In this document: piece after piece, positions 1 to 64,000 of the stretch
Layout: each line of letters opens with the position of its first letter
How positions within the stretch are numbered: the stretch's first letter is position 1
Source of the DNA: Candidatus Saccharimonadota bacterium
GTDB taxonomy: Bacteria > Patescibacteriota > Saccharimonadia > Saccharimonadales > JAXHMH01
NCBI GenBank assembly: GCA_034521515.1
Contig: JAXHMH010000002.1
Coordinates: 216,379-280,378 of the forward strand
Length of the DNA stretch: 64,000 nucleotides
Direction of reading: 5' to 3'
Made by a program: the position numbers and the translations under genes
The notes under the pieces: model-generated
Seen by the model: the letters and a program-made list of their open reading frames with translations, nothing else
Told to the model about the DNA's origin: nothing
The model's database searches: none

Positions 1-205
<205 letters not shown>

Positions 206-230
206 AAAATGTTGAGCTCACTGCGATACA

Positions 231-359
231 TTTTTTGGAGCCATGTCGTATGACGTGGCCAAAAAAACGGATCACCCTATCATGCGATAGGGCATGAACT
301 CTCCATAAAAAGAGCGAAGCGAATTTTTATGGAGCCCTGTCGAATGACAGGGCAAAAAA
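231..359 (-). promoter_or_regulatory. Structured 16S leader: two related extended hairpins (231-267, 324-359) plus a third (275-292)
   Basis: TTTTTTGGAGCCATGTC-gtat-GACGTGGCCAAAAAAA and TTTTTATGGAGCCCTGTC-gaat-GACAGGGCAAAAAA differ by compensatory changes in the stem. CCCTATC-atgc-GATAGGG lies between them. Confidence 0.45.
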
Positions 360-725
360 CTCACAACTCTCTAAAGAATTTAATTTGACTTCAGTCGAAC
401 ATCTCAACGAATTGAGATAATTACTGACTAAAATGTAGACCTGTAAACAGGTCTTTCAAAAACAATTCATTTGAATTGACGTTGATTTGCACTACATAAG
501 TTTTTAACGTTCTAGAACCTTACATCGCCTCGGCCTATCTCTTGGCCAAGCCAAGAACTCTGCCGATGCTTTTGGTCTCATATTAGATTTTTCTTCTCGT
601 TACTCCTTCATCGTACGAAAAGCACGCTTCAGTCCGTTACGATAAGAATAAATCGCATTTGAGCCTTAACTGTAAAGTTCTATTCTTTAGAGACACTTTA
701 ACAAAGGCCTCGAAAGACTCGTACT

Positions 726-754
726 ATCCTACCTGTTGCCGGCTCCCCTGTCAA
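726..754 (-). promoter_or_regulatory. Candidate sigma70-type promoter reading toward the 16S gene
   Basis: Minus strand: TTGACA (754-749), 17-nt spacer, TAGGAT (731-726). Located just downstream of the gyrA stop. Confidence 0.3.
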
Positions 755-798
755 GCAATTTTATTAGCGTAAGCAAATTTACAACGTTTGTGGTCAGA

Positions 799-3318
799 TT
801 ACTCTGTTTTTTCTTCGGTTTCGTCGGTAGGCGGTGTCACGTCAACGAGTGCCAAAGATACAACCTTATCGTCATCATTAAGGCGCATAATCCTCACGCC
901 CTGTGTTGCTCGACCTAATGCCGGAATATCTTTTAGACCCAACCTTATAGTTTGACCCTGAGAAGATATGATGATTACCTCCTGGTTCTCATCGACCAAC
1001 GACTTCACGCCGATAAGTTGACCAGTCTTTTTATTAACAATTGCCGAGCGAATACCTACACCACCCCTTGCGTGTGGAGTAAATTGCGAAACCTTGGTAC
1101 GTTTGCCGTAGCCATTTTCGCTAATCACAAAGATATTTGAACCCTCTTGAACAATGTCCATGCCGATTACATAATCACCACCTCGCAAACGAATACCACG
1201 CACACCACGAGCCACTCTGCCCATTGGCCGCACATCCTTTTCATGAAAACGAATCGCTTGACCCTGGGAAGTCGAAATAACAATCTCATTGTCGCCGTCA
1301 GTCATACGTATCCACTTCAGTTCATCACCATCATCAAGGTTTATAGCTATCAAGCCAGAACTGCGCACGTTCTTATACTGCTCAAACGGTGTCTTTTTAA
1401 CGACTCCCCTGACCGTACACATAAATAGGTGACCGCCGTTCATTTGCTTGGTTACATTAATAACGGCACTCACCGTCTCCTCTGGTTGCAGTTGCAACAA
1501 GTTGACAATAGCAACACCCTTGGCATTTAAGCCTACAGCCGGAACTTCATAAGTTTTGAGCCGGAACACTCGTCCCTTGTTTGTGAAAAACAAGAGGTAG
1601 TCGTGCGTACTAGCATATACGACATGCTCTATAACATCTTCTTCTCGAGTCGCCATGCCACGCTTACCTTTACCGCCACGATTTTGTCTTCGGTAATCAT
1701 TAATCTGTGATCGTTTTATGTAGTTCGCGGACGTTAGTGTCACAACTACTTGCTCGTCAGGAATCAGATCTTCGTCACCGAGTTTGCCAAGCTCTTGTGG
1801 AACAATTTTTGTACGTCGTTCATCGCCAAACGTTTTCTTAACTTCAAGCAGCTCGTTTTTAATAATCTTTAGTATTTTTACTTCACTGGCTAAAATACTT
1901 TCCAGCTTTTCAATCAATTTCAACAGTTCTACTAACTCGTCTTCAATCTTCTTTCTTTCCAAGCCAGCTAGTGTGCGCAGCTGCATAGCCAGGATAGCTT
2001 TAGCCTGAATTTCAGATAGCTTGAACTGTTTGATTAAATTCTCTTGCGCTTCTTCGGTCGTCTGGCTCGCTCGTATGGTCGCAATAACTTTATCGATGTG
2101 GTCAAGTGCAATCTTTAGACCCTCTAGTACATGAGCTCGCTCTTTAGCCTTTCTTAGCTCAAACTCAGTGCGCTTCCGTATGACCGATACGCGATGTTTA
2201 ATGTATTCTTGCAAAATGTCCTGCAAGCCCAGCACTCGAGGCTGGATACCGTCAACCAGGGCGAGCATATTAAAGTGGAAACTGGTTTGTAGCGGTGTCA
2301 TTTTATATAGCTGATTGAGCACTTTTTTAGGATAGGCGTCTTTTCTAAGCTCAATGACAATCCGCACGCTACCTCGAGCACTTTCATCACGTAAATCAGA
2401 TATGCCAGTTAGCTTCTTGTCTTTCACAAGATCAGCAATTTTTTCAATCAGCGTGGCTTTATTAAGTGAGTAGGGTATTTCGGTCACAATTATTGAGTGA
2501 CGGCCTTTTTTGCTTTCTTCAATGTCGGCGACGGCACGCACCATAATGCCTCCACGCCCTGACGTGTAGGCATTCCTGAGCGACTCTTTGCCGTAAATTA
2601 TGCCGCCTGTAGGGAAATCTGGACCTTTTACATATTCCAAGAGGTCGTCAACAGTAGCTTCCGGGTTGTCTATCATGTGTACCGTGGCATCGACAAGCTC
2701 GTTCAAGTTATGCGGCGGAATATTAGTTGCCATACCTACAGCAATACCCATTTGACCGTTCAAGAGCAGATTAGGTAGCTTGGCCGGCAGTACCGATGGC
2801 TCACGCTCACTGCCATCGAAGTTATCGCGAAACGGTACGGTTTCTTTTTCGATATCTGCCAACATTTCTTCGGCTGCTTTAGCCATCTTAGCCTCGGTAT
2901 AGCGCATAGCAGCTGGTGGGTCTCCGTCCATAGAGCCAAAGTTACCTTGACCGTTAACCAACATATAACGCATCGCCCAGCTTTGCGCCATACGTACCAT
3001 TGAGTCGTATATTGCAGTGTCACCATGTGGGTGATATTTACCGATGACATCACCAACGATACGTGCACTTTTTACAAACTTCGAACCAGGCCTCCAGCCA
3101 TTCTTGCCCATCGAGTACAAGATTCGCCGATGCACCGGCTTAAGGCCGTCGCGAACGTCCGGCAATGCACGAGCAATGATAACGCTCATAGAGTAACGAA
3201 GGTAGCTATCCTCCATGACGTTTTCAACAGAGAGGTTCTCGAGTGTCTTAGAGTGTGTCTGCAATGGTTCTTGTGGCATGATATCGCCTTCTAGTGGTGT
3301 GTTGTTTTCTTCATCCAT
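799..3318 (-). CDS. gyrA: DNA gyrase subunit A
   Basis: 839-aa ORF with KYHPHGD, the active-site region [10 protein letters not shown], and C-terminal beta-pinwheel repeats. Immediately downstream of gyrB. Confidence 0.97.
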
Positions 3319-3320
3319 GA

Positions 3321-5375
<2,055 letters not shown>

Positions 5376-5505
5376 TCAATATCTATTAGTTGTCTTCAGA
5401 TGATTTATCGATTTTTTGTATCCGCGAATAATGACTTCTTAACTTGTGCGAACACCTAGGTTTATGGTTCAATAAACAGTAGCGTTATTAACAGATAGAA
5501 CAAAA

Positions 5506-7131
5506 ATGTTTAAAAAACTGCTCAGCAACCTACCTTTTAATCCTAGCCTCATCGGTCAAGTATCTTTCTATGCCAAGCGACTACGCTCTGAAGAAAAATT
5601 ACGCCGCGTAGGTATTAGTCTTGTCGCATTATCGGTAGTCATACAAATGTTTGCGGTCTTTATTCCGCCAGAACCAACCCTTGCTCAATCTGGCAACGAT
5701 ATCATTCGTGGCGGATTCAGCAACACCCATGAAGCAACGCTAATGTGTCTTGATTCGACTCGAGATTTCGGGGCGATATTAAATCATTTTGGTTTTAACT
5801 GTAATCATATAGGAAATGCCCAAACAGTGTCACTGAAATCTACCTCAGTAATAGATGGAAAAGAATTGTACTCAATGGGTCGACATGCCAGAGGCCCAAT
5901 TGGACGTAGTAATAAAAACACTGATGAGCGTTCGGTTCGCATCAACAACGACACTTTCTATATAAGGCGCTTGGCCTCACTCGATACCTGGGCATCCTCA
6001 ACCTACCCCGCACTTAGACTACAAAACAGCCAGGGTAAGGTTATGTACATAATTAAGGATTGTGGTAATCCGGTATTAATAGGAGTCCCGCCTCCGCCTC
6101 CTGAGGTTGTCGACAAAGGAGTTTGCGAAGTTACTTCATACCCTGCTTCTGTTAAAAGAGGCGAGCGTTTTAGTGCAACTGTACGGGTTAGTAATAGCGG
6201 GGATACAACGTGGGATCCTGAGGAAAACTATAGACTCGGCTCACAGAACCCTCAAGACAACTGGAACTGGGGAACCAACCGAATAGATTTACCAAGACGC
6301 GTTAGTCCAGGGTCGAGTCTTGATATTACCGAGTCGTTCACTGCACCAAGTTCGGCCGGCACTCATCAATTTTCATGGAAAATGATTCAGGAAGGTGTGC
6401 GCTGGTTTGGTGAGTCCTGCTCAAAGCCAATTGTCGTAACCGCACCCGAGCCGGAACCGGAGGAACCAGACGAGCCAGAACTAACTCAAGAGCCGGAGCC
6501 AAAAGACGTATGTCCAGAGCTACCTGACGCTCAAGATGATATCGCTAGTTGCCTCGAACTTGGAAAAACTGCCAGTAATATTACCCAAAACGTCGCAGAC
6601 GCTAACAACACAACTGCCGCTGCTGGCGATGTAATTGAATATACCTTGCTCGTCACCAACGAGAGCACCAAAACTCTAAGCGACTTTGTTTTTGAAGAAC
6701 CCCTTCATGATGTTCTAGAGTATGCCGATATTATTAAACAAGGTGACGCGGAGTTCGACGAGAACTACCAGACACTACGCTGGCCAGAAGCCGACATCGA
6801 ACCGGGTGCAACCGAAGAAAAAGTCTTTCGTGTACGCATAAAGGATCCTATCCCTCAAACTCCAGTTTCTGTGTCCGACCCAAACTCCTATGATCTAGTT
6901 ATGACGAACGTATTCCACGGTGTAACGATTAATATCCGTCTCCCTGGAGGGGTAGTAAAAACCACTGAACAGGTTGCAACAACGCTGCCAAATACCGGCC
7001 CTGGTACAAATCTAGCTGTAGCTTTCGGTATAACTGTTATCGTCTCTTACTTTTTTGCCCGCACTAGACTGATGTCTAAAGAGGTAGCCATAGTACGAAC
7101 TGACTATGCAAGCAGTGGGAGTGCATCATGA
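5506..7131 (+). CDS. Sortase-anchored (LPXTG-type) cell-surface protein with an NBR1-like Ig domain and a DUF11-like repeat
   Basis: N-terminal TM/signal anchor. C-terminal LPNTGPG + hydrophobic stretch + RTR. Middle region: VSNSGDTTW...THQFSWKMIQEGVRWFGE (NBR1-like Ig), PEPEPEEPDEPE linker, AGDVIEYTLLVTNES (DUF11-like). Confidence 0.75.
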   Translation: MFKKLLSNLPFNPSLIGQVSFYAKRLRSEEKLRRVGISLVALSVVIQMFAVFIPPEPTLAQSGNDIIRGGFSNTHEATLMCLDSTRDFGAILNHFGFNCNHIGNAQTVSLKSTSVIDGKELYSMGRHARGPIGRSNKNTDERSVRINNDTFYIRRLASLDTWASSTYPALRLQNSQGKVMYIIKDCGNPVLIGVPPPPPEVVDKGVCEVTSYPASVKRGERFSATVRVSNSGDTTWDPEENYRLGSQNPQDNWNWGTNRIDLPRRVSPGSSLDITESFTAPSSAGTHQFSWKMIQEGVRWFGESCSKPIVVTAPEPEPEEPDEPELTQEPEPKDVCPELPDAQDDIASCLELGKTASNITQNVADANNTTAAAGDVIEYTLLVTNESTKTLSDFVFEEPLHDVLEYADIIKQGDAEFDENYQTLRWPEADIEPGATEEKVFRVRIKDPIPQTPVSVSDPNSYDLVMTNVFHGVTINIRLPGGVVKTTEQVATTLPNTGPGTNLAVAFGITVIVSYFFARTRLMSKEVAIVRTDYASSGSAS

Positions 7132-7688
7132 GCGAACAATTGCACGAAAGACAGGAGCACTCCGGTGAGCACATTGATACCAGTGCCGAAACAAAAAAAC
7201 TCAAGGAACAGCTTGAGGCTGCTTCTGAGCAAAAAAATAACGAAAAGCAACCTTCGACCGAAAAACTAGCTAAACAGGCTGAGAGCGAAGCGATTAGCGG
7301 CAAGGAGCGCACTATCGGCGAGCATAAAGAGTCGTCCGATACACCAATAGGTCAACAAAAAGATATTAAATATATGGCCTACAAGCGAACTCTGTCGCGA
7401 GTACAAAGTCAGCTTTCTGTGCCAGAAAAAACCTTTAGTAAGTTTATTCATAGGCCGACAATAGAAAAAGCAAGCGAGATAGGCTCCAAAACTGTCGCAC
7501 GACCATCAGGCATCATGGGTGGCGGTGTGGCATCTTTGCTGGGTACCGGTTTTGTACTTTTTGTGGCAAAACGTTACGGTTTTGAATACAACTATATGTT
7601 GTTCGTTCTCTTGTTTGCCGCCGGATTCATTATCGGTATTGGATTTGAGTTAATAGTCAGGCTACTTGCAAGACAACGCAACCAGTAA
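7128..7688 (+). CDS. Hypothetical membrane protein (C-terminal TM pair), translationally coupled to the surface protein
   Basis: ATGA start/stop overlap with the upstream ORF. Charged N-terminal half, two C-terminal TM helices. No family recognised. Confidence 0.55.
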   Translation: MSEQLHERQEHSGEHIDTSAETKKLKEQLEAASEQKNNEKQPSTEKLAKQAESEAISGKERTIGEHKESSDTPIGQQKDIKYMAYKRTLSRVQSQLSVPEKTFSKFIHRPTIEKASEIGSKTVARPSGIMGGGVASLLGTGFVLFVAKRYGFEYNYMLFVLLFAAGFIIGIGFELIVRLLARQRNQ

Positions 7689-7690
7689 CC

Positions 7691-10600
7691 CTAAGCCTCG
7701 TCCTGATTATGAAAGTTGCCTTCCTTATCTATATATATCGTGCTGTCGTGATCGTGTTGCGCAGAATCGCCTGATAGCTTAATTTCACCACCGTCTTTTT
7801 TTGGAGTAGACTCGTCTTTTATGGAGCTTCTGATTTCGTTAGCAATTGTAGAGACTTCCTGTTTTTCAATCTCATCACTTGAAATGTTCTGAGTCGAAGT
7901 ATCTGCAGCTTGCGGTTGGGGTTTTGGCTTAGCAGGTTTTGGCTGTGCTTGCGCTGGTGACTGCTGAGGCTGTTGTTGGGACGATTCCTTAGACATAGGT
8001 AGACTACTTTTTGCCGGCTGTATCTTCGGCGGAGAAGTGGTTTGTGTCGGTGCTGGTGTTGATGCGTTAGGTTTATTAGCACCCTGAGAAGCACCTGCCG
8101 GCGTTGCCGCTTTACGTTTTGCCAACCACTCATCCAGGAAAGAAGATCCCGATGCTGGCGGTTTCTGTGGTGTCGGACGACGTGGTTTTTGACCGAATGG
8201 CGACTGAGCAGCTGGCTGTCTTCCAGGTTGAGAACCAAACGCCGGCTTAGGCTCTTCTGTTGTGGCAAGTCGCTTAAATATCTCTTCTTCGGCCTTGGCT
8301 TTAGGTTTGCCATACTTAGCAGAAGACAGTTGTTTTAAGGCTTCTCCTAGCTGTGGGTTTGGCTTCCCCAGTGGTGGCAAAGTTGCCATACTAAACGGAT
8401 GCGTTGGCACACCACCAACCAAAGTTCGGATTATGGTGTTGAAGTTCGGAACCCGTAATAGATCCTCCGCATCAAATGCCGGCTGGAAATACTTAGAGAG
8501 CAAATCGACGTCATTTTGTCCAACTCGGAACGAAACAATTGTACCCATGTTCCCAAAAACGGCGTCCCTGATTTCCTCGCTTAACTGAGTCGTGAACTGG
8601 TTCGCAACTACTAGGTTAAGGTGGTACTTTCTGGCTTCTGACATGATTGTGGCAAATGAATCAGTCGAAAAATTCTGGAACTCATCAACATATAAACAAA
8701 AGTCCTTTCGGTCGGCTTCCGGTATATTTGCTCGACTCATAGCTGCCGCTTGGAATTTCATAACAAACACCATCCCAAGCAATTTGGAGTTTAGCTCGCC
8801 AGTCCTACCTTTGGTAAGGTTAACGATTAGGATTTTTTTGTTATCCATAATTTCACGCAAGTCAAACGCACTTTTGGTTTGGCCAATAATGTTACGCATC
8901 ATTTCATTACTTAAAAACGCACTAAACTTACTCACAAACCATCCCAGAATTTCGCTTTTATGATAATCACTGGTTTGAGCCATTTCTTTATTCCAAAAAT
9001 CTAGCACAGTTTTATCTTTTACATGCTTGAGTTTTTGTTTGACGTACTGATTATCGGTAAATACTTTTGGTATATCAATAAAGGTGGAGCCGTCAGGATC
9101 ACTCATAAGCGTCAGCGACGCATTACGAAACCAGTGTTCATAACGCGGCCCAATAATACCCTGGTGCAATGGATCATATAGCTTGTACAGCATGTTGATA
9201 GCCTCCTGGATAAGAAAGTCTTTTTGCTCCGGAGTATTAAATTCATACAGATTAAGTCCCATCGGATAATCCATATCAGCTGGGCAAAAATATACGACGT
9301 CTTCAGTGCGCTCCTTCGGAACCATAGACAGTAACCTTTCAGCGGTATCACCGTGCGGATCAATAAACGCAAATCCTTCACCACTCAACATATCCTGGAA
9401 AGCTAAATTTTCCAGAAATGTAGACTTACCTGTTCCGGTCTGACCAACAACATACATATGCCTTTGACGATCATTGAGGGCAAGCCTTATGGCTTTTTTG
9501 ACACCCCTGAAAATATTGTAGCCAAGCAAGAAACCTTCATCCGATATATTACGCGGACCATCCACCTGTTTAGATGCTTGTCGCTGAAGTTGTGAGGTCG
9601 GAATATTCTTCTGATCCGGGAAATGAAATAAGGTAGCAAGTTCAACAGAGTTGAGGATGTTTTTATTACTCTCCTGCGGGAAAAACCTAAGAATATACGC
9701 GGTCACAAACCGTTCTATATCTTTAGCGGGCGTGTATTTAAAGCCGTTTTTACCTTGAGCATCAAACAGTGAAAAAGCAGCAACCACATTACTTAAAATT
9801 GACTGCGCCCTGTGAGACACATTAGAAGAAGCAACAACTCGTATCATTACCTCGTATCCGGGATAACGCGTCTTGTCATCTATTGAATCAAGCACGTTCT
9901 GATCTAAGCTAGAAAGATCTGGCTTATCCGAACCCTTTTCATCCCCTTTTTCGTCGGGTGGTTTAACGAACGCCATGAATAACTGTCGAAACCACCAAAA
10001 TACACCATCGGAGCCCTTCTTGTTATCTTTACCTTTGCGTTTCTTGCCAGAAACACCACTGGCTTGTTTACGCCAACCAGGATCCGCAGGTCGTAGCAGA
10101 ATTTGTATACCGGCACCATCATCTTTATCTAATGTTGATAGTGCATTCAGCAATGATTGCATTGCATCGCGTTTCAGATCTTGATAAGTAGCTATCGGAT
10201 ACGCAAAATGCTCTTTGAGCGTTAATTCACCACCTATAGTGCCAGTTATCTTGCCTACAGGACTAAAAATATTGTGTTCATCAACCTCCTCTAGCCTCGC
10301 AGACGGATACGCACTAACTACCGCTTGCTTAACAACATCTACCAACACAACCGGTACAGCTGCATAAAAATGCACAAAACCATGGCTCCCCACTATCTCA
10401 AAAGCAAGGTGTCGCTGACCATAAAATTTACTTTTTAGACCTTTTTGCAGCGTGCTTGCAATAATGTTGTAGAGTACTTGTGCTTTAGATATGTTCTCGT
10501 CCACAATATCGCGCACATCACGACCACCAGAGTCTTCATCGTCACTTTGAGGAGGCAACTGTATGAGCAGAGGAACCATCTTGAGCCCCCTCTCAAAGTT

Positions 10601-10702
10601 CTTTTGCTCCCGAAACGTCTTTCGTACCTGCCAATATACAAACGGTGCTGCAAGCAGACCAAGAACAAATAACGTTACTAGTAGAAATATAAATGTTGTC
10701 AT
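7691..10702 (-). CDS. Membrane-anchored TraD/VirD4 (type IV coupling protein)-like P-loop ATPase with a long P/Q/K-rich C-terminal tail
   Basis: N-terminal TM, Walker A GQTGTGKST followed by FIDPHGD, Walker B LYVDEFQNF. About 230 aa of low-complexity tail. Confidence 0.7.
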   Translation of the reverse strand: MTTFIFLLVTLFVLGLLAAPFVYWQVRKTFREQKNFERGLKMVPLLIQLPPQSDDEDSGGRDVRDIVDENISKAQVLYNIIASTLQKGLKSKFYGQRHLAFEIVGSHGFVHFYAAVPVVLVDVVKQAVVSAYPSARLEEVDEHNIFSPVGKITGTIGGELTLKEHFAYPIATYQDLKRDAMQSLLNALSTLDKDDGAGIQILLRPADPGWRKQASGVSGKKRKGKDNKKGSDGVFWWFRQLFMAFVKPPDEKGDEKGSDKPDLSSLDQNVLDSIDDKTRYPGYEVMIRVVASSNVSHRAQSILSNVVAAFSLFDAQGKNGFKYTPAKDIERFVTAYILRFFPQESNKNILNSVELATLFHFPDQKNIPTSQLQRQASKQVDGPRNISDEGFLLGYNIFRGVKKAIRLALNDRQRHMYVVGQTGTGKSTFLENLAFQDMLSGEGFAFIDPHGDTAERLLSMVPKERTEDVVYFCPADMDYPMGLNLYEFNTPEQKDFLIQEAINMLYKLYDPLHQGIIGPRYEHWFRNASLTLMSDPDGSTFIDIPKVFTDNQYVKQKLKHVKDKTVLDFWNKEMAQTSDYHKSEILGWFVSKFSAFLSNEMMRNIIGQTKSAFDLREIMDNKKILIVNLTKGRTGELNSKLLGMVFVMKFQAAAMSRANIPEADRKDFCLYVDEFQNFSTDSFATIMSEARKYHLNLVVANQFTTQLSEEIRDAVFGNMGTIVSFRVGQNDVDLLSKYFQPAFDAEDLLRVPNFNTIIRTLVGGVPTHPFSMATLPPLGKPNPQLGEALKQLSSAKYGKPKAKAEEEIFKRLATTEEPKPAFGSQPGRQPAAQSPFGQKPRRPTPQKPPASGSSFLDEWLAKRKAATPAGASQGANKPNASTPAPTQTTSPPKIQPAKSSLPMSKESSQQQPQQSPAQAQPKPAKPKPQPQAADTSTQNISSDEIEKQEVSTIANEIRSSIKDESTPKKDGGEIKLSGDSAQHDHDSTIYIDKEGNFHNQDEA

Positions 10703-10705
10703 AGT

Positions 10706-11134
10706 TTAGTCGTCAACCGGTTTTATCTCTTTGTTGTAGCGCTTCTTTAAGTAATCTGCTCGCACTTGATTCATCTGTTGGTTCTGTTTATATGGATCGT
10801 CTTTGGTGTGTTCAACAATCTCTTTTGCTTTATGAACCCATTCTTTTTCTATTAAGTCCACATCGTCAGCTATAGGAGGGGTTGATGGATCTGGTTGGTC
10901 ATTGGCTGCGCTATTATCATTATCGCTAGCAGGATTTGTATGATCTGACGTGGGCTGAACCTGCGTGCCTTGTTGAGGCTGAGAAGATGGGGTTTGAGTA
11001 GAGGTAGTCTCAACTGATTGAGACATTTTTTGCTCATTAGGGGTATTAATCTGCTCAGCTGAACTGTCAAATTCCCCAGTTTGTGGCTTTGGTAACTCTG
11101 TTTGTGGGTATGATTCCCCTTGTTGCTCATTCAT
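10706..11134 (-). CDS. Hypothetical protein (low-complexity N-terminal half, conserved-looking C-terminal ~50 aa)
   Basis: 142-aa ORF co-oriented with and 3 nt upstream of the ATPase gene. No motif recognised. Confidence 0.5.
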   Translation of the reverse strand: MNEQQGESYPQTELPKPQTGEFDSSAEQINTPNEQKMSQSVETTSTQTPSSQPQQGTQVQPTSDHTNPASDNDNSAANDQPDPSTPPIADDVDLIEKEWVHKAKEIVEHTKDDPYKQNQQMNQVRADYLKKRYNKEIKPVDD

Positions 11135-11167
11135 CTCTGTAATTATAACAAAGGAATTGAAAGTTCG

Positions 11168-11515
11168 TTACGATAGAAGGTCTGTTTTTTTAAAATAAAA
11201 CGTTAAACCACCGAGTAACCCGAGTGTTATTAACAAATCTCTTACAGAAAGTTGTCCGATAGATTGCAAAATCAAAAGCAAAACCGGCAAAATTGCAGAC
11301 ACAATCGCCAGCCACCCCCTGAACTGGCGCGAAATATTTGGAAACCAGCGATATAAAATACTGCTAAATATCTGGTAGACGATGAAAAACACAAGCAAAA
11401 ACGGCAGTATGAGCAATGGTAGTGGCACGTTATTTGGGTTTGAAAGGGTAATTATACCAAGTAGCATCACTACAGATCCGCCGAAGATTACGACTCGAAA
11501 TTTAGAATTTCGCAT
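11168..11515 (-). CDS. Small integral membrane protein (about 4 TM)
   Basis: 115-aa hydrophobic ORF, first gene of the co-oriented 11515->7691 set. Confidence 0.55.
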   Translation of the reverse strand: MRNSKFRVVIFGGSVVMLLGIITLSNPNNVPLPLLILPFLLVFFIVYQIFSSILYRWFPNISRQFRGWLAIVSAILPVLLLILQSIGQLSVRDLLITLGLLGGLTFYFKKTDLLS

Positions 11516-11540
11516 ATAGAAATAGTGTAGCCCAAGTCGA

Positions 11541-11721
11541 ACAAATAAAATAGCACCAACGTATTGTTGGTGCCGGAAATAAGCGTGGAGCTAGGACGGT
11601 AAAACCGCTCGTTAAAAATACTATTTAGCGCTTACCGTCCGTAGCATGACTGACCGCTCCCATTACGAGAGCGATATCGGCATTGTAGCCGTAGGAATGT
11701 AAGTTTTTGTTTTAACCTACT
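11541..11721 (-). ncRNA. Candidate ~180-nt structured leader or small RNA (unassigned family)
   Basis: Minus-strand promoter TTGACT (11756-11751)-N17-TAGATT (11733-11728). Hairpins CGCTCTC-gtaat-GGGAGCG (11655-11673) and GGACGGTAA...TTACCGTCC (11594-11640). Intrinsic terminator GCACCAAC-loop-GTTGGTGC + UAUUUUAUUU (11573-11541), 26 nt before the ATG at 11515. Confidence 0.35.
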
Positions 11722-12522
11722 GCATCGAATCTACTATTTTATGTACAAAAAGTCAAGCATTATTAGTAGTTGTATTTACAACTATACAGATATAAACTTA
11801 GTTATTATATAAAAATTTATATAATAATATTGTTGTTGTAATTACGTTATATATGAATAGATTTTAGTTACTCTGATGAAGTAATATAATTTTAAAGTTA
11901 TTGAATTTATCATTACTTAGGCTGCACATATCAGCTTTTAAAAATACATTTAACAATGCACTGTAGCGTATACATTATTAGTAGTTTTGCCTGTCAAATT
12001 ACCCAAAGTATGGCAACGTATAGCAACCAAACCCTCGATCTGTTCCGGCCTATTTAGGTCTCTTGCCTAGAATTAAGAAGTTATTGTTATGAGCACATTG
12101 CAGCTAAACTCGACTGTACCGCCCGTAATAAAACGTATTAATTAACAAACTAGCAACCTTAGAACCATAAATACCCTACAGTACCGTAATTTCCGTACCC
12201 TATATTAATAGCTAAACACGCAAAACCTAGCATATATAAAAAGCCCCAACGATAGTCGCCATTACGTATTAAAGCCGTGGGACGTTATGCGGGAACCGAT
12301 AACCTATCGTAGACAACCTCGATAGCGCAAAACGGTAATTTAAATCTATTATATTACTTAATTTAATCTGCCTTTGAACTGACCTGCCATAACGATTCGT
12401 CTTGCCCTATTTATATTTAGATTGAGCCCTAATGACCAATCAAAATAGGTCAAATACATCTTATTTTTTAATCATCGACGACGGGAAGTTATACACAAGC
12501 TAAAAAATAAACCGTAAACGTG

Positions 12523-12551
12523 TTGACAGGCTCGTTTATGGTGGCTAATAT
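12523..12551 (+). promoter_or_regulatory. Near-consensus sigma70-type promoter
   Basis: TTGACA (12523-28), 17-nt spacer, TAATAT (12546-51). Confidence 0.5.
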
Positions 12552-12557
12552 AAGGTC

Positions 12558-12709
12558 AGCACTTGAATAAAAAAAGTGCTCAAAAACAAAAACGCAATCT
12601 GTAACAACGGCTTCTCGCAAGCCGTTGTTCAATATAAAACCAAGACCACCCACAAAAAACTTAAAACCAAAAACATAAAGCAGTCCCGGTTTAACGGGAC
12701 TGCTTTTTT
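12558..12709 (+). ncRNA. Candidate ~150-nt small RNA or comM leader (unassigned family)
   Basis: Starts after the 12523 promoter. Hairpins AGCACT...AGTGCT and AACAACGGCTT-ctcgc-AAGCCGTTGTT, long A/C-rich single-stranded runs, and terminator GCAGTCCCG-gttta-CGGGACTGC + TTTTTT (12679-12709). Confidence 0.4.
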
Positions 12710-12743
12710 GTATATAATAGAATTAAGTAAACGAGGTGGGTGT

Positions 12744-14258
12744 ATGAGCGCAACGGTTCAAAGCATTGCGATAGCGGGTGACGATTGTCCGGTTATTGAT
12801 GTTGAGTGCAATATGTCTAATGGCTTGCCCAATTTGCTTATCGTCGGGTTTGCCAACAAGGCAGTTGAAGAAGCCCGTGAACGTGTCCGCAGCGCTTTTA
12901 GTAACTCTGACTTGGACATGCCAAAAAAACGAATAATTATCAATCTCGCGCCCGCCGATCTACCAAAAGAAAGCCCCAGCTTTGACGCAGCAATCGCCAC
13001 CTCAATTTTACTGGCAAGTGGTCAAGTCAAGCAGCGACCTCCACAAAAGACACTTATTATGGGTGAGCTGGGTCTGGATGGAAGCATACGTCCGGTGCGT
13101 GGAATTATTGGCGCTATAATAAGCGGGAAGAAAAAAGGCTTCACCACTTTTTATATACCAAAAAAGAACCAACGGCAGGCCGCACTCATACCTGACATCA
13201 CTGTTATCCCTGTTAACAGCCTCCGCGAAATATATCTCGATCTTACAAAAACCGTCCAGATTAGCCCTCTTATCCCGAAAGATTCGCACTATATCCATAA
13301 ACAACAGGAGAGCGCGACTGATTTTTGCCACGTTGTGGGACAAGCCCGAGCAAAGCGCGCTCTAGAGATTGCTGCAGCCGGCGCACATAACATCCTTCTT
13401 AATGGCCCTCCCGGCACCGGTAAGAGTATGCTTGCCAAAGCAATTCCTAGCATTCTTGCCCCCTTAGAGCTTGACGAAATTTTAGAAATCACTCATTTAC
13501 ATAGTCTTGCAACCAAACAGTTCGATAAAATACTTACCAACCGCCCCTTCCGATCACCTCATCATAGTGCCAGCGAAATAGCCATTATTGGCGGCGGTCA
13601 GAAGCCACGGCCAGGCGAAATTAGCCTCAGCCACCGAGGTGTGCTGTTTTTTGATGAATTTCCAGAGTTTGATCGCAATGTTATTGAAGCTTTGCGTCAA
13701 CCATTAGAAGACAAAACAATAACTGTGACTCGAGCTAAGGACAGCTTTACATTCCCGGCAGATTTTATACTCGTTGCTACTGCCAACCCTTGTCCTTGCG
13801 GCTATTACGGCACCGATAAAACTTGTAGCTGCATGCCTTCCCAAATTGTAAAATACCAGCGAAAACTCTCAGGGCCTATCATAGACAGAATCGACATGCA
13901 TATAGATGTTGAGGAGGTGCAACACGAACATCTACTCAAAGATGGACGAGAAGAAAACAGCCAAACTATTAGGCAACGTGTCATAAAAGCTCGTAGCGCG
14001 CAACAAAAACGATTCTCTAACCCATCTAAAACCAACTCAACCCTTACAAATCAGGAAATTAAGCGTCACGCTCAACTTGACACTACGGCAGAAAAGCTAC
14101 TAAATGACGCCGCCAAGCGACTAGATATATCACCTAGAAGCTATATGAGGCTTATAAAAGTGGCTCGAACCATTGCCGACCTTGACGATAGCAACAACGT
14201 AACCGTACCGCATATTAGCGAAGCCTTACAATATAGACGACAAACTACTCAATTATAG
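12744..14258 (+). CDS. comM: Mg-chelatase-like AAA+ ATPase, YifB/ComM family (start trimmed to ATG 12744)
   Basis: Lon-like N-terminal domain, Walker A GPPGTGKSM, ATANPCPCGYYG, C-terminal ChlI-type domain. GAGGTGG SD lies before ATG 12744. The track's upstream extension covers the candidate sRNA and its terminator. Confidence 0.85.
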   Translation: MSATVQSIAIAGDDCPVIDVECNMSNGLPNLLIVGFANKAVEEARERVRSAFSNSDLDMPKKRIIINLAPADLPKESPSFDAAIATSILLASGQVKQRPPQKTLIMGELGLDGSIRPVRGIIGAIISGKKKGFTTFYIPKKNQRQAALIPDITVIPVNSLREIYLDLTKTVQISPLIPKDSHYIHKQQESATDFCHVVGQARAKRALEIAAAGAHNILLNGPPGTGKSMLAKAIPSILAPLELDEILEITHLHSLATKQFDKILTNRPFRSPHHSASEIAIIGGGQKPRPGEISLSHRGVLFFDEFPEFDRNVIEALRQPLEDKTITVTRAKDSFTFPADFILVATANPCPCGYYGTDKTCSCMPSQIVKYQRKLSGPIIDRIDMHIDVEEVQHEHLLKDGREENSQTIRQRVIKARSAQQKRFSNPSKTNSTLTNQEIKRHAQLDTTAEKLLNDAAKRLDISPRSYMRLIKVARTIADLDDSNNVTVPHISEALQYRRQTTQL

Positions 14259-14269
14259 GTACATTTTTG

Positions 14270-14298
14270 TTGACCTCTGTTCTTTTATCTGTTAAAAT
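14270..14298 (+). promoter_or_regulatory. Candidate promoter of infC-rpmI-rplT
   Basis: TTGACC (14270-75), 17-nt spacer, TAAAAT (14293-98). Confidence 0.45.
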
Positions 14299-14340
14299 CC
14301 TATTCAATCGGCTAAAGTTAATGCTTAAGGAGTTAGACCC

Positions 14341-14973
14341 ATCGACAAGTTCACCCGCCTGAACGGAACAATTCGGGCACCACAACTGCGCGTCGTAGAC
14401 GACGAAGGACAGCAGTTAGGCGTCATGTCACGCGAGGAGGCGCTACGAGCTGCAGAAGAACGAAGTCTTGACCTTGTCGAAATATCCCCTAACGCAAACC
14501 CGCCGGTTGCCAAGATAGTAGACTGGGGTAAGTTTAACTATCAACGAACTAAACAACTCCAAAAGAATAAGAAGAACGCCAAAGCTCCAGAAATGAAGCA
14601 AATGCGTTTTGGGCTAAAGATTGGCGAGCACGACCTAGGAGTGAAACTTAGAAAAGTCACTGACTTCTTAGAGTCTGGACACAAAGTTAAACTTACTGTG
14701 TTTTATCGCGGAAGAGAGTTGGCTCACAAAGATCTGGGGTTTAAACTCGCCGAGAAAATAATCTCTGATTACGGTGATATGATAATCGTTGACCAAAAAC
14801 CCCAGCTAGCCGGCAAACAGTTACACTTTGTTATAAGGGGCAACCCGGCAGCCAAATCCATGAAGAAACCTCAACCAAAAGAGGAAACTGACAATAAGTC
14901 CATAACATCGATAAAGGGATTAGATAAACTAGAACGTTCGGGAGGACAAGATGCCAAAGCAGAAAACGCATAG
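14341..14973 (+). CDS. infC: Translation initiation factor IF-3 with a non-ATG start (ATC at 14341)
   Basis: The conserved IF-3 N-domain (RLNGTIRAPQLRVVDDEGQQLGV) lies upstream of the first ATG (14425). An in-frame TAA sits at 14326. No ATG/GTG/TTG lies between them; AAGGAG is 8 nt before the ATC. Confidence 0.82.
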   Translation: MDKFTRLNGTIRAPQLRVVDDEGQQLGVMSREEALRAAEERSLDLVEISPNANPPVAKIVDWGKFNYQRTKQLQKNKKNAKAPEMKQMRFGLKIGEHDLGVKLRKVTDFLESGHKVKLTVFYRGRELAHKDLGFKLAEKIISDYGDMIIVDQKPQLAGKQLHFVIRGNPAAKSMKKPQPKEETDNKSITSIKGLDKLERSGGQDAKAENA

Positions 14974-15145
14974 TGGTACAAAAGCAAGAATACGTGTAAC
15001 CAAGAACGGCAAAGTTATGCGTCGCCACTCAACCGGAAACCACTTTCTACAGAAGAAGAGTGCCGCTAGAAAACGTCGTTTTGCTGGCGTAGAGCAACTT
15101 ATCGGCACACAAGCCAAGAATATTAAGAAAAGACTGGGAGTTTAG
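14951..15145 (+). CDS. rpmI: 50S ribosomal protein L35
   Basis: 64 aa, MPKQKTHSGTKARIRVTKNGKV...; overlaps the infC 3' end by 23 nt. Confidence 0.92.
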   Translation: MPKQKTHSGTKARIRVTKNGKVMRRHSTGNHFLQKKSAARKRRFAGVEQLIGTQAKNIKKRLGV

Positions 15146-15148
15146 AAG

Positions 15149-15493
15149 ATGCGCGTTAAAAGAGGCGTTACTACAAACCGTAAGCATAAAAAGATCCGCC
15201 AAGCAACAAAGGGCATGTCACGTACAAACCGCGTAAGTGTTCGTCGCGGTAAACAAGCTATTACCCGCTCATTGCATAACGCTTACCGAGATCGCCGTAA
15301 TCGCAAACGTACTTTCCGTCAATTATGGAATATACGCATTAACGCAGCTGCACGAGAGAACAGCACAACCTACAGCCGGTTAATCGCCGGTATGAAAAAG
15401 GCTGACGTGAACATCGACCGCAAGATGTTAGCTGAGCTTGCTGTAAACGAGCCTAAAGCTTTCACTGAAGTCGTCAAAACGGCACAGAAGTAA
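15149..15493 (+). CDS. rplT: 50S ribosomal protein L20
   Basis: 114 aa, MRVKRGVTTNRKHKKI...; canonical infC-rpmI-rplT order. Confidence 0.95.
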   Translation: MRVKRGVTTNRKHKKIRQATKGMSRTNRVSVRRGKQAITRSLHNAYRDRRNRKRTFRQLWNIRINAAARENSTTYSRLIAGMKKADVNIDRKMLAELAVNEPKAFTEVVKTAQK

Positions 15494-15520
15494 TCTTCCG
15501 CCCTTAAAATATTTAAAAAA

Positions 15521-15544
15521 CCGCTCAACAGGGAGCGGTTTTTT
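15521..15544. terminator. Bidirectional intrinsic terminator (rplT on +, probably rnpB on -)
   Basis: CCGCTC-aacagg-GAGCGG flanked by an A-run on the left and a T-run on the right. Confidence 0.7.
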
Positions 15545-15548
15545 AAGT

Positions 15549-15649
15549 GTCAGCCCAGTAGTAGACTTTTGAGTTAGCGCGCTTTCGATGCAAACCTATT
15601 AGATTTCAGTTTTGCTGAAATCCTTCTCAAAAGCTCACTACTGGGTCAG
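15549..15649 (-). mobile_element. ~100-nt terminal-inverted-repeat hairpin element, copy 1 (MITE-like)
   Basis: GTCAG-CCCAGTAGTAGA...GCTCACTACTGGG-TCAG. The same termini are seen at 55974-56069. Flanked by TCAG/TCAG. Confidence 0.5.
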
Positions 15650-15675
15650 ATTATCTATAAGCCGGGTTCTGTTCA

Positions 15676-15742
15676 CCCCGCACCTTTTCGTGGCGACTTA
15701 TCAATCTGGTTGCAGACTGTTTCGCCCAGAAAAGGTGCGGGG
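15676..15742 (-). repeat. 66-67-nt hairpin module inside rnpB (P18 position)
   Basis: CCCCGCACC...CAGTCTG-CAAC-CAGATTG...GGTGCGGGG. Near-identical to 15915-15980. Confidence 0.75.
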
Positions 15743-15914
15743 GAGCCAATCATCTATCTAGCTCTAGGATTGTTCCTAGAATCGAGCGGATCTTATGATG
15801 CATCTTCGGCGGGGAACCGTATGAAGACACACCTCCTTGCAGCAGACAGGGTTTACCATTTTCCATCGTCACCGACAGGAACTGTGGGCTCTTACCCCAC
15901 TCGTTTCACCTTTA

Positions 15915-15980
15915 CCCCGCACCACTTCAAGGTGCTAAACAATCTGGTTGCAAACTGTATCGCCCTGAAGTGGTGCGGGG
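15915..15980 (-). repeat. 66-nt hairpin module inside rnpB (P8/P9 position)
   Basis: CCCCGCACC...CAGTTTG-CAAC-CAGATTG...GGTGCGGGG. Paralogue of 15676-15742. Confidence 0.75.
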
Positions 15981-16165
15981 TAGTTTCGTTTCTGTGGCAC
16001 TTTCCCTAGGGTTGCCCCCGGTCGCCGTTAGCGACTGTCTTCCCCTTCGCTGCCCGGACTTTCCTCCCCCTCACCAGCTTTCAGGAGAACAAGCCTTGGC
16101 TTGCTTCTGCCTGGAAAGTGGTGAGGGGGCGATCGGCCGATAGTCTGACCTTTTTATTATATCAT

Positions 16166-16843
16166 CTACTTCTTAGATTCAGCGTCGAGAACCTCATTCA
16201 CTTCAGAATCTGCTAACTTATTTAGCTTACGAGGTACATGTGTAAAAGTAACGCTTTTAAACTGTTCAACCAGCTTTTTTATCGCTTCGTGAATTGGCCA
16301 TAAGTCCCGGTTTTTAACCTTAAAAATACCCTTCATCTGATTAACAACAAGCATGCTGTCCATATAGGCGTCAATTTCTTGAGCCCCAAGTTTTAGCGCT
16401 TCTTCAAGCCCCAGTTTAAGAGACTGATATTCCGCTTGATTGTTGGTAGTTATGCCAAGATATTCACCACTTTTCTTTATGACCGTATCGTCTAAATCAA
16501 GTAGTACATAACCGGATGCTGATGGGCCAGGATTCCCGCGAGAACCACCATCAGAATACATTTTTATGTGCTTATGCGTCTTGGGTTTACTGGAACTTTT
16601 TTTGCCCCCATCAGCCACCAAGTCAATGGCTTTGGCTAGACTTTTATCTTTATCTGTCACCTTACCTTCGGCCTCGTGGGTACTAAGCCAAATTTTCACC
16701 TTATTCCACTCATTCTCCCATCTTGGATGGTGTTGCTGTTTTTCTGCCTCTTCTGCTACCGCCTGCATAAAACTAAAAGCTTCGTTAAAATCTTTAAACT
16801 TAAACTCTTTATATAGCTGGTTGTTTGTTTCTTGCCATTTCAT
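16166..16843 (-). CDS. Fusion protein: pterin-4a-carbinolamine dehydratase (PCD/DCoH)-like domain + RNase HI domain
   Basis: N-terminus [61 protein letters not shown] (PCD signature). C-terminus [19 protein letters not shown]...NNQAEYQSL...DSMLVVNQM...NKLADS (RNase H D-E-D-D type). Confidence 0.75.
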
Positions 16844-16963
16844 CTACCTACATTCTAACAGATTACTGACTGACAGAAGCTACGTTCTGCAACAAGCAGC
16901 ATGTCCTTACGTTTAAGACGATTTAGTTACAACTGTCTGCTAAAATACAGGGGTAATCTATAT

Positions 16964-17030
16964 CGGGGTGTGGCCCCGCCTGTCTGTCTGACAAGACGGG
17001 CTGGGTAGTTGGTAGCGCGTACGGCTGGGG
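16964..17030 (+). pseudogene. tRNA-Pro 5'-half fragment interrupted by a 32-nt insertion
   Basis: CGGGGTGTGGC (16964-74) and AGTTGGTAGCGCGTACGGCTGGGG (17007-30) are identical to the 5' half of the tRNA at 17168. The segment 16975-17006 replaces GC. There is no 3' half. Confidence 0.6.
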
Positions 17031-17167
17031 TGAGCACTGCCAGTGGCAGTGTGCAAGTAAATCTTCTCTTGGAAATTTATTTCCAAAGACGAAGTTTCGG
17101 GGTCGCTGGAGGCGACCGTAAGGGTTTCACGGCCTTTTATAGTTTAAGTTATACTAGCATTTGTTGT

Positions 17168-17243
17168 CGGGGTGTGGCGCAGTTGGTAGCGCGTACGGCT
17201 GGGGGCCGTGAGGTCGCAGGTTCAAGTCCTGTCACCCCGACCA
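17168..17243 (+). tRNA. tRNA-Pro (GGG), CCA encoded
   Basis: Manual cloverleaf: acceptor CGGGGTG/CACCCCG, D GCGC/GCGC, anticodon stem TACGG/CCGTG, loop CTGGGGG, T-arm GCAGG-TTCAAGT-CCTGT. 76 nt. Confidence 0.9.
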
Positions 17244-17261
17244 CGTCAGAAATAACTACAA

Positions 17262-17311
17262 CCTCGCCTGAAATTTTGGCAATCAAGTGACCAAAATTTG
17301 GCGAGATTTTT
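17262..17311 (+). terminator. Long-stem intrinsic terminator after tRNA-Pro
   Basis: CCTCGCCTGAAATTTTGG...CCAAAATTTGGCGAG followed by ATTTTTGTTTTT. Confidence 0.6.
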
Positions 17312-17493
17312 GTTTTTCTTCCTCTTCCGATTCACGAATCCTCTCGTGAATCGGGGCGGAAACCATATCCAGGTTTTTCCTGGGCTTTTTCTATTGGTGA
17401 CTGATTTGAACCTGCGTCGCCAGGTTAGTCAGGCGCGGAAGCCCTGGCGCTCTGTCCTGTCACTCAACCATATAAACAGCCTGTAATAGAAAA

Positions 17494-17524
17494 ACGTCCA
17501 AATCTTGCTGTTTGGACGTTTTTC
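17494..17524 (+). terminator. Intrinsic terminator closing an unassigned structured region
   Basis: ACGTCCAAA-tcttgctg-TTTGGACGT + TTTTC. Confidence 0.5.
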
Positions 17525-17682
17525 TTATGAGCTGAGGCCAGTATGACAACCTGGTAGTAATCCCCAGGTGGGTACCCGCACGATGCCACCACGGTGACAC
17601 ACGAATATTGAGTTCCCTAATGATAAGTAATCAGATTATCATTTCGCTGGCGTTCTCAGCCGTAAGCTCCATTATAAATTAC

Positions 17683-18318
17683 CTACGCGCCGAGTAAAAG
17701 CCTATAAATCGTATCGATCCACGTACCCAAAAGCGGCGCGATATACGGAAAGCCCAGGAAAAAGAATATAAAAAATCCGAATAGCCCGAATGACTCAATC
17801 TGAGTCATAAATTTTTGCACTGGTTCTGGCGCAACGGCGTACAATGCTCTCGACCCATCAAGTGGTGGAAACGGAATCATATTAAATACAAAGAAACCGA
17901 TGTTTACGATAATAAATGTCAGAAGTCCCATCAATAATATCTCTGGCAGCATCGGCCCAACAGCACGAAAGATAAACGCCGCAGCTATAGCAAGCACCAG
18001 ATTCGTCAATGGTCCTGCTATAGCAACCAGTGCTGCGCCATACTCTTCAAATCGTACTCGAAACGGGTTAAATGGAACTGGCTTAGCCGCACCTAAAACC
18101 GGCGCACCCATCAACGCTAAAAGTACTGGCATGCCAATTGTTAAAAACGGATCTATATGCTTGAGCGGATTTAGGGTTAATCTACCCTGTAAATAAGCCG
18201 TGTCATCACCCAGCCAATGTGCTGTAAATGCGTGCATTGCTTCATGCAATGTCAATGAAACCAGTATTGTGCCAATAATAACGGCTATGCCAGCCGGACT
18301 GCTAATAAATTCAACCAT
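17683..18318 (-). CDS. Site-2 protease family (peptidase M50) membrane metalloprotease (start trimmed to ATG 18318)
   Basis: HEAMHAF (HExxH) and NMIPFPPLDGS (NxxPxxxLDG), multi-TM. The track's 39-aa N-terminal extension overlaps the divergent rpmB promoter region. Confidence 0.75.
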   Translation of the reverse strand: MVEFISSPAGIAVIIGTILVSLTLHEAMHAFTAHWLGDDTAYLQGRLTLNPLKHIDPFLTIGMPVLLALMGAPVLGAAKPVPFNPFRVRFEEYGAALVAIAGPLTNLVLAIAAAFIFRAVGPMLPEILLMGLLTFIIVNIGFFVFNMIPFPPLDGSRALYAVAPEPVQKFMTQIESFGLFGFFIFFFLGFPYIAPLLGTWIDTIYRLLLGA

Positions 18319-18429
18319 ACCATGACAGTATACCAACCGTTGACTTATAAGAGAAAAACAGATACAATTGCCAATCGAATATTCCGTTATTGAAACGAAC
18401 GGGCAACAAAGGAACAGAAGGATAAACCC

Positions 18430-18624
18430 ATGCAACGATGTGAATTAACCGGTAAAGGTAAGCAGTTTGGTCATAACGTTAGCTTTTCGCAACGTCATAC
18501 CAAGAAAGTCTGGAAACCAAATCTCCAAACTAAGACTGTTGAAGTTGATGGCAAAAAAGTCAAAATGAAGCTTAGTACTCAAGCTATCAGAACACTAAAG
18601 AAACAAGGTGTCATAGCAAAATAG
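18430..18624 (+). CDS. rpmB: 50S ribosomal protein L28
   Basis: 64 aa, MQRCELTGKGKQFGHNVSFSQRHTKKVWKPNLQ. Confidence 0.9.
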   Translation: MQRCELTGKGKQFGHNVSFSQRHTKKVWKPNLQTKTVEVDGKKVKMKLSTQAIRTLKKQGVIAK

Positions 18625-18629
18625 TAAAA

Positions 18630-18652
18630 GCCCTAGAAACCTAGGGCTTTTT
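18630..18652 (+). terminator. Intrinsic terminator after rpmB
   Basis: GCCCTAG-aaac-CTAGGGC + TTTTT. Confidence 0.7.
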
Positions 18653-18678
18653 AAATTATTGCTTACTGTATAGAGTAA

Positions 18679-19302
18679 CTATCGTCGATTTAATACAGCA
18701 AGCTGCACAGTATCTGTAAACTCACTGGTTTTCAGCTTTAGAGTGTCGACTGGCTCATTAGGCTCCATAGAAAGGCCTTTAATAGCTTCTTCAAGCTCAA
18801 CTTGAGGTACTGGGTAGTCTATTGCTTTATCAGCATAATGGGTAGGTATTACAAGCTTAGGGCTAATTTTTTTAATAACTTTAACAGCACCAATAGGATC
18901 AAGTGTATAGCCAGCACCCCCGACCGGCACAATAGCAACATCTACCGTACCCAGCGTTTCTAATTGATCTTCACTCAAATCAGGGTGTACATGCCCAACA
19001 ACCGCAATTCTTATATCGCCGATGATTATTTTGTATATGGTTGCATTGCGTTGACCTTCTTCGTCAATGTGCGCTCGCGCAGCAATGCCCCGAATAGAGA
19101 CACCTGATGCTTCGTATTCACCGGGGGTATCAATCTCTAACTTCGCCACTTTACTAGGTGCATGAACAGTAGTGAACAATGCAATATCATCTGATTTGGT
19201 AACGCTTTTTAAGCCCAGCTCTGCGAGATTATCATCAACGATGACCGATGATTTTTTAGTTGATAAGCGAACACAGTTTGCACCATAATATTGAATATCC
19301 AT
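18679..19302 (-). CDS. MBL-fold metal-dependent hydrolase (UPF0173-like)
   Basis: 207 aa with the overall Lactamase_B_3-like pattern (VVGHVHPD..., IPTHY). No closer assignment. Confidence 0.6.
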   Translation of the reverse strand: MDIQYYGANCVRLSTKKSSVIVDDNLAELGLKSVTKSDDIALFTTVHAPSKVAKLEIDTPGEYEASGVSIRGIAARAHIDEEGQRNATIYKIIIGDIRIAVVGHVHPDLSEDQLETLGTVDVAIVPVGGAGYTLDPIGAVKVIKKISPKLVIPTHYADKAIDYPVPQVELEEAIKGLSMEPNEPVDTLKLKTSEFTDTVQLAVLNRR

Positions 19303-19308
19303 GTTAAT

Positions 19309-19929
19309 TTACTCCTTACTTTTTTTGCTTTTAGGTTCTTTAGGTGTAAGCATGTTGTGTCTATCTAGTACAACCTGGTGCTTTGACCCTAGTAGGGTTG
19401 TTAAAAATCTATCATTTATTTGCCGACGGTATTGGAATTCACTTTTTGGCATAACGGTATAGTTCAGTTCCTTGCCTTCTTTGTTTTCAAGTTCGGCTAT
19501 AAACTTGTTGAGTTTCGTTTGATTTACATCACCAACTAATAGCAAATCCACACCACTCAACTGATCACGCGTAAATTGCCCTGTGTATATTACCAAATCA
19601 ACGTTCCCAAGTGTCTTATATGCCTGAGCCTCATCGCTTTCTTCAGGCTTGTCTTCATTGACTACACCATCATTACTGCCACCAAAAATTTTAGACAACG
19701 ACTTATGGTGCTCGAAATCTTGGTTTACCTCATAATAAAGCCGATTGTTGTTAGTATCCGAAGATATGATGCCGATGCTTAACAGATTAGAAAGCTCGCG
19801 GCGTACAGAGTTTATTTGTTCGTCGATTTTGCGAGTAATTTCCCGTACATAGAATGACCGATTTGGATTACTATAAAAAAGCTGCAACAGCTTTACCCGT
19901 GTCTTTGACCCAAACAATTGCTCAATCAT
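19309..19929 (-). CDS. Winged-helix (ArsR-like) DNA-binding protein with a C-terminal uncharacterised domain
   Basis: N-terminus KTRVKLLQLFYSNPNRSFYVREITRKIDEQINSVRRELSNL (wHTH pattern). Confidence 0.55.
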   Translation of the reverse strand: MIEQLFGSKTRVKLLQLFYSNPNRSFYVREITRKIDEQINSVRRELSNLLSIGIISSDTNNNRLYYEVNQDFEHHKSLSKIFGGSNDGVVNEDKPEESDEAQAYKTLGNVDLVIYTGQFTRDQLSGVDLLLVGDVNQTKLNKFIAELENKEGKELNYTVMPKSEFQYRRQINDRFLTTLLGSKHQVVLDRHNMLTPKEPKSKKSKE

Positions 19930-19957
19930 GTGTTCATTGTAACAGACAATGATTGGC

Positions 19958-21175
19958 TTATGCAGGTGTTTTGTTCAAAAACGTTGTGACAATATCTACA
20001 CCAGAACTGGGGTCGTGTATCCAGTGAATACTTTTGTTACGCTTGAACCATGTGTTCTGCCGCTTGGCTAGTTGGAGGGTATCTTTTACGATTCTCATCT
20101 TGGTATCCGCCAAACTTTGGTTGTCGCAAAAGTACTCACGCCACTCCTGGTACCCAATTCCCTTCAGAGCCTCGCACTCCCAGCCGTATTTTTTGGACAA
20201 CTCCCTCACCTCTGGCTCAAGCCCTGCTTCAATCATCGCATCAACGCGGGCTGTTATTCTTTTTCGGAGCATTTCATGGGGCAATTTTACGCCAAGTATC
20301 AGCGTGTTCGATCGTATGTCGTGTCTTGTTGGTTTTGCACCGCCGGTCTCTAGCAGACGTATCAAGCGACGTTTATTTTGGGTGTCGATTCCATCAGTGT
20401 CTAAGCCTTTGGATTCTATGCGTCTTAGCAATTCCTTAAGGCTAAGAGCATTGAGCTCTTGCCGAGCCTCCCTGTCGCCTTCTGGTAAAAAGCCGTAGTC
20501 AAAAAGAACGCCATCTACATATAGCCCTGTACCGCCTACCATAATTGGCAGTTTACCCCTGGATCCTATGTCTTCAATAGCCTCGAGTGCTAAATCTTTA
20601 AACACTGCTGCAGTAAAGTCATCGCACGGATTCACAATATCTAGTAAGTGATGTTTGACTTGTGACTGCTCTTCTTGGCTTGGCTTGGCGGTACCAATGT
20701 TCACTTCTCGCCTCACAGTCCAGGAATCTGCTGCGATGATTTCGCCACCAAACTTCTTGGCGAGTTCAATAGCCAGCGCCGACTTACCGCTGGCAGTAGG
20801 CCCGACAATTACAACAAGTGGTAATTTGGAGGTTGGAGGTTGGAGGATGGAGGATGGATTTTTGCTATCTTGTTGCTTAGGTCTCCATAAAAGCCTTTCT
20901 ACATCCACCCGGTAATTTTCATCAACTGCAATACCCTCAGCTTCAAGCACCTGCTTATGCCCAGATTTGCCACCCGGATAACCATTGGCCAGACCGCCAC
21001 TCTTGTTGACCACCCGCTGCCATGGCAAATCCGGATTGCCAAAGTGCGCAATACCGCCGACAATCCTAGCTGCCCGGGCATTCCCAGCCAGTGCCGCAAT
21101 CTGCCCGTATGTCATCACCCGCCCTTTAGGAATCTCCGCAACAAGCGCCTCCACCCGCTCCTTGAAGTCAGACAC
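19958..21175 (-). CDS. miaA: Fusion ORF: alkyltransferase-like (ATL, Cys-less MGMT DNA-binding) domain + tRNA dimethylallyltransferase MiaA
   Basis: N-terminus IPKGRVMTYGQIAALAGNARAARIVGGIAHFGNPDLPWQRVV (PCHR replaced by PWQR). C-terminus VIVGPTASGKSALAIELAKKFGGEIIAADS... (MiaA P-loop). Likely GTG start at 21175 overlapping the upstream TGA; the track start is 21211. Confidence 0.8.
   Translation of the reverse strand: MSDFKERVEALVAEIPKGRVMTYGQIAALAGNARAARIVGGIAHFGNPDLPWQRVVNKSGGLANGYPGGKSGHKQVLEAEGIAVDENYRVDVERLLWRPKQQDSKNPSSILQPPTSKLPLVVIVGPTASGKSALAIELAKKFGGEIIAADSWTVRREVNIGTAKPSQEEQSQVKHHLLDIVNPCDDFTAAVFKDLALEAIEDIGSRGKLPIMVGGTGLYVDGVLFDYGFLPEGDREARQELNALSLKELLRRIESKGLDTDGIDTQNKRRLIRLLETGGAKPTRHDIRSNTLILGVKLPHEMLRKRITARVDAMIEAGLEPEVRELSKKYGWECEALKGIGYQEWREYFCDNQSLADTKMRIVKDTLQLAKRQNTWFKRNKSIHWIHDPSSGVDIVTTFLNKTPA
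20828..20862. repeat. Heptad array forming the ATL-MiaA linker
   Basis: GGAGGTT GGAGGTT GGAGGAT GGAGGAT GGATTTT. Encodes ...KNPSSILQPPTSKLP... on the minus strand and contains no stop triplet in the reading frame. Confidence 0.8.
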
Positions 21176-21770
21176 CGAAATACTCCGCCACTTCCTTCCA
21201 ATCGGCAACACGCTCTACGCCAGGATGAAGTTCTTTACCCCTGCTCCAACCCCAGTCACCAAATAACAAGGCTTTCACACCGACTTCTGCTGCCAAGTTA
21301 CAGTGCTCAGGGCTATCGTCTATAAGGTAGCCGGCACCTATCTCCTTGCAAATATGAGCTTTTGTAACCTTTCGGTCGGAATCGCTCCATAAACTTACAA
21401 AGTGAACATCGGCAAAGATGTCTGCAGCGTACTTCCCAAGCATCTGATTGGTAATATCCACGAACTCAGCAGTACGTGAAGTAACAATCTCAAGTTGATA
21501 TCGACTTTTTAGCTTCTCGAGTATGGCTACATCTTCTCGTAGGATCGACTGGTTCGCCTTATGGCTACTGGTCAAAAATTCCTTAAACAGAGTGTACGGA
21601 TCTTCGCCCGTGTCCCCCCACAGCCTTTCATAGTATCCCCAATAATCACCGGGCTTTTTGAAGTCGTCGTAGGTAAGGTTTAAGCCAATCCTCTCCTTTG
21701 AGAAAGCAATAATAGCGTCCACCTCCGAACATAAAACTTCGTCAGCATCTACTGCGATGATTTCTCTCAT
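21168..21770 (-). CDS. HAD-superfamily hydrolase, 5'(3')-deoxyribonucleotidase-like
   Basis: N-terminal AVDADEVL (DxDxV/T motif). 200 aa with an NT5C-like layout. Confidence 0.55.
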   Translation of the reverse strand: MREIIAVDADEVLCSEVDAIIAFSKERIGLNLTYDDFKKPGDYWGYYERLWGDTGEDPYTLFKEFLTSSHKANQSILREDVAILEKLKSRYQLEIVTSRTAEFVDITNQMLGKYAADIFADVHFVSLWSDSDRKVTKAHICKEIGAGYLIDDSPEHCNLAAEVGVKALLFGDWGWSRGKELHPGVERVADWKEVAEYFGV

Positions 21771-23629
21771 AACGATGTCTTAGTGACGCGGGATTTGGCT
21801 TCGTTAGCTACGGTCTTGAGGAACTCGTTGCTACCGTGTGAACCATGATTCTCGTGAACTGCAAGGTCTTTACGTATTCGAGGAGTTACTTCGTCAGACT
21901 CAATCTCTTTCTCGCCAACCACAATGGTATACGGCACTTTCCACATTTCAGCGTCTCTTATTTTTTTGCCAACTGATTCGTTGCTGTTATCTACCGTTAG
22001 TCGCAGGCCGAGTTCACGCGCCTCATCCGCCAGCTTAGCGGCATACGCCACAGTCGCATCTTCTTGATTAACTGTAATAACCCGAACTTGTTCTGGGGAA
22101 AGCCAAACCGGGAACTTACCGGCAAAGTGTTCTATAAGCAGCATAATAAACCGTTCGAATGATCCCAGGATAGCCCTATGAATCAGCACGGGCGGCTTCT
22201 CGCTGCCATCGGCATCTGCGTAAGTTAGCTCAAAGCGTTTTGGCATCGCAAAGTCTAGCTGTACGGTGGCCAACTGCGTTTCACGCCCCAAAGCGTCGGT
22301 AAACATAAAATCTAGTTTTGGCCCGTAAATAGCCGCTTCACCTTCCATTCGTTTAGCCTTTAAGCCAAGTTTTTCAGAAACTGCCTCTAGCATGTCCTCC
22401 GCCTTATCCCAATCAGCAGGCTCACCGATGTATTTTTCTGGAGCGATGCCGTCACGAACTGACAGTGAAACCCAATGTTTACCCCACAATCCAAGCCGTT
22501 CATAAAACTCTTGAATAATGTTTGCCAGCGTAGTCGCCTCTTCTTCAATTTGATCTACAGTACAGAACGTATGACCGTCGTCTACCGTAAAACCGCGTGT
22601 ACGCTGCAAACCACCGAGCTGGCCGGGCTTTTCGTCCCGATATTGCATGGTCTGTTCTATGTAGCGGATTGGTAAATCACGGTAACTTCGTGGTCGTGCA
22701 GCATAAATCTGCGTATGATGCGGACAATTAACCGGCTTGAGTACAAATTCTTGCTGATAATGACTCTCTACCCTAAACAGCTCTTCCTCAAACTTCTCGG
22801 CATGTCCAGATAATTTATATAGGTCTAGCTTAGCAAGGTGCGGTATAGACACCTGCTGCATATCATACTGGCGGCTAATGTCTTTAAGCGCACTCTTGAG
22901 CTCCTCAATTAACACCGTGCCGCGCGGTGAATAAAGTGGCAAACCCGGCCCGACAAGCTCAGAAAAGGAAAACAAGTCGAGTTCTTGGCCAAGCTTACGA
23001 TGATCGCGCTTTTTAGCCTCTTCTAACATGTTGAGGTGCTGACGGAGCTCCTTTTCGGTTGCAAACGCCACGCCGTACAGCCTCTGCATTTGCGGGTTAC
23101 CTTCTTTACCGCGCCAATAAGCACCGGCTACGCGCATGAGTTTAAATGCCCCTACCTTGCCGGTTGATTCGACATGCGGGCCACGGCAAAGATCGGTAAA
23201 GTCACCGTTACGGTAGAATCCCACCTCGTCTACTTTGCTATCACTATCTGTAATAGTACCGAGTTCTTCGACTTCTAGGTCTTTCGCTACGGTCGTTCCA
23301 GACCTCTTAAGATCGTTGAGCAGTTCTTCTTTATACGGTTGCTTGGCCTCTTTTGCCCATGCAACAGCCTCATCAATAGGTTTTGTGAACTGTTCAAATA
23401 CCTGGTTATCCTTAATAGTTGCGCGCATTTCGGCTTCGATGCGCTCAAAATCATCCTCTGAGATAGTGATGTCACCAAGGTCAATATCGTAATAAAAGCC
23501 ATGTTCTACCACTGGGCCAACACCAAATTTAGCCTCTGGCCAAAGTTTTTGAACAGCACTGGCCATAATATGTGCTAAAGAATGCCGCATGGCATGTAAT
23601 TTATCCTGGTCGCCTGTATTCTCGCTCAT
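21767..23629 (-). CDS. thrS: Threonine--tRNA ligase lacking the N-terminal TGS domain (start trimmed to ATG 23629)
   Basis: MRHSLAHIMASAV (editing domain) at residue ~13, class II core, C-terminal anticodon-binding domain. The track's 35-aa extension runs through a terminator hairpin. Confidence 0.9.
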   Translation of the reverse strand: MSENTGDQDKLHAMRHSLAHIMASAVQKLWPEAKFGVGPVVEHGFYYDIDLGDITISEDDFERIEAEMRATIKDNQVFEQFTKPIDEAVAWAKEAKQPYKEELLNDLKRSGTTVAKDLEVEELGTITDSDSKVDEVGFYRNGDFTDLCRGPHVESTGKVGAFKLMRVAGAYWRGKEGNPQMQRLYGVAFATEKELRQHLNMLEEAKKRDHRKLGQELDLFSFSELVGPGLPLYSPRGTVLIEELKSALKDISRQYDMQQVSIPHLAKLDLYKLSGHAEKFEEELFRVESHYQQEFVLKPVNCPHHTQIYAARPRSYRDLPIRYIEQTMQYRDEKPGQLGGLQRTRGFTVDDGHTFCTVDQIEEEATTLANIIQEFYERLGLWGKHWVSLSVRDGIAPEKYIGEPADWDKAEDMLEAVSEKLGLKAKRMEGEAAIYGPKLDFMFTDALGRETQLATVQLDFAMPKRFELTYADADGSEKPPVLIHRAILGSFERFIMLLIEHFAGKFPVWLSPEQVRVITVNQEDATVAYAAKLADEARELGLRLTVDNSNESVGKKIRDAEMWKVPYTIVVGEKEIESDEVTPRIRKDLAVHENHGSHGSNEFLKTVANEAKSRVTKTSL

Positions 23630-23662
23630 TGTATGTATAATACCACCACTGATTAACAGAGG

Positions 23663-23705
23663 AAAATAAAAAAGGGTCGAATAGCCTCGCAACTCTATTC
23701 GACCC
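23663..23705 (-). terminator. Intrinsic terminator-like hairpin inside the thrS 5' leader
   Basis: Minus strand GGGTCGAATAG-agttgcgagg-CTATTCGACCC + TTTTTTATTTT, ending 34 nt before the thrS ATG. Confidence 0.55.
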
Positions 23706-23945
23706 TGCCCACTCCTACTAAAAGGATGTTTCAAAACACCTACTTAAAACTTCGCCTGCTGGCATCGGTCATTTAAATACCGTGAGATAAGCATACCATA
23801 CTAGCATTATGATACTAGTACTTTTATATTGTTATTATTACACCTACCCTGTGGATTTACTTTTTATCTGTTTTTCTGTATGATTTACCCTGTTATACAG
23901 GGAATAGATCTATAAGTTACCCCCTCCCTATAACGACGGTAGCTC

Positions 23946-23966
23946 GGACGATTAGCTCATTTGGCT
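23946..23966 (+). pseudogene. tRNA-Val 5' fragment (20/21 nt identity)
   Basis: GGACGATTAGCTCATTTGGCT versus GGGCGATTAGCTCATTTGGCT at 24072. Pairs with 24007-24024 (AGCCAAATAGCAGCTAAT) as a long hairpin. Confidence 0.5.
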
Positions 23967-24071
23967 CACAGCAAAGCTGTAAAGAAGAAATGCCGCCAGA
24001 CGTCTTAGCCAAATAGCAGCTAATTTATTTTCAAAGACGGGTTGAGCGTACATTTAAGGTATTGTTTTGGT

Positions 24072-24148
24072 GAGGGCGATTAGCTCATTTGGCTAGAGCG
24101 CCACATTGACGTTGTGGAGGTGATAGGTTCGAATCCTATATCGCCCAC
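24072..24148 (+). tRNA. tRNA-Val (GAC), CCA encoded
   Basis: Manual cloverleaf: acceptor GGGCGAT/ATCGCCC, D GCTC/GAGC, anticodon stem CCACA/TGTGG, loop TTGACGT, T-arm ATAGG-TTCGAAT-CCTAT. 77 nt. Confidence 0.92.
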
Positions 24149-24179
24149 CAGATTAAAATCCGGTCTTTGCGACCGGTTT
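24131..24179 (+). repeat. 49-bp perfect direct repeat, copy 1 (tRNA-Val 3' 18 nt + its terminator)
   Basis: ATCCTATATCGCCCACCAGATTAAAATCCGGTCTTTGCGACCGGTTTTT, identical to 24308-24356. Confidence 0.95.
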
Positions 24180-24307
24180 TTGATTTGGTAAGTGCTATCT
24201 AGCTGAGAACCGTTCGGCGTAGCCGAGGTTCGGTGGAGTGCAGCGAAGAATAGAAAGCACCGAAGGTATTTTCTATTCGAACAAACGGAAAAGGACGTTT
24301 GTCCGCT

Positions 24308-24356
24308 ATCCTATATCGCCCACCAGATTAAAATCCGGTCTTTGCGACCGGTTTTT
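24308..24356 (+). repeat. 49-bp perfect direct repeat, copy 2 (att-like)
   Basis: Identical to 24131-24179. Lies 42 nt beyond the tgt stop and can serve as a terminator in both directions. Confidence 0.95.
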
Positions 24357-24398
24357 TGTTATGTGTAGTGCTCGTATAGTAAATCGATCAATTAATTA

Positions 24399-25670
24399 TT
24401 ATCCTAGGTAGGTTTCTGTAATCCGGTTTAAGTACCGAATATTATGGATAGACACCAGGCTGCCGGCCAAACTTTCCTTAACCTTAAACTGGTGGCGTAA
24501 GAACCCACGACTATAACCATAAGCGCACGTCGCACAATCACAACCCTCCTCAATCGGCCTATTATCATCAATAAATTGCGCGTTAGTTAAATGCATCTTC
24601 TCATCCCTCGCCCCAAAAACCTTGCCACAACGACTGCATGCGAGTACAGCGCTAGGAGAAACCGAAGCACAGACTGAGCCGTACTTAGGGTACGGTGAAG
24701 GAGTACTGGGGGTTTCGACACCGCGATGTACCGCAACCGGCTTCGGCGCAGGCGGCTCCGCCGTCTGGCAGGAAGCCGGGGTGCAGCCGTTGTGGACCCA
24801 GGCAGTGCCATGACGAGCATTCCGTGTAGCCAATACGCAGTCAACCATGTCAATCCCACACTCAATAGCAAACCTAAAATCTGTCGGATCACCAACCCCC
24901 ATCAGATAGTGAGGTCGTGATTTGTCATACAGTGGCGCCAAAAATTCTAGCATCTCGTGCATATCCTTGCGCGACTCGCCAACCGATAAGCCGCCAATTG
25001 CGATGCCGTCTACAGGCAGTGACTGTACAAACTCCAGGCTTTTTTGGCGCAATTGCTTATCTAGCCCTCCTTGTGCTATTCCAAACAACAGAGGTCGCTC
25101 ACCGGGTTTTAAGTCTTTTGTTTGCCTCTGGAACTCTGCAAGCGATCGCTCCAGCCAGCGATGAGTCCTATCAAAAGCCTCTTTAGTACGTAGCCTAGCC
25201 GTATCATCCAGCCCAGTCACATCATCAAAAGCCATGATAATATCTGCCCCTAGCTCAAGTTGTATCTGAATCGCCTTCTCTGGAGACAGGAAAACATTAT
25301 CACCGGACTTAGGATCCTTAAACGATACGCCATCTTCGGTAGTCTTGGTAATATGAGCCAGTGAAAACACCTGAAACCCACCAGAATCAGTCAAAATCGG
25401 ACCGTCCCACCGCGTAAACTCATGCAACCCACCAAGCTTCTTAACAGTTTTTTCGCCTGGTTGCAGGTGTAGATGATACGCATTGCCCAAAATGATTTGA
25501 GCCCCTGTTTCACGAACTTGCTGTGGCGATAAACCTTTTACAGCACCACGGGTTCCGACCGGCATAAAAACAGGGGTATATATATCACCAGCGCGTGTTT
25601 TCAGAGTGCCACGACGTGCATAAGTGCCGAGCATTGAGCTCGTAAAAAAACCGTCTTTGGAATTATTCAT
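24399..25670 (-). CDS. tgt: tRNA-guanine transglycosylase carrying a ~60-aa insertion (start trimmed to ATG 25670)
   Basis: ARRGTLKTRAGDIYTPVFMPVGT, LTDSGGFQV, GIAQGG, LMGVG, zinc site CDCATC...H. The track extension overlaps a divergent promoter. Confidence 0.85.
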   Translation of the reverse strand: MNNSKDGFFTSSMLGTYARRGTLKTRAGDIYTPVFMPVGTRGAVKGLSPQQVRETGAQIILGNAYHLHLQPGEKTVKKLGGLHEFTRWDGPILTDSGGFQVFSLAHITKTTEDGVSFKDPKSGDNVFLSPEKAIQIQLELGADIIMAFDDVTGLDDTARLRTKEAFDRTHRWLERSLAEFQRQTKDLKPGERPLLFGIAQGGLDKQLRQKSLEFVQSLPVDGIAIGGLSVGESRKDMHEMLEFLAPLYDKSRPHYLMGVGDPTDFRFAIECGIDMVDCVLATRNARHGTAWVHNGCTPASCQTAEPPAPKPVAVHRGVETPSTPSPYPKYGSVCASVSPSAVLACSRCGKVFGARDEKMHLTNAQFIDDNRPIEEGCDCATCAYGYSRGFLRHQFKVKESLAGSLVSIHNIRYLNRITETYLG

Positions 25671-25716
25671 CCCTGTTATTGTAGCACCTCGGTAACCGGC
25701 ACACTTAGCTAGATGC

Positions 25717-25745
25717 TTGACAAGTTGTGAATTGTGCCATATATT
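25717..25745 (+). promoter_or_regulatory. Near-consensus sigma70-type promoter divergent from tgt
   Basis: TTGACA (25717-22), 17-nt spacer, TATATT (25740-45). Confidence 0.5.
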
Positions 25746-25751
25746 ACCGTT

Positions 25752-25941
25752 CGTTAAACGGGAGGCACTCATACTTTGAGTACCAATTCGAGTTCGCTCG
25801 AGGGGTTTAAGTTGTTCTACGAAGAACTGACCTCAGCGAAATCAACAAGTCGTATACGACGCGTCCGACCTGCTCTTGCTAACAAGTAAGCTGCGTAGGA
25901 CGTCAAAGCCCCTGGCACATGAGAGAGTCAGGGGCTTTTTT
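25752..25941 (+). ncRNA. Candidate ~190-nt structured small RNA (unassigned family)
   Basis: Follows the 25717 promoter. Hairpins CCGTT-cgtta-AACGG, TCGAG-UUCG-CTCGA, GTTCT-acga-AGAAC, GTCG-tata-CGAC. Terminator GCCCCTG-loop-CAGGGGC + TTTTTT (25908-25941). Confidence 0.4.
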
Positions 25942-26014
25942 ATGCCAAAAAATAAGTTGCCCACAGTAATATATAGTTTTCCACTGGTATTTTTTACTGC
26001 CATATGTCAATATG

Positions 26015-26043
26015 TTGACATGGTTTACGATGTTATGCATAAT
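26015..26043 (+). promoter_or_regulatory. Candidate nrdR promoter
   Basis: TTGACA (26015-20), 17-nt spacer, CATAAT (26038-43). The -35 lies within the inverted repeat ATGTCAA/TTGACAT. Confidence 0.4.
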
Positions 26044-26124
26044 TCTCAATTACCAATTTTCATCTATAAACTATTTAAAAATTTCCATCTTTCAGGTCTT
26101 TAAAAGGGTAAATGGAAATTAATT

Positions 26125-26173
26125 GGTAAATGGTAAATGACCGATGTTAAGTGCCAAATGCCCAATGTTAAAT
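26125..26173. repeat. Heptad array upstream of nrdR
   Basis: GGTAAAT GGTAAAT GACCGAT GTTAAGT GCCAAAT GCCCAAT GTTAAAT. Confidence 0.75.
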
Positions 26174-26190
26174 AAAGCTCTGGGGGTTAA

Positions 26191-26613
26191 ATGATTTGCA
26201 TCTATTGCTTAGGAGAAACTAGAGTTGTTAACTCGCGACATCAAAAACGGCCTAACACAGTCTGGCGTCGACGCCACTGCCAGCAATGCGGTACGGTTTT
26301 TACCTCAATTGAAGAGGCCGACCTGTCTGCCAGTATCGTTGTACGCAAACCAGAAGCTAAAACAAACGATTTAGAGCCGTTCTCACGAGATAAACTAATG
26401 CTGAGTATCTATGACAGCCTAAAGCACCGCAAAACCGCCCTGAAGGATGCTCAGAGCCTTACGCGCACTATTATTAACCAGATACACAACCATACTCATG
26501 AGGCTTGTGTTGATACTTACGTGATTGTCGAGGTTAGTCTTAAGGTTTTACAAAGGTTTGATAAGATAGCCGCCACGCATTATGCTGCCTTCCACCCAGA
26601 GAAGAGGGTGTAG
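26191..26613 (+). CDS. nrdR: Transcriptional repressor NrdR
   Basis: N-terminal zinc ribbon CIYCLGETRVVNSR...CQQCG followed by an ATP-cone-like region. 140 aa. Confidence 0.82.
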   Translation: MICIYCLGETRVVNSRHQKRPNTVWRRRHCQQCGTVFTSIEEADLSASIVVRKPEAKTNDLEPFSRDKLMLSIYDSLKHRKTALKDAQSLTRTIINQIHNHTHEACVDTYVIVEVSLKVLQRFDKIAATHYAAFHPEKRV

Positions 26614-26719
26614 GGTGAAGGGTGCAGGGTATAGGGTGTAGGGGCTAGATTTAGGAGCTTACTTATCACTAACACCTAGCCTATCTGTACTAGGTACTTT
26701 GTACTCCGCACTCACCTAG
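26601..26719. repeat. 17-unit heptad-phased array spanning the whole nrdR/GT2 convergent spacer
   Basis: GAAGAGG GTGTAGG GTGAAGG GTGCAGG GTATAGG GTGTAGG GGCTAGA TTTAGGA GCTTACT TATCACT AACACCT AGCCTAT CTGTACT AGGTACT TTGTACT CCGCACT CACCTAG. Confidence 0.85.
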
Positions 26720-28326
26720 GTGATTTTTTGTTTGTCGTCGCGTATTGTGGTTTTTTCAGTGACGTCAAACTTGCCGATATACCAACCAAACATCAACCTG
26801 GTCTGTGAATACAATGCCGCCATGGAATGATAAACGATAGTTGTTAGCGGCAGTAAAACCCACTGGGCTACCATAAAAATCGAGCGGTGCCGTTTATAGC
26901 GTTCGGGCTTTGGCGGCAATATCTTGAGGCTGAGTAACATAGCTATAAAAATTCCGACCATCGCAATAGTGTGTATTTGCCTGGTAATCATCGGTAGCTG
27001 GTTGGCAGCGAAATTATCAGGGTTAAGCAGTAACGGAATAAAGGCGGCAAACGCCAAAATTAATGGTGCGGTGGCCCAGCTAAGATGCCCTTCTAACAGG
27101 CGCAAAAATTTCTGGATCAAGTTCCAGCGCGGTATTTTGTTCTTGCGGAAGAAACCCATCTCTAGCACATAAGCAATGTCTGAGGCTCCCCACGCCCAGC
27201 GTCGTAATTGTATAAACTGTGCCTTGAGTGTTTTGACATAAGTCTTTGCCATAACAGCGTCTTGGTATACCGGCAGATAGATCGGATACACCTCGTGATT
27301 GCCGTCATAACGGAAGTAAGTGCGCCAAAATTGGTGGCCATCCTCTACGATTGTACGGACACTCCAGTAGTCAGTATCAATAAGTGTTTGCAGACTTTGC
27401 GCATGGCTAGAGAAGTTTCGTAACATGTGCGGCCGCAAGCTCAGTACAACATTCCAAAACGTATTTCCGGTTGCGATAATACGCATTGGTGCCGGTGCAT
27501 CCCAAATATTATTAGTAAACATCGGAATTGGTTGAAACGAAATATATAGCGGATCGGGTGTCACAGCATATACATAGCTAAGAGTGCTTAGATACTTTGG
27601 ATGTGGTCTGTTATCTGCATCTAACGTTGTCACAATTACATTAAGTGGGTCTAGCTTCTCTTGCCGTATATACTTCTCTAATTCACGTCCAGCAAAAGTG
27701 ATATTACCTCCCTTCCCGATAACTTCACCGGGTATATCCTTGGGATGTTTTACGGCAAAAGCATGCCTGAAATACTTTTTGTACTCTCGCATAAGTGATT
27801 CTGCCTGTTCTTCTACTTCAGAACCGCCGCGCTCTTCGTATGCCAGCACAAGGATAACTTGGCTTACATCATAATCTGAAGCCAGCACAGATTGGATGGT
27901 TGGCTCCAGCACGTCACGGCTTTCGTTATAAGTGGCGATGATAATGGCGTGAACAATCTCGTTGGGATCAATTGGGTTTGGCCGTTCCTGAATACGCTTA
28001 ACATTCTCGTAGTGCCACGCCGGGATCTGTTTATCTGGCTGGTCTACGCTGCCTCCACGTAGATCCTGTAACATCTGAGTCCACGGCAAAATCTGATGAC
28101 GTTTTAACGCTTTATAACCCTGTATGGAACGTACATTTAATCCTATTGCCTTAGCTAACCACATCAACAAATAAGCCAATACGAAAAACACTGTAATCGT
28201 TGGATTTATAAGACTCAAAACAAACGGAAGAGCCAGCACAGACCAAGTTAGTATCCCTGGCAGCATTTCAAGCAAACGATAACGTTTACCTCGCTCATGC
28301 ACATATGGAATCTCAAAATGTTTCAC
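26716..28326 (-). CDS. Family-2 glycosyltransferase, membrane-embedded processive type (cellulose/chitin-synthase-like)
   Basis: IIATYNE, TLDADN, QLRRWAWG (Q/RxxRW). N- and C-terminal TM helices. Confidence 0.75.
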   Translation of the reverse strand: MKHFEIPYVHERGKRYRLLEMLPGILTWSVLALPFVLSLINPTITVFFVLAYLLMWLAKAIGLNVRSIQGYKALKRHQILPWTQMLQDLRGGSVDQPDKQIPAWHYENVKRIQERPNPIDPNEIVHAIIIATYNESRDVLEPTIQSVLASDYDVSQVILVLAYEERGGSEVEEQAESLMREYKKYFRHAFAVKHPKDIPGEVIGKGGNITFAGRELEKYIRQEKLDPLNVIVTTLDADNRPHPKYLSTLSYVYAVTPDPLYISFQPIPMFTNNIWDAPAPMRIIATGNTFWNVVLSLRPHMLRNFSSHAQSLQTLIDTDYWSVRTIVEDGHQFWRTYFRYDGNHEVYPIYLPVYQDAVMAKTYVKTLKAQFIQLRRWAWGASDIAYVLEMGFFRKNKIPRWNLIQKFLRLLEGHLSWATAPLILAFAAFIPLLLNPDNFAANQLPMITRQIHTIAMVGIFIAMLLSLKILPPKPERYKRHRSIFMVAQWVLLPLTTIVYHSMAALYSQTRLMFGWYIGKFDVTEKTTIRDDKQKIT

Positions 28327-28340
28327 GGTTTTATCCTTTA

Positions 28341-28688
28341 TTAAACAATTAGCAGTGCGTTACTCACGATGAGAGACAGAATTAGCAGTAACGTACCAAG
28401 CCCCAGCACCACCAAAGCAAAATGTCGACGGATATGATACGCCCTGTAGCTTAAATAACTGTGAAATGCCGCCACAAAAGTGGAAAAAACCATAAAACTC
28501 ATTATGCCGATGACAGAGCCTGTTTTAAATGCGTTTAACCCAAGGTTTGAGCGGTACTGAATAATCTGTCCGCTGCTGGCAAAGTCTAGCCTCAGCAATA
28601 CGAGCACAATCGTCAAAAGCGCTAAGAATATATTAACGCTGAGCAATAATAAGATTAGTCGATCGTGAAAGTATTTTTTTGCAGCCAT
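28341..28688 (-). CDS. Small integral membrane protein
   Basis: 115-aa ORF with about 3-4 TM helices, immediately upstream of the GT2 gene. Confidence 0.5.
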   Translation of the reverse strand: MAAKKYFHDRLILLLLSVNIFLALLTIVLVLLRLDFASSGQIIQYRSNLGLNAFKTGSVIGIMSFMVFSTFVAAFHSYLSYRAYHIRRHFALVVLGLGTLLLILSLIVSNALLIV

Positions 28689-28694
28689 TTCGTA

Positions 28695-28778
28695 TAAGTG
28701 TAAAGCTAAACTTGAAAAGTTAAAAGTTATCTTAGAAGTAATTGAGTGGCGAGTGCTTAGCGACTAGTGCCTAGTGCG
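28695..28778. repeat. Heptad array (12 units)
   Basis: TAAGTGT AAAGCTA AACTTGA AAAGTTA AAAGTTA TCTTAGA AGTAATT GAGTGGC GAGTGCT TAGCGAC TAGTGCC TAGTGCG. Confidence 0.75.
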
Positions 28779-28784
28779 CCGGCT

Positions 28785-28862
28785 GGTTTACCATGAGCCT
28801 GTCGAATCGGTTTACCATGGCGTGCGTAGCGAGTCGAATGGTTCACCATGAGCTTGTCGAAT
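28785..28862 (-). repeat. Three tandem 23-31-nt repeats in the tRNA-Gly 3' trailer, each recreating the ACCA+TTCGAC junction
   Basis: Minus sense: ...GCACCA TTCGACAAGCTCATGGTGAACCA TTCGACTCGCTACGCACGCCATGGTAAACCG ATTCGACAGGCTCATGGTAAACCA. Confidence 0.7.
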
Positions 28863-28935
28863 GGTGCGAGATACGGGAATCGAACCCGTGTCTCCTGCTT
28901 GGGAAGCAGATATACTACCATTATACTAATCTCGC
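28862..28935 (-). tRNA. tRNA-Gly (CCC), CCA encoded
   Basis: Manual cloverleaf: acceptor GCGAGAT/ATCTCGC, anticodon stem TCTGC/GCAGG, loop TTCCCAA, T-arm ACGGG-TTCGATT-CCCGT. 74 nt. Confidence 0.88.
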
Positions 28936-28936
28936 T

Positions 28937-29012
28937 TGGAGCCGGAGATGGGGCTCGAACCCACGACTTGCTATTTACGAAACAGCTACTCTACCAGCTG
29001 AGTTACTCCGGC
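28937..29012 (-). tRNA. tRNA-Thr (CGT), CCA encoded
   Basis: Manual cloverleaf: acceptor GCCGGAG/CTCCGGC, D ACTC/GAGT, anticodon stem GCTGT/ATAGC, loop TTCGTAA, T-arm GTGGG-TTCGAGC-CCCAT. 76 nt, 1 nt from tRNA-Gly. Confidence 0.9.
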
Positions 29013-29458
29013 GCACTAGAAGATAATAACCGACCTTCTATCACCCTCCTACTCAATTTCCTATGTTTTCTGCCATTGCCCATGTTCAACGCTGCGTAGG
29101 TTGCAGAGATAGCATCACAGTTTGGACAGATTAACCGCAAATTACCCTCTGTATTATTCCTCCAGTTACCGTCAATGTGATCAGCAACTAAAGGAGTTTG
29201 TCCTGTTTTAACATTCAACTCCGCCCAACCACATAGACAACACTGGTTATTAAACTTAATCCGTAGATACCGCTTAACATACCTAGACACCACTCCGTGT
29301 GCTTGCATGCCAGAAACCTTTCCTTTAAGCCATCTGCTTATGTAGAGGGTGTATCTGTAGTCTGCCTGACACTGATTACTACAATATTTATAGTTTGGGC
29401 GTGCAGTCTCACGTTTACACGCAATACAAGCTAGTCTTGGTTTTCTTGGCATTGGCAT
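29003..29458 (-). CDS. HNH endonuclease
   Basis: CxxC pairs and ADHIDGNWRNNTEGNLRLICPNCDA (HNH/His-Me finger). The 3' end overlaps the first 10 nt of tRNA-Thr. Confidence 0.75.
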   Translation of the reverse strand: MPMPRKPRLACIACKRETARPNYKYCSNQCQADYRYTLYISRWLKGKVSGMQAHGVVSRYVKRYLRIKFNNQCCLCGWAELNVKTGQTPLVADHIDGNWRNNTEGNLRLICPNCDAISATYAALNMGNGRKHRKLSRRVIEGRLLSSSAPE

Positions 29459-29782
29459 GAAGACAATTATATTGATAAAACGACCTGCGTCAATATCGCT
29501 GCTGCTCGTAAGTTAGTGATGCGTCGTACAAATGGCTGTTTGCTTTTTACCTCTGTAACTGCTATCATCATTTTTGTCATTTTGGTTTAGTGACCACCAA
29601 GCGCTCACAACCGTTGCGTTTGGATGCAGAGCCTCGGTGATCGTTTGTCTGAACCAGTTTTTCAAACCAAGGAGTCGGCTTTGCCGGCTCGACTGTTTGA
29701 AAAACTGAGAGGAAGAAGCGACCAGAGGATGAAGGTAAAGCAACACCTTGCTTTACCGCAAACCGACCGTCGGTTCTGACGA

Positions 29783-29858
29783 GGGCTCGTAGTGAAGGGG
29801 TTATCACGCCTCCCTGTCACGGAGGAGATCGCCGGTTCAAATCCGGTCGAGCCCGCCA
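29783..29858 (+). tRNA. tRNA-Asp (GTC), CCA encoded
   Basis: Manual cloverleaf: acceptor GGGCTCG/CGAGCCC, anticodon stem CCTCC/GGAGG, loop CTGTCAC, T-arm GCCGG-TTCAAAT-CCGGT. 76 nt, followed by a hairpin + TTTTT (29866-29896). Confidence 0.9.
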
Positions 29859-29921
29859 ATGAAAGAGTCGTCACCTTATGGTGGCGGCTTTTTCATTATG
29901 TATTCGGCTAGCTTGTGTAGA

Positions 29922-31031
29922 TTACTCCTGCAACTCTGGTGGCAATTCGGTTGGGTCTTGCTCTGGAGGTTCTGGTAAGGTTATGTAGGAGCGAGCGGGT
30001 TGCTCGGCTTTTTTGTCGTTAATAAATTCTTCAACGTCTTTTAAGTTAAACAATATATGCGCCCCCTTAACTTGCTCACCTTCCCGTTCGGACAATTTAA
30101 CGATTTGCAAGGCATAGCCGATATTTATGACTTCAGAATACTCACCCTCATCTAATCTAAATAAGGCGTCCGTGGTATGTGCCGTCAGGTTCCGATCCGA
30201 ACGGCTAATATCAAACCCAAACGCACCACCATTATCTCTAGTGGCCGGATCGTCTGAGAATTCTTGTGCAACATCAGCAAAATCTACGCCGGATTCAAGC
30301 TGAGCATACGCCGCTTGAGCTCGTTCTTGGGTTTCTGTGTCTAGTTCTGCTACTAGCTTTTCTGATAAGAGCTGCTGATGAAGTGACCGCTTAAAGTCAT
30401 CGAGAGACCAACCCCAAAATTCACGCAGCACATCTTCTAGTACCTGCTCATTACCTCCCAGCCGATTTTGGCTACGCACAATTGCAATCTGGTCATCTAC
30501 CTCCTGGCTGCTAACAGCAATACTATGCTCACGCGCCAATTGTTTGATATATGAATCGTTAATAACTTTCTCTAGTGCGCGGCGCTTAAATTCAGCTAAC
30601 TGCCGTTGCCCAGCGTCACTGCTAAAATCTAACTCTTGATGGTGTTCGTAGTAATGCATGTAATGGCGCAGCTCGAACAGGTAGTTTTCGTATGCTACAA
30701 AATTGCTACCACTACGAGCAATCGGAAACGGAATAACTTGCGTAACTCTGTACATAAACACCGAATTATCCTGGAACCGGTATAGCGCCAAAGTGCAATA
30801 TGCAAAAAAGGCCACCAAAGTCGCGATGAGTAAGCTCAAAGAGATAACAATAATACGGTGTTTAGAATGCTGGAGTGGCAAAATATATTTGCGCGCCCGC
30901 CCGAGCACTGCCTCACGATGTTCTGCTACAGTCTCGTTGGTTATGCGTGGCGGATTCTCAGCCGGCATATCCTCTGTAGGCTCACTTTTTACGAACGGAG
31001 TCTTGCTGAGAACTTTTTTAAGCTTCTTCAT
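29922..31031 (-). CDS. Membrane-anchored parvulin-type peptidyl-prolyl isomerase (PrsA/SurA-like)
   Basis: N-terminal TM, SurA-like helical region, PpiC domain (FADVAQEFSDDPATRDNGGAFGF...GYALQIVKL). Confidence 0.7.
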   Translation of the reverse strand: MKKLKKVLSKTPFVKSEPTEDMPAENPPRITNETVAEHREAVLGRARKYILPLQHSKHRIIVISLSLLIATLVAFFAYCTLALYRFQDNSVFMYRVTQVIPFPIARSGSNFVAYENYLFELRHYMHYYEHHQELDFSSDAGQRQLAEFKRRALEKVINDSYIKQLAREHSIAVSSQEVDDQIAIVRSQNRLGGNEQVLEDVLREFWGWSLDDFKRSLHQQLLSEKLVAELDTETQERAQAAYAQLESGVDFADVAQEFSDDPATRDNGGAFGFDISRSDRNLTAHTTDALFRLDEGEYSEVINIGYALQIVKLSEREGEQVKGAHILFNLKDVEEFINDKKAEQPARSYITLPEPPEQDPTELPPELQE

Positions 31032-31578
31032 TGTCGTTTATTGAGGCTCCCGCGTTAGCCGGTGATGCTGCTGAAATACCCTGATCGCGCAAGATAACCA
31101 ACATTTTTTTATAAATCTCACTGGGGTGATGAATATCGTGAATCACCAAATCACCCATATACGTTTGTACGAGTATTGTACCATAACCAAGTACTGTCGC
31201 TTGAAAGCCGCTGACCTCGTAATTTATGCTCTGAATCTGGTTAAGGCTAAGGTCTACGGTACTGTGATGAAACAGCCCGCGCTGAGTAATCTGGATAAAC
31301 CTTTGATCAGTTACGATAAACACGCTGTAATACCAGGCTATCCATGCCGGCATAAAAACTACAATGCCAAGCACAAAACCAGCCGCCAGCCCGCCAAACA
31401 GATAGGTATACGTTGGCTCAATGAAAGCCGGGATTGTTCCAACAAGCAGCATAAGCATTCCGAGTATAAGTCCTTTACGCATAACTACGGGGTGTTTACG
31501 GAACACAAATAACACTTCTTCGTCATCTAGTTGATCGTCGAAATATTTTTCAGACTCGGTTTTGCTTTTTTTAGACAT
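31018..31578 (-). CDS. Bacterial PH-domain (YdbS/YdbT-like) membrane protein
   Basis: DDEEVLFVFRKHPVVM, two TM helices, then a bPH-like C-terminal domain. 14-nt overlap with the downstream ORF. Confidence 0.6.
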   Translation of the reverse strand: MSKKSKTESEKYFDDQLDDEEVLFVFRKHPVVMRKGLILGMLMLLVGTIPAFIEPTYTYLFGGLAAGFVLGIVVFMPAWIAWYYSVFIVTDQRFIQITQRGLFHHSTVDLSLNQIQSINYEVSGFQATVLGYGTILVQTYMGDLVIHDIHHPSEIYKKMLVILRDQGISAASPANAGASINDNEEA

Positions 31579-31620
31579 AAGGATATTGTACTAGGTTTTT
31601 AGCTAGAGGTGGTAAAAGTA

Positions 31621-31662
31621 GTGGTTAGTGATTAGTGGATAGTGGTTAGTGAAGAGTGTGCT
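31621..31662. repeat. Heptad array (6 units)
   Basis: GTGGTTA GTGATTA GTGGATA GTGGTTA GTGAAGA GTGTGCT. The plus strand is C-free across ~55 nt. Confidence 0.8.
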
Positions 31663-31718
31663 GGCTGAGTTTTTTGGGATTTCCGGTAACAAGGTATATT
31701 TCTTTCATATATTCCTTT

Positions 31719-31793
31719 TGGTGTCCCCACCTGGAATCGAACCAGGATCTAATCCTTAGGAGGGATTTGTTCTATCCATTAAACTACAGGGAC
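31719..31793 (-). tRNA. tRNA-Arg (CCT), CCA encoded
   Basis: Manual cloverleaf: acceptor GTCCCTG/TGGGGAC (two G-U pairs), anticodon stem AATCC/GGATT, loop CTCCTAA, T-arm CCTGG-TTCGATT-CCAGG. 75 nt. Confidence 0.85.
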
Positions 31794-31829
31794 AAGCAGC
31801 CCAAACGGACTCCCGCGAACTATAGCATA

Positions 31830-32294
31830 TTATTCTCGCTCGTAGTCTTCGTACAAATGGTCATATTCAGACTTTTCGTAATCGAACAATTCGTAGCTAT
31901 CAAAAAACCGTTCGATTTCTTCTTCACCGTTTTCTTTACTATCCGAAGCATGAATTAGGTTACGCCCCTGGCCAATAGCATAATCTCCGCGGATTGTACC
32001 GGCATCGGCCTGGCGCGGATTGGTCGCCCCAACTAAGATTCTTACAGAATTAACGCATTCAAACCCTTCCCAGGCCATGGCAACCACTGGTGAGCTGGTC
32101 ATGAAATTTTCTATACCCTTATAAAAAGGTTTGTCGGTTAGATGTGCATAATGCGCCCTTAGTAGTGCGGCATCCAGGCGCATCATTTTCATTCCAATAA
32201 GCCTTAACCCTTTATCTTCAAAACGGCTGGTAATTTCACCGATTAACCCGCGCTGTAGTGCGTCAGGCTTGAGTATTATGAGTGTCCGTTCCAA
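31830..32294 (-). CDS. ndk: Nucleoside diphosphate kinase (start trimmed to TTG 32294)
   Basis: ERTLIILKPDALQRGLIGEI..., NLIHASDS active-site His. AAGGA lies 8 nt before the TTG and TATAAT further upstream. The track's 64-aa extension overlaps the GIY-YIG gene on the other strand. Confidence 0.85.
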   Translation of the reverse strand: MERTLIILKPDALQRGLIGEITSRFEDKGLRLIGMKMMRLDAALLRAHYAHLTDKPFYKGIENFMTSSPVVAMAWEGFECVNSVRILVGATNPRQADAGTIRGDYAIGQGRNLIHASDSKENGEEEIERFFDSYELFDYEKSEYDHLYEDYERE

Positions 32295-32396
32295 TTTACT
32301 TGTCCTTTCTTGGTTTGTTTTACGTATTATAACAGATAAGAAGTGGTGACCCCAGCATGCGTCGCAAAATATAGCTGTCTGTTCTATAATAAGCGT

Positions 32397-32711
32397 ATGC
32401 CTAGTAGTGAGCTTTCTGTCGTGTTCTGTTACGTCTACGTGCTGCGTTCGCTTTCGAACGCCAGTTACTACGTAGGCTTCACTCATAACCTAAGGGGTTG
32501 CATAACAGAACACAACGCTGGCTTGAGTCCTTCCACTAAACCTTACCGTCCTTGGGAGATCCTGTATTATGAAGCACATAGGAGTGAAGAAGATGCCAGA
32601 CGACGAGAAAAATATCTCAAGACCAGCTCCGGCAAACAAGCGCTCAGAAGGATGATACGCAAACAACTATTATCGTCTGGCAACTCAAGCCAACAGAAAG
32701 GCTACAACTAG
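32397..32711 (+). CDS. Small GIY-YIG nuclease-domain protein (start trimmed to ATG 32397)
   Basis: CYVYVLRS...SYYVGFTHNL..R..EHN...ARRREKYLK (GIY-YIG core). TATAAT (32384-89) sits 7 nt before the ATG, so the transcript may be leaderless. Confidence 0.7.
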   Translation: MPSSELSVVFCYVYVLRSLSNASYYVGFTHNLRGCITEHNAGLSPSTKPYRPWEILYYEAHRSEEDARRREKYLKTSSGKQALRRMIRKQLLSSGNSSQQKGYN

Positions 32712-32713
32712 GT

Positions 32714-33622
32714 ATGCGATTTGAAAAAGCCAAAACTGATTTTTTAGAATATCTGGAGATTGAACAAAATCGCTCACAAAAAACCATTGCTAATTATGAC
32801 CATTATTTGACTCGTCTAGTTGATTTTGCCGGTGATATAAATGTCAGTGACATTAACCCAGAGCTTGTTCGCAAATGGCGGCTATGGCTCAATCGACTAG
32901 GTACCAATACGAGCGATGAGCTGCAAAAAACTACCCAAAATTACCACCTGATTGCCTTGCGCAGCTTTTTGAAATACTGCGCCAAACGAAATATTCCAGC
33001 GCTCACCGCCGATAAAATTGAGCTGGCACGCACCAAACGCAAACAAGTTACGTTCTTAACTGCCGAAGAAATTGAACAAATGTTCATGATGCCTAAGATT
33101 GAAACACTGCCAGGACTCCGCGATCGAGCTATCCTAGAGCTGTTGTTTTCATCTGGGTTACGTGTTTCTGAGCTGGTCGGACTCGATAAAGATCACGTTA
33201 ACCTCAAACGGCGTGAGTTTATGGTACGCGGTAAAGGCCAGAAAGACCGCCCGATTTTTATCAGTGAAGCTGCAGCGCACTGGGTGCAACAATATTTAGA
33301 CAAACGAACCGATACAACCAGACCCTTATTTATACGCTATAGTGGCAGCAAGCAAGTTGATACCAGTGGCAATTTCCACCGGCTTACGGCTCGCAGTATT
33401 CAGCGCATGGTCGCCCGCTACGCCCTGCTCGCCGGCATTACTAAACATGTTAGCCCGCATACACTTAGGCACTCCTTCGCAACTGATTTACTCATGAACG
33501 GCGCGGACTTGCGCTCTGTTCAGGCTATGCTAGGCCACAGCAACATATCCACCACACAAATATATACTCACGTCACTGACCCGCACCTAAAATCCGTCCA
33601 CGAAAAATTCCACCGCAAATAG
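32714..33622 (+). CDS. Tyrosine site-specific recombinase, XerC/XerD family
   Basis: SAM-like N-domain. Catalytic ...GLRVSEL..., HTLRHSFATDLL, GHSNISTTQIYTHV. Confidence 0.85.
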   Translation: MRFEKAKTDFLEYLEIEQNRSQKTIANYDHYLTRLVDFAGDINVSDINPELVRKWRLWLNRLGTNTSDELQKTTQNYHLIALRSFLKYCAKRNIPALTADKIELARTKRKQVTFLTAEEIEQMFMMPKIETLPGLRDRAILELLFSSGLRVSELVGLDKDHVNLKRREFMVRGKGQKDRPIFISEAAAHWVQQYLDKRTDTTRPLFIRYSGSKQVDTSGNFHRLTARSIQRMVARYALLAGITKHVSPHTLRHSFATDLLMNGADLRSVQAMLGHSNISTTQIYTHVTDPHLKSVHEKFHRK

Positions 33623-33651
33623 TAGAGCAATCTGATTTCGGTAATCTAACT

Positions 33652-34707
33652 CTAGTCGATATTGCAGGCAGGATCACTGCCAATATTCAGTACACTATCG
33701 CCAGGAATAACAGAGAACTGTTTACAGATGGTCTGATTCGACTCAATCGCGTAAGAGGGCACCGGACCCTCAATGGTGCTTGAGTTAACTCGAACTTGTA
33801 TCCGACGGAGCACATCATTCGCGCGCCCAGTAGCATCAACGAGAGCTTGTGCATTAAGCAATCTATGCGCCCCGCTACCGCAATCTGGTGAACATATTGT
33901 CATTGAAGCTGCCTTATATAGCGCGGTGATACGTAAATGATACTCGGATCCTTGGTTCAGCCCTTCTATGGTAAGCCTACAATGCTGTGGTGTGCCTTCA
34001 GGGTCACAGTTAACGCCCACAGTGGCACCCTGATTGCCCCCTGAAGCTTGTGAAACATTGATGCTATTCGTCCCACCACTACTCATTGGTAGGGCAAAAA
34101 CTGTGGCCGTGTTTGTCACAAGTGAACTTCTTTGTAGGTTGGCAGCACCAGTTGGAACAATATCGAATCTCAGTACAGCAGGGGCGCAATCTGCGAACCA
34201 TTCCTGCGGGAACTGATTTTCAGTACCAGAAGGACAGCCCGTTAATGCATTATCACCGTCAGCAGAGCCCCAGTAAATTGTTGCCTCTCCGACGTTACCG
34301 ACGCCTTCTGGGTTAACAGGCACAACACGAGCTTCGCCGACCCCGATATTGCCATACTCCAAAGAGTGTGGTGTCGGATCAATCAACAAACAACTATAAG
34401 AAATCGCTCCGTCAACTCCGTCGAGCACATTATCGTAGCCCTCTACGGGGTCACAGTCAGTTTTTTGGTCATATGGTTGCCAGTCGCCAACCCGAAGGGC
34501 CTCGACAGCATCATTGACTCCAGACTCAGCAGCGTAAAAAGCTTGTGAGCTAAGCTGCCGGTCAAGTGCCTGCTGCTGCTCACGGTGTGTGATTCGCGAG
34601 AAACTGAGCACAATTAAAGTGAGGATAAAAATCATCACCATTGTTACCAATATAGAAACGAGTCCTTCTTGTTTATTATGTAATTTTTTGAGTTTCTTCA
34701 TATCCAT
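33652..34707 (-). CDS. PilX-like pilus minor component (N-terminal hydrophobic helix, no obvious G|F cleavage site)
   Basis: QEGLVSILVTMVMIFILTLIVLSFS...QQQALDRQLSSQAFYAAESGVNDA (PilX_N pattern). Last gene of the pilus cluster. Confidence 0.6.
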   Translation of the reverse strand: MDMKKLKKLHNKQEGLVSILVTMVMIFILTLIVLSFSRITHREQQQALDRQLSSQAFYAAESGVNDAVEALRVGDWQPYDQKTDCDPVEGYDNVLDGVDGAISYSCLLIDPTPHSLEYGNIGVGEARVVPVNPEGVGNVGEATIYWGSADGDNALTGCPSGTENQFPQEWFADCAPAVLRFDIVPTGAANLQRSSLVTNTATVFALPMSSGGTNSINVSQASGGNQGATVGVNCDPEGTPQHCRLTIEGLNQGSEYHLRITALYKAASMTICSPDCGSGAHRLLNAQALVDATGRANDVLRRIQVRVNSSTIEGPVPSYAIESNQTICKQFSVIPGDSVLNIGSDPACNID

Positions 34708-34722
34708 ACTTTTGCACTTCTC

Positions 34723-35349
34723 TTATTGTATACGCTTTTGCACAATTGTATCCAATTCGGCCACCGAACAAAACTCCGAACCTGTTATAGTCTCACAACT
34801 ATCTAAATTGCCATCCCCTGTTCTGTCTACCAATAAGTCATCATCTCCATAAATGACTGTCAGACTGATGCTGTACAGCCCTTCGGTAGATAGAGGTTGA
34901 ACTTCGAGGTTTGCAAGACGCATATGTAATCCCAGCAGCTCCCTCCCTTCTGGATCGGCGATGACATCCTGGGCTGGCGTAAGACTATTACATGATGCGA
35001 CCGAATCCACCACAAGCGCATTGCTAACCTGCTCATCCACAGGTGTGTTCGCTAGTTGACGATGGAGTACATAACTATACCGACGTGAACCTACACAAAA
35101 ACCCTGCGAGTTCCCATTCTCGGCTATAACAGGTTCTACACTATCGGCATTAAACTGTATAGCTTGTGACACATCTTCTAGTATCACGCGTGCTGTCTCG
35201 CTGGTTGCTGTTATGGTGACACCCTTGTAAAACATTTTGCCCACCTGAATAATACCGACACTTATGAGCAACAAAATGGTAGAAAAAACAGCCGTGGCAA
35301 CGAGTAATTCGATAATAGTAAACCCATCGTTGCTGCGATGCATGCTCAT
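34723..35349 (-). CDS. Prepilin-type minor pilin (PilW-like)
   Basis: Class III signal SNDG|FTIIELLVATAVFSTILL. Confidence 0.7.
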   Translation of the reverse strand: MSMHRSNDGFTIIELLVATAVFSTILLLISVGIIQVGKMFYKGVTITATSETARVILEDVSQAIQFNADSVEPVIAENGNSQGFCVGSRRYSYVLHRQLANTPVDEQVSNALVVDSVASCNSLTPAQDVIADPEGRELLGLHMRLANLEVQPLSTEGLYSISLTVIYGDDDLLVDRTGDGNLDSCETITGSEFCSVAELDTIVQKRIQ

Positions 35350-35804
35350 GGATACACCCTGTAGTACGCATTTAGCATCTGTGGATCACCTCCGCCTAGA
35401 CGATCCCACTGGGCACGAACATTAAAAACATATCTCCCATCACTGGAGGAATCACGAAAAATTTGTACTTGATACCTCCCACTGCCTCCATCGTCGGGAC
35501 CGAACCGACACTCATTTAGATTATCCTGTCGGACTAAACTCCCGTCGATACAGTAAGGCTCGGTTGTGTCAGAAGCGAATAAATCGTTGTCCGGTTGTGC
35601 AGCGACTGTTTTAAGCTTCTCGAGTTGCTGTTCAACCACTTTTGATGCCTCAACACGCTCGGCAGCCCGTTGGTTCATCTGTAGCGACCGACGAGCAGAC
35701 ACATACGCACCCCCGAGCACAAGCGATACAATAGCTATCGCTATTAGGACTTCAACAATGGTGTCGCCACGCTCGGATATACGAAGTCTGCTCATGATGG
35801 ACAA
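35346..35804 (-). CDS. Prepilin-type minor pilin (PilV-like)
   Basis: SERG|DTIVEVLIAIAIVSLVL. 4-nt overlap with the downstream gene. Confidence 0.65.
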   Translation of the reverse strand: MSIMSRLRISERGDTIVEVLIAIAIVSLVLGGAYVSARRSLQMNQRAAERVEASKVVEQQLEKLKTVAAQPDNDLFASDTTEPYCIDGSLVRQDNLNECRFGPDDGGSGRYQVQIFRDSSSDGRYVFNVRAQWDRLGGGDPQMLNAYYRVYP

Positions 35805-36676
35805 TCTCCTCCCTGGATTGATAGCTCGGTATACGGCGAACCCTTGCTGCCAATTGTAATAATTGCATGATTATTCCCGCCACCACTCTCTAAACAAACC
35901 GCTACACCGCCTTCGGGATTAACAGATGACGTAGCACTGTCTTGCACAATCGCATTTGCCATGGCCATTTTATCTTGTCCAAGCTGTGAGCCTTCAATCG
36001 GCAACAAGTCAACATTACGTGCACCACCTTCAGCCCCCCCCGAGCCGGACTGTCCTTGCTGTGCGAAATCAGTGAAAAAACCAACGGCTCCAATAGGATC
36101 GCCACCTGCACCTCCACTGCGCACCCAAACTACGCTTACCCCGCTCGGAATCAGGGTGTCTGATGTGAGATCTGGTGCTGCCAATGTGGCATTATTGTAT
36201 GGGGTTAACGGAATAGTGCTTGCCTCCGACAAATTCTGTACATCCCGGCCATCTATCTGCCGTCGTCCAGCAACAGAAAACGTTCTGTACATTTCTGCTG
36301 CTGGCCAATCTGTATCGTTCGGGTGAAACTGTATTACCCTGCCAATAAATATGCAGTCGGGATTCTGTCCTTGTCTGCCTTCTGCTGTTTGGGTAATCGT
36401 CGGTAAACTCCCAGAAGCGACTACGCACCGTGCGCCTTCACGATACTCGTAATAACCAGTAGACACATCATTCATGATGTCGCGTAGTTGAACATTGAAT
36501 TCCTGTATTCCATACTGAAATTCTGCCCGAGCTTGACGACCAGCCATCATCCCTGCAGCACTCACGAACAGTACTGACGAAACCGTCAAAAAAATCATAG
36601 TTTCAATAATGGTATAACCTTGCGGCTTTCTGCCACGTTTCATAGCGTCAGTATAGCATAAGCACTTCTTGGGCAA
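35792..36676 (-). CDS. Prepilin-type minor pilin (FimT/GspH-like); alternative start at ATG 36643
   Basis: KPQG|YTIIETMIFLTVSSVLF. Confidence 0.65.
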   Translation of the reverse strand: MPKKCLCYTDAMKRGRKPQGYTIIETMIFLTVSSVLFVSAAGMMAGRQARAEFQYGIQEFNVQLRDIMNDVSTGYYEYREGARCVVASGSLPTITQTAEGRQGQNPDCIFIGRVIQFHPNDTDWPAAEMYRTFSVAGRRQIDGRDVQNLSEASTIPLTPYNNATLAAPDLTSDTLIPSGVSVVWVRSGGAGGDPIGAVGFFTDFAQQGQSGSGGAEGGARNVDLLPIEGSQLGQDKMAMANAIVQDSATSSVNPEGGVAVCLESGGGNNHAIITIGSKGSPYTELSIQGGDCPS

Positions 36677-36682
36677 GAGGCA

Positions 36683-37537
36683 TTATATGAGTAAGATATT
36701 AGTGCTGTACCACTGAACCAACAGATCACCCCACAAAAACATAATGATACCTGCGATGATAAGAAATGGACCAAACGGTATTTTGTTGGCAACTTGCAAT
36801 CGCTTGGTAAGCAGGAACGGCAAAACTGTGATCGTCCCAATTATAGACGATAGAAAGATTACTCCAGCAGCTTTTAGTGCGCTGCCAGCGAGTAAGCCAA
36901 GTAAAAAACCAAGCTTTACATCCCCGCCACCAATCCATCTGCCATCCGATACCTGAAACAGAATCCAGAAAAACCCGCCACCAACAATTGTAGCTAAAAC
37001 TAGTGAAAAAATGTCAGAAAGATTACCTTGAAATAATACCCACACAATACTAACGACCACCCAAAATATTCCTAGCGGGTAAACCAGCTTGTTGGGTAGT
37101 AACATCCACTTAATGTCGTAAACAGTCAGAGCAACCAAGCCCGTCAACAACACCAACCAGCTAACAAATAGCACCCAGCCGGCTAGCTCAAAACCATACG
37201 GCCATGCAAGGTACGACATAACGAAAAGCAACCCAGTCGTCAGCTCTACAGCCGGATATTGCCAATTTATTGATTTATGACAATAGCGGCACCTTCCCTT
37301 CAAGGTAAGCCAGCTAACAAGTGGGATTAAATCCTTTGGGTTAAGCGCATGTTTACAATGTGGGCACATCGATCGGCCAAATAAGCCATAATCGCCTTGC
37401 CAAAGACTATTTTTACTTTTTATTTTTTTTGATTTGCGAGTTTTTGCGTGTTTAATGCTTTGGTGTATTCGAAACACTAGAGCATTTACAAAACTACCCA
37501 GCGCTAGGCCGTAAATAAACAGTATTACATAAATCAT
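36683..37537 (-). CDS. pilD: Prepilin peptidase / N-methyltransferase (peptidase A24)
   Basis: CPHC...CRYC zinc motif in the N-terminal region, polytopic, GGGDVKL-type aspartyl motif. Confidence 0.88.
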   Translation of the reverse strand: MIYVILFIYGLALGSFVNALVFRIHQSIKHAKTRKSKKIKSKNSLWQGDYGLFGRSMCPHCKHALNPKDLIPLVSWLTLKGRCRYCHKSINWQYPAVELTTGLLFVMSYLAWPYGFELAGWVLFVSWLVLLTGLVALTVYDIKWMLLPNKLVYPLGIFWVVVSIVWVLFQGNLSDIFSLVLATIVGGGFFWILFQVSDGRWIGGGDVKLGFLLGLLAGSALKAAGVIFLSSIIGTITVLPFLLTKRLQVANKIPFGPFLIIAGIIMFLWGDLLVQWYSTNILLI

Positions 37538-37557
37538 TTACGCTTAATCTTATCACA

Positions 37558-37582
37558 TAAAAAGCGGCCAATCTGTGGCCGC
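37558..37582 (-). terminator. Intrinsic terminator after the major pilin gene
   Basis: Minus sense GCGGCCA-cagat-TGGCCGC + TTTTT, 42 nt after the pilA stop. Confidence 0.65.
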
Positions 37583-37623
37583 TTTTTGCACATCGCATCC
37601 TTTTTATTACTTGCAGTAATACT

Positions 37624-38106
37624 TTAGCCCTCTTGACATTGAGGAACAGCTCCGCCAGTTGAATCTTCAACAGAAAATCGAACTGCTATTTGGCGGCTAG
37701 AACCAGCTAACGTGTCCCCTATTTCTGACTCGTCACATCTGGCACCTGAAACCAATTGCATTGCATCAATATCAACTTCGCTGGATTGAGCACCGGAATC
37801 CACACTGGTCGGCGGTTCAAGAAAACCCAAGTTGGCTAAATCATTAATTGTTGTAACATCGTCGTTATCGGAGGGCAGTTGGCCATTATTATTGGCAACG
37901 AACTCATTTACAGCACCCAGATAAGAGGCGACGTCGTTGCGACGTTGAGTATTTCGACTGTTTCGTTGAAGTGCCGGAACAGCCAAAAACACCACCAGCA
38001 TAATCAATCCGGCAATTGCTAGTACAATCAAAACTTCAATGATCGTAAAACCGTTAGAGCTGCCTAAGACCGACCCTTTCTTGTTTTTATCTGTTTTAGT
38101 TTTCAT
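37624..38106 (-). CDS. pilA: Type IV major pilin
   Basis: SSNG|FTIIEVLIVLAIAGLIMLVVFLAVPAL. C-terminal Cys pair (C...C) typical of the D-region. Has its own terminator. Confidence 0.85.
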   Translation of the reverse strand: MKTKTDKNKKGSVLGSSNGFTIIEVLIVLAIAGLIMLVVFLAVPALQRNSRNTQRRNDVASYLGAVNEFVANNNGQLPSDNDDVTTINDLANLGFLEPPTSVDSGAQSSEVDIDAMQLVSGARCDESEIGDTLAGSSRQIAVRFSVEDSTGGAVPQCQEG

Positions 38107-38196
38107 AATGCAAACGCCCCCTTTGCACTTTATAATTTACGCTACTATATGAAGCAAGCTTAACGCTAATGCTATTGAAATGCAACCCTGTATAAA

Positions 38197-39414
38197 TCAA
38201 CGTATGACTCCTTGTCCGGCTAGCCCATAGATGGGTAGTAATATTGCAGCAACGATTATGAAAGCAAAAATACCGAGAATTACCATCAAGACTGGTTCAA
38301 TTATTGTGGATATAGCCTTCACTTGGTTATCAACTTCTTTTTCATAATAGTCTGCTACTTTACTCATCATCTCTTCTATAGAACCAGATTGTTCACCTAT
38401 ACTAAGCATATCTGGAACAAGCGGTAAGAAATTCCCATCATCTTTAAGAGAATCAGACAGCGATTTCCCTCCCCTAACCTTCTCAATGGCATTCCGGAGA
38501 CTCTTCTCTACGTGTACATTATTGATACTCTTGGCCGTAATCTCCAACATTTGGATAAGTGGCACTCCACTAGCAATTAGAGTTGTTCCTGTGCGCGCGA
38601 ATCGCGCCATGTACATCTTCATAAAAAGCGGGGATATTGGCCATATTTTCATTTTTAGCCTGTCTACTAAGCTTTTTCCGCCAAGTGTTTTAACCCATCT
38701 ACTCGTAAAGAATGCGATTAAGCCGATACAAAGTAAGACGACCCACCAAAAATTAATAACAAACGAGGAAATGGCCAACAAAACACGCGTAACAAGCGGA
38801 AGTTGGGCGCCTGGCAGGCCAGCATATAGTTGTTCCACCTGTGGTAATACGCTCACAATCATAAATATGACAACTCCAAGCATAACCAAAATAACAATAA
38901 CTGGATAAACCATCGCGCCGCGCACCTTACTCATCAACTCAGCATCTTTCTCTTGTTGATCTGCAAGTCGCTCTAGCGATTTATCAAGGGTGCCCGAGGT
39001 TTCACCGGCAGCAATCATATTTACATATACTTGATCAAACACATTTGAGTGTTTGTCCATTGCTTTGGATAAGGTCATTCCGGCTTCAACATCGTTAATC
39101 AATTGGCTAACTACTGTTTCCAGGGCTGAATTTTGTGTTTGTTTCGCCACATTTCGTAATGCTTGAATCAACGGCAAGCCTGCGTTAATCAGGGTTGACA
39201 ATTGTCGCGAGAAAAGCACCTTATCCTTGGCACGGATTCTATTTTTTATCTTGCCAAAACCTTTTTGGGTGCTCTCTTTGGCTTTTATATCAATCGGTGC
39301 GAGGCCTTCTTGGTGAATAAGTTTTGCGGCTGCCTGTTCGCTATCAGCTTGAACCTCGGCTTTAACCTTTTCGCCAGTGGCGGGATTGCGGGCTGTATAA
39401 GTAAACGTTAGCAT
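38197..39414 (-). CDS. pilC: Type IV pilus platform protein PilC (GspF family)
   Basis: 405 aa, two GspF repeats, 3 TM, AGETSGTLD / GEQSGSIEE motifs. Confidence 0.9.
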   Translation of the reverse strand: MLTFTYTARNPATGEKVKAEVQADSEQAAAKLIHQEGLAPIDIKAKESTQKGFGKIKNRIRAKDKVLFSRQLSTLINAGLPLIQALRNVAKQTQNSALETVVSQLINDVEAGMTLSKAMDKHSNVFDQVYVNMIAAGETSGTLDKSLERLADQQEKDAELMSKVRGAMVYPVIVILVMLGVVIFMIVSVLPQVEQLYAGLPGAQLPLVTRVLLAISSFVINFWWVVLLCIGLIAFFTSRWVKTLGGKSLVDRLKMKIWPISPLFMKMYMARFARTGTTLIASGVPLIQMLEITAKSINNVHVEKSLRNAIEKVRGGKSLSDSLKDDGNFLPLVPDMLSIGEQSGSIEEMMSKVADYYEKEVDNQVKAISTIIEPVLMVILGIFAFIIVAAILLPIYGLAGQGVIR

Positions 39415-39435
39415 ACAGAATCTCCGGTTTTACGA

Positions 39436-39463
39436 GTTGAAAGTTGAAAGTTGAAAGTTGAAA
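39436..39463. repeat. Perfect (GTTGAAA)x4 tandem heptamer between pilT and pilC
   Basis: gttgaaagttgaaagttgaaagttgaaa. On the mRNA strand this is (UUUCAAC)x4, 22 nt upstream of the pilC AUG. Partly complementary to the purine-rich words at 39480-39512. Confidence 0.95.
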
Positions 39464-39516
39464 GTACTCTGTTTTTTGCTTTATTAATCTTATAAACTTT
39501 TAACATTATACTTCCA

Positions 39517-40590
39517 TTATCCTCTCATTAGTCGATCAAGCTCTTCAATATCAACTGCAACCATTCTTGCTTCTTCATACGTTATGGTACCGTTATGGAT
39601 CAAATTAACCAGCGTTTTATCCATAGATTGCATGCCATGATCTGACCCGGTTTGAATAACTGCTTCTAGCTGGTGTGTTTTACCTTCACGGATAATATTG
39701 CGCACTGCTGACGTCGCAATAAGAACCTCTGCAGCAACCACGCGCCCACCCCCAATTCCCGGCACAAGTCTTTGTGAGCAAATTGCCATTAGGATATTTG
39801 ATAACTGGGTACGAATTTGTGGCTGTTGGTGCGGCGGAAACACATCAACCATACGGTCGATACTCTGCGACGCGGAGTTAGTATGCAACGTTGCAAGCAC
39901 TAGGTGGCCGGTCTCAGCAATAGTGATAGCTGCGGCAATCGTCTCAAGGTCACGCATTTCACCGATCAAAACAACGTCAGGATCTTGACGTAAGCTACTG
40001 CGTAATGCTGCTGAAAAGGAGTAAGTATCGTAATGAACTTCGCGCTGCACAACTACAGACTTTTTGGGTTTATGAGTAAACTCGACAGGATCCTCAATAG
40101 TAACAATATGCGCTGAGCGTTCGCTGTTAATTTTATCTAAAATAGCGGCAAGTGTAGTTGATTTACCGGAGCCGGTTGGACCAGTAACCAGTACTAATCC
40201 TCGAGGATAGTCTGCAAATTTACTCACTGTTTGCGGTAAACCAAGTTGTTCCACGCTTAAAATTTCGTTTGGAATCAAACGAAGTGCTGCAGCCAAGTTG
40301 CCTCGCTCATGAAACGCGTTAACACGAAAACGGCCAAGATCCCCAAAGGCAAAACTAAAATCAAACTCTTTGTCTTTTAGTAGTATTTGCTTTTGATCGT
40401 CGTCCAAGATTGCAAAAATAAGTGTTTCGACGGCTTCTTCTGTTAGTGCATCAGCGCTCTGTACCGCAACTAGCGCACCGTCAACCCTCAACATCGGCGG
40501 CAAACCAACCTGAATATGAAGATCGGATGCTTTCTTTTTAATAACTTCTTCTAGTAATACTTCGATTCTTGGTTGTGCTGCCATATCCAC
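39517..40590 (-). CDS. pilT: Twitching-motility retraction ATPase PilT
   Basis: 357 aa, GPTGSGKSTTLAA, Asp/His boxes (VVLIGEMRD, TGHLVLATLHT), no GSPII_E N-domain. Confidence 0.92.
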   Translation of the reverse strand: MDMAAQPRIEVLLEEVIKKKASDLHIQVGLPPMLRVDGALVAVQSADALTEEAVETLIFAILDDDQKQILLKDKEFDFSFAFGDLGRFRVNAFHERGNLAAALRLIPNEILSVEQLGLPQTVSKFADYPRGLVLVTGPTGSGKSTTLAAILDKINSERSAHIVTIEDPVEFTHKPKKSVVVQREVHYDTYSFSAALRSSLRQDPDVVLIGEMRDLETIAAAITIAETGHLVLATLHTNSASQSIDRMVDVFPPHQQPQIRTQLSNILMAICSQRLVPGIGGGRVVAAEVLIATSAVRNIIREGKTHQLEAVIQTGSDHGMQSMDKTLVNLIHNGTITYEEARMVAVDIEELDRLMRG

Positions 40591-40609
40591 CCTTCCGTTG
40601 TTGTATATG

Positions 40610-42412
40610 TTAAGCGCTATCTGCTGCGGCTACGCGATTTACTTCGTTTATAGAGGTATATCCTGCCAGAGCTTTCAAATATCCATCTTCGCGCATGGTA
40701 ATCATGCCTTGTTTTTGCGCAGTTCTTTGAATATCCGAACTAGTTGACCGTTTTAAAATGTGCTCTTGGATCTCTTCAGAAACATCGAATACTTCATACA
40801 GACCCATTCGCCCCTTGTACCCTCCTGGTGTCTCGGGACTTTCTTTGCCCTCAAATAAAGTATAAGCGTTTTGCCCGCTTAGAGGCAAGCTTTCGTAACC
40901 TAAATCCTCTGCAACTTGCTTTACGTCGGCTTCTGTTTTTGGCAGCAAATGCCCGACAGTTGAGTTAATTGCCTCAACTTCTGCTTTGGTGGCTTGACGT
41001 TCTTCTTTTTCTTCAGTTAAGCGACGAACCAGACGCTGACCAATCACCGTATGTACGGTACTGGCTATCAAGAACGGTTCTATTTCCATATCAAGCAATC
41101 GAGGAAGAATACCGGCCGCTGAGTTGGTATGCAGTGTCGAGAACACAAGATGCCCTGTCAAGGCCGCCTGTACCGCAAGCGTAGCTGTCTCGCTATCACG
41201 AATTTCCCCGACCATAACTATGTCAGGATCTTGACGCAATATCGATCGTAAGCCAGACGCAAAGTTTAAGCCGACTTCCGGATTAACTTGAATCTGATTA
41301 ATACCTTCCATCTTATATTCAACCGGGTCTTCCAGTGTCACGATGTTAACGGCATCGTTTTTGATTTCTTGAATTAACGCATAAAGTGAAGTTGACTTAC
41401 CTGATCCGGTTGGACCGCTTGTCAGCACCATACCATTGGAGCGCTCTAGGCCCTTTCGAATTGTTCGCAGTGCTCGTCCGTGATAACCCATATCCTCTAA
41501 CTTAAAACTGGTACCGGATTTATCAAGCAGACGAATAACCACTTGTTCACCCCAGACAACTGGCGAAATTGCAATACGTAGATCAATCGGTCGGTCTTCA
41601 ACCATAATGGTGAACTGTCCGTCTTGCGGTGTTCTGTGTTCATCGATTTTTAGACTTGCTAGGATCTTTATACGAGAAACCAAGGCTGCCTCTGTATTTT
41701 TCGGTAACTTCATAATCTCACGCAAAACTCCGTCAATTCGGCAGCGTATTTTCAGCTCATGCTCGGTTGGTTCAATGTGTATATCGCTGGCTCTGTTTTT
41801 GGCAGCGTATTCCATAATGGCTGACAAAGCCTTACTTATTGGAGAATCTTGAACAATGGTTTTAATTTTGTCTTGAGTCTTATCAGATTTGCCACCGTCA
41901 GTATCTTGATCCGCCTGTTTCTTACCCGCCTGATTCCCTTCCAAGACATCGGTTACCTGCGTATCTAAACGAGCATCATACTGCTTTAAAACCCTCCGAA
42001 TACCTTCTTCGCTGGCTGCATACACTTTAAGGGGTCGTCCGATTTTGTTAGCCAAGAAATCAACCGCCTGTACGTTATCGGCGTCAAGCATGGCAACAAC
42101 GAGACGATTCTGCATCTCTCCAAGCGGAACAGCCATATAGCGCTCGGCTATGTCTTGCGGCAATAACATTAATATGTCTGGATTTATTCTGGCGTTGGTA
42201 AGATTCACGTATGGTATTTTGCTGGCTTGAGCCATAGCCTTAGTAAGCACCTCGTTATCCACCAAACCGTCTTCAACGAGTAGACCAAATAGAGGTTTTT
42301 TAGCTGTCTCAGCCTTTGCTTTGGCAGCTTTCAACGCATCAGCGGTTATATCTCCGTCTTTAACGAGATTATCTTCAACTTGTTTCTGGGTTGCAGAAGA
42401 TAAGACACTCAT
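40610..42412 (-). CDS. pilB: Type IV pilus assembly ATPase PilB
   Basis: 600 aa, N-terminal GSPII_E_N repeat, GPTGSGKSTSLYA, IVMVGEIRD, TGHLVFSTLHT. Confidence 0.92.
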   Translation of the reverse strand: MSVLSSATQKQVEDNLVKDGDITADALKAAKAKAETAKKPLFGLLVEDGLVDNEVLTKAMAQASKIPYVNLTNARINPDILMLLPQDIAERYMAVPLGEMQNRLVVAMLDADNVQAVDFLANKIGRPLKVYAASEEGIRRVLKQYDARLDTQVTDVLEGNQAGKKQADQDTDGGKSDKTQDKIKTIVQDSPISKALSAIMEYAAKNRASDIHIEPTEHELKIRCRIDGVLREIMKLPKNTEAALVSRIKILASLKIDEHRTPQDGQFTIMVEDRPIDLRIAISPVVWGEQVVIRLLDKSGTSFKLEDMGYHGRALRTIRKGLERSNGMVLTSGPTGSGKSTSLYALIQEIKNDAVNIVTLEDPVEYKMEGINQIQVNPEVGLNFASGLRSILRQDPDIVMVGEIRDSETATLAVQAALTGHLVFSTLHTNSAAGILPRLLDMEIEPFLIASTVHTVIGQRLVRRLTEEKEERQATKAEVEAINSTVGHLLPKTEADVKQVAEDLGYESLPLSGQNAYTLFEGKESPETPGGYKGRMGLYEVFDVSEEIQEHILKRSTSSDIQRTAQKQGMITMREDGYLKALAGYTSINEVNRVAAADSA

Positions 42413-42427
42413 CTGTATGACTCCTCT

Positions 42428-42682
42428 CTACTGCTCAGAATCATCAAACGGACTAGTGTTCGGATCATCGGTACCAATTCTTATTTCTTGTGTTGGGTTA
42501 ATTGAATCCTCGTTAAAAAACCTTTCATCTGGAGTTGGAAATTCAGAAACTATTGGATGCACCACTTCAACTTCCTGTTGCCTATTCTCTGGTGTTGATA
42601 TCAATAAGTTAGACAATATAAACGAAAATATACCGGTTATGAAAATTATTATAATAACGAGTGCTATGTCTTTCTGCTTCAT
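42428..42682 (-). CDS. Small single-TM protein within the pilus cluster (PilP position)
   Basis: 84 aa, N-terminal TM. 4-nt overlap with the upstream pilO-like gene. Confidence 0.45.
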   Translation of the reverse strand: MKQKDIALVIIIIFITGIFSFILSNLLISTPENRQQEVEVVHPIVSEFPTPDERFFNEDSINPTQEIRIGTDDPNTSPFDDSEQ

Positions 42683-43356
42683 CGGATTACCCTTGTGTCG
42701 ATGGTTAGACTTTTACCTGGCTGATAGTATGTTTTAGCCTTTAGCAGTAACTCTATATCGTTCTGCTCCCCACTAATGGTAAGCTGCGTTATATGGAAAG
42801 GTCGTATGGATCTATCAATATCATCAATTAGCTGTTTTACAGTTTCGTAGTTAGCCGAAACACTGAACTCAAAAGGCATCTCAATTGGACTAGGGTTGGT
42901 TTGCCCTTCCACGTCCTGATGTGCAAGCTCATCATCAACACCGGAAATACTGTTTATCGCGACACCTCCGTTCCTTAACATTTTCTCCACACTTGCGGTT
43001 AATGCCGGAAAATCGTACGTACTAGGTAGTGCATCAAGTATGATTTTTGCATTATCACCACCCCGTGCAGTATTGCTTGTAGAACTACCGGATATTATAT
43101 TCTCGGGAGATTCAACAAACACCTTATATGAGGCGAGCAACTCCTCAACTTCTTCGATATTTTTTAATAACTGATCTCTAGCCTTGGTTTTTTCGGTTAT
43201 AATCTCTGACTGATAAGATTGCTGATCAAACAAAGCAAACGATCCAACGATAGAGAATACCGTAACAATCGAAGCAACAATTACAACTGTTAACATTGCC
43301 GCATTAGCCTTGCTAATCTGAACCCTCTTACCTGATATGATGGGCGATAAAGCCAT
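42679..43356 (-). CDS. pilO: PilO-like pilus alignment protein
   Basis: 225 aa, N-terminal TM + coiled-coil + C-terminal ferredoxin-like region. Position after pilN. Confidence 0.55.
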   Translation of the reverse strand: MALSPIISGKRVQISKANAAMLTVVIVASIVTVFSIVGSFALFDQQSYQSEIITEKTKARDQLLKNIEEVEELLASYKVFVESPENIISGSSTSNTARGGDNAKIILDALPSTYDFPALTASVEKMLRNGGVAINSISGVDDELAHQDVEGQTNPSPIEMPFEFSVSANYETVKQLIDDIDRSIRPFHITQLTISGEQNDIELLLKAKTYYQPGKSLTIDTRVIR

Positions 43357-44072
43357 TACTGTGTCTCCTCGCTCTCTGGTTGAAATAGATCTACCGGCCG
43401 CTGAATTTGTGATCGTGTTGTAACGGTCTGGGGCACCGTAAGTGTTACATCATTCCGGTCATCAAAGATTATGGGGTCATACGTAAACGTAATTTGATAA
43501 TTGGCACCTTCTTCTGTGACGCTAAACTGACTGAGTACCACTTGACTGAAGGCTGTTTCGTTGTTTAGCTCAGGTTCATTATCATCTTCCTCAGAAACAA
43601 TGCTATATGTAGAGAACTTTAAAGAATCTACATACTCATTAACTATACTAAGTGCGCTGTTTTCGTCGATTGCCACTGTGCTGCCAGAGATAGAAGCCGT
43701 TTGAAGATTAAAATCTATATCAAATTTTGATATTGTCGCCTCTACCGGGGTTACTTTAGAAATATATTCAAACAGCCTGTTTGCTGCCGGTTTTTCTTCG
43801 TGTAAATCAGTTAAGCTAAATAGCTGGTTTTGTACGGTTAGAATTTTATCAAGCTCCGGTATATCTTGGAGTTCTTGGCTTGACTGAGCAATATCTTCAT
43901 CAAGATTATTTATGTGTGTTCTCTGGACAACATTTACATACAAAAACAGTAGCACCAAAATAGCAAACGCAGAACATCCAACCAACGAAGAGAGCAGTAT
44001 GACAACCCGCTTGGTGCGTTTTGTCTTAATGTATTCAATTTTTACATCAGGTAGAAGATTAAACTGTATCAT
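43356..44072 (-). CDS. pilN: PilN-like fimbrial assembly protein
   Basis: IQFNLLPD start motif, single TM. 1-nt overlaps with both neighbours. Confidence 0.7.
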   Translation of the reverse strand: MIQFNLLPDVKIEYIKTKRTKRVVILLSSLVGCSAFAILVLLFLYVNVVQRTHINNLDEDIAQSSQELQDIPELDKILTVQNQLFSLTDLHEEKPAANRLFEYISKVTPVEATISKFDIDFNLQTASISGSTVAIDENSALSIVNEYVDSLKFSTYSIVSEEDDNEPELNNETAFSQVVLSQFSVTEEGANYQITFTYDPIIFDDRNDVTLTVPQTVTTRSQIQRPVDLFQPESEETQ

Positions 44073-45112
44073 TAGCCAATCCTCTCCGCTAAACCGGCTG
44101 CCACACCGAAGTGGTTAGACACAGCAAGCAGTTCATTTTGCCGCTCAGACGGGAATACGACATTTTGCCAAGCATTACCTATCTCTACACTGATACCAAA
44201 TTTGTTTGCCACGTACAGTGGGAACTCCGGCAAAGCTGAAGCGCCCCCTGTAACAACAATACGTTCTATAGGCACGTTGGGGTATCTGGTCTGGAAAAAT
44301 TTTATTGACTTATCAATCTCATTTACTAACACATCAACGGTGCCAATAATTGCTTGATACACCTGCCCCTCTAGTTTTTCTTTACCTAGTCCAAACTTGA
44401 ATACAAACTGTTCGGCTTGTTTTTCATCAACCCCAAGATTTTGTGTAGCTGATTTAATAATTGCTTCAGCACCCGTCGGTATAGATCTGGTTAAACGTGG
44501 CGCACCGTTCATAGCAATGACCAAATCGGTACTTTTATTACCAATATCAAGCACCATGTGCGGTGTCGTGGCATTAGACGGAAGCATGGCTCGAGTTAAT
44601 GCTAGGTTATCCGGCTCAAAGGCAATAACATTAAGACCGATCGATTCCAGCATGTCCAAACGATTCTCTACAAACTCATTAGTAACACTTGAGATCAACA
44701 CTTCTACCTTTGTCTTGTCCTTTGGAGAATCTCCAAGCAATGCCCAGTCAAGTTTTGATTCAGAGAGCGGAGTCGGTATTAAAGAATCTGCTTGGTATCG
44801 TATAGATTTGTCTAGTTCAGACGGATCAAGCCGGTCAATATCTACTACCGTGGTAAAAACTCGTTGTGAAGGTAATCCGACCGCAACATTTTTAGTTGAT
44901 ATCTTTGCCTGTGCCAATAAATCTCGAATTGTTTGCATGAGTTTCTGCTGATCGGCTTTTGAGTCGCTCATTGAAACTTTGCTATCAACCGAAATTTGAG
45001 CGTACTTTATTAGAGACTTCGGCACCTTATTACCTTGCAGCTCGACCGCTCGCACAGCGGTAGTGCCAATGTCTAAGCCGATAAATTCAGATACCCCACT
45101 CAATATGCTCAT
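44072..45112 (-). CDS. pilM: Type IV pilus assembly protein PilM (actin-like ATPase fold)
   Basis: GLDIGTTAVRAVEL, DIGNKSTDL, VVTGGASALPEF. Confidence 0.88.
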   Translation of the reverse strand: MSILSGVSEFIGLDIGTTAVRAVELQGNKVPKSLIKYAQISVDSKVSMSDSKADQQKLMQTIRDLLAQAKISTKNVAVGLPSQRVFTTVVDIDRLDPSELDKSIRYQADSLIPTPLSESKLDWALLGDSPKDKTKVEVLISSVTNEFVENRLDMLESIGLNVIAFEPDNLALTRAMLPSNATTPHMVLDIGNKSTDLVIAMNGAPRLTRSIPTGAEAIIKSATQNLGVDEKQAEQFVFKFGLGKEKLEGQVYQAIIGTVDVLVNEIDKSIKFFQTRYPNVPIERIVVTGGASALPEFPLYVANKFGISVEIGNAWQNVVFPSERQNELLAVSNHFGVAAGLAERIG

Positions 45113-45251
45113 ATTTCCTCAATTATAGCATGGTGCTCATGTTTAATTTACTAGTGTTACACATGTTATTTATTTTTTTAACCTTGCCAAAATGCTATTG
45201 CTTACAATATAGCAGTTTGTATGAAATTATTAAACCCCCGTAAGAGCCACC

Positions 45252-47309
45252 TCACAACACCGGCGGTAAGGTGGTGAATGCTTCGTACGGTTCACGTGGG
45301 GGTTGCGTGATGGCTGGATTACTGAGCCAGACTTCGGGTGTAAAGATAATTCGTTCGGCTATGTTTGCGCTGGTGTGTGGCTCGTTGCTAGCAGCAGTGT
45401 GTAGGCTGCCGGTAGAGCGTAAGAATTTGAGTTGTCGTGCGACTACGGCGCCGTAAATGGCTAGGCTGTTGTCGTTGCATGATCCAGAAACCAGACTACG
45501 ATTGGCAGGAGTAAACCCATTGGAGCAGGTATATAGTGTGCCAGTATTTGCATTGTCAGGGTCTGGTTGGGCAATCAGAACACCGTCGATCTGGGTGACA
45601 CTCGGGTGTATGTAGATATTGCCTTGAGCAACGAGTTGGAAGTACGGGATGTCGTTAATGGCACTTGGCGATCCTGTTTGATTGTACGTAATGTTACCAG
45701 TAATGTGAACATCACCAGAGACATATATAGAAAGCTTGTCTCCAGTGTTAAGGGTTCGCCCGCCAAGTGTTGTGTTGCCGACGCTGTGGTAGGCTCCGTC
45801 GGTGGCGCCGGTCTGGTAGGCGGCCAGATTAGTGTGTTGGGCAAAGTAGTCCGGTATGCAGTGGCGTACGTTGTCTGAGCTCCAGTTACCACCATAACCA
45901 GTAGCTGGTTGGTTGGCAAACGTGAGTCCGATTGGGCGTGTGGGTGGTGACCCGCGTAATGAAGCGGTAGCAAAACCTTCAATGGGGCGTAGTGCGTAAG
46001 CAGCTATTTGGGTGGCGGAACCACCATATGTTGCCGAACCACGATTGCGAGCTAGAATGGCAGCATCGGGGTTAGGAGTACACGTGTTGGTTTGGTCTCG
46101 GAAGCCAGAGCCTACGAATACATCACCGCCGTAGACACGGAAGTAGGGGCTGTCGGCAATTTCTACTTCACCAGAACAACTAATGCTTGCATTCGACCCT
46201 GAAACAGACCAATTGACTGTATATCTGCCAGTAGTAGTCGCAACAAGCCCGCTGCGGACACTTTCGGCAACGCCGCCCCCTGAGGAGGAACTGGTAAGTG
46301 GACTAGGCGAGTAGTTGACGTTGGCAGAGCCCGTGGGTGTTATTCCTGGCGGTATGGTTATAGTCATTGGGTGTGTGGCGTTTGATACTTCTCCGCTTGA
46401 GCCATTGCTAAAGCGAGCGCGCAAGCTAAAACTTTGGCCTACTCCTGGGTTTTGCGGATTTGTAGTCAGTGCACCACAACTTAATTGCGGGGGAGTGTTC
46501 GGGTAACGTAGTGTGAAAACTGCCTCTGCTCTATATCCTCCTTGCCAAGTGTTTCGAACTTTAAATGATATAGGAGTATCTTGTAATCTGCCCTGTGCAT
46601 TTAATCCGAAATAAGAAGTCATGTCTTCGAGCGGATAGGTTGCAAAGCCGGAGCCTAGATACGCATTACTACTCACCGGATAAGCTGGATTGCACGCACC
46701 GCAGTTACCACCGACGCCCGTACCAACGCCCCGATCATACACACTCGGTCCACAACCAGGATAGATATCACCATAGCCACGGCAGTGCAAAATCCGCCCA
46801 GCATCCGGCAATGCTATGTATGCGCCGTCATCTTGCTTAACACTATACCTGCGCCCCAGACCAGCGCAATAGTCTACCCCAGGATAGTCGGGCGCTGCAC
46901 CGAGCGCACAAGGATAGCCGCTCCCTGTTGGCCCAGTAGGTAAAAACCCAGAGCCGTCGTCGGCACCAAATCCAAACCACACCCTGTCTGCCCGAATGTT
47001 GTTATAGCTAAGCAGATTTGATTCGTCGAGCATACAGTTTGCGGTTATTTCCCACCCTTTGAGCCAAGAATCTATGGCCTCCATACCTGGCCAATCGGTG
47101 TTATAGTCGTGATATGCAATGACGGAAACGGTGCGATAGATGTCTTGTCCCGGAGTTGCACGAACAGCCCGCTGTACATAGTTACACCCCACAGTAGCAT
47201 CACCGTTTTCACCATGCATAGCACTTATCTTCAGTAATCCAATAGTAAACACAGACACAACTGCCAAGCCGAACGATAGCCCTAGTCCTATCTTCGCTTT
47301 TCTACTCAT
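45252..47309 (-). CDS. Large Cys-rich secreted/anchored protein of unknown function at the head of the pilus cluster
   Basis: 685 aa, N-terminal signal anchor, no family recognised. C-terminal third has repetitive G-x-V/I beta-strand patterning. Visibly GC-richer than its neighbours. Confidence 0.55.
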   Translation of the reverse strand: MSRKAKIGLGLSFGLAVVSVFTIGLLKISAMHGENGDATVGCNYVQRAVRATPGQDIYRTVSVIAYHDYNTDWPGMEAIDSWLKGWEITANCMLDESNLLSYNNIRADRVWFGFGADDGSGFLPTGPTGSGYPCALGAAPDYPGVDYCAGLGRRYSVKQDDGAYIALPDAGRILHCRGYGDIYPGCGPSVYDRGVGTGVGGNCGACNPAYPVSSNAYLGSGFATYPLEDMTSYFGLNAQGRLQDTPISFKVRNTWQGGYRAEAVFTLRYPNTPPQLSCGALTTNPQNPGVGQSFSLRARFSNGSSGEVSNATHPMTITIPPGITPTGSANVNYSPSPLTSSSSGGGVAESVRSGLVATTTGRYTVNWSVSGSNASISCSGEVEIADSPYFRVYGGDVFVGSGFRDQTNTCTPNPDAAILARNRGSATYGGSATQIAAYALRPIEGFATASLRGSPPTRPIGLTFANQPATGYGGNWSSDNVRHCIPDYFAQHTNLAAYQTGATDGAYHSVGNTTLGGRTLNTGDKLSIYVSGDVHITGNITYNQTGSPSAINDIPYFQLVAQGNIYIHPSVTQIDGVLIAQPDPDNANTGTLYTCSNGFTPANRSLVSGSCNDNSLAIYGAVVARQLKFLRSTGSLHTAASNEPHTSANIAERIIFTPEVWLSNPAITQPPREPYEAFTTLPPVL

Positions 47310-47835
47310 TCAGTTCAACCTCCAGCTCCGCAATTTCTCTTAGCAACCCCTGATGGATTTGTTCTTGTTCATGCGAAATGATGGGTTGCCTCTCAACCAC
47401 AGCTAGCGCTCCTTTGTAAGCTTCAAGTTGTTTATTTTTATCATCCATACGTGAATAAATTTGCGCAAGAAAGACGTAATATCCGTACTCATCCTGTTCA
47501 TTTTTTGTAGCCTTATGGTCTTCAAGGGCTTCTTGCAGCACCTCAGGATCAACTTGCTGTTCCTGATGATTGCCCATATAGCGTAAATGTTCAGGAAACT
47601 CTAATAACTGTCCGTCAACTTCTATGTATGGCGATACTTCTAACTGCTCTTCTGTTTCACTTACTTCAGGTTGCCCCAAGAACACATGCGCGGTGCCAAA
47701 AACAGCAGGTACAAGTATAGCTACACCCAAAAAGACAGCCAAACGCCTCAAAGAAAATATGTATTTATGACGCGGTATCGTGCCGACTTGTGCTTCGTCT
47801 TCACCGAGCTTTGGTGTGTTTTTTTTAAAATTCAT
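47302..47835 (-). CDS. Single-TM protein with an acidic helical ectodomain (unknown function)
   Basis: 177 aa. 8-nt overlap with the 685-aa ORF. Confidence 0.45.
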   Translation of the reverse strand: MNFKKNTPKLGEDEAQVGTIPRHKYIFSLRRLAVFLGVAILVPAVFGTAHVFLGQPEVSETEEQLEVSPYIEVDGQLLEFPEHLRYMGNHQEQQVDPEVLQEALEDHKATKNEQDEYGYYVFLAQIYSRMDDKNKQLEAYKGALAVVERQPIISHEQEQIHQGLLREIAELEVELNE

Positions 47836-48201
47836 TATGGATTCACGGCTTTACAATCCTAAGATTCGTCAAGTGGCGAATACCCTTATGTTTGCATACT
47901 AATAATTGTAACAGACTGCTAGATAAGCACAAGCTTGTATACTAGGCGGCTTGCCAAAGATTGATACGGATATAGTGCATGCACTAGCTTATAGCACGGT
48001 ACTGCTGATTGGTAGCAGGCTGGATGCCAGCCGTCGTTGTCCGCTAATCCATCACGAGAAAGGATGTGAAATACGAGTATCGTTAAAGTGAACAAGCGTC
48101 CTATTCCGCATCTATGAAAATCAAGTGATTACACGTGTTTATAAACAATATGATATGTCAATATGCGCTAGGAGCTTAGTTTTTCTAACGCGCATTAAAA
48201 A

Positions 48202-48816
48202 CTAAGGTAAAAGTGTCTGCCAGTAATACCAAAACTCATGCAGTACTAATGCCGCTAACAGTACAAACCAACTCACCAAAATCTCTTTGTGATATAAAAG
48301 CACAAAGTTTTTTAGACCAATAAGCGATTTTGGTACAACTAAGTTGCCCTCACGCAGGCTGTACAGAGTGACGTACCAAAATATTGGGATGGTAACGCCC
48401 CATACCACCATGCAAAACGGACATAGAGTGCCCAATACATAAAGGCTCTGGAAAAACATCCAGTGCATAAAAATAACTCCACCTAGCGCACCCAAATTAA
48501 AGGCTTGCCAAAACCACCTTTTTAACCGCGCACCAGCAAGCATTGCAACCCCCACCGTAATAACAACACTAAATGCTGCAATACCCACCACTGGATCTGG
48601 TAAACCAAGCGAGCTCGCTCTGCCCTTCGTCATAGCCGAACCGCAGTCAAACAACGGGTTTATACTGCATGACGGTTGATAGCTCGGATCTTTAAGCAGA
48701 TTTATTGTCTCTATAGTAAGTACAAAAGATGCCAAAAGCCCAATTGCTCCACCAATAAGCAGAATGAACGGCAAGCTGCGTTGTATGCTCCAAGCTCGAT
48801 TTTTTGTTCGTGGCAT
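48202..48816 (-). CDS. Vitamin K epoxide reductase (VKOR) family membrane protein
   Basis: Loop Cys pair (CSINPLFDC) and CPFC (CxxC) in a TM helix. About 5 TM. Confidence 0.7.
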   Translation of the reverse strand: MPRTKNRAWSIQRSLPFILLIGGAIGLLASFVLTIETINLLKDPSYQPSCSINPLFDCGSAMTKGRASSLGLPDPVVGIAAFSVVITVGVAMLAGARLKRWFWQAFNLGALGGVIFMHWMFFQSLYVLGTLCPFCMVVWGVTIPIFWYVTLYSLREGNLVVPKSLIGLKNFVLLYHKEILVSWFVLLAALVLHEFWYYWQTLLP

Positions 48817-49155
48817 ATGAGCCTATTATACCCCAACTAAACTCAAAAACACCATGTAGAAAAACCTCGCACTAATCAATTTTACTGAAATATGTTTACT
48901 AGTCTTTTGAGCATATGTTCCATTTAGTCAGAATCCTTTCTTGGCCTAGTTTTTTAAGTTAAAAATAAACGCGCCAGTCGAGTGGCGTGTTTATTACTTC
49001 TACCATTTTTGTTATAACGCCTATCCTATATAATAATCACTAATGAGTTTATCAATAGGAATCGTGGGGTTTGCCCCGTACCAAAACCCGTGCACAGCAG
49101 CAAGTAATCAGGTTGCGGAGCTACGAGTTTTTGGTACAGATAGCGGGAGCCGAAC

Positions 49156-50238
49156 ATGAGTCTTAATATCGCTATCGTGGGGCTGCCGAATGTTGGCAAG
49201 AGCACCCTGTTTAATGCGCTGACGGATAGCAGTATTTTGGCTGCTAACTATCCGTTTGCCACTATTGAACCGAACACTGGTATTGTGCCTGTGCCAGATG
49301 AGCGTCTGCAAAAACTGGCAGACATGTACAAGACTCAGAAGATACTGCCTGCGACGGTTACTTTTGTCGATATAGCCGGGCTAGTCGCAGGCGCCAGCAA
49401 AGGCGAGGGTTTAGGTAACCAATTCTTGAGCCATATCCGCAGCTGCAACGCCATCTGTCAAGTGGTTAGGGCGTTTGATGATTTAAACGTTTTGCGCAAC
49501 GAGTCCAGTAAGGATCCGCTGCACGATATAGAAGTGGTTAACACAGAGCTGATATTGGCAGACTTGCAAACCATAGAAAAACGCCTACCCCAAACTGAAA
49601 AAGCGGCTCGAGCGAATCCAAAACTTAAACCCGAATTTGAAGCATTAAAAACTGCACACGATATACTCGACTCCGGTCAGCCACTTTTTCACAGTACTGA
49701 GTACTCAGTACTAAGTACGGAGCTCAAGGATCTGCAGCTCATGACAGCCAAGCCAATTATTTATTTGTTTAATATGGATGAGGACCAGCTTAATAATGAG
49801 ACCAAAAAACAAGAACTAAGTAAATTAGTGTCCCCTGCTCAAGCAATTTTTGTCAGCGCCAAGCTAGAAGATGAACTGCGCGGTCTTGATAGATCTGACC
49901 GGCAAGAAATGTTGGAAAGTTACGGCCAGACTGAGCCAGGATTACACAAAGTTATACACGCTGCCTACGATGTACTGGGATTGCAGAGTTACCTGACGGC
50001 GGGCGAAAAAGAGGTTCGTGCCTGGACTATCAAAAAAGGTTCGACAGCTCCCCAAGCAGCCGGCGTGATTCATGGTGATTTTGAACGTGGCTTCATCGCG
50101 GCACAAATTATTGATTATGATGACCTTGTGGCTGCCGGTTCAGAAGCTGCAGCTAAACAACAAGGGAAAATCCGCACTGAAGGCAAAACCTACGTTATGC
50201 AACCCGGGGATGTCGTTGAGTTCAAGTTTAACGTGTAA
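49156..50238 (+). CDS. ychF: Ribosome-binding ATPase YchF
   Basis: IVGLPNVGKSTLFNALT, DIAGLV, C-terminal TGS-like domain (GDVVEFKFNV). Confidence 0.93.
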   Translation: MSLNIAIVGLPNVGKSTLFNALTDSSILAANYPFATIEPNTGIVPVPDERLQKLADMYKTQKILPATVTFVDIAGLVAGASKGEGLGNQFLSHIRSCNAICQVVRAFDDLNVLRNESSKDPLHDIEVVNTELILADLQTIEKRLPQTEKAARANPKLKPEFEALKTAHDILDSGQPLFHSTEYSVLSTELKDLQLMTAKPIIYLFNMDEDQLNNETKKQELSKLVSPAQAIFVSAKLEDELRGLDRSDRQEMLESYGQTEPGLHKVIHAAYDVLGLQSYLTAGEKEVRAWTIKKGSTAPQAAGVIHGDFERGFIAAQIIDYDDLVAAGSEAAAKQQGKIRTEGKTYVMQPGDVVEFKFNV

Positions 50239-50360
50239 AAAGCGGACTTTGGACGATAGATCATAGACAATTTAGTTTATGATTAAAAGCTTTACAGATT
50301 TACTCACTTGACAGCATGCTCATAAACTTATTGACGGCCTCTTGCGAAGCCATCGAAAAT

Positions 50361-51044
50361 CTAATCTCCAGCCTCTAACATCTGCTCCTCTTTCGACCAA
50401 TGAAGCGAAATGTTTTGCATCATCTTAAACAGATCGTGAGTTTTAGGTACAGTATTGTCGTCATAATAGTGATTAATGTCTAGATAATTAGCAACCACGT
50501 TCAAACAACAAATCTCATCACCGATTAAATGCATCTTATCTACCGCTGGCACACTGGCGTTTGGGGTTGCAATAATAAGCTTTTTTATTGCGATGGTTTT
50601 TAGAAACGCTTCGGCAACGTCGAGTGAAGCTCCACTAGGCAAGCCGTCCGACACTAAAATAACCGTGTGATGACGCAGATACTCCGGATGTATCTCGCCC
50701 TCATGCCCAATAAGTACATTTAATTCATGCATTTTTTCGCGGCGTTTTTGATCGATATATTGATGATAATCAGCAGTTAGCTCCTCAAGTTGTCCAGCGG
50801 TAAACATATTGTTGTAAGAGAATGTCCCTGTAGAACTCATACTCGCAATGGCGTCTTTTTCTCCAGGCAGGTAGATGTTTTCTGTCAGTAGCAACATCAA
50901 ATTGCCATGAAGCTTCATGGCTATTTGGGCAGCAACAATAACCGCCCCTTCAGATAGTGCCACGACGGAAATATTTTGGTTTTTATACTGTTCTAACTTG
51001 ACCGCCAACTGCCGGCCAGCATCAGCTCGACTCCTGAAATACAT
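50361..51044 (-). CDS. Phosphoribosyltransferase-fold protein
   Basis: VILVSDGLPSGASL (PRPP-loop-like). 227 aa. Confidence 0.55.
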   Translation of the reverse strand: MYFRSRADAGRQLAVKLEQYKNQNISVVALSEGAVIVAAQIAMKLHGNLMLLLTENIYLPGEKDAIASMSSTGTFSYNNMFTAGQLEELTADYHQYIDQKRREKMHELNVLIGHEGEIHPEYLRHHTVILVSDGLPSGASLDVAEAFLKTIAIKKLIIATPNASVPAVDKMHLIGDEICCLNVVANYLDINHYYDDNTVPKTHDLFKMMQNISLHWSKEEQMLEAGD

Positions 51045-51094
51045 ATCAAAAGTTTAACACAAGGGGTTTAATCTTGCTGCTTAACTCGAACAAT

Positions 51095-51769
51095 CTACGG
51101 TTGGTTTACCTGGCTTTGCGTCACAAAACGCGATGCCTTATTACGTCGTAATAATTGTTGGCTGGTCTGATAGGGGTTCCTTGTCCAGCTTCGAATTGGC
51201 TGCTTTGGCTCTGGTGGCACCTGAGGCGTCTGTGTTTCAACCGGTGGTGCAAGTAGTTCAGGCGGTATACCGGCCGTTTGAGGCTTATCGCTTTCAACTT
51301 GTTGCGGTAAATTTTCAGCTAAACTGGGCGCCTCTGCTGGTGTTAGATGCGTGCGCTGCGCATAATCCTCATCGCTCCGCAGCTTTACTTCCAAAGTACA
51401 CTGTCGCACATAAGCGACCAAATCCTGCAACCGCTCTTTATCCCAACTCTTAAAATCAAGGCTTTTACGAGCATATGTAAAGCAAACCGATGCATCCATT
51501 AATTGGTACTGGTATTTTACTTCGACAATCATATCGTAACGCAAATCTTCAACCGTCAGGAAAAATGGTTTTTTATCAACCAACAACACTCGGTGGTTAG
51601 TCGCACAAAGCAGGGCAAACCCGCCTTCATACCAACCCTTTACAACGTGAGCCAGTTCCTCCCCAGGAACCAATATATTATGAAGTTCGTTCACCTCACC
51701 TTTTGTCCAAAAACTTGGCTTAATACCCAAACGGCGAAATTGTCTGAGTACCGATTCCATAGTAACCAT
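51095..51769 (-). CDS. PH-like (YokE-like) domain protein with a P/Q-rich tail
   Basis: N-terminal ~120 aa resemble bacterial PH-like domains (LVPGEELAHVVKGWYEGGFALLCATNHRVLLVDKK). Weak call. Confidence 0.4.
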   Translation of the reverse strand: MVTMESVLRQFRRLGIKPSFWTKGEVNELHNILVPGEELAHVVKGWYEGGFALLCATNHRVLLVDKKPFFLTVEDLRYDMIVEVKYQYQLMDASVCFTYARKSLDFKSWDKERLQDLVAYVRQCTLEVKLRSDEDYAQRTHLTPAEAPSLAENLPQQVESDKPQTAGIPPELLAPPVETQTPQVPPEPKQPIRSWTRNPYQTSQQLLRRNKASRFVTQSQVNQP

Positions 51770-51835
51770 GCCAATCCCTCCGTTTACTTGTACTTACAGC
51801 ATAACGTTAGGAGGTGCTGTTGTCGGTTATTTTTG

Positions 51836-51852
51836 TCACATGCAGCATGTGA
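51836..51852. promoter_or_regulatory. Perfect 17-bp palindrome, candidate operator of the adjacent Crp/Fnr regulator
   Basis: TCACATGC-A-GCATGTGA, in the divergent promoter region 55 nt upstream of the Crp/Fnr-family gene. TTTTGTC(A/T) words recur at 51831, 51854 and (rc) 51889. Confidence 0.4.
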
Positions 51853-51906
51853 ATTTTGTCTCACTGACTAGCTTGAAACTTTGATTTATGACAAAATAAG
51901 CGTGTC

Positions 51907-52554
51907 ATGATGGCTACACCTCATCAATTTGAAGATCTTGTGGAAACTTTTGGTCGTGGCACGAAACTAGAGTTTCAAAAAGGTGAATTTATTATACGCC
52001 CAGGTGATACACCGCCGGGCGTTTTTTATATAGAATCAGGTCTGGTCAAAGCCTACGATATAACCAAATACGGCGAAGAAAACCTTCTTATTGTCAGAAA
52101 AGAAAAAGAGATATTCCCACTTATCTGGGCGATAACCGGCCAAGAAAGACGCATTATTTATGAAGCACTGGTGCCGACCGTACTAAGACGCTTAAGCCGA
52201 AAACAATTTCTGGAGCACCTCGAAACTTATCCAGAGGGATTACGGATAATTCTAGATATGACTATGGAAATGTACCGTATACATTCCGAACGGATCTTAA
52301 ACTTAGAGTATCGTTCCGTACGAGAACGACTAATTTCATTTATGCTCACTATGTCCAATCGTTTCGGCGAAAAAACAGACGGCGGTATAGTCATCAGAGT
52401 ACCTCTTCGCCGTCAAGATATTGCTAGTTCTATTAGTGCATCACGGGAATCTACCGGCAAAGAACTAACCCTACTGGAAAAACAAAAACTCATAAGCACC
52501 AAAGCTCTTTTTATCACCATACACGATAAGACTAAGCTACGTGAGTTCTTATAG
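51907..52554 (+). CDS. Crp/Fnr-family transcriptional regulator
   Basis: cNMP-binding beta-barrel (FIIRPGDTPPGVFYIESGLVKAY) and C-terminal HTH (RQDIASSISASRESTGKELTLLEKQKLI). Confidence 0.8.
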   Translation: MMATPHQFEDLVETFGRGTKLEFQKGEFIIRPGDTPPGVFYIESGLVKAYDITKYGEENLLIVRKEKEIFPLIWAITGQERRIIYEALVPTVLRRLSRKQFLEHLETYPEGLRIILDMTMEMYRIHSERILNLEYRSVRERLISFMLTMSNRFGEKTDGGIVIRVPLRRQDIASSISASRESTGKELTLLEKQKLISTKALFITIHDKTKLREFL

Positions 52555-52560
52555 AGTCCG

Positions 52561-53328
52561 TTATTGCGTCTTTTTTAATAGATAAAACCGCTCTTGGTTG
52601 CCCTTAGCACCGGCAATCTCAGAATCGGCCTTTTCGGCAATAATGAACAACTTTTTTATCCAACTCTCAAGGTGTTGGAGCGTCTCTCGGCGCATTTTAT
52701 CGTTCTTAATAACACCCCTATGCTTGAGCCCTGCAGCCTGAGCTTCGAACTGTGGTTTTGCCATGGCGACAAGGATTGAGTTAGGAGACATGAGCATTGA
52801 GACATGAGGCAGTACATCACGCAGTGAGATAAAGCTGACGTCGATGACTATAATGTCTGGTATGTCAATGTGTACACCCTTCTCATCACCCACTGCTTCA
52901 TTCTCAGCTTGGCGCAGCCGGACATTCCTAATGTCGGTTTGTTCGTGTAACTCAACGTTCGGGTTAGTACGTAAATTAGGGTGTAGCTGATTTGTGCCAA
53001 CATCTACAGCAATGACTTTTTTAGCGCCATGTCTAAGTGCATAATCGGTAAATCCACCAGTGCTAGATCCGACATCCAGCACTACCTTGTCATGAAAATT
53101 AAGCTGAAATTTATCAGCCACTGCTGCTAGCTTTAGCCCAGCGCGCGAAACATATTGCTGATCAATTTTTAAGTCGATCTTCTGACCATCGGTCACAAAC
53201 TGCCCTGGCTTTCGTACAACCTGCTTGTCAACGCTAACGTGCCCAAGCTTAATGTAGCTTTCAGCCTGGCTTCTAGTTGCAATAAGACCTTTGGCTACAA
53301 TTGCCTGATCAAGCCTCTGTCGCTTCAT
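52561..53328 (-). CDS. tlyA: TlyA-family rRNA 2'-O-methyltransferase
   Basis: S4 domain (RLDQAIVAKGLIATRSQAESYI) + FtsJ-type SAM site (LDVGSSTGGFTDY). Confidence 0.85.
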   Translation of the reverse strand: MKRQRLDQAIVAKGLIATRSQAESYIKLGHVSVDKQVVRKPGQFVTDGQKIDLKIDQQYVSRAGLKLAAVADKFQLNFHDKVVLDVGSSTGGFTDYALRHGAKKVIAVDVGTNQLHPNLRTNPNVELHEQTDIRNVRLRQAENEAVGDEKGVHIDIPDIIVIDVSFISLRDVLPHVSMLMSPNSILVAMAKPQFEAQAAGLKHRGVIKNDKMRRETLQHLESWIKKLFIIAEKADSEIAGAKGNQERFYLLKKTQ

Positions 53329-53771
53329 AACTTAACCTCGGCAATAATCTGACGGTAACCTTGCGATTGAGCCTCTGCTATATGAATCGTGTCTATATTC
53401 AGTTCACCTTCAAAACCACGACCTGCTTTTTGGGTTATGTGAGGGGTATAGTTATTACCGATATACCTGCCCTTCACTTCCCATCCTTGCTCCTCAACAG
53501 CACTAAGCAAGGTTTTGTGCAGTGTCTGCAGTTGGGATGTGATTTCTAGTTTCATAACCGGTAAGTTACCTTTTAGGCCGTAATAACCACGCTCTGTAGT
53601 TGAAACAGAACAGGGTCTAGTACTGTTTGTTGCGACACGAACGCAAGCTTCAACTGCTTTCCCGTCCGGTGCCTCAAACCAGGGCAATAAGGTTACATGC
53701 AACGGCCATAACGTAAATCGCTGTCCGACTTTAACAGGATCGACCATATAAACAATTAAGTACTGTCCCAT
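53325..53771 (-). CDS. 2H-phosphoesterase-like protein (two HxT motifs)
   Basis: HVTLLPWF and TPHITQK. 148 aa. Confidence 0.5.
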   Translation of the reverse strand: MGQYLIVYMVDPVKVGQRFTLWPLHVTLLPWFEAPDGKAVEACVRVATNSTRPCSVSTTERGYYGLKGNLPVMKLEITSQLQTLHKTLLSAVEEQGWEVKGRYIGNNYTPHITQKAGRGFEGELNIDTIHIAEAQSQGYRQIIAEVKL

Positions 53772-53775
53772 GCTG

Positions 53776-54336
53776 TTATTTTACACGTTCGCGGTAAGTG
53801 CCAGTGGAAGTATCCACACTAATGATGTCACCAACTTTAACAAAAGCCGGTACTTTTACGGTAATGTCTGTCTCAAGCGTCGCATCTTTTTGTACGCTGC
53901 TAGTAGTGTCGCCTTTGACCACATCTTCAGCGTAAGTAACTTTTAGCGGGACATTTTTGGGCAACTCTATATTTATAACTTGCCCATCAAACAGCTGAGC
54001 TTGTACTTTATCGCCCTCTTTTAAGAAGCCGGTTTTATCTGCCACATCTTCAGCAAATAATTCAAACTGGTCGTACGTGTCTTCGTCCATAAAATAAAAC
54101 TTGGCAGCGTCATTATAAAGATACTGGACACTCTTATTGATAACGTCTGCCGGCTCAATCGACTCGTTACCTTTTAGAGTTCTATCCAGCACCCTGCCGT
54201 CAATCAAGCTTTTTATCTTAACGTTAACGATGGAACCACCACGACCCATAACTTTTTGAGCATACTCCACCACCCGATACGGTGTACCGTCCATCTGGAA
54301 TATCTGTCCTTTTTTTAGATCGGTTGGTCTCAACAT
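53776..54336 (-). CDS. efp: Elongation factor P
   Basis: 186 aa with three OB-like domains and the KVMGRGGSIVNVKIKSL loop region. Confidence 0.92.
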   Translation of the reverse strand: MLRPTDLKKGQIFQMDGTPYRVVEYAQKVMGRGGSIVNVKIKSLIDGRVLDRTLKGNESIEPADVINKSVQYLYNDAAKFYFMDEDTYDQFELFAEDVADKTGFLKEGDKVQAQLFDGQVINIELPKNVPLKVTYAEDVVKGDTTSSVQKDATLETDITVKVPAFVKVGDIISVDTSTGTYRERVK

Positions 54337-54346
54337 AGTAGTAACT

Positions 54347-54367
54347 AGATTCTAGATCTAAGATTCT
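54347..54367. repeat. Heptad array (3 units)
   Basis: GATTCTA GATCTAA GATTCTA, directly upstream of the efp start. Confidence 0.65.
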
Positions 54368-54562
54368 AGCGACCCCTTTCTTTATTAGCTTTCCTTAATC
54401 CTGATAGCACTTTAGCGCATTCCACCGAAAGATCTGCTACTTCTTTAAAGTCTTCTTGGGTAATGTAGTGGAGATCCTTAACAATGAGCAGTTGGTTTTG
54501 GAGCTCTAGCAAAGACCCGTATGCCATGCTTTTAGGTCTGTAAAAGACGTAATCGTACTCAT
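54367..54562 (-). pseudogene. Decayed relic of a four-helix-bundle (23S rRNA intervening-sequence protein family) gene
   Basis: Frame A: MSTITSFTDLKAWHTGLC* (family N-terminus F.DL.AW). Frame C: ...LELQNQLLIVKDLHYITQEDFKEVADLSVECAKVLSGLRKANKERGR* (family C-terminus). The middle ~70 aa are missing and the two pieces are out of frame. Confidence 0.4.
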
Positions 54563-54575
54563 TGCCTTATTGCTA

Positions 54576-54610
54576 GAATCTACAATCTTATATCTATCCT
54601 CTAATTAGAT
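54576..54610. repeat. Heptad array overlapping the rpsR stop
   Basis: GAATCTA CAATCTT ATATCTA TCCTCTA ATTAGAT. Confidence 0.65.
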
Positions 54611-54804
54611 GCTACAAACGGTAGCAATGCTAGATGCCGAGCGCGCTTAATAGCAACCGCTAATCGGCGCTGTTCATGCTCTTTGAGACCGGTTTTCTTA
54701 CGAGTCTCGATCTGACCATACTGGTTTACGTATCGCTGCAAGGTCTTAAAGTCCTTGTAGTCAAAATACGGTACGTCTGTTCTGTTCTTGAAAATCTTAG
54801 CCAT
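54601..54804 (-). CDS. rpsR: 30S ribosomal protein S18
   Basis: 67 aa, [28 protein letters not shown]...[19 protein letters not shown]. Confidence 0.92.
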
Positions 54805-54820
54805 GTAAATTCCTCCGGAA

Positions 54821-54904
54821 TTAAGTTTAAGGTTATAAAGTTGAAAGTATAAAGTAGTACTCCTGTGAGAAACTTGTTACTTTATAAACTTTTTTACTTT
54901 TTAC
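54821..54904. repeat. Heptad-word imperfect hairpin filling the ssb-rpsR spacer
   Basis: TTAAGTT TAAGGTT ATAAAGT TGAAAGT ATAAAGT ... TTACTTT ATAAACT TTTTTAC TTTTTAC. The two arms are complementary, and the words nearly match the 16S V1 insert. Confidence 0.75.
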
Positions 54905-54918
54905 TTGTTCTAGCTGTG

Positions 54919-55389
54919 CTAGAACGGGATGTCGTCAAGATTAATTGGCTCATCACCAATATCCTCAATAACAACATCGTCTTTCTTCGTGCTCTTGCTC
55001 TGCTTTGGTGCACTAGATTGTGGTTGACCACTGTCATCACCACTGTTGTTGCTGCCACCGCCACCATCAACAAAGTTGAAGTCCTCTACGATTACTTCTA
55101 CCTTGCTACGCTTTTGCCCGTCCTGTTCCCAGCTACGCTGCTCTAAGCGACCACTGACGAGAACTGGACGACCCTTATGTAAATACTGAGCAATGATTTC
55201 GCCTGCTTTTGCCCAAGCAACACAGTCAATAAAACTTACATTCTCTTGCTGGCTGCCATCCTGGCCGCGCCAGGTGCGATTAACTGCCAAGCCAAAGTTT
55301 GTGACACTTTGCCCGTTAGGCGTTGTCCGCGTTTCAGGATCACGGGTAAGATTGCCCATTAAGATTACTTTGTTAAATCCTTTTGCCAT
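54919..55389 (-). CDS. ssb: Single-stranded DNA-binding protein
   Basis: OB fold (NKVILMGNLTRDPE...), Gly/Ser-rich linker, acidic tip LDDIPF. Confidence 0.92.
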   Translation of the reverse strand: MAKGFNKVILMGNLTRDPETRTTPNGQSVTNFGLAVNRTWRGQDGSQQENVSFIDCVAWAKAGEIIAQYLHKGRPVLVSGRLEQRSWEQDGQKRSKVEVIVEDFNFVDGGGGSNNSGDDSGQPQSSAPKQSKSTKKDDVVIEDIGDEPINLDDIPF

Positions 55390-55483
55390 TTGTTATCACT
55401 CCTTACTGGAATTAGGTTGTGGGTGTTTTTAGTTTTCGCTGTTTACACTATAGCGCACTAGTTGCAAGCTTGTAAGCTTACTC

Positions 55484-55897
55484 CTATGCCTCGTCGTTTT
55501 GATTGTCTGTGTCGTCACTTTTATCGCCGCGCTCAGCAGCTTTCTTGGCTTTATCTGCTTTGGCAGCTTCGGCCTTAGCAATTGCCTTGAGATCTGGACG
55601 GACAATCAAATAACGAATAACTTCGTCCGTTATGTTAAGATTGCTCTCAACTTTTTGTACACCCTCACCGGGCATTTCTACGGTGTAAAAAACGTAGACG
55701 GCGTGCTCTTGCTTGGCAATTGGATATGCCAACTTACGCTTACCCCAGTTATCGGTAGACTTTATAGTGCCGCCGTTATTGGTGATGATTTTTTTCACCC
55801 GCTCCTCTGCCTTGGTCAAATCGACCTCCAGATCAGGGTGATACAATACTGCAATTTCGTATTGGTTCAAGGTATTCCTCCTTTGGTTATAGCCCAC
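55484..55897 (-). CDS. rpsF: 30S ribosomal protein S6 (with a charged C-terminal extension)
   Basis: YEIAVLYHPDLEVD...; rpsF-ssb-rpsR order. Confidence 0.9.
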   Translation of the reverse strand: MGYNQRRNTLNQYEIAVLYHPDLEVDLTKAEERVKKIITNNGGTIKSTDNWGKRKLAYPIAKQEHAVYVFYTVEMPGEGVQKVESNLNITDEVIRYLIVRPDLKAIAKAEAAKADKAKKAAERGDKSDDTDNQNDEA

Positions 55898-55973
55898 ACG
55901 CTCATTCCGCTAGATGGCGAAGGCTGTGAACTGAGTTAATAGTGCGTGTATTGTACCTTAACTACCCCTGTTA

Positions 55974-56069
55974 GTCAACCCAGTAGTAGATCTTCGTGTA
56001 GACTCGCTAAAAGCGAGTCATTATCCTGACAAAGCCAGTATAGTCGCGAGGGCTCACTACTGGGTCAAC
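55974..56069 (-). mobile_element. ~96-nt terminal-inverted-repeat hairpin element, copy 2 (MITE-like)
   Basis: GTCAA-CCCAGTAGTAGA...GCTCACTACTGGG-TCAA. Flanked by TCAA/TCAA. Located between the ftsK stop and the rpsF start. Confidence 0.5.
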
Positions 56070-56103
56070 TACGCTGCTATTTAATTCTCTATGTAAGATA
56101 CTT

Positions 56104-58308
56104 TTATTCTTCGGGGAAGTTTTCGTCGTAGACTTCATCATCAACGTTTGCAGAACTATCCGCTCCACCAAATACGTCATCGACTGAGCTAATCAACACT
56201 TCTCTTGGTCGCGAACCATCGGCTGGGCCTACAATGCCCTGCTCTTCCATGGTTTCAATTAAGCGAGCAGCTCGGCCGTAGCCAATCCTTAAGCGTCGCT
56301 GGAGTAGGCTGGTACTAGCTTTGCCGCCGTCTACTACCACCTTGATGGCATCCTTCCACATATCGTCATCGCTATCTTGAGCGCTAGCATCCATGACCAC
56401 ACCACCTTTACCGTTGAGTTGTACAGGTTGGCTAATAATCTCGTCGTCATAATCCGGTGGACGCTGCATGCGAATAAAGTCTGTGACCTTAATGGTCTCT
56501 TCATCAGATATAAAGGCGCCTTGTACGCGTTTTGGTTTTGGCATATCGGCAGTCAAGAGCAGCATGTCACCCTGGCCTAACAATTTTTCAGCACCTATCT
56601 GGTCGATGATTGTTCGACTATCCACCTGACTGGCGGTCGTAAAGGCAATCCGAGCAGGTATGTTAGCTTTTATAAGACCGGTTATTACGTCGACACTTGG
56701 TCGTTGCGTAGCCAATACAAGATGTATGCCAACGGCTCGCGCTTTTTGAGCGATCCGTACAATAAGGCTTTCTACATCCCTTGCGGCCATCATCATAAGG
56801 TCGGCTAGCTCATCGATAACTACAACTATATACGGCATACCTTCCTCTTTTTTAAGACTATTATACTCTGCGATATTACGACGGTTGGCATCTGCCAAAG
56901 CTTTATATCGACGCTCCATCTCAGCAACCGTCCACTTAAGCGCGCTAATGCACTTTTCTGGCTCTGTAATCAGGGGCGCAAGTAGGTGCGGGAGGTCGTC
57001 ATATGGTTTCAGTTCGACTTGCTTTGGGTCGACCAGTATAAGCTTTAGATCGGACGGGCTATTTCGGTACAAAAGACTGGTGAGAACAGCGTTAATCATA
57101 ACTGACTTACCTGACCCGGTCTGACCAGCTATCAGTACGTGCGGCATTTTTGCCAAATCGGCCACCATTGGTGTACCAGAAATATCTTTGCCTATAACAA
57201 AACTAAGTGGCCCCTGCATATCTTGCCACTCGCGAGATTGAAGAAGAGAGCTGATACGAACTGTAGCCGACTTAAGATTTGGTACTTCTATGCCGACTAA
57301 CCGTTTACCCGGAATAGGCGCCTCCATTCGTATAGAATGAGCTGCTAAATCAAGTGACAGATTGTTCTCAAGAGCCGTAATTTTTGTAAGCTTAACTCCT
57401 GTAGGTGGCTTTAGAGTATATTGCGTGACACGTGGTCCAATGTTAGCTCCTTCCATCTCGACATTAATATTAAAATTATTGAATGTCTCTTTGATATTCT
57501 CTGCGCTCCCCTCAACATCACCAGCATCAGCCTTGTCTTGTTTCTGATTGAGTAAGTTCATGCCCGGGAACTTCCAGTTCGGATCACTCTCAGTAGTCAA
57601 AGCTTCGTGACTTTCGTTTGGTGAGAGCTTCTGAGCGGTGTTTCTAAATGTACTCAGCCTGGCTTTTTCACGGTCAGCCTGTCGTTCAACTGGAACACCT
57701 TCATTAAGCTTGAAACTGTTTTCCTCCGTTGCCTTAGATTTTAGCTCGGCTAGGTCGGTGTCAGTTTCTTTACGTTTAAACAAATCGCCGATCTTTAAAA
57801 AGACCTTGAGTGATATACCAAACGTCAGGCAAAAAGCCAGCACCGTCAGGACAACCCAAAGTATAATGGCGGGAATTTTATCCAGTACAGAAAGCATCAT
57901 CCCACCGATAACCATACCTACTTCTCCGCCTCGTCCGTTAACGTACTCAGAAACGGGTGTAGAACGAGTTGCAAAAGAGACGTGCAGTAGCGCGGAGCTA
58001 CTCACCAACAAGGCCGTTATACTCATAAGTTTGTCTAGCGGTGTACGATGATCGTCGCTGCGAAACTTATGAACACCGATGTATATCAAAGCAACCGGCG
58101 TTATGTAAGCTCCCCAGCCAAACAACCAATACGCACCACCAAATAATGACTCGGGTAGTATGCCGCCGGTGCCAAAACCGCCGATAAGCAGAAACACCGC
58201 TATCACTAGCATGATTACTGCGCCTGCTTGCGGCCAAAAAACTGATCGCTGCTTTGGTACAGGATTGGTTTTTTTATTTCTTGTTTGTTTTTTCTTCTTT
58301 TTAGCCAT
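56104..58308 (-). CDS. ftsK: DNA translocase FtsK
   Basis: N-terminal 4 TM, GQTGSGKS, VVVIDELADLMM, gamma wHTH LLQRRLRIGYGRAARLIE. Confidence 0.92.
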   Translation of the reverse strand: MAKKKKKQTRNKKTNPVPKQRSVFWPQAGAVIMLVIAVFLLIGGFGTGGILPESLFGGAYWLFGWGAYITPVALIYIGVHKFRSDDHRTPLDKLMSITALLVSSSALLHVSFATRSTPVSEYVNGRGGEVGMVIGGMMLSVLDKIPAIILWVVLTVLAFCLTFGISLKVFLKIGDLFKRKETDTDLAELKSKATEENSFKLNEGVPVERQADREKARLSTFRNTAQKLSPNESHEALTTESDPNWKFPGMNLLNQKQDKADAGDVEGSAENIKETFNNFNINVEMEGANIGPRVTQYTLKPPTGVKLTKITALENNLSLDLAAHSIRMEAPIPGKRLVGIEVPNLKSATVRISSLLQSREWQDMQGPLSFVIGKDISGTPMVADLAKMPHVLIAGQTGSGKSVMINAVLTSLLYRNSPSDLKLILVDPKQVELKPYDDLPHLLAPLITEPEKCISALKWTVAEMERRYKALADANRRNIAEYNSLKKEEGMPYIVVVIDELADLMMMAARDVESLIVRIAQKARAVGIHLVLATQRPSVDVITGLIKANIPARIAFTTASQVDSRTIIDQIGAEKLLGQGDMLLLTADMPKPKRVQGAFISDEETIKVTDFIRMQRPPDYDDEIISQPVQLNGKGGVVMDASAQDSDDDMWKDAIKVVVDGGKASTSLLQRRLRIGYGRAARLIETMEEQGIVGPADGSRPREVLISSVDDVFGGADSSANVDDEVYDENFPEE

Positions 58309-58329
58309 AGTCAGACTTCCATTATATAT

Positions 58330-58611
58330 CTAGTCGTCCTTAGTTGAAAGGGGCGGCGGATCATCAATACCAAGTTCTTTTTTTAGATCCAAAACATCTG
58401 TTACGGCAGCTTGGTAATCGCTAAGTAATTCATCTGATGGAACACCGTATAAATATTTATCATGAAGCATCCTATCAACTAGCTCCTCGCGACGTGCAAT
58501 TTTCTCGCGTAGTTCTTGGTTTATCCCCTCAAAACGCCAGCTACCCGCTTCTCTGTCGAGCAGCCAGTTTGTTTCAGATTCTTCGGGGTTATAAGGTACT
58601 TGTTCACTCAT
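58330..58611 (-). CDS. Hypothetical small acidic protein (start trimmed to ATG 58611)
   Basis: 93 aa from MSEQVPYNPEE.... The track's 77-aa Cys-rich extension overlaps the RNase J 3' region and looks non-coding. Confidence 0.45.
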   Translation of the reverse strand: MSEQVPYNPEESETNWLLDREAGSWRFEGINQELREKIARREELVDRMLHDKYLYGVPSDELLSDYQAAVTDVLDLKKELGIDDPPPLSTKDD

Positions 58612-58847
58612 GGGCAGATTATAGCAACTTGTTCGCTTTTTGTCAATAAGCTCGCGCTTACCAAAAACTCCTCTGTACTGAGCTGAGAGCGTTGTGCTTG
58701 AGCATAGCGCACGGAAGAAGTGAAGCACGCAGTTCGCCGTACATATGGTACGTCTAACGAGTACTGGAACTTCTGACAACGCGATATGCCAAGAAGGCTG
58801 GCGCGGTTCTGGCTTTGCCAGAAGCAGGCCAGCCTGGCACAACGTTC

Positions 58848-60896
58848 TCAGTCGGTGCGGGCGTCTTGGCCGAGCAGTTTTGCCCGCATCTCCTCAAATC
58901 GTTTCTGTTGCTCGGCAGCAATCTCTTCCGGAGTTGGAGCCGATTGCGCTTGCTGCCCATTCTGTTGCTTTGGTTTATCGACATTACCTGGCCTGCCACC
59001 AATCACATTAACCACCGGTATTACAATCGGGCTTCTTTGGGTGTGTTCATACAAAAAGTGCGTAACGTGTTCTTTGATTTCTTGCTTAAACCGATCCAGA
59101 TCAACTCGCTTGTATCGTTGTGCTACCGCACGTTTCAGTTCAGTTCTAAACGTGTTCATTAATTCTTCACTGTCGCGCATGTATATAAATCCACGGCTAA
59201 TGATGTCTGGGCTGGTAAGCAAGTTGCCGTTCTTTTTATCTATAGTTAGCACTACGGCTACAAGACCTTCTTCAGAAAGTAGCAGTCGATCTTTAATTAC
59301 CACGTTATTAACAATGGCACCGGTTTGATCTACTAACACTGTTCCGTAAGGAACTCTACCGTGTAGCTCCATGGTGTCCTTACCTAGATCAATGACTTCT
59401 CCGTTTTCAGCATTAACGGTGTTTTTACGTTGTATGCCTTCTTCGACTGCTATTTCTATATGACGGCGTTTTGACCTATAAGATCCATAGATTGGAATGA
59501 AGAATTTTGGTTGTGTCATCCGAATCATATCTTTATATTCATCTATACTGGCATGCCCACTTACATGCAATGGTCCACAACCGTCAATCTCGTGCGTTTC
59601 GTGCCGAAACACATGCACACCACGACGCATTAAATCATCAACCATGACACCGATCTTGGCATCATTGCCGCTTTCTGGAATTGGGGTAGAACTTAACACC
59701 ACCGTATCTTGTTCTTTGAGTTTGACGTGACGGTGTTCGCCACTGGCCATACGCTGCAAGGCCGAACTTGGTTCACCTTGACTACCGGTACAAACCACCA
59801 CAACGTCAGTGTCTTTCAGTTGTGGTACGCTGGCAATCGGCACAAATGTACCTTTGGGCACCCGAACAAAACCGTGACGCACAGCCATTTCTAGCGTACT
59901 CATCATGCTGCGGCCATCAAGCGCAATCTTTTTATTGTGGTGGACTGCAGCGTTAATAATCATCTGAATACGGTTAATGTTGGTAGAGAACATAGCCATA
60001 AAGCACCGTCCTGGGGCTTGCTCCATAATCTCAATAAAGCTTGGCTCAATTGTGCTTTCGGACGGAGTACGTCCCGGGCGTTCTGTCGTGGTACTTTCAG
60101 ATAAAAGCGCCAGAATACCCTCTTTGCCTAGCTCCTCAAGCCGCTGTGTATCGGTTCGCTCATGATCAAGTGGGTTGGGATCAAGTCGAAAATCCCCAGT
60201 ATTAACAATCCGACCGACTGGCGTGTCGAGTACCACCATAGTGCTACCCGGTATAGAGTGCGTTACCCCAACCAGCTCCACAAAGAAATTACCAATTTTG
60301 AGCCGTTCATGCGTGCTCTCGTTCATCATGACGGTTTTTAGTTCGAACCCTTCCGGCATTGGCAACCCGAAGTTTTCGAAAATTTCTTCTACGCGACCAA
60401 TGCTGAATTTGGAACCATAAATTGGTGCTGGAAATCGTGGCACGATGTGTGGCAAAGCACCTATGTGATCAAGGTGTCCGTGAGTCACGACGTAAGCTCT
60501 TAGCTTGTGTTTGATTGTTTCAAGATAGGTTGTATCGGCAATCCCATAGTTAATACCTGGCAAGTCGACGCCTAAGTCATTACCACAGTCAATGACTATC
60601 GCATCATTCATATACTCAATGACGATCATGTTTTTAGATCCACCGCTATCCATACCACCAAGGCCAATAATTTTTAATTTTGGCGAGTCATCAAGCTTGT
60701 TAGCTCGTCCTTTCGACTTGGTACTTGCTTCCGGGGAAACACTCGCATACTGGTTGATGACACGATTAGCATCGTCATGGTTTCGGCGTTGCGCACGAAT
60801 TGCCGCACCTCGGCTAGCCGAACTGCTTCGTTGCGACTTTTTACTACTCTTGGCGGCTGGTTTCTGATTCTTATTTTGTTGATTTGATTGTTTCAT
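58848..60896 (-). CDS. rnj: Ribonuclease J (beta-CASP metallo-beta-lactamase) with basic N-terminal and Q-rich C-terminal extensions
   Basis: VTHGHLDHIGALP (HxHxDH), beta-CASP motifs, HVSGHAS. Confidence 0.88.
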   Translation of the reverse strand: MKQSNQQNKNQKPAAKSSKKSQRSSSASRGAAIRAQRRNHDDANRVINQYASVSPEASTKSKGRANKLDDSPKLKIIGLGGMDSGGSKNMIVIEYMNDAIVIDCGNDLGVDLPGINYGIADTTYLETIKHKLRAYVVTHGHLDHIGALPHIVPRFPAPIYGSKFSIGRVEEIFENFGLPMPEGFELKTVMMNESTHERLKIGNFFVELVGVTHSIPGSTMVVLDTPVGRIVNTGDFRLDPNPLDHERTDTQRLEELGKEGILALLSESTTTERPGRTPSESTIEPSFIEIMEQAPGRCFMAMFSTNINRIQMIINAAVHHNKKIALDGRSMMSTLEMAVRHGFVRVPKGTFVPIASVPQLKDTDVVVVCTGSQGEPSSALQRMASGEHRHVKLKEQDTVVLSSTPIPESGNDAKIGVMVDDLMRRGVHVFRHETHEIDGCGPLHVSGHASIDEYKDMIRMTQPKFFIPIYGSYRSKRRHIEIAVEEGIQRKNTVNAENGEVIDLGKDTMELHGRVPYGTVLVDQTGAIVNNVVIKDRLLLSEEGLVAVVLTIDKKNGNLLTSPDIISRGFIYMRDSEELMNTFRTELKRAVAQRYKRVDLDRFKQEIKEHVTHFLYEHTQRSPIVIPVVNVIGGRPGNVDKPKQQNGQQAQSAPTPEEIAAEQQKRFEEMRAKLLGQDARTD

Positions 60897-60931
60897 AATT
60901 TTTCCTTTCTAAATTTTATAAATGTGATAAA

Positions 60932-61675
60932 TTATGTAATTTTCTTTAAAATTGCTGGTATTGTCTGAAAGTCATCTATAAGTGTTTGACGCATTCCTCC
61001 GTTATATAACGCCGCCGCCGGGTGATACAGCGGTAGGATGACCAACGTCAGCGCATCCTGCTTTCCGGCAAAGCCGGAAACACTGCTGCGCTTCGCGGCG
61101 GATTGCTGTGTGGATGACTGCGATACTCCCTTCGCCGTATTGCTATACGGCTCGGTCCGTTTCTCATCATCGCCTTGCACTCCATCCGCGCGCTGATCCC
61201 CTACCAGGTCGGTGAAGGCAAGCTTAATGCGCTTAGGTTGTCCGTGAACCTTGCTTATTTGCAGGTCCGGCAAGAAGCAGTTCATGCTGTGGCGACCTAG
61301 TGTCACCACAACTTTAGGCGCAATTGCTTCCAGCTGAGCCTGTAAATACGGCAAGAATGCCTGCTTCTCTCCCGGTAATGGGTCCCGGTTGTTCGGCGGA
61401 CGGTATTTCACAATATTGGTAATGTACACTTCACTGCGATCAAGCTGTATCATCGCTAGCATTTCATCAAGAAATTTACCGGCAGCACCGACAAATGGTT
61501 TACCTTGTTCATCCTCTTTTTTGCCAGGCGCTTCACCGATAAAAACGACGTCAGCGTCCGGACTCCCATCGCCAAAAACCAGTTGTGTTGCTTGCTTGGC
61601 CAGTTCCGGGCAAACATTCTGTTTGAGAATATCTGCCTCAATCCGATCAAGCTGGGTTGTAGTATCTTTGCTCAT
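60932..61675 (-). CDS. Family-4 uracil-DNA glycosylase carrying a ~50-aa insertion
   Basis: [42 protein letters not shown]. Confidence 0.8.
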
Positions 61676-61899
61676 TTACTTCCGTATTTTATGTATACAC
61701 CTATAAGACGAGCTGTGTTTTGGATACCTCCCAGCAACAATATCACCGCCGGAATATAGTGCCAATAAGAGCCAGAATCAATCGCCCAACTGCTAAACAC
61801 ATAAGCCAGCGCAAACTCCATGACCGCAAATATAGTAAGTCCTTGCGGTGTTTTGTGCCATTTGTGTAGACGCGCGACGATTGATCTATGGCTGCTCAT
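61672..61899 (-). CDS. Small 2-TM membrane protein
   Basis: 75-aa ORF. 4-nt overlap with the UDG start. Confidence 0.4.
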
Positions 61900-62014
61900 T
61901 GTAACCTCTTATTTATCCAGTTCACGGGAAGCGGCTTCCCCCCGCGGCTTTTCGATGTATTCCATAATCTTATTGCAGACCACTCCATACTGAAAAGACG
62001 CGGAGCTTCGCATA

Positions 62015-64000
62015 CTATTTTTCCCCGTTCCTTTCACGTTCAGCTGCTCGCATGCTTAAGTTCAGTCGGCCTTTTTCGTCAATTGCGACTAGTTTAACTG
62101 ACACCGTATCGCCTTCGCTCACAACATCACTTGGTTTTTCGACCCGTTCTTCTTTCATTTCAGACACGTGCACCAGCCCGTCTTTACCGGGCATAATTTC
62201 TACGAAGGCTCCAAAATCTAATACTGAGACAACCTTACAATTCTTGTAAATTTTGCCAACTTCCGGTTCGGCCGTCAGGTGTTCTACGAATTGCTTGGCA
62301 GCCTCGATAGACTTTTTATTTGGGCTGGCTATAAACACTGCGCCATCTTCCTTGATGTCAATTTCTGCACCGGTTTCGGCAATAATTTTATTTATAGTCT
62401 CGCCGCCCTTGCCAATAACGTCACGAATCTTATCAGGATTTATCTGCATCGATTCAACTTGTGGAGCGTATTGGCTCAGCTCATTTCGAGGTTCAGCTAA
62501 CACACTCAACATATGCTCCAAGATGAAGGCTCGACCTTGCTTAGCTTGTTTCAATGCTTGTTTCAAAACCTCGACCGGCAATCCATGGACTTTCATGTCC
62601 ATCTGCAGAGCGGTGATACCTTCAGTGGTACCAGTTACTTTGAAATCCATATCTCCACCAAAATCTTCGGCATCGGCAATATCACTTAAAACATACGGTT
62701 TACCGCCATCCATCATAAGCCCCATGGCAATCCCGCTAACTGGACGTTTGAGCGGTACACCGGCATCCATAAGCGCAAGACAACTAGAGCACGTTGCAGC
62801 CATTGAGGTTGAGCCGTTTTGACTCATAATTTCGGTTACTGAACGGATGGTATACGGAAACTCTGCTTCACTTGGGATAACCGGCAAAAGTGCGCGTTCG
62901 GCAAGATATCCGTGACCGATTTCGCGTCGCCCAGGACCCATGAGCCGCTTAACTTCTCCAACTGTCCAACCGGGGGCATTATAGTGATGCAAGTAACGTC
63001 GCTCGCCTTCGCGCTCCATAGTATCTACTAATTGTGCAAAAGAAAGCGGCGCTAGCGTAACTATGTTTAAAGCTTGAGTGACGCCTCTAGTAAAGAGACT
63101 TGATCCGTGGGCTCGTGGCAAGAATCCTACCTCGCTAGATAACGGACGCACTTCGTCGAGTTTACGTCCATCAGGACGAATTTTATCCTCTACGATTCCT
63201 TTGCGAACATCTTTATGGAGCGCCATCGAAAATGCTTCATCGTACTCTGGGTGGAGTGAGTCGTATTCTTCTTCACCGATTTGTTTTACAAAATCAGCAT
63301 GCATTTCGTCGCGCAAATTCTGTAACATTACGTTTCGCTCTGGATATGGCACGCGCAGGTCTTCGGTTAGCTTCCCATCAAGCCATTTATCAACTGCTTT
63401 TTGTACATCATCGTTAGGCTTAACAAGGTCATATTCCTGTTTCTCAACCTTGAGTTTTTTTATAAGTTCCTGTTGCAGTTTAATGGCAGGTTGGATTGCC
63501 TGGTAGCCAAACTCTAAACCTTCTGCCACTTCGTCTTCGGTCGCTTCGTTAGCTCCTGCTTCAACCATCATGACGCCGTCTTTGTTGCCGGCAACTACCA
63601 AATCTAGCTTACCCTCATCAAGTTGCTGAGATGTCGCAAACGCCTGGTATTTACCGTCAACCCCGCCTGTCTGATCGCCAGAACGGGCAGGCATACCAAC
63701 TCGTACTCCGGCAATTGGTCCTTCAAATGGCGCACCTGTCAACGAAAGGGCTGCGCTAACGGCTATCATAGCAACCATATCAGGGCGGAAATCCGGATCC
63801 ATACTCAAAACCGTGGCAATGCCCTGAACTTCATTTCTGTAGCCTTTTGGCCACAGCGGTCGAATCGGACGATCAATAATGCGGCTAATCAAAACTGCAT
63901 CATCACTTGGTCGCCCTTCCCGTTTAATAAAGCGGCTACCGCTAATCTTTCCTGCAGCGTACATCTTTTCTTCGTAATCAATGCTTAACGGAAAGTAGTC
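62015..64000 (-). CDS. pnp: Polyribonucleotide nucleotidyltransferase (PNPase), 5' end beyond the window
   Basis: The reading frame stays open to 64000 (DYFPLSIDYEEKMYAAGKI...). Two RNase PH domains, KH (GKGGETINKI) and S1 (GKIYKNCKVVSVLDFGAFVEI). Confidence 0.93.
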   Translation of the reverse strand, partial: DYFPLSIDYEEKMYAAGKISGSRFIKREGRPSDDAVLISRIIDRPIRPLWPKGYRNEVQGIATVLSMDPDFRPDMVAMIAVSAALSLTGAPFEGPIAGVRVGMPARSGDQTGGVDGKYQAFATSQQLDEGKLDLVVAGNKDGVMMVEAGANEATEDEVAEGLEFGYQAIQPAIKLQQELIKKLKVEKQEYDLVKPNDDVQKAVDKWLDGKLTEDLRVPYPERNVMLQNLRDEMHADFVKQIGEEEYDSLHPEYDEAFSMALHKDVRKGIVEDKIRPDGRKLDEVRPLSSEVGFLPRAHGSSLFTRGVTQALNIVTLAPLSFAQLVDTMEREGERRYLHHYNAPGWTVGEVKRLMGPGRREIGHGYLAERALLPVIPSEAEFPYTIRSVTEIMSQNGSTSMAATCSSCLALMDAGVPLKRPVSGIAMGLMMDGGKPYVLSDIADAEDFGGDMDFKVTGTTEGITALQMDMKVHGLPVEVLKQALKQAKQGRAFILEHMLSVLAEPRNELSQYAPQVESMQINPDKIRDVIGKGGETINKIIAETGAEIDIKEDGAVFIASPNKKSIEAAKQFVEHLTAEPEVGKIYKNCKVVSVLDFGAFVEIMPGKDGLVHVSEMKEERVEKPSDVVSEGDTVSVKLVAIDEKGRLNLSMRAAERERNGEK

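Follow-up and report, generated by a model that had tools for sequence, protein, structure and literature searches.

A new family of conserved structured leader RNAs in front of a coupling-type ATPase operon of Saccharibacteria

Genes and RNA elements at the locus

The window (the whole 64-kb stretch of DNA that was analysed) holds gyrA, gyrB, the 5′ end of a 16S rRNA gene, an RNase P RNA, tRNAs and the genes for IF3 and L20, in addition to an operon of three genes, about 4.4 kb long, on the minus strand. Gene 1 (11168–11515, minus strand) encodes a 115-aa predicted membrane protein with no family assignment, identical to one in a Candidatus Saccharibacteria metagenome-assembled genome. Gene 2 (10706–11134, minus strand) encodes a 142-aa protein whose N-terminal part is disordered and whose C-terminal part forms a conserved hairpin of two helices (residues 91–133), and its structure model has pLDDT values of 87–95 over residues 91–140 and low values elsewhere. 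That model contains neither an RNA-binding nor an antiterminator fold, and no regulator gene is linked to the operon; an operon-encoded RNA-binding regulator was rejected, the 142-aa protein being a disordered region plus a two-helix hairpin. A hint of YoeB for the same protein lies far below the cut-off. Gene 3 (7691–10702, minus strand) encodes a 1003-aa membrane ATPase of the VirD4/TraD coupling-protein type, with DUF8128, HerA-like P-loop and TraG-D_C domains and a long low-complexity tail. An earlier note on this DNA had named this 115-aa, 142-aa and 1003-aa gene set behind a terminator; the set is confirmed, and the 115/140/1000-aa order is conserved across the loci of other species. Upstream and divergent lies ComM, whose true start is an internal Met at 12744, which leaves a gene-free gap of about 1.2 kb. 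The gap is AT-rich, with 20% GC at 11700–12000.

The leader element occupies 11760–11513 of the minus strand and comprises, in this order, a promoter, hairpins P1, P2 and P3, a junction, a long helix, a terminator and the ATG of gene 1. The promoter claimed by the earlier note, TTGACT-17-TAGATT, is present at 11756–11728 (minus strand), with the −35 box TTGACT at 11756–11751, a 17-nt spacer and the −10 box TAGATT at 11733–11728, a 9/12 match. Taken by itself, this window promoter is not above chance in so AT-rich a region (6 promoter-like sites against 7.1 expected). Transcription would start at about 11722–11720 on the minus strand.

P1 forms the 5′ end of the RNA (11720–11699), pairing GUAGGUU with AACUUAC (11720–11714 with 11705–11699; consensus GUAAGU/ACUUAC in the alignment), and its loop carries a conserved A-rich motif, AAAACAAAAAC (11713–11703, from motif matches). 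The hairpin had been noted before as GUAGG...CCUAC; it exists, but comparative data identify the partner strand as (A)ACUUAC, and CCUAC is specific to the window. P2 is a small hairpin, GGCU-ACAAUG-CCG (11690–11678, minus strand), which is predicted by the minimum-energy fold and was absent from the earlier list; in the alignment, the P2 region differs in length and sequence among species. P3, CGCUCUC-GUAAU-GGGAGCG, stands at 11673–11655 (minus strand) as previously described, and is recovered by the alignments and by RNAalifold. A single-stranded junction, GUCAGUCA(U) (11654–11646, of which GUCAGUCA is 11654–11647), made up of invariant alignment columns, separates P3 from a long interrupted helix (11645–11590), which RNAalifold finds on a plain MAFFT alignment. 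The helix is composed of P4a, P4b and P5. P4b is the 9-bp stem GGACGGUAA/UUACCGUCC (11640–11632 with 11602–11594, minus strand), and P5 is an inner stem, CGCU/AGCG (11630–11627 with 11609–11606), closing a 17-nt A/U-rich loop with a conserved AUAGU. To this stem and enclosed hairpin, both already claimed, we add P4a, an outer 4-bp extension GCUA/UAGC (11645–11642 with 11593–11590).

The intrinsic terminator lies where it had been placed, as GGCACCAAC/GUUGGUGCU plus AUUUUAUUUG, at 11574–11540 (minus strand): the hairpin GGCACCAAC-AAUAC-GUUGGUGCU (11574–11552, −13.6 kcal/mol) is followed by the tail AUUUUAUUUGUU (11551–11540), and the ATG of gene 1 at 11515 comes 26 nt past the tail. Overall, the folding energy of the 215-nt stretch is −70 kcal/mol; 200 dinucleotide shuffles give −47.6 ± 4.1, and none of them folds as well (z = −5.4).

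Conservation of the leader and its neighbouring RNA

We collected 80 loci from species-representative genomes, chosen by aligning homologues of the ATPase. Of these 80 loci, 61 match a sequence profile of the window leader, always on the operon strand and 850–1100 nt before the ATPase. A covariance model built on the 3′ domain only finds exactly one copy, again on the operon strand, in 76/76 loci with sufficient upstream DNA, the remaining 4/80 having too little to contain the element. Its scores are 45–107 bits on the forward strand and at most 25 bits on the reverse strand, and the 64-kb window contains a single copy. As a gene-independent test, metagenome contigs were scanned for the invariant RNA core pattern, which gave 120 stretches. 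Among the 80 metagenome loci listed, the model accepts 34, the others being chance pattern matches, and every accepted instance with enough flank has the same downstream genes. In 89/89 instances the RNA is followed on its own strand by the ATPase, while ComM, on the upstream side, persists in only 69/84, a loss in 18% of lineages. Plasmids and phages contain no match to the leader, and a mobile-element origin was rejected on that ground.

The compensatory changes that the earlier note had proposed to look for upstream of orthologous operons are present. Run on the plain MAFFT alignment, RNAalifold yields both the long helix and the closing stem of P3, and 10/19 pairs show compensatory changes. 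When 100 instances are aligned to the model, 98.7% of cells pair, compared with 31–47% in slid registers, and double changes occur at 14/19 pairs, amounting to 163 double-change cells against 46 ± 8 in shuffles (0/500 as many). The long helix has compensatory changes at 11/14 pairs, with a maximum of 44/100 sequences at one pair, and G-U pairs are frequent on the leader strand. On an independent alignment, P1 is 91% paired (slid registers, 23–37%), with 10 double-change cells against 1.5 ± 1.2 in shuffles (0/500). The outer extension of the long helix has 4 bp or more in 90/100 loci when each keeps its own flanks, and in 51% when flanks are swapped in from other loci; this extension explains the conserved GGCU(CC) block. 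Since the structure is conserved with compensatory changes in about 100 other species, the structured RNA is real, far beyond chance, as judged from the alignments.

Superimposed on the covarying helices are parts that hardly vary. The P3 closing stem CGCUC/GAGCG is almost invariant (CGCUC in 91/100 instances, GAGCGG in 92/100), and the junction reads GUCAGUCA in 83/100 and its variant GUCAGUCU in 10/100, together 93/100. Also invariant are the look-alike stems CGCUC...GAGCGG of P3 and CGCU...GAGCGG of P5, the top of the long helix (UAAG/UUUA) and the A-rich loop of P1. P3 and P5 are thus near-invariant stems in an RNA whose other helices covary freely. The interior of P3 measures 19–23 nt in 87/100 instances and 8–10 nt in 10/100; most species have a 19–23-nt extension hairpin there, often with the loop CUAAA, and the window belongs to the short 10% class. 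In a few species the junction contains an additional hairpin. From the transcription start to the end of the long helix, the median length is 148 nt (range, 125–260).

The transcription signals are conserved along with the fold. An exact TTGACN −35 box is found in 96/99 instances at a fixed distance, the A-rich loop beginning about 45 nt after it, and therefore the transcript should begin 1–4 nt before P1. A promoter scan detects the leader's own promoter in 77/99 instances. A terminator-like end is present in 84/99, as opposed to 9% of shuffled and 21% of coding sequences. It takes the form of a separate hairpin in 56/99 and of a U-run directly after the long helix in 34/99, with both in 6 and neither in 15. 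The separate hairpins stand 5–16 nt past the long helix and have unrelated sequences between species; in the U-run class, the conserved long helix is itself the terminator stem. The ATG follows at a median of 22 nt in the separate-hairpin class and 39 nt in the U-run class. For the 15/99 instances in which the criteria used detect no terminator, termination may not be universal, or weak terminators may escape the detector.

A second conserved small RNA adjoins the leader on the plus strand, at about 12557–12712. It has a promoter, TTGACA-17-TAATAT (12523–12551, plus strand), and a strong terminator plus T-run (12677–12706, plus strand), and the region 12484–12720 is conserved in about 90/100 loci, including loci without ComM. 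A conserved TTATACACA box stands upstream of this promoter. Across 30 species, the RNA contains an invariant hairpin AGCACUUGAA...AAGUGCU, an invariant single-stranded CAAAAACAAAAAC and an 11-bp hairpin AACAACGGCUU/AAGCCGUUGUU with few compensatory changes, in addition to a variable A/C-rich tract and a terminator that is not conserved. Species with short gaps (360–580 nt) have just the two RNAs in the gap. The exact 11-mer AAAACAAAAAC occurs, among the noncoding sequence of the window, only in the leader and in this neighbour, and it is invariant in both, which suggests a shared binding partner. A search for pairing between the two RNAs, by a method that is crude for long RNAs, gave no signal.

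Both RNAs fall outside known families. A scan of the whole window with Rfam 15 at gathering scores, the check that the earlier note had put forward, finds nothing in 11500–11760, and a relaxed scan of 11100–12700 at E ≤ 10 gives two spurious matches only, both outside the element. Membership of a known RNA family (fluoride/crcB, 6S, SRP, tmRNA, known leaders, ribozymes) was rejected on these negative scans, which agree with the earlier decision to drop a superficial likeness to the fluoride motif. For the neighbouring RNA, no Rfam family comes near threshold, the best score being 33 bits against a cut-off of 229. A full-text literature search turned up no account of this kind of RNA from Saccharibacteria or Patescibacteria, and according to a 2022 transcriptome paper the group has no validated small RNAs. 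The general kind of arrangement (promoter, structured leader, terminator, operon) is well known; the family of this leader is new. By comparative sequence analysis, it is a strongly conserved structured RNA family of Saccharibacteria, present in more than 100 species.

How the leader could control the operon

Whether the RNA belongs to the operon or is a gene of its own depends on how the operon is transcribed. Between the terminator and the first gene, promoter-like sites occur in 11/98 loci, compared with 15.5% of shuffles. A separate operon promoter after the terminator was rejected, the rate being below that of shuffles and the gap leaving no room; therefore, the RNA is the 5′ leader of the operon, and polymerase must pass the terminator to reach the genes. 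The layout is that of an attenuator leader, with a promoter upstream, a terminator before the start codon and no other promoter. A small-RNA gene should have its own promoter and terminator, as this RNA does, and should be separable from its neighbours, which it is not, given the missing operon promoter and the unbroken linkage to the ATPase.

The leader most likely gates transcription of the operon, to judge by its arrangement. We consider it an evenly balanced proposition that the family is a cis-acting leader that would act as a transcription attenuator for the genes of the 115-aa protein, the 142-aa protein and the coupling ATPase. As to how the terminator might be controlled, a search for a competing fold revealed no conserved alternative pairing between the terminator and the conserved domain. 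For 36 loci with clear separate terminators, the two terminator arms pair with the upstream RNA no better than shuffled arms (−8.4 and −9.4 kcal/mol, against −8.15 and −8.8), and their best pairing sites are scattered along the RNA. A classical antiterminator involving the conserved RNA, including one between GGCUCCA and the 3′ arm, was rejected for the separate-hairpin class. Pairing of the A-rich loop with the U-rich inner loop or with the terminator tail shows no excess over shuffles. P1 (GUAAG/CUUAC) might also exchange strands with the top of P4b (GUAAG/UUUAC), a possibility rejected by eye: CUUAC of P1 is unchanged where P4b has CAAG.

Of the possible mechanisms, attenuation that depends on a factor is favoured, at about even chances, because there is no dual pairing, the look-alike stems are repeated, and the junction and A-rich loop are conserved. 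A strong, conserved sigma-70-type promoter starts the transcript 1–4 nt before P1, and the first ~150 nt fold into P1, a variable region, P3, the GUCAGUCA junction and the P4a/P4b/P5 helix. An intrinsic terminator comes next in about 85% of species, as a separate hairpin or as a U-run on the long helix, with the first start codon about 20–40 nt further on and no other promoter. Expression of the operon would then need read-through of the terminator, at a frequency that the conserved RNA would set. The effector would more likely be a macromolecule than a metabolite working through a classical aptamer/antiterminator switch. One candidate is an RNA-binding protein, possibly dimeric, that would recognise the two CGCU(C)...GAGCGG hairpins and/or the A-rich loop; the other is RNA polymerase itself, as in processive antitermination. 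Two near-identical invariant stems, a single-stranded junction and an A-rich loop look like repeated recognition sites for a protein or polymerase, and the free covariation of the other helices indicates that those need only be helices. With its structured promoter-proximal RNA, terminators and no need for pairing, the leader also has the layout of processive antitermination RNAs such as put, EAR and conAn, which is a likeness in layout. The role of the A-rich loop is a guess, no pairing partner having been found for it within the RNA. Given a promoter of rRNA grade, the ~180-nt product of termination is likely to accumulate as a small RNA.

The earlier note had read the element as a ligand-sensing leader. 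The conserved, structured 5′ leader with its promoter and terminator stands; the sensing of a ligand is partly contradicted by the data, given the missing antiterminator, the single gene context and the lack of metabolic or transport genes. As a new class of metabolite- or ion-sensing riboswitch, the leader would have its aptamer in the 3′ domain (P3, junction and P4/P5), and a ligand that stabilised the long helix would promote termination, directly where the U-run follows the helix and elsewhere by an as yet unseen route. Much of the architecture fits this reading: the domain has aptamer-like size and conservation, is supported by covariation and lies in the 5′ UTR with the terminator immediately after it, its invariant junction and internal-loop nucleotides are set between covarying helices, a peripheral hairpin varies in length and other inserts are optional, and it matches no known class. 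The U-run class adds to this, as the conserved helix is the terminator stem in 34/99 instances, a common riboswitch layout. With the helix doubling as the terminator, an OFF-type riboswitch stays in play for these 34 loci, where terminator and aptamer might compete; such loci suit an OFF switch, or the plain terminator of a small RNA, at least as well as antitermination directed by polymerase. But no mutually exclusive pairing is found with the separate terminators (the 56-instance class), the leader occurs in one gene context (89/89) where a riboswitch would be expected before coherent metabolic or transport genes in several, and the gene functions suggest no candidate ligand. The hairpins stand in tandem, without a closing switch helix, and the near-identical, invariant stems of P3 and P5 rather suggest repeated recognition sites. 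A riboswitch explains such a row of hairpins no better than a small RNA or an attenuator directed by a protein or by polymerase would, and we regard it as an unlikely identity for the family. Doubtful, too, is the more elaborate version in which the 3′ domain would be the sensor of a riboswitch class confined to Saccharibacteria, a small molecule, plausibly derived from the host, would time the coupling-type ATPase operon, and the neighbouring small RNA, with its AAAACAAAAAC, would belong to the same circuit.

Read-through could also simply be a constitutive leak. If so, the RNA might be a stand-alone small-RNA gene with a job in trans, tied to the operon through shared transcription only and feeding it through its leaky terminator. 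Its promoter is on a par with that of the rRNA in the window (TTGACA-17-TAGGAT), a terminator of either kind ends the conserved part in most instances, no switching logic is needed and no antiterminator is found. Moreover, the small RNA next to it, which has the same A-rich motif, is clearly independent, and short gaps are to be expected in Saccharibacteria, whose genomes are compact, as the introduction of the 2022 transcriptome paper notes. Against this, the RNA and the operon are never separated, although 18% of lineages have lost the neighbour on the other side, and no separate promoter serves the operon, so that the RNA is physically its leader and the terminator necessarily sets its expression; a stand-alone small RNA is rather unlikely. 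Hardly credible is the last alternative, that the region encodes no RNA element and is a chance fold in AT-rich intergenic DNA, or else acts at the level of DNA, for example as a replication origin or a set of protein-binding sites. The promoter match alone is not above chance, the gap between the divergent genes is large (about 1.2 kb) and AT-rich, and one perfect DnaA-box-like TTATACACA lies in it at 12489–12497. However, the compensatory changes and G-U pairs are strand-specific, the model scores are strongly strand-asymmetric, and the short gaps of 360–580 nt contain only the two RNAs; as far as sequence analysis goes, this alternative is refuted. DnaA-like boxes are not enriched (67 against 68.7 expected) and the GC skew keeps its sign across the gap, and a replication origin or DnaA-box cluster in the gap was rejected by box count and skew.

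Of gene regulation in Patescibacteria, Saccharibacteria included, which live as ultrasmall epibionts, almost nothing is known. S. epibionticum cannot do without its type IV secretion system, a machinery that is conserved throughout the Saccharibacteria and whose function is not known; the VirD4-like coupling-protein homologue is encoded away from virB4, is not essential in S. epibionticum and may be exapted. The role of the type IV secretion-related proteins is unresolved, and the leader offers a handle on when and why the ATPase operon is switched on. The RNA is more constrained than the protein that follows it, and it is present in every species examined. Together with its neighbour, it provides two new RNA families in a phylum-level lineage for which our literature search found none described. 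S. epibionticum is now genetically tractable, which makes experiments feasible if the strain carries the motif.

Comparison with known systems

The leader shares its plan with the terminator-type riboswitch and attenuator leaders of Gram-positive bacteria, in which a promoter, a conserved structured 5′ UTR of ~150 nt and a terminator are followed by the start codon at a distance of some tens of nucleotides, and invariant junction nucleotides lie between covarying helices. Unlike them, it has no Rfam match, no detectable antiterminator and a single gene context, and it consists of a row of hairpins without a switching helix.

The put elements of phage HK022 and the EAR elements of Bacillus are antitermination RNAs that bind polymerase, with promoter-proximal hairpins followed by terminators and no alternative pairing, and they serve long operons with several terminators. 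The leader is like them in its promoter-proximal hairpins and terminators, a comparison made via the negative Rfam scan and the layout. Nus-factor boxA sites are found in rRNA operons and in the lambda nut sites, and the invariant CGCUCU(U) of the leader matches the boxA core; the organism's own rRNA leader has CGCUCUUUUUAUGG (316–303, minus strand), with 11/14 bases in common with CGCUCUCGUAAUGG of the window. Unlike boxA, only CGCUC is invariant across the family, and it is base-paired with GAGCG, whereas the bases that follow vary and covary with their partner. The single-stranded boxA consensus GCUCUUUAACAA is neither matched nor enriched (85 matches against 79 expected). A boxA/Nus site was rejected, the likeness being one of 5–6 nt in a paired segment.

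Small RNAs that share a transcript with a downstream gene, or that premature termination frees from 5′ UTRs, offer another parallel: a strong promoter, a discrete RNA with a terminator and a gene reached by read-through. As opposed to these, the arrangement here is invariant in more than 100 species, and no second promoter serves the operon.

Gram-positive conjugation operons such as that of pLS20 begin with a long leader and are described as using termination and antitermination as control points (PMC8191782, PMC13401043). The pLS20 operon exceeds 32 kb, has a 456-nt leader and carries its own two-component antitermination system, conAn, which is reported to bypass terminators without sequence-specific pairing to them (PMC8191782, PMC13401043). 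The two systems are alike in placing a type IV secretion-related operon behind a long structured leader, with termination as the putative control point. They differ in that the operon described here has three genes and about 4.4 kb, encodes no recognisable antitermination protein and, in a third of species, has a terminator that is part of the conserved RNA itself. There is no evident homology between them; the likeness is one of layout, and in that sense pLS20 would be the nearest functional analogy to the Saccharibacteria leader.

A second conserved noncoding element beside the leader

Between ComM, the divergent gene upstream of the leader, and the leader itself, we identified a second conserved noncoding element (12484–12720, plus strand). 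It is very likely the gene of a small RNA of ~155 nt, spanning about 12557–12712 and divergent from the leader. Starting from a TTGACA-17-TAATAT promoter, this RNA consists of an invariant 5′ hairpin, the invariant motif CAAAAACAAAAAC, a conserved 11-bp hairpin, an A/C-rich tail and the terminator. An identical CAAAAACAAAAAC motif lies in the loop of P1, the hairpin at the 5′ end of the leader. The second RNA is conserved in about 90 of the 100 leader loci compared, including loci without ComM, and an Rfam search returned no match to it.

Boundaries of the intergenic region

Directly upstream of the second RNA's promoter sits a conserved box, GTTATACACAGG (12487–12500), within which TTATACACA (12489–12497) matches a variant of the DnaA box. 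We considered a replication origin at this position and rejected it, because the window contains no excess of DnaA-like boxes and the GC skew does not switch at this point. Instead, a regulator may bind at the box, which lies between the promoters of the two divergent RNAs.

At the ComM end, the mechanically called 560-aa ORF overshoots the gene by 56 codons (12576–12743), which overlap the second RNA together with its terminator. ComM truly starts at the ATG at 12744, which is preceded by GAGGUGGG. A promoter-like TTAACG-16-TATAAT (12691–12718) upstream of this ATG overlaps the terminator of the second RNA. Towards the leader, about 700 nt (11760–12480) contain no ORFs and show no conservation in other species, with one end very AT-rich (20–22% GC at 11700–12000). 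The spacing between ComM and the leader has a bimodal distribution across species, at either 360–580 nt or 700–1,750 nt.

The ATPase tail and neighbouring genes

The ATPase, the VirD4/TraD-type third product of the leader's operon, ends in a low-complexity tail of ~190 residues (~815–1003; 7691–8250, minus strand), rich in P, Q, S, A and K, C-terminal to the conserved motor domains and of differing length among species. Convergent with this operon is the gene of a 541-aa protein (5506–7131, plus strand) with Ig-like (N_BRCA1_IG) and DUF11 domains, a candidate surface adhesin. At its C-terminal end, LPNTG precedes a hydrophobic segment and basic residues, which together form a sortase-type cell-wall anchor by sequence.

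RNase P RNA and the 16S rRNA leader

A class A RNase P RNA (15642–16148, minus strand; 235.9 bits) spans 507 nt against the 367 positions of the model, and must therefore contain sizeable insertions. The rRNA promoter in the window reads TTGACA-17-TAGGAT. Within the 16S rRNA leader, roughly 90 nt upstream of the 5′ end of the 16S rRNA, lies CGCUCUUUUUAUGG (303–316, minus strand), plausibly the boxA of this organism, which shares 11 of 14 bases with CGCUCUCGUAAUGG of the operon leader.

Follow-up and report, generated by a model that had tools for sequence, protein, structure and literature searches.

CrcZ and CrcY of Pseudomonas are stand-alone genes with their own promoter and terminator, and they sequester Hfq/Crc on A-rich CA motifs (AAnAAnAA). 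CrcZ is about 400 nt long, carries six spaced motifs and is transcribed from a sigma-54/CbrB-dependent promoter. The class II small RNAs (ChiX, MgrR) are enterobacterial, Hfq-dependent and base-pairing, and combine an (ARN)n tract with a Rho-independent terminator ending in a U-tail. The L20 leader of the Firmicutes (RF00558) is a promoter-to-terminator RNA ahead of infC-rpmI-rplT, and BTnc060 of Bacteroides (RF04184) is made up of a hairpin, an A-rich unpaired stretch and a terminator. At the promoter level, the mioC and dnaA promoters of E. coli and the sda promoter of B. subtilis represent promoters with a single DnaA box.

Saccharibacteria (TM7) are very small and live attached to the cells of other bacteria; their genomes, like those of other Patescibacteria, measure about 1 Mb and encode hardly any recognisable regulators. 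The present analysis concerns a 64-kb stretch of a Saccharibacteria genome (hereafter referred to as the window), for which an original prediction had proposed a promoter-to-terminator unit encoding an RNA of about 150 nt immediately upstream of comM, acting either as an independent small RNA or as a terminator-based attenuator.

The small RNA resembles CrcZ/CrcY in having a gene to itself, with a promoter and a terminator, and possibly in its unpaired A-rich, C-punctuated motifs, here the invariant CAAAAACAAAAAC and about two AAAAC per spacer. A CrcZ-like decoy logic would be in keeping with the presence of the same motif in the 5' hairpin of a neighbouring conserved RNA, perhaps an mRNA leader. 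It differs, however, in its predicted length of about 150 nt, in having one invariant tract and in its sigma-70-like promoter, and no similarity to CrcZ was found in the Rfam scan; the resemblance is a speculation on function and implies neither homology nor membership. With the class II small RNAs it shares AAA-AAC-AAA-AAC, equivalent to four ARN triplets, upstream of a strong terminator and its U-tract, but no seed-target pair was found in the 64-kb window. Like the L20 leader, it is a promoter-to-terminator RNA ahead of infC-rpmI-rplT, directly so where comM is missing. However, the L20 model reaches 21.1 bits where the cut-off is 58.7, its alignment is limited to an A-rich stretch and the terminator, there is no antiterminator, and comM and a separate infC promoter intervene, so that neither the RNA model nor the gene order corresponds to an autoregulatory leader of the L20/ribosomal-protein type. 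BTnc060, the best Rfam match, has a comparable hairpin, A-rich unpaired stretch and terminator, yet a 112-position internal stretch of its 213-position model is represented by 9 nt here, and the small RNA is not a member. The upstream box recalls the single-DnaA-box promoters, since 131 of 153 copies have an exact TTATNCACA at a fixed distance ahead of the -35 element, but this box, a single one, lies about 65-73 nt upstream of the start site and does not overlap the promoter.

Against the 4227 models of Rfam 15, no gathering-level match was obtained in 11100-12900; the best sub-threshold scores were 33 bits for BTnc060 (cut-off 228.9), 23.7 for RefA9 (cut-off 49) and the L20 score given above, in agreement with the earlier statement that the element matched no known family. 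Full-text literature searches retrieved no described small RNA or comM leader from Saccharibacteria or Patescibacteria and no relevant report of Hfq, CsrA or ProQ-type proteins in Saccharibacteria, and, according to a transcriptome study of TM7x, the model strain, small RNAs have yet to be validated. As no Rfam 15 cut-off was reached and no description was found in the literature, the putative small RNA is considered to found an undescribed family of promoter-to-terminator bacterial small RNAs.

Methods

Species-representative genomes were scanned for ComM, which yielded 69 loci, 54 of them from Saccharibacteria (TM7) assemblies; ComM of the window shares 51-66% identity with these 54. Metagenome contigs were scanned for the small RNA with an exact pattern, which yielded at least 120 stretches. 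Estimates of linkage and distribution are biased, because every locus was reached either via comM or via the small RNA's own sequence. Full-length comparisons (alignment, folding and spacer) were performed on 52 homologues. An alignment of 84 sequences was fitted to a covariance model and agrees with an independent MAFFT alignment. Targets and paralogues of the small RNA were searched for in the 64-kb window, which corresponds to about 6% of a genome.

Results and discussion

Distribution of the predicted small RNA

The elements of the unit and of the adjoining comM gene in the window are as follows.

12486-12499, plus strand: conserved upstream box AAGTTATACACAAG, a candidate transcription-factor site
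12523-12551, plus strand: sigma-70-type promoter, -35 TTGACA (12523-12528), 17-nt spacer, -10 TAATAT (12546-12551)
12558-12709, plus strand: predicted small RNA of about 152 nt, with a predicted start (from promoter geometry) and a predicted 3' end (from the terminator U-tract)
12558-12580, plus strand: hairpin 1 at the 5' end, AGCACU(U) with (A)AGUGCU, A-rich loop
12580-12592, plus strand: single-stranded tract UCAAAAACAAAAA, 13 positions, near-invariant
12603-12629, plus strand: hairpin 2, 11-bp stem AACAACGGCUU/AAGCCGUUGUU, loop CUCGC (12614-12618)
12630-12674, plus strand: A/C-rich, G-poor, unstructured spacer, kept in composition and not in sequence
12677-12709, plus strand: intrinsic terminator, stem 12677-12706, loop GUUUAA, U6 at 12704-12709
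12691-12718, plus strand: promoter-like site for comM, TTAACG, 16-nt spacer, TATAAT; overlaps the terminator; 10 of 12 consensus positions
12733-14258, plus strand: ribosome-binding site GAGGUGG (12733-12739) and comM, ATG at 12744, stop at 14258, 504 aa

With 12400-12760 as the query, blastn gave matches directly upstream of comM in all 54 Saccharibacteria loci and none in the other bacteria fetched by the same ComM scan. The promoter, both hairpins, the A/C tract and the terminator recur with fixed spacing in each of the 54. The covariance model of the 5' domain scores the window copy at 99 bits (E = 6e-18), the sole copy in the 64 kb. It detects the element exactly once in each Saccharibacteria locus and gave no match in the comM loci of other bacteria from the same scan. 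Most of the metagenome matches listed are true copies (69-105 bits with the covariance model), so that, besides the 54 comM loci, where it occurs once per locus, the unit is present in at least about 100 metagenome contigs. Among the sequences sampled, the family is, as judged by these searches, restricted to Saccharibacteria. A phage or viral origin was also considered and rejected, as neither of the two pattern matches in viral contigs was backed by the covariance model.

Secondary structure and covariation

The common order in the homologues is box, promoter, about 6 nt, hairpin 1, the tract, 8-20 variable nt, hairpin 2, CCAU, spacer and terminator, and the predicted RNA measures 148-197 nt. 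The fold of 12558-12712 comprises three hairpins with A/C-rich unpaired stretches between them, at -47.5 kcal/mol compared with -21.7 +/- 3.2 for dinucleotide shuffles (z = -8.1), none of 200 shuffles being as stable. The two hairpins proposed ahead of the terminator, one of them of 11 bp, were recovered and lie at 12558-12580 and 12603-12629, and the A/C-rich tracts read as they had been quoted. The predicted terminator with its 9-bp GC-rich core and U6 was likewise recovered at 12677-12709, 34 nt before the comM ATG.

Conservation is concentrated in the first 78 nt or so, over which the window averages 84.5% identity to its relatives as against 60.5% for the comM coding DNA. RNAalifold on the 52 full-length sequences gave 25 pairs, 17 of them with compensatory changes. 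In the 84 model-aligned sequences, which cover both 5' hairpins, pairing is kept in 99.0% of cells, and changes on both sides were seen in 12 of 16 pairs; the pairing and covariation values of the 5' domain were reached by none of 500 column shuffles, and slid partner columns, used as a control, gave at most 4 compensatory pairs. Conservation and covariation upstream of comM, proposed at the outset as a check on the unit, thus came out in its favour, with the element conserved in 54 of 54 Saccharibacteria loci and its stems covarying.

Hairpin 1 shows compensatory changes in 3 of 5 modelled pairs, with 99.8% of cells paired; one locus (L013) carries a different, longer stem in its place. In the UCAAAAACAAAAA tract that follows, 9 of the 13 positions are invariant columns and 4 are at least 90% conserved (52 sequences), and its mean unpaired probability in ensemble folding of the 52 homologues is 0.91. 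Hairpin 2 has compensatory changes in 9 of 11 pairs, with 98.7% of cells paired (one broken cell in 572 in the 52-sequence RNAalifold alignment), while its loop is CUCGC in 51 of 52 sequences and CCCGC in L034, with 4 of 5 positions invariant and an unpaired probability of 1.00 across the 52 homologues. A longer helix around hairpin 2 was seen in some lineages (L007, L031, L032, L036, L046) and was left outside the consensus.

The spacer is constrained in a different manner. The 52 spacers, of 42-87 nt, average 52% A, 25% C, 16.5% U and 6% G against a background of 28/24/27/21 (A/C/U/G), with a mean unpaired probability of 0.81 in ensemble folding. AAAAC occurs 0-4 times per spacer (median 2), a modest 1.8-fold excess over shuffles that is inflated by shared ancestry. 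The terminator is found at the equivalent place in every homologue; the terminator scan gives it 12 pairs, with the GC-rich core formed by 12680-12688 and 12695-12703. All 8 of its modelled pairs show compensatory changes, and the pair probability is 0.96 in ensemble folding of the 52 homologues.

Promoter and upstream box

The promoter scan places the near-consensus TTGACA-17-TAATAT promoter at 12523-12551, where it had been predicted, with 10 of 12 consensus positions matched. Promoter-like matches in the region occur at the level expected by chance (10 found, 9.2 expected), and the case for the unit therefore rests on the comparison with relatives. Among the 52 loci whose upstream sequence is long enough, 51 have TTGAC at a distance of 56-58 nt from the A/C tract, and in L013, where hairpin 1 is longer, the distance is 65 nt; a TAAGAT/TAATAT -10 element follows at standard spacing. 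The combination of -35 and -10 elements at near-constant distance, followed by the terminator, is present in 52 of these 52 loci.

Conservation begins at 12486, ahead of the promoter, with a box that the original prediction had missed. Its core TTATACACA (12489-12497) agrees with the DnaA-box consensus TTATNCACA over the full 9-mer, and in relatives the box reads AAAGTTATRCACAGG, with TTGACA about 25-30 nt further on. In the 131 copies mentioned above, the distance from the exact 9-mer down to the -35 element is 28-40 nt (mode 38). The 1.33 Mb of Saccharibacteria DNA examined contain 161 matches to this 9-mer, of which these boxes make up 81%. The box is possibly a site for DnaA, as read from the consensus alone, or for another regulator. 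A replication origin in the 1.2-kb ORF-free gap was considered and rejected: exact DnaA boxes in the 64-kb window number 2 against 2.9 expected and form no cluster, one-mismatch boxes are not enriched (67 against 68.7 expected), and the GC skew shows no turn; the region of the upstream box is hence not an origin.

The conserved block could, in principle, be a DNA-level element, namely a palindromic protein site or part of an origin, or a 54-aa minus-strand ORF (12489-12653), with no RNA being made. Hairpin 2 is indeed a perfect 11-bp palindrome, the block is preceded by the DnaA-box consensus and by 250 bp at 20% GC, and the minus-strand ORF coincides with the conserved block. However, the stems vary by compensation while the loops stay fixed, which is the signature of an RNA and not of half-sites, and the exact DnaA boxes are as sparse as stated above, with neither cluster nor skew turn. 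Coding by the minus strand is excluded by indels of 1 and 2 nt within the most conserved block and by interruption of the frame (under 40 codons) in 17 of 52 loci. Explanations of this kind are very improbable. A 13-codon TTG ORF inside the RNA was also discarded, given the indels in the conserved block and the loss of its TTG in relatives reading CTGAAT.

Relationship to comM and infC

The 504-aa product starting at the ATG at 12744 matches the Pfam domains ChlI (3.5e-39), Mg_chelatase (2.8e-89) and Mg_chelatase_C (1.4e-29), and the ComM proteins of relatives align from its residue 1. The ORF list gives instead a 560-aa ORF from a GTG at 12576, which traverses the small RNA and adds 56 codons, an extension that had rightly been called spurious, as the alignment with relatives begins at residue 1 of the shorter product. 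Exact protein look-up found neither the 504-aa nor the 560-aa product on record. Automatic annotation of the window genome and its relatives is likely to over-extend comM by the same 56 codons.

In about 30 of 52 relatives a -10-like box (TACAAT, TATACT or TATAAT, often preceded by TG) ends 6-25 nt before the comM ATG, and together with the promoter-like site at 12691-12718 these boxes are suggestive of comM having its own promoter behind the terminator. Some expression of comM by read-through may nevertheless occur, because about 12 of the 52 loci have no recognisable comM promoter behind the terminator and because L040 and L065 have as little as 12-13 nt between terminator and ATG.

As a separate observation, the -10-like box ends 6-10 nt before the comM start codon in L005, L007, L010, L013, L032-L035 and others, and a -10-like box lies likewise 6-10 nt before the start codon of a 115-aa ORF (window 11516-11551) behind a second RNA on the other side of the gap. 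The sequences suggest that the mRNAs of comM and of the 115-aa ORF are leaderless or nearly so, each directly behind a promoter-to-terminator RNA on its side of the gap. A possible anti-Shine-Dalgarno pairing of CACCCAC in the spacer with GUGGGUG at the comM ribosome-binding site was noticed in the window; it was unseen in the few relatives read by eye and was treated as a chance occurrence.

Among the 120 metagenome matches listed, comM lies downstream in 68, the contig is cut off in 15, and 37 have room for comM and lack it. Of these 37, 21 are true copies, and in 17 of the 21, again among the matches listed, infC-rplT follows directly; one locus (L084) retains a comM remnant. These 21 true copies without comM downstream demonstrate that the small RNA is kept when comM is lost. 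Its anatomy, conservation, covariation and independence from comM are established. In the comM-less metagenome contigs L080 and L084, TGGTGGAGCTGCGGGG stands immediately behind the small RNA terminator; to the eye it resembles a tRNA-like 3' end (...GCTCCACCA) in reverse complement, a possible sign of a convergent tmRNA gene.

The foregoing bears on the proposal that the RNA is a cis-acting leader or attenuator of comM, or of a comM-infC-rpmI-rplT operon, with regulated read-through of the terminator by a protein antiterminator, Rho loading or an L20/IF3-type mechanism. The RNA is always on the same strand and directly upstream of comM or infC, the gap is only 12-13 nt in the two loci named above, about 12 of 52 loci show no detectable promoter behind the terminator, the unstructured spacer with 25% C and 6% G resembles a Rho-loading site, and there is a weak match of 21 bits to L20_leader. 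Against this, no fold alternative to the terminator exists in any of the 52 homologues: the 5' arm of the terminator pairs with upstream sequence at a mean probability of 0.002 (maximum 0.023), so that there is no antiterminator, and a spacer with so little G cannot form one. The downstream gene varies by lineage between comM and infC while the RNA remains unchanged. Where loci were read by eye, a separate TTGACC...TAnAAT promoter precedes infC. A -10-like box is found 6-14 nt ahead of the ATG in many comM genes, and the L20_leader score is far under its cut-off and spans only the A-rich stretch and the terminator. A riboswitch or attenuator would be expected to show a fold competing with the terminator, which is found in none of the 52 homologues, and an obligate linkage to one gene, which fails in the 21 true copies without comM, 17 of them before infC-rplT. 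The attenuator arm of the original prediction is for the most part contradicted by the comM-less copies, the lack of an antiterminator and the -10-like boxes of many comM genes, and a cis-acting leader of any of these types is considered unlikely.

The other arm of that prediction, an independent small RNA, fits the conserved promoter and terminator, the covariation, the single copy per locus and the retention without comM. Conserved transcription signals of its own and a covarying structure are among the features of an independent small RNA gene, and the reading preferred here is that of an independent, trans-acting small RNA gene and not a comM leader, with a probability of roughly 0.6.

Probable mode of action

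Under the reading of an independent, trans-acting small RNA, transcription would start at about 12558 from the near-consensus promoter, preceded by the upstream box as a possible site for DnaA or another regulator, and would be ended at about 12709 by a strong, unconditional intrinsic terminator. The transcript would comprise a constrained 5' domain, with the 5'-end hairpin, the unpaired UCAAAAACAAAAA tract and the 11-bp hairpin with its CUCGC loop, and a second part consisting of an A/C-rich, G-poor tail of 42-87 nt, unfolded as far as the terminator. Protection of the two RNA ends probably falls to the 5' hairpin and the terminator. Acting in trans, the RNA would then serve as a decoy or a scaffold for a conserved protein, which would be bound by the unpaired A/C tract and the loop. 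In this model, contact with a partner, probably a protein, is likely to be made by the tract and the loop; the protein-binding mode as such is put forward tentatively.

Base-pairing in trans, with the UCAAAAACAAAAA tract or the CUCGC loop as the seed for U/G-rich or GCGAG sites in mRNAs, was weighed as the other way in which such an RNA may act. The invariant segments are predicted to be single-stranded, and base-pairing small RNAs typically combine a 5' hairpin with an accessible seed and a terminator, the layout shown here. However, complements are not enriched in the 64-kb window, being 9 for the tract against 5.3 expected and 15 for the loop against 17.5 expected, and the only exact complements there are on the small RNA's own antisense strand. 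Moreover, 13 consecutive near-constant positions across about 130 sequences exceed what a seed usually needs, and the neighbouring RNA repeats the motif itself and not its complement. Base-pairing is accordingly rated a rather doubtful mode, below protein binding.

A second conserved RNA and the shared motif

The ORF-free gap upstream of the small RNA holds another conserved element.

11545-11721, minus strand: second conserved structured RNA, promoter-like TTGACT-17-TAGATT at 11756-11728, terminator at 11574-11552

It is divergent from the small RNA, lies in the same gap about 800 nt away and adjoins, on their upstream side, minus-strand genes of 115, 142 and 1003 aa, the last being VirB4/HerA-like. 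It carries AAAACAAAAA in the loop of a 5' hairpin, an invariant GAGCGGUCAGUC and a long helix GGACGGUAAGCGCU...AGCGGNUUUACCGUCC, and 7 of its 19 pairs covary across 34 loci; no Rfam match was obtained at E <= 10. This RNA may be the leader of a type IV secretion operon or another small RNA. As regards the gap itself, the ORF-free part between the 115-aa minus-strand ORF and the small RNA promoter (11520-12485) is about 1 kb long and measures about 800-1100 nt in most of the relatives L001-L068; at 11700-11950 its GC content is about 20% over 250 bp, and the mid-gap sequence is not conserved.

The 10-mer AAAACAAAAA occurs 4 times in the window against 0.74 expected. In the 1.33 Mb of Saccharibacteria DNA it is found 313 times. 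The small RNA accounts for 159 of these, a figure due in part to the choice of loci, and the second RNA for at least 98, which makes at least 257 for the two together. Two further sites in the window were set aside, one at 17307 on the minus strand, which is not conserved in relatives, and one at 52479, which is inside a coding ORF. As the motif is shared and not complementary, its presence in both RNAs suggests a common reader, most simply a protein.

In the most extended version of this idea, the two RNAs would form a module between the type IV secretion operon and comM, in which the small RNA serves as a decoy for the protein reading AAAACAAAAA and is tuned by DnaA via TTATRCACA, coupling replication to DNA transfer and uptake. 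Such a module is a long shot.

Other features of the window

A third conserved non-coding block is situated on the minus strand at 17495-17660 (17541-17644 with 74-85% identity in about 7 loci) and is followed by a terminator-like hairpin. Its similarity to 6S RNA is weak and sub-threshold (19.8 bits, cut-off 46.4, E = 0.07), and it may be a divergent 6S RNA gene. A class A RNase P RNA (235.9 bits) lies at 15642-16148 on the minus strand and must hold sizeable insertions, since it measures 507 nt against a model of 367 positions. The 5' end of a 16S rRNA gene is at the window edge (1-207, minus strand). In many relatives the contig stops about 10-15 kb away from comM, as would be expected if assemblies break at the rRNA operon.

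Conclusion

The 5' domain of the small RNA is far better conserved than comM across soil, water and host-associated lineages, from which it probably has a central role. The comparison also corrects a likely annotation error in comM, namely its 56-codon N-terminal extension, and flags a second, unclassified conserved RNA next door. If the two-RNA module were true, it would link the replication status with the DNA-transfer and DNA-uptake machinery in host-dependent bacteria. Saccharibacteria are now transformable, and a small and well-defined RNA offers a direct entry to post-transcriptional control in these bacteria.

Follow-up and report, generated by a model that had tools for sequence, protein, structure and literature searches.

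The RNase P RNA gene (rnpB) of the window, the window being the whole 64-kb stretch of DNA that was analyzed, from an uncultured Saccharibacteria bacterium, is about 150 nt oversized, and we ascribe this to the copying of one hairpin of about 66 nt onto the tips of two, and probably three, of its outer helices. Two of the copies, referred to here as modules A and B, extend helix P12 and occupy the site of helix P19. They are homologous, the corresponding sites are short or empty in relatives, base pairing has been maintained through their sequence changes, and a further copy lies outside rnpB. The reading that we favor, at a probability of roughly 0.55, is that of an rnpB-associated helix-extension hairpin that spread by DNA-level copying from one GC-clamped peripheral hairpin to another, the copies persisting as tolerated extensions. 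To much the same degree, we lean toward regarding modules A and B as paralogous copies of one extension hairpin that is found in a subset of Saccharibacteria rnpB genes.

The gene lies on the minus strand at 16148..15642 (507 nt) and is a bacterial class A RNase P RNA: cmscan with the Rfam model RF00010 returned 235.9 bits (E 1.9e-75), against a gathering score of 100, in a match that spans the full model (positions 1-367). Both P4 strands (GAGGAAAGUC... / ACAGAACCCGGCUUA) and the type A helices P13, P14 and P18 were aligned with high posterior probability, and the full-length fold has a z-score of -11.9. A preliminary description, made before this analysis, had placed the gene at 15644-16150, within 2 nt of these boundaries, and had called it an oversized type A RNA of ~507 nt, which agrees with our measurements. 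Among 32 Patescibacteria rnpB genes whose length was measured, 28 fall between 337 and 401 nt, with a median of about 357 nt. Other oversized genes in this set are L012 (465 nt), L019 (518 nt), L029 (536 nt) and L047 (about 600 nt), and the first three, all from Saccharibacteria, carry inserts in P12 or P19 that are even larger than those of the window and unrelated to them in sequence. The sequences quoted in the preliminary description are in RNA sense, that is, they are the minus-strand reading.

Upstream of rnpB lies a gene for a fusion of pterin-4a-carbinolamine dehydratase and RNase HI (16166..16843, minus strand; Pfam PF01329 with PF13456/PF00075), and 17 nt separate its stop codon from the start of the RNA. 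A putative extended -10 promoter element (TGATATAAT, 16156..16164, minus strand), as read from the sequence, comes right after the rnhA stop and ~7 nt 5′ of the rnpB 5′ end. The relatives in which this position was read (L084-L086, L090 and L094) have TG(G/C)TATAAT there, and a simple two-hexamer scan found no -35 partner for the window element. On its other side, rnpB stands tail-to-tail with infC-rpmI-rplT, and a terminator scan placed a bidirectional intrinsic terminator, common to rnpB and rplT, at 15513..15546 (minus strand), ~96 nt past the mature rnpB 3′ end. The adjacency of the RNase H gene and rnpB is kept in most Saccharibacteria loci, so that dozens of orthologous rnpB loci can be obtained for comparison.

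The cmscan alignment allowed us to place both modules on the secondary structure. Module A (15915..15980, minus strand, 66 nt) is an insert inside P12, between J11/12 ACAGAAA and J12/13 GGUGAAA, and makes up the distal part of that helix. Module B (15676..15742, minus strand, 67 nt) is inserted after model position 335, past the 3′ strand of P2 and directly 5′ of the second P4 strand, ACAGAACCCGGCUUA. This is the P19 site according to the topology in PMC12974513. The two inserts are thus extensions of P12 and P19 by position. The coordinates of both modules had been given exactly in the preliminary description, and the helices had been misassigned: the module between ...GUGCCACAGAAA and GGUGAAA had been put at P8/P9, and the one just 5′ of ACAGAACCCGGCUUA at P18. 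It had further been proposed that tetraloops which dock elsewhere in the RNA had been replaced. The RF00010 alignment speaks against this as well, for P8, P9, P13, P14, P15-17 and P18 all align normally, and since P8, P9, P14 and P18 are each present at normal size, no docking tetraloop has been replaced. P18 itself (15762..15781, minus strand) is intact, with the loop ACAA (15770-15773) where the relatives L085, L086, L090 and L094 have GCAA. The helices that do carry the modules are known to vary, P12 being dispensable in some bacteria (PMC2858038) and P19 being of variable length and sporadically present (PMC12974513).

Folded alone, modules A and B form long hairpins of -44.4 and -43.1 kcal/mol (z about -10 and -9), and each is an independent hairpin in the full-length rnpB fold too. 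Both had been described as built in three tiers. This is explicit in module B, and in module A the base and middle tiers fuse into one continuous 18-bp stem, followed by the internal loop CGAU/UUAGCA, an 8-bp apical stem and a CAAC loop. In a global alignment the modules are identical at 54 of 67 positions (~81%), and their score as an intragenic direct repeat, 26, exceeds the maximum of 12 among 200 shuffles, so that their proposed homology is upheld over chance resemblance. A 41-nt degenerate pattern taken from base and tip matches modules A and B only in the 64 kb, with 0 matches expected from shuffles. The tip is the best kept part, with 24 of 26 nt identical, and is also kept in the relative L093 and in copy X outside rnpB (both described below). 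The differences between the modules preserve pairing, as had been claimed: in the basal stem, pairs 10 (A-U/U-A) and 11 (C-G/U-A) are changed on both sides, and apical pair 6 is U-G in one module and C-G in the other.

These differences also bear on one trivial explanation. Repeats can confuse assemblers, and beyond that general concern nothing specific points to the duplication being an assembly artefact, a reading to which we give practically no weight. Modules A and B differ at 13 positions, in a structured and compensatory manner, and the Logan assembly of run SRR26473340, which was made independently, shows no difference from the window over 3320 nt that include all of rnpB, which makes mis-assembly unlikely. 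Another reading is that the modules are intervening sequences of the 23S rRNA type, with stems cut by RNase III and a mature RNA consisting of non-covalently joined fragments. Intervening sequences in rRNA sit at helix tips, as the modules do, and the perfect stems of 14-18 bp (26-27 bp in all) would suit such processing. A conserved tip would be irrelevant to an element that is simply excised, however, and three cuts would turn an essential ribozyme into four fragments. We know of no precedent for a fragmented bacterial RNase P RNA, and we regard this explanation as very improbable.

A third long hairpin is found in P3. It is 64 nt long with a CAAG loop (16066..16129, minus strand), appears in the cmscan alignment as a 40-nt insert in P3 and was also recovered in repeat families D2/I6. 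To score it and other candidates, we used a covariance model, R1, built from module A, module B and the P3 module of L093, and run unfiltered over the 64-kb window; its E-values are rough, and since it was trained on modules A and B themselves, their scores of 88.4 and 86.8 bits are to be read accordingly. The P3 hairpin reaches 22.8-25.6 bits (E about 1e-3 to 6e-3) and is identical to module A at 48 of 74 positions, and its base, CCCCUCACCACUU/...GGUGAGGGG, is similar to that of the module. Judged by its clamp and its context, it is probably a third, more diverged copy of the module. Set beside the 337-nt rnpB of L085, the window gene is longer by about 48, 53 and 68 nt at its three hairpins, and these increments (about 170 nt) make up the whole excess. 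The preliminary description was silent on the long P3 hairpin and on the copy outside rnpB.

Four relatives with RNase H 72-74% identical and with rnpB recovered whole (L085, L086, L090 and L094) have rnpB genes of 337-373 nt in which P3 and P12 are short and P19 is absent or rudimentary, and the three hairpins of the window are therefore lineage-specific. The closest relative by RNase H (L084, 78%) and a further one (L092, 74%) also have a short P3, their contigs ending inside rnpB. P3 measures 15-28 nt in all six of these genes, and the P19 site is a hairpin-free 15 nt in L085, L094 and most relatives. The module does occur in other genomes. L093, another Saccharibacterium (RNase H 73%), has a bona fide copy in P3 (CCCCGCACCUUAUCC...GUAGUUUGUAAUCAGAUUAC...AAAAGGUGCGGGG; R1 75.5 bits), while its P12, as far as the contig reaches, looks like the short form. 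A third Saccharibacterium, L005, has a diverged copy in P12 (32.9 bits, E 1.8e-4), and the P12 of L039 has the clamp in common with the module. In all, the clamp hairpin family has six instances across four rnpB genes, and its association with rnpB is strong. With sites that are short or empty in the whole-rnpB relatives, and with copies in P3 of L093, in P12 of L005 and 3′ of pnp, the earlier suggestion of a duplicated or mobile structural insertion named the right class of event. Logan contigs of L084, L088, L091 and L092 break at one stretch (CACA / CACAGAAA / CACAGAAACGA), which was considered as a sign of a repeated module and rejected: L088 breaks there although its full-length twin L086 is without the module, so the breaks reflect a conserved block common to strains.

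The copy outside rnpB, copy X (62005..61940, minus strand), is a 66-nt hairpin of the same family as modules A and B (R1 43.7 bits, E 8.5e-8; nhmmer E 1.1e-7). It begins 9 nt past the stop codon of the polynucleotide phosphorylase gene (pnp), whose product was confirmed by Pfam, in the spacer before a 75-aa ORF and in sense orientation. Its apical motif GGTCTGCAATAAGATTA is the third match to the family pattern in the window, its fold has -27.6 kcal/mol (z -4.9), and no known RNA family matched there in Rfam at E up to 1. Because of copy X, the family is not strictly an rnpB feature. A doubtful, decayed copy may be present in the 5′ leader of ychF (49074..49141, plus strand; CCCCGUACC...ACAGCAGCAAGUAAUCAGGUUG...GGUAC), with R1 at 18.3 bits (E 0.066), nhmmer at E 0.21 and a fold z of -4.0, values that are not significant by themselves. 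The 64-kb window therefore holds one clear and one doubtful copy outside rnpB. The four clear copies of the window are all in sense relative to local transcription, which is weakly suggestive of a role at the RNA level.

Copy X fits a dispersed mobile repeat equally well, and this is the main rival to our preferred reading: a genome-wide mobile palindromic repeat of the REP, MITE or Rickettsia palindromic element type would have inserted two or three times in rnpB and once in the pnp spacer, with the rnpB copies surviving only because P3, P12 and P19 tolerate insertion. We take both parts of this proposal seriously, as possible but clearly the less probable account. The empty sites in relatives, the patchy distribution over different helices in different genomes, and the clamp arms, conserved like terminal inverted repeats around a variable interior, all speak for such elements, and repeats in structural RNA genes have precedents in the Rickettsia palindromic element in a tmRNA gene (PMC1458961) and in the STRR of cyanobacterial rnpB, the latter as cited in PMC2858038. 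What counts against it is where the copies are. Two or three of the four or five window copies fall within 507 nt of the 64 kb, and across four genomes nearly all copies belong to rnpB, about 590 kb of other DNA having yielded none. R1 applied to 440 kb of relatives' loci and to 10.9 kb of the L093 contig found rnpB copies only and none that was extragenic. A strict regular expression (clamp plus a 9-bp complementary stem, a combination that misses copy X and L005) recovered three of the six instances (the P12 of L039, the P3 of L093 and the three window rnpB copies, counted per helix). Over 589 kb it detected the family nowhere but in rnpB, its other matches being hairpins in L048 and L054 that differ in sequence and whose positions were not assigned to genes. 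A concentration of this kind is far from random insertion.

The machinery and the footprints of a mobile element were also looked for. No transposase or RAYT was found by Pfam in 57 window ORFs, a set that leaves aside two further short ORFs and three spurious ones, and the sole recombinase among the scanned ORFs is an XerC/D-like integrase. Inspection of the module flanks gave no consistent target-site duplication. The exact tip pattern had 0 matches in 185,579 species genomes, a collection that evidently lacks the source species and in which the best RNase H match is 67% identical. Two metagenome matches to the tip pattern were set aside as chance, since they lie within coding sequence, without the flanking stems and without rnpB. 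A tandem-repeat, STRR-like origin was likewise rejected, Tandem Repeats Finder having returned nothing in 15600-16200 at a score of at least 30.

Further evidence on this point came from a self-similarity screen of 44 rnpB genes, which revealed three further genes with one hairpin on two helices, in sequences unrelated to the module. In L047, the P3 (107 nt) and P12 (115 nt) hairpins share arms of 50 nt (98%) and 46 nt (100%). L028 has an identical 16-nt CUUG hairpin at P3 and P12, and in L003 the hairpins at P3 and P19 differ at 2 of 20 nt. Each of these repeats beats 200 of 200 shuffles, and CCC(C)...GGG(G) clamps open P3, P12 and P19 in all these genes. Other Patescibacteria thus seem to be subject to the same process in their rnpB, with sequences that are unrelated, and the duplication of unrelated hairpins within rnpB of L047, L028 and L003 suggests that the process goes with rnpB and not with one element.

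Conservation across the copies was assessed on a hand-made structural alignment of modules A and B, the L093 P3 module and copy X, since the MAFFT alignment was structurally inconsistent in the middle tier. The 9-bp clamp CCCCGCACC/GGUGCGGGG, examined as the inverted-repeat ends of a hairpin unit, is conserved in A, B and L093; in X, 8 of its 9 pairs are formed, one of them compensatory. All four copies have the tip GUYUG-YAAY-MAGAUU with an invariant G-U pair, the loop being CAAC, CAAU or UAAU. Of the 22 pairs that can be aligned, 5 have had both bases replaced and still pair. The sequence of the middle tier cannot be aligned and differs from copy to copy, yet 4-7 bp are formed in each. The internal loops are all different (A/UAAG, CGAU/UUAGCA, the symmetric GA/GA, and GGA/GGA), and on inspection none of the four has the layout of a K-turn, in which a 3-nt bulge and then tandem sheared G-A pairs lie between a canonical and a non-canonical stem. 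UAA/GAN and GNRA readings of the module loops were inconsistent across copies and were rejected, a CAAC loop not being GNRA. Tip and clamp are far better kept than the middle tier. Pure neutrality would not lead one to expect this, and it hints at some sequence-specific constraint.

One possible source of such a constraint is recognition. The hairpin could be a functional module for a lineage-specific protein or for an RNA-RNA contact, displayed on RNase P arms and on the pnp transcript, an idea that we consider rather unlikely. A binding site for a protein partner had been raised as a possibility in the preliminary description. The tip, with its invariant G-U pair and its CAAC, CAAU or UAAU loop, and the clamp are kept in all four copies, which come from two genomes, in contrast to the drifting middle tier, and the clear copies are all in sense. 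The recurrence of one module on two arms in other Patescibacteria would fit multi-site binding, as would the precedent of L7Ae, described as binding two kink-turns in the RNase P RNA of Pyrococcus furiosus (PMC4245976). The module is absent, however, from the whole-rnpB relatives with RNase H at 72-74%, and is therefore not needed for RNase P function in the clade. It contains no canonical K-turn or other recognized protein-binding motif, its internal loop is different in every copy, the tip of X has lost its closing pair, and no candidate partner gene was found among the scanned window ORFs. We regard as similarly doubtful the wider form of the proposal, in which the module and the analogous duplicated hairpins of other Patescibacteria together serve as a module dedicated to the docking of some lineage-specific partner, protein or RNA, tip and clamp being conserved because they are recognized. 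If it were true, CPR RNase P would be evolving independently toward a multi-site RNP like those of archaea and eukaryotes, and partner recognition would give a first indication that a bacterial RNase P has additional cofactors.

Under the helix-extension reading that we prefer, DNA-level copying would have placed the module at the tips of peripheral helices that start with CCC(C)...GGG(G) and are tolerant of length. Recipient sites would be P12, the P19 site and probably P3 in the window, P3 in L093 and P12 in L005, with one spin-off copy placed just 3′ of pnp. The likeliest route would be short-homology gene conversion or template switching between GC-clamped hairpins, as opposed to a dedicated transposase; this mechanism is suggested by the common CCC/GGG clamps. 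The Rfam consensus contexts of two of the helices are alike (P3, CGCccc...gggGAGG; P12, CCgCcc...ggGuAAGG), and this likeness would ease short-homology copying between P3 and P12. Once transcribed, the copies would form coaxial extensions pointing off the catalytic core, leaving core elements and docking loops untouched. We propose that an insert left unpaired would disturb folding, and that pairing within the module is kept for this reason. The modules are presumably retained in the mature RNA and nearly neutral there, with an effect on RNase P that is probably neutral or mildly stabilizing.

Helix extensions are usually described singly, as unrelated growths, and here two or three extensions in one ribozyme are mutual copies. 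Our search of the open-access literature found no description of paralogous extensions at different helices of one RNase P RNA, or of their recurrence in Patescibacteria. The case offers a concrete route by which expansion segments might originate, namely the copying of whole hairpins between GC-clamped helix tips. It may also be of practical use, both in annotating CPR rnpB genes, which are often below standard thresholds, and in pointing to natural 'insertion-tolerant' sites for the engineering of RNase P RNA.

Several known systems can be compared with the window rnpB. The nearest are the diverged RNase P RNAs of CPR bacteria, which are reported to have 'large extensions of helices' (Lui et al. 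2021, PMC8172020). As in those RNAs, the host belongs to the CPR/Patescibacteria, the type A core has been preserved, and length has been gained only in peripheral helices that are variable or dispensable. The difference is that two or three of the extensions are copied from one another here and that a copy exists outside rnpB, neither of which is mentioned in PMC8172020 or PMC12974513. A second group comprises repeats within functional RNA genes, such as the STRR repeats inside P12 of rnpB in heterocyst-forming cyanobacteria (Vioque 1997, cited in PMC2858038) and the Rickettsia palindromic element in the tmRNA gene (PMC1458961). With both, the window shares a repeat-family sequence that lies within a functional RNA gene where insertion is tolerated (in the cyanobacteria, in P12), and with the Rickettsia element it also shares the ability to form a hairpin. 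Unlike the STRR repeats, which are tandem heptamers, the window has no tandem repeat, and unlike the Rickettsia elements, which number hundreds per genome, its family is nearly confined to rnpB in the available data.

Proteobacterial REP and BIME elements resemble the family in being stable imperfect palindromes, and copy X, right after a stop codon and between co-directional genes, is in the classic REP position. They differ in that no RAYT is present in the scanned window ORFs and that copy density is far lower here. To our knowledge, REPs have not been reported inside rnpB.

Archaeal RNase P RNAs, with L7Ae K-turn sites that are described in P12 and P16 (PMC4245976, PMC5499556), likewise display one recognizable module on more than one peripheral arm, but the module of the window has no K-turn geometry and no known partner, and is absent from close relatives. 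In eukaryotic rRNA, the expansion segments co-evolve, a behavior for which the concept of 'compensatory slippage' is used (PMC1888808). There too, different sites of one structural RNA share sequence and compensatory changes keep the pairing, the contrast being that those segments are cryptically simple and made by slippage, whereas a discrete and complex 66-nt hairpin has been copied whole in the window. Set against what is already known, that is, the helix extensions of CPR RNase P RNAs, the variability of P12 and P19 and the occurrence of repeats in structural RNA genes, the twist provided by the window rnpB is modest but real.

In three other Patescibacteria rnpB genes, two helices of one RNase P RNA carry identical or near-identical hairpins, unrelated in sequence to those of the window. 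The largest example is found in L047, a 1.03-Mb contig from a Patescibacteria genome different from that of the window, in which the P3 and P12 hairpins (3500-3606 and 3741-3855; 107 and 115 nt) are multi-tiered and near-identical. The arms are held in common over 50 nt (98%) and 46 nt (100%), and the tip alone differs. The 5′ end of this gene is misplaced by cmscan, and its true length is approximately 600 nt. At a much smaller scale, the rnpB of L028 (3439-3827) has an identical 16-nt hairpin, CCCCGACUUGUCGGGG, at both P3 and P12. In L003 (3720-4095, minus strand) it is P3 and P19 that carry similar hairpins, GGCCGUCGGCAACGACAGCC and GGCCGUCAGCAAUGACAGCC, with mismatches at 2 of 20 nt. Large insertions of unrelated sequence also occur in other Saccharibacteria, as P19-site hairpins of approximately 150-165 nt (L019 and L029) or as a 143-nt stretch at P12 (L012), in rnpB genes of 465-536 nt.

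Four independent Logan contigs (L084, L088, L091 and L092) stop within one conserved stretch of rnpB, at CACA, CACAGAAA or CACAGAAACGA. The stops look as though assembly broke off in a block that strains have in common, and they say nothing about the modules, the two copied hairpins of the window rnpB. A 99-aa ORF on the plus strand (15710-16009) lies inside rnpB in antisense orientation; it takes in module A (the P12 hairpin) and extends into the end of module B (the P19-site hairpin). This ORF is almost certainly spurious, and is at risk of being wrongly annotated as a gene.

Directly upstream of rnpB on the minus strand lies an RNase HI gene (16166-16843) with a pterin-4a-carbinolamine dehydratase domain, and its stop codon is followed at once by the rnpB -10 element. 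An RNase HI gene directly 5′ of rnpB on the same strand is found in most Saccharibacteria and in several other Patescibacteria (the window and loci L002-L064). The rnpB-adjacent RNase HI is often a fusion, with the pterin-4a-carbinolamine dehydratase domain as its N-terminal part. Copy X, the hairpin of the same family outside rnpB, sits in a region encoded on the minus strand throughout (61672-63964), in the order PNPase gene, copy X, 75-aa ORF, UDG-family gene and RNase J. A Pfam search with the 75-aa ORF returned no match. A stable hairpin directly 3′ of pnp could serve as an exonuclease barrier or a processing site.

Elsewhere in the window, the minus strand encodes a MiaA tRNA isopentenyltransferase (19958-21211) with an N-terminal methylguanine-methyltransferase-type DNA-binding domain; in L095 the two are adjoining, unfused genes. 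A type IV pilus cluster (33652-45112, minus strand) includes PilM, two T2SSE ATPases, T2SSF, a prepilin peptidase and several N-methyl pilins. The 5′ end of a 16S rRNA gene (1-207, minus strand) lies at the window edge beside gyrA/gyrB, and the Logan contig covering this region ends 213 nt past gyrA.

The P18 loop of the window rnpB (15770-15773, minus strand) reads ACAA; at the same position the relatives L085, L086, L090 and L094 carry GCAA, a GNRA loop. The usual docking site of the P18 loop in type A RNase P is P8. With ACAA in place of the GNRA loop that normally docks there, the P18-P8 contact may be weakened in the window lineage.

Follow-up and report, generated by a model that had tools for sequence, protein, structure and literature searches.

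Two hairpin elements at rnpB and upstream of rpsF

The 64-kb window, i.e. the whole stretch of DNA analysed here, contains two short hairpin elements without an open reading frame (copy 1 and copy 2, together the window minis) and one longer element that encodes a GIY-YIG nuclease. The features around the two minis are as follows.

15513-15546, unstranded: terminator hairpin with T-runs, serving rplT (plus) and rnpB (minus)
15550-15553, unstranded: copy 1 left target-site duplication TCAG, read directly; relatives L169-L171 have a single YCAG here
15554-15645, unstranded: copy 1, ORF-less hairpin element, 92 nt
15646-15649, unstranded: copy 1 right target-site duplication TCAG, read directly
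15642-16148, minus: RNase P RNA gene rnpB (Rfam match)
15676-15742: tentative hairpin of a second terminus class, CCCCGCACCTTTTC...GAAAAGGTGCGGGG, inside rnpB, with no duplication seen
15915-15980: tentative second hairpin of this second class, CCCCGCACCACTTCA...TGAAGTGGTGCGGGG, at the tip of rnpB P12
55950-55978, minus: promoter-like site of rpsF-ssb-rpsR (TTGACT, 17 nt, TACAAT; 10/12 matches)
55975-55978, unstranded: copy 2 left target-site duplication TCAA, read directly
55979-56064, unstranded: copy 2, ORF-less hairpin element, 86 nt, with the architecture of copy 1
56065-56068: copy 2 right target-site duplication TCAA; relatives L164 and L166 have a single TTGA
Examples of filled and predicted empty junctions: ...gtagTTGActaacagggg; ...aagtgTCAGattatc

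On the plus strand both copies read CCCAGTAGTAGA...GCTCACTACTGGG at their ends and have termini of 12-13 nt in common, in agreement with the initial annotation, which had described two hairpin elements of ~100 nt with conserved 12-nt termini. The exact 12-mer CCCAGTAGTAGA occurs nowhere else in the 64-kb window, and a broader inverted-repeat scan of the window revealed no additional copy. Weak terminus matches at 8366/8606 and 46226/46449 lie in coding sequence, are devoid of element structure and were set aside as chance. The arms of copy 1 are inverted over 20 nt, forming a 9-bp stem, a three-position mismatch at positions 10-12 and an 8-bp stem, and they close a three-way junction with two hairpins. 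Its GAG-first arm, equivalent to the ORF-sense arm in the full-length elements of Saccharibacteria, reads on the minus strand. The interiors had been annotated as divergent yet folding, and this is what we find: those of copy 1 and copy 2 cannot be aligned, and because they have no sequence in common, neither mini is a recent copy of the other. Each whole mini gives a folding z-score of about -6.5 on either strand, and the interiors alone score -2.3 and -4.7 against shuffles. Rfam scans, at the gathering score and at E values up to 10, returned no relevant match for the elements.

Copy 1 had been placed next to the 3' strand of rnpB P1, and the contact is exact: the right duplicate reads CUGA on the minus strand, these are the last four paired bases of the P1 3' strand, and P1 ends precisely there. 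Wedged between this mature rnpB 3' end, with its last P1 pair, and the rnpB terminator, copy 1 is therefore probably transcribed as an rnpB 3' trailer, upstream of the terminator. In relatives the terminator lies directly 3' of rnpB with no copy 1 between, and in L169-L171 the rnpB 3' end is the empty site. The rnpB gene itself measures 507 nt, compared with 349-371 nt in relatives, and harbours the two tentative second-class hairpins listed above; the 14-nt termini of that class also flank a GIY-YIG pseudogene in L026.

Copy 2 occupies, as annotated, the gap that separates ftsK (stop at 56104) from rpsF (start at 55870). Its left duplicate reads TTGA on the minus strand and supplies bases 1-4 of the rpsF -35 hexamer TTGACT; the element is inserted within the -35 box, and the duplication rebuilds it. 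We infer that copy 2 parts the box from upstream DNA and leaves the box intact. L164 and L166 carry an equivalent promoter from which the element is absent. Relatives thus offer an empty site, with a single copy of the 4-mer, for both window positions.

A full-length element encoding a GIY-YIG nuclease

A third element of the window carries a gene.

32396-32399, plus: left target-site duplication TATG, supplying the ATG of the GIY-YIG ORF
32397-32711, plus: GIY-YIG nuclease ORF, 104 aa, sole gene of the element (Pfam PF01541, E 1e-14)
32400-32712, plus: full-length element, 313 bp, CCTAGTAGTGAGCTTTCTGT...ACAGAAAGGCTACAACTAGG, with 20-nt inverted arms (16/20 positions match)
32713-32716, plus: right target-site duplication TATG, supplying the ATG (32714) of a xerC/D-like host gene at 32714-33622

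The initial annotation had seen no transposase in the window. This stands for classical transposases, of which a Pfam survey of the ~50 ORFs in the 64-kb window found none, and likewise no Y1 transposase or TnpB; what it missed is the ORF-bearing relative at 32400-32712. Its suggestion that a cognate enzyme might be found elsewhere was fruitful inasmuch as an ORF-bearing element with the same termini exists, the enzyme being a GIY-YIG nuclease and neither of the TnpB/IS200 type that had been named as a search target nor another classical transposase.

PF01541 is the only domain of the 104-aa nuclease, and the arms of the element encode its N-terminal MPSSELS and its C-terminal codons together with the TAG stop. 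The nearest solved structures are the UPF0213 proteins 1zg2 and 1ywl and the structure-specific nuclease SLX1, and comparison with NCBIfam and PHROGs gave no match. In the family alignment Y12, Y25, R35, E59 and E71 are invariant or nearly so. The start codon of xerC is an empty site in L033, where it reads taagcaTATGagc. We considered the xerC-like recombinase as the mobiliser and rejected it: it is a host gene, L033 has it with no adjoining element, and the genes downstream of other full-length elements are different ones. The full-length window element has CCTAG termini and two right-arm mismatches, as compared with CCCAG in the window minis, and it may therefore not be their current mobiliser.

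A family of minis across CPR bacteria

The mini termini occur exactly at 82 CPR genome loci, with several copies per genome, and the surroundings of these matches were analysed in 8-kb windows (~620 kb of genome-collection loci, and the window). The initial annotation had interpreted the flanking 4-mers as target-site duplications, and at these loci too they are duplicated and differ: an exact 4-nt flanking duplication is present in 52 of 84 distinct minis against 3.4 expected (permutation; maximum 9), 5-nt repeats flank a further 7, and in 13 three of the four positions match. The duplicated sequences comprise 20 different 4-mers, vary from copy to copy and are not part of a conserved motif, with a weakly palindromic target consensus YWWR and a weak G and C just outside. 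One insertion is nested, with a paralogous unfilled copy available for comparison, and tandem copies were found that have one TTGA in common. Many copies, variable duplications, empty sites, nested and tandem insertions and an ORF-bearing partner together bear out the reading of these hairpins as MITE-like.

The minis are 72-101 nt long and have no coding capacity. In a set of 85, the arms are paired at positions 1-9 and 13-20 in 94-100% of copies, and the pairing breaks off at position 21; positions 13-20 are paired in 94-99% of minis with 3-4 pair types. The three-way junction fold is predicted for 71 of the 85. MAFFT and RNAalifold applied to the interiors recovered the two outer stems alone, and since the interiors are unalignable their structure was scored sequence by sequence, giving a median z-score of -3.9. 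The strand bias of the fold is weak (176 versus 97 G.U pairs, p = 0.017), and orientation relative to neighbouring genes, called by crude ORF detection, favours no arrangement clearly (18 same/same, 15 opposite/opposite and, for the mixed arrangements, 13 and 9).

Some mini insertions date back far enough to occur in more than one species; for example, L008 and L074 have flanks in common and a similar interior. L037 and L073/L079 were considered as orthologous sites with a replaced hairpin and rejected, the flank in common amounting to just 12 + 16 nt. We likewise rejected the minis as deletion derivatives of the ORF-bearing elements, since by eye similarity to the GIY-YIG ORF stops ~16-17 nt from each end.

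Most intact full-length elements sit at host start codons

Such inverted arms lie on either side of about 70 of 80 metagenomic GIY-YIG genes, and most of 59 metagenomic relatives (e.g. L047 and L084-L087) have the design of the window element. The full-length size is uniform at ~310 bp, the GIY-YIG gene is the only gene in every ORF-bearing element found, and the conserved ends of the nucleases, MPSSELS and QKVYY*, are encoded by the arms. At positions 10-11 the two arms carry a GA/AG swap in all full-length arm pairs (49/49), from which it follows that the folded strand would bear a tandem G.T/A.C mismatch.

An exact 4-nt duplication flanks 44 of the 59 distinct full-length elements, and in 40 of the 59 the right junction is the ATG of a downstream ORF. 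A host start codon is the exact site of most intact full-length copies: the nuclease ORF begins in the left duplicate, downstream of the ribosome-binding site of the host, and the right duplicate restores the host ATG a few bases past the nuclease stop codon. This enrichment at start codons may in part be due to searching by intact ORFs. Insertion sites share just YWWR or ATG, and from copy to copy both the flanks and the genes downstream are different.

Minis lie together with full-length elements of their own terminus class in L132, L125, L111, L113, L066, L047 and the window. The two kinds have their arms in common, and at both sizes insertion is accompanied by a 4-bp target duplication. 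No element of 0.7-3 kb bounded by these termini was present in the ~620 kb of genome-collection loci or in the window, although an unlinked transposase may lie beyond the 8-kb windows sampled; solo terminus matches were discarded as chance or as a 16S 'GGACTACTGGG' site.

Proposed mechanism of mobility

The two window hairpins are non-autonomous, ORF-less members of a group of transposable elements that are very small, end in inverted repeats and occur in lineages throughout the CPR (Patescibacteria). In its complete form such an element is ~313 bp long and consists of two 20-nt inverted arms and one gene, for a single-domain GIY-YIG nuclease of ~104 aa. We consider it highly probable that the two hairpins are mobile insertions of this GIY-YIG cassette family.

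We lean, by a modest degree, towards the nuclease itself as the mobilising enzyme, acting in trans on the minis, reading the foldback and making 4-nt-staggered cuts. The foldback of the two arms would be recognised either as a hairpin of one strand, in the manner of the related Ssn nucleases with single-stranded hairpins, or as a cruciform, the mismatch serving as a landmark, and the target would be cut with a 4-nt stagger. Joining and gap filling would fall to host enzymes, a step that we leave to the host because GIY-YIG chemistry is hydrolytic: to our knowledge GIY-YIG nucleases hydrolyse DNA and do not catalyse strand transfer, so that we know of no agent for the joining step. We give even weight, for and against, to the postulate in its fullest form. 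There, the ~100-residue single-domain GIY-YIG nuclease alone would be the transposase of a new class of prokaryotic transposon, which at ~313 bp would be the smallest autonomous one, reading a foldback with a tandem G.T/A.C mismatch, cutting with a 4-nt stagger, and landing on start codons with a borrowed promoter and ribosome-binding site before handing back the ATG; its minis would have been sown across CPR genomes, in promoters, in the gene for RNase P RNA and, probably, as the unexplained insertions in CPR rRNA genes.

Relation to known systems

Bacterial MITEs such as Correia, RUP and ERIC are elements of ~70-150 bp with terminal inverted repeats, a short target duplication and no ORF; they fold as hairpins, are intergenic and can alter promoters or transcripts. 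The minis resemble them in being small, ORF-less and multi-copy, with terminal inverted repeats, a target duplication and empty sites in relatives. Known MITEs derive from insertion sequences (IS) with DDE transposases, however, and copies within one genome are usually alike inside. Here, the partner encodes just a GIY-YIG nuclease, whose transposase activity is putative, and the interiors are unalignable yet adopt a common three-way-junction shape between arms with an invariant tandem mismatch. Classical IS whose DDE transposases make 4-bp duplications include IS5 and IS1380. Unlike these, the present elements of ~310 bp have no DDE ORF between their arms, only the GIY-YIG gene, in genomes that were sampled in windows.

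IS200/IS605 and REP/RAYT elements rely on the Y1 chemistry of HUH enzymes, leave the target unduplicated and integrate beside a specific tetra- or pentanucleotide. Mismatched single-strand hairpins as recognition elements and a very small enzyme would be points of likeness, as we read the present system, while the 4-bp duplication and the GIY-YIG ORF set it apart. GIY-YIG homing endonucleases, for example I-TevI and the Seg proteins of T4, are built with an extra DNA-binding domain, recognise a long specific target and reach the same allele through homologous repair, without inverted repeats or target duplications. As in those enzymes, a selfish nuclease gene spreads within genomes; the target here, in contrast, is ~4-6 degenerate bases, and the flanks of the copies are unrelated.

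The closest known system is Ssn/NTS of Neisseria. SsnA is a single-domain GIY-YIG protein of 94 aa that binds its hairpin repeat only as single-stranded DNA and cuts a few nucleotides upstream of the hairpin, in variable flanking sequence (PMC11893778). The ssnA gene has cognate hairpin repeats on both sides, and ORF-less repeats are scattered, mostly between genes (PMC11893778). Chenal et al. (Nat Commun 2025, PMC11893778) noted the IS-like architecture, with mobility of NTS-ssnA-NTS advanced just as a hypothesis, and CPR bacteria are unmentioned in their paper. Both systems have a single-domain GIY-YIG protein of ~94-104 aa, whose gene lies between cognate repeats with further ORF-less repeats scattered, and in SsnA there is a direct precedent for a nuclease guided by a hairpin to cut where an element ends. 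They differ in that the flanking repeats here are mutually inverse and pair across the element, whereas an Ssn repeat is its own hairpin of 20-50 nt. Insertion, moreover, is documented here by 4-bp duplications, empty sites, nesting and start-codon insertion. The SRM consensus HGTCWY..YYVSBRH..WNVSBRG..RNCYNB has 0 matches in the window, against a mean of 0.27 in shuffles. The nearest solved relatives of our nuclease are UPF0213 proteins, and its membership of the Ssn domain family (cd10448) is putative.

GIY-YIG-encoding insertion sequences have also been described in CPR rRNA genes (J Bacteriol 2024, PMC11270868), in a report whose main text leaves inverted repeats, direct repeats and hairpins unmentioned. 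We predict that these insertions probably belong to the same family. In a literature search of incomplete coverage we found no paper that describes GIY-YIG elements flanked by inverted repeats and target duplications, nor any that reports MITEs in CPR bacteria; a GIY-YIG inverted-repeat transposon of this kind is thus one for which we found no description in the literature.

Alternative explanations

The similarity to Ssn raises the possibility of a domesticated nuclease-and-repeat system of the Ssn/NTS type, in which the hairpins are recognition sites that serve the host, for instance by letting naturally competent CPR bacteria control single-stranded DNA that enters the cell, and their spread by insertion is historical. 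The parallel layout, with a gene for a ~100-aa single-domain GIY-YIG protein between cognate hairpin-forming repeats and ORF-less repeats elsewhere, fits such a system, as do the age of some minis, kept at the same site in related species (L008, L074), the structured state of mini interiors, and window minis that are not recent copies of each other. However, the window lacks the Ssn repeat consensus (0 matches versus 0.27 in shuffles), the arms pair across the whole element where each Ssn repeat is its own short hairpin, and copy number is low at 2 minis per 64 kb. Duplications, empty sites and nesting, furthermore, amount to insertion behaviour that was merely hypothesised for Ssn. We regard domestication as unlikely, and it is in any case compatible with the main explanation and no true replacement for it. 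A little less probable still is a set of ordinary MITEs that depend in trans on an unlinked DDE-type transposase reading the 20-bp inverted repeats, with the GIY-YIG gene as a passenger, for instance a hitch-hiking selfish nuclease. Such an enzyme would account for the inverted repeats, the fixed-length target duplication and the palindromic target consensus, all DDE hallmarks, and for strand transfer, which is not known for the hydrolytic GIY-YIG enzymes. Passenger status is harder to reconcile with ORF-bearing elements that carry just the GIY-YIG gene, are uniformly ~310 bp and have arms overlapping the first and last codons. A transposase domain is absent from the 64-kb window, no element of 0.7-3 kb with these termini occurs in the ~620 kb of sampled CPR DNA, and a universal GA/AG arm mismatch would be unexpected for a symmetric double-strand binding site.

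Host-conserved functional RNA hairpins, with a role in 3'-end formation, processing or RNase recognition, had been the alternative of the initial annotation. Copy 1 does belong to the 3' trailer of rnpB, copy 2 to a leader or trailer region of an mRNA, a 20-bp stem would be expected to be an RNase III substrate, the stems covary, and the fold is slightly better on the strand transcribed here. As an origin this reading is nonetheless refuted by the empty sites: relatives with the same gene order have no hairpin at either position. The elements, in addition, occur in all contexts and in every orientation to neighbouring genes, are not followed by a T-run and match no Rfam family, and the variable flanking duplications lack an explanation at the RNA level; we therefore rate it very improbable. 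Hardly any weight attaches to an HUH (Y1) transposase acting on single-strand elements of the REP-like or IS200/IS605 type. Such elements too would be hairpin-forming, mostly extragenic and repeated, with structure conserved above interior sequence, but IS200/IS605 and REP/RAYT make no target duplications such as those seen here, the window has no Y1 transposase or TnpB, and the associated ORF is a GIY-YIG nuclease.

Implications

For genome annotation, the hairpins should be treated as repeats and not as small RNAs or terminators, and they may break assemblies. The many terminus classes, apparently paired with many nuclease variants, would constitute a library of small structure- and sequence-specific nucleases. 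With respect to the IS hypothesis of the Ssn discoverers, the duplications, empty sites and nesting reported here are evidence of that kind. If the GIY-YIG nuclease mobilises the elements, prokaryotic transposition would gain a new enzymatic class in addition to the DDE, HUH, serine, tyrosine and Cas1-type enzymes, and the element concerned would measure just ~313 bp. For the CPR bacteria themselves, the family could account for the insertions in rRNA genes and in the oversized RNase P RNA gene, and its start-codon design allows insertion with little damage in genomes that are ~90% coding.

The hairpin elements and their insertion sites

Reading the sequence directly confirmed the pair of elements that the initial annotation had described, with common 12-nt termini and 4-nt flanking repeats (TCAG and TCAA, respectively). 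On the plus strand both start CCCAGTAGTAGA and finish GCTCACTACTGGG, and the exact terminal 12-mer has no third occurrence in the whole window. Their interiors, described as unrelated yet self-folding, indeed share no alignable similarity, while each whole element folds with z ~ -6.5 against shuffles on both strands.

Elements and associated features in the window
15550-15553, TCAG; 15554-15645, copy 1, hairpin without an ORF; 15646-15649, TCAG (read directly)
55975-55978, TCAA; 55979-56064, copy 2, hairpin without an ORF; 56065-56068, TCAA (read directly)
32396-32716 including duplicates, full-length element of 313 bp, CCTAGTAGTGAGCTTTCTGT...ACAGAAAGGCTACAACTAGG between TATG and TATG
32397-32711, GIY-YIG ORF of 104 aa (Pfam GIY-YIG, E 1e-14), the sole ORF enclosed by the full-length element
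15676-15742, 15915-15980 and 16067-16128, three hairpins of the minus-strand rnpB gene that are extra to the Rfam model

Copy 1 lies 3' of rplT and the rplT terminator (plus strand) and adjoins rnpB (minus strand). Its reported contact with the 3' strand of rnpB P1 is borne out by the Rfam alignment, where 5'-UCAGACUAUC pairs with GAUAAUCUGA-3'; the mature RNA therefore has its end at CUGA, the 4-mer duplicated around copy 1. The element, located between this end and a terminator at 15513-15546, is probably transcribed as a 3' trailer of rnpB. Relatives with 80-81% identical L20 have the gene order comM-infC-rpmI-rplT-rnpB(-)-RNase H in common with the window, and at the rnpB 3' end they lack the element and have a single YCAG (terminator, (a)gtg, YCAG, (a/g)ttatc..taagccggg), where the window has aagtgTCAG, the element and TCAGattatctataagccggg. 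By this comparison copy 1 is an insertion whose empty site is seen in the relatives.

Copy 2 lies, as annotated, between ftsK (stop 56104) and rpsF (TTG start 55870). After it the minus strand reads TTGACT, 17 nt, TACAAT, a 10/12 promoter match, and the TTGA of this -35 hexamer is the 4-mer duplicated around the element. Relatives with 88-90% identical S6 carry the same promoter with a single TTGA and no element (ctagTTGACTAACAGGGGTA...TAGAAT in one, L166), compared with gtagTTGA, element, TTGACTAACAGGGGTA...TACAAT in the window; judged from these alignments, copy 2 too is an insertion with an empty site in relatives. Elsewhere, five such elements (L008, L025, L040, L042, L074) have an extended -10 box (TGnTAtAAT) within 1-6 nt on the right, some with 5-nt duplications such as TGCTA, and at L027 and L070 the duplicated TTGA belongs to TTGACA. 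Surviving insertions are thus often located within promoters whose hexamers they leave intact. A Paceibacterota genome (L023, 4-77 and 129-809) likewise has an element 9 nt past an ftsK stop, probably by coincidence.

The rnpB neighbourhood shows further peculiarities. At 507 nt, the RNase P RNA gene (15642-16148, minus) is longer than those of three relatives (349-371 nt). Two of its three extra hairpins are similar (CCCCGCACC...CAATCTGGTTGCA(G/A)ACTGT...GGTGCGGGG). A GIY-YIG pseudogene (L026 1446-1742) is bracketed by the same 14-nt termini, CCCCGCACCTTTTC and GAAAAGGTGCGGGG, so rnpB may harbour elements of this kind that belong to a second terminus class; these hairpins show no target duplication. 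Beside rnpB, 16166-16843 (minus) encodes a pterin-4a-carbinolamine dehydratase fused to an RNase H/RVT_3 domain, where relatives have ASCH + RNase H. The sole other contig with an identical L20 protein (L083, a Logan contig of 2935 bp) stops at the terminator that precedes the copy 1 site, 41 nt past the rplT stop codon; the hairpin repeat may have caused this break in the assembly. The window itself opens within the 5' end of a 16S rRNA gene (1-207, minus).

A dispersed family with variable target duplications

Scanning one genome per species, we found the termini of these ORF-less elements (minis) at 82 loci, nearly all in CPR bacteria (Saccharibacteria, Parcubacteria, Paceibacterota, Wolfebacteria, Zambryskiibacteria), with multiple copies in several genomes. 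Among 84 distinct copies, 52 have an exact 4-nt junction repeat, against 3.4 expected from permuted right flanks (permutation maximum 9); a further 7 have repeats of 5 nt, and in 13 three of the four positions agree. The 4-mers are of 20 different kinds, with consensus Y-W-W-R, a weak G before and a weak C after, so the target is palindromic. Such variable 4-nt duplications are what staggered cuts at a target of loose specificity leave behind. One Paceibacterota genome has a family element of ~190 nt in which a mini, flanked by a TCTA duplication, is nested; a paralogue of the outer element is without the mini. A Wolfebacteria contig has two elements in tandem with a single TTGA common to both. 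The empty sites, nesting and tandem copies argue against the conserved structural hairpin that the initial annotation had set against insertion, and further copies with differing flanking 4-mers do exist. The MITE-like interpretation is supported, and the two hairpins are almost certainly insertions of a mobile element family.

Minis are mostly intergenic, with no clear orientation bias relative to neighbouring genes. Four in unrelated contexts (L037 1937-2019, L073 266-351, L079 4350-4435 and 5082-5166, the latter two 730 nt apart) have 12 nt of left and ~16 nt of right flank in common (TGCAAGCATAAG and TAAGCACCTCTG), reflecting either a repeated preferred target or the copying of a slightly larger unit. 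An Elusimicrobia-labelled MAG (L044 760-835) and a Parcubacteria MAG (L077 3297-3371) share an identical element, flanks included, and L012 and L061, labelled Gammaproteobacteria, also have the element; these non-CPR labels are probably mis-binned CPR contigs, or otherwise recent transfer.

A full-length element with a GIY-YIG ORF

The longer Wolfebacteria tandem element holds a GIY-YIG ORF, and tblastn with this ORF revealed a match in the window. The initial annotation had reported no transposase there; this stands for classical transposase domains, absent among the ~50 window ORFs, but the element at 32396-32716 was overlooked. Its 20-nt arms are those of the minis, whose minus strand reads CCCAGTAGTGAGCTTTTGAG...CTCAAAAGTCTACTACTGGG. 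The left TATG supplies the ATG of the ORF, the arms themselves the codons that follow (PSSELS) and those that close the ORF, TAG stop included, and the right TATG the ATG (32714) of a xerC/D-like gene. A relative with 80% identical XerC reads taagcaTATGagc at the gene start, without the element.

A word-indexed search returned 209 proteins at E 1e-3 or better, most of them exactly 104 aa long and conserved at their two ends (MPSSELS and QKVYY), and 3,906 cluster representatives (50% identity) reach E 1e-10. In 80 metagenomic loci, a sample biased by having been found via intact ORFs, ~70 of the genes lie between 20-nt inverted arms (CCNNGTAGT + GA/AG + A.TT....) in elements of 305-325 bp. Exact 4-nt duplications flank 44 of 59 distinct elements with detected arms: TATG 23, TGGA 7, TGAA 4, ATGA 3 and one each of GTTG, TAGG, AAAG, AAAA, TACG, TTTA and TGAT. 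The right junction coincides with the ATG of a downstream ORF (>=50 codons) in 40/59, again in the intact-ORF-biased sample. Subfamilies meet the start codon in different registers (TATG/, A/TGGA, /ATGA, the slash marking the junction), which in this biased sample suggests that expression and tolerance by the host have been selected for, rather than that a single sequence is recognised.

Minis of other terminus classes occur beside or within full-length elements of matching class at L132 (both TCCCGTAGTAGAATTT), L125 (both of an unusual GTAGAG type), L111, L113 (nested), L066, L047 and in the window. The two window hairpins are very probably the ORF-less form of this GIY-YIG cassette family. 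At L066 4470-4545 the 5' part of the ORF is an N/base patchwork, leaving the start codon and left subterminal region unreadable. L026 1319-1742 is a cluster of two classes, a 123-nt CCCAGTAGT-type element beside a CCCCGCACC-type GIY-YIG element with TTT alone between, and a direct repeat of the ORF 3' end upstream. GIY-YIG genes near minis at L055 236-418 and L005 1674-1865 have no GTAGT-type arms, the former with a local hairpin (TCCTCCGAAGC...GCGAAGGAGGA) just 5' of the ORF; CPR genomes also contain other architectures, perhaps closer to the Ssn system.

Arm structure and a candidate mobilising enzyme

In minis, 94-99% of copies have arm positions 13-20 paired, each position showing three or four types of pair, and pairing ends abruptly at position 21. 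RNAalifold found 5 compensatory pairs, a three-way junction with two short hairpins follows the arms in 71/85, and the interiors alone, though unalignable, have a median z-score of -3.9. In an unbiased set of full-length elements, 49/49 distinct arm pairs have unlike bases at positions 10 and 11, almost always GA in one arm and AG in the other, whichever way round with respect to the ORF; other positions nearly always match. Folding of either strand would consequently create a tandem G.T/A.C mismatch in every case. Arms that served only as two equivalent double-strand binding sites would hardly account for this mismatch; it fits recognition of a foldback, either a single-strand hairpin or a cruciform. 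G.U pairs (176 vs 97, p = 0.017) indicate a weak strand bias of the fold, towards what is, in Saccharibacteria, the ORF-sense strand.

Among solved structures, the closest in sequence to the GIY-YIG protein are two UPF0213 proteins, BH0048 and EF2693, with SLX1, a structure-specific nuclease, next; no NCBIfam or PHROGs model matches it. The window and ~620 kb of CPR loci sampled from the genome collection contained no long element with these termini at its ends. We lean slightly towards the nuclease itself mobilising the hairpins; the joining chemistry is without a known agent, and the search for another enzyme covered the window and sampled loci.

Relation to known systems

The closest described system is the Ssn family. 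SsnA of N. meningitidis is a single-domain GIY-YIG protein of 94 aa that binds its hairpin repeat, NTS, as ssDNA only and cleaves variable sequence a few nt upstream of it; such repeats flank most ssn genes, and the authors noted an IS-like look without demonstrated transposition, and do not mention CPR bacteria (PMC11893778). The present family resembles it in outline, but its flanking repeats pair mutually across the element, the Ssn consensus is absent from the window and insertion is documented. In an incomplete library we found no description of a GIY-YIG element that combines inverted repeats with target duplications, nor of MITEs in CPR bacteria. A survey of CPR rRNA genes reported GIY-YIG ORFs in insertions that are neither introns nor homing-like, together with many short unexplained insertions (PMC11270868); the family described here is the obvious candidate for the source of both kinds.
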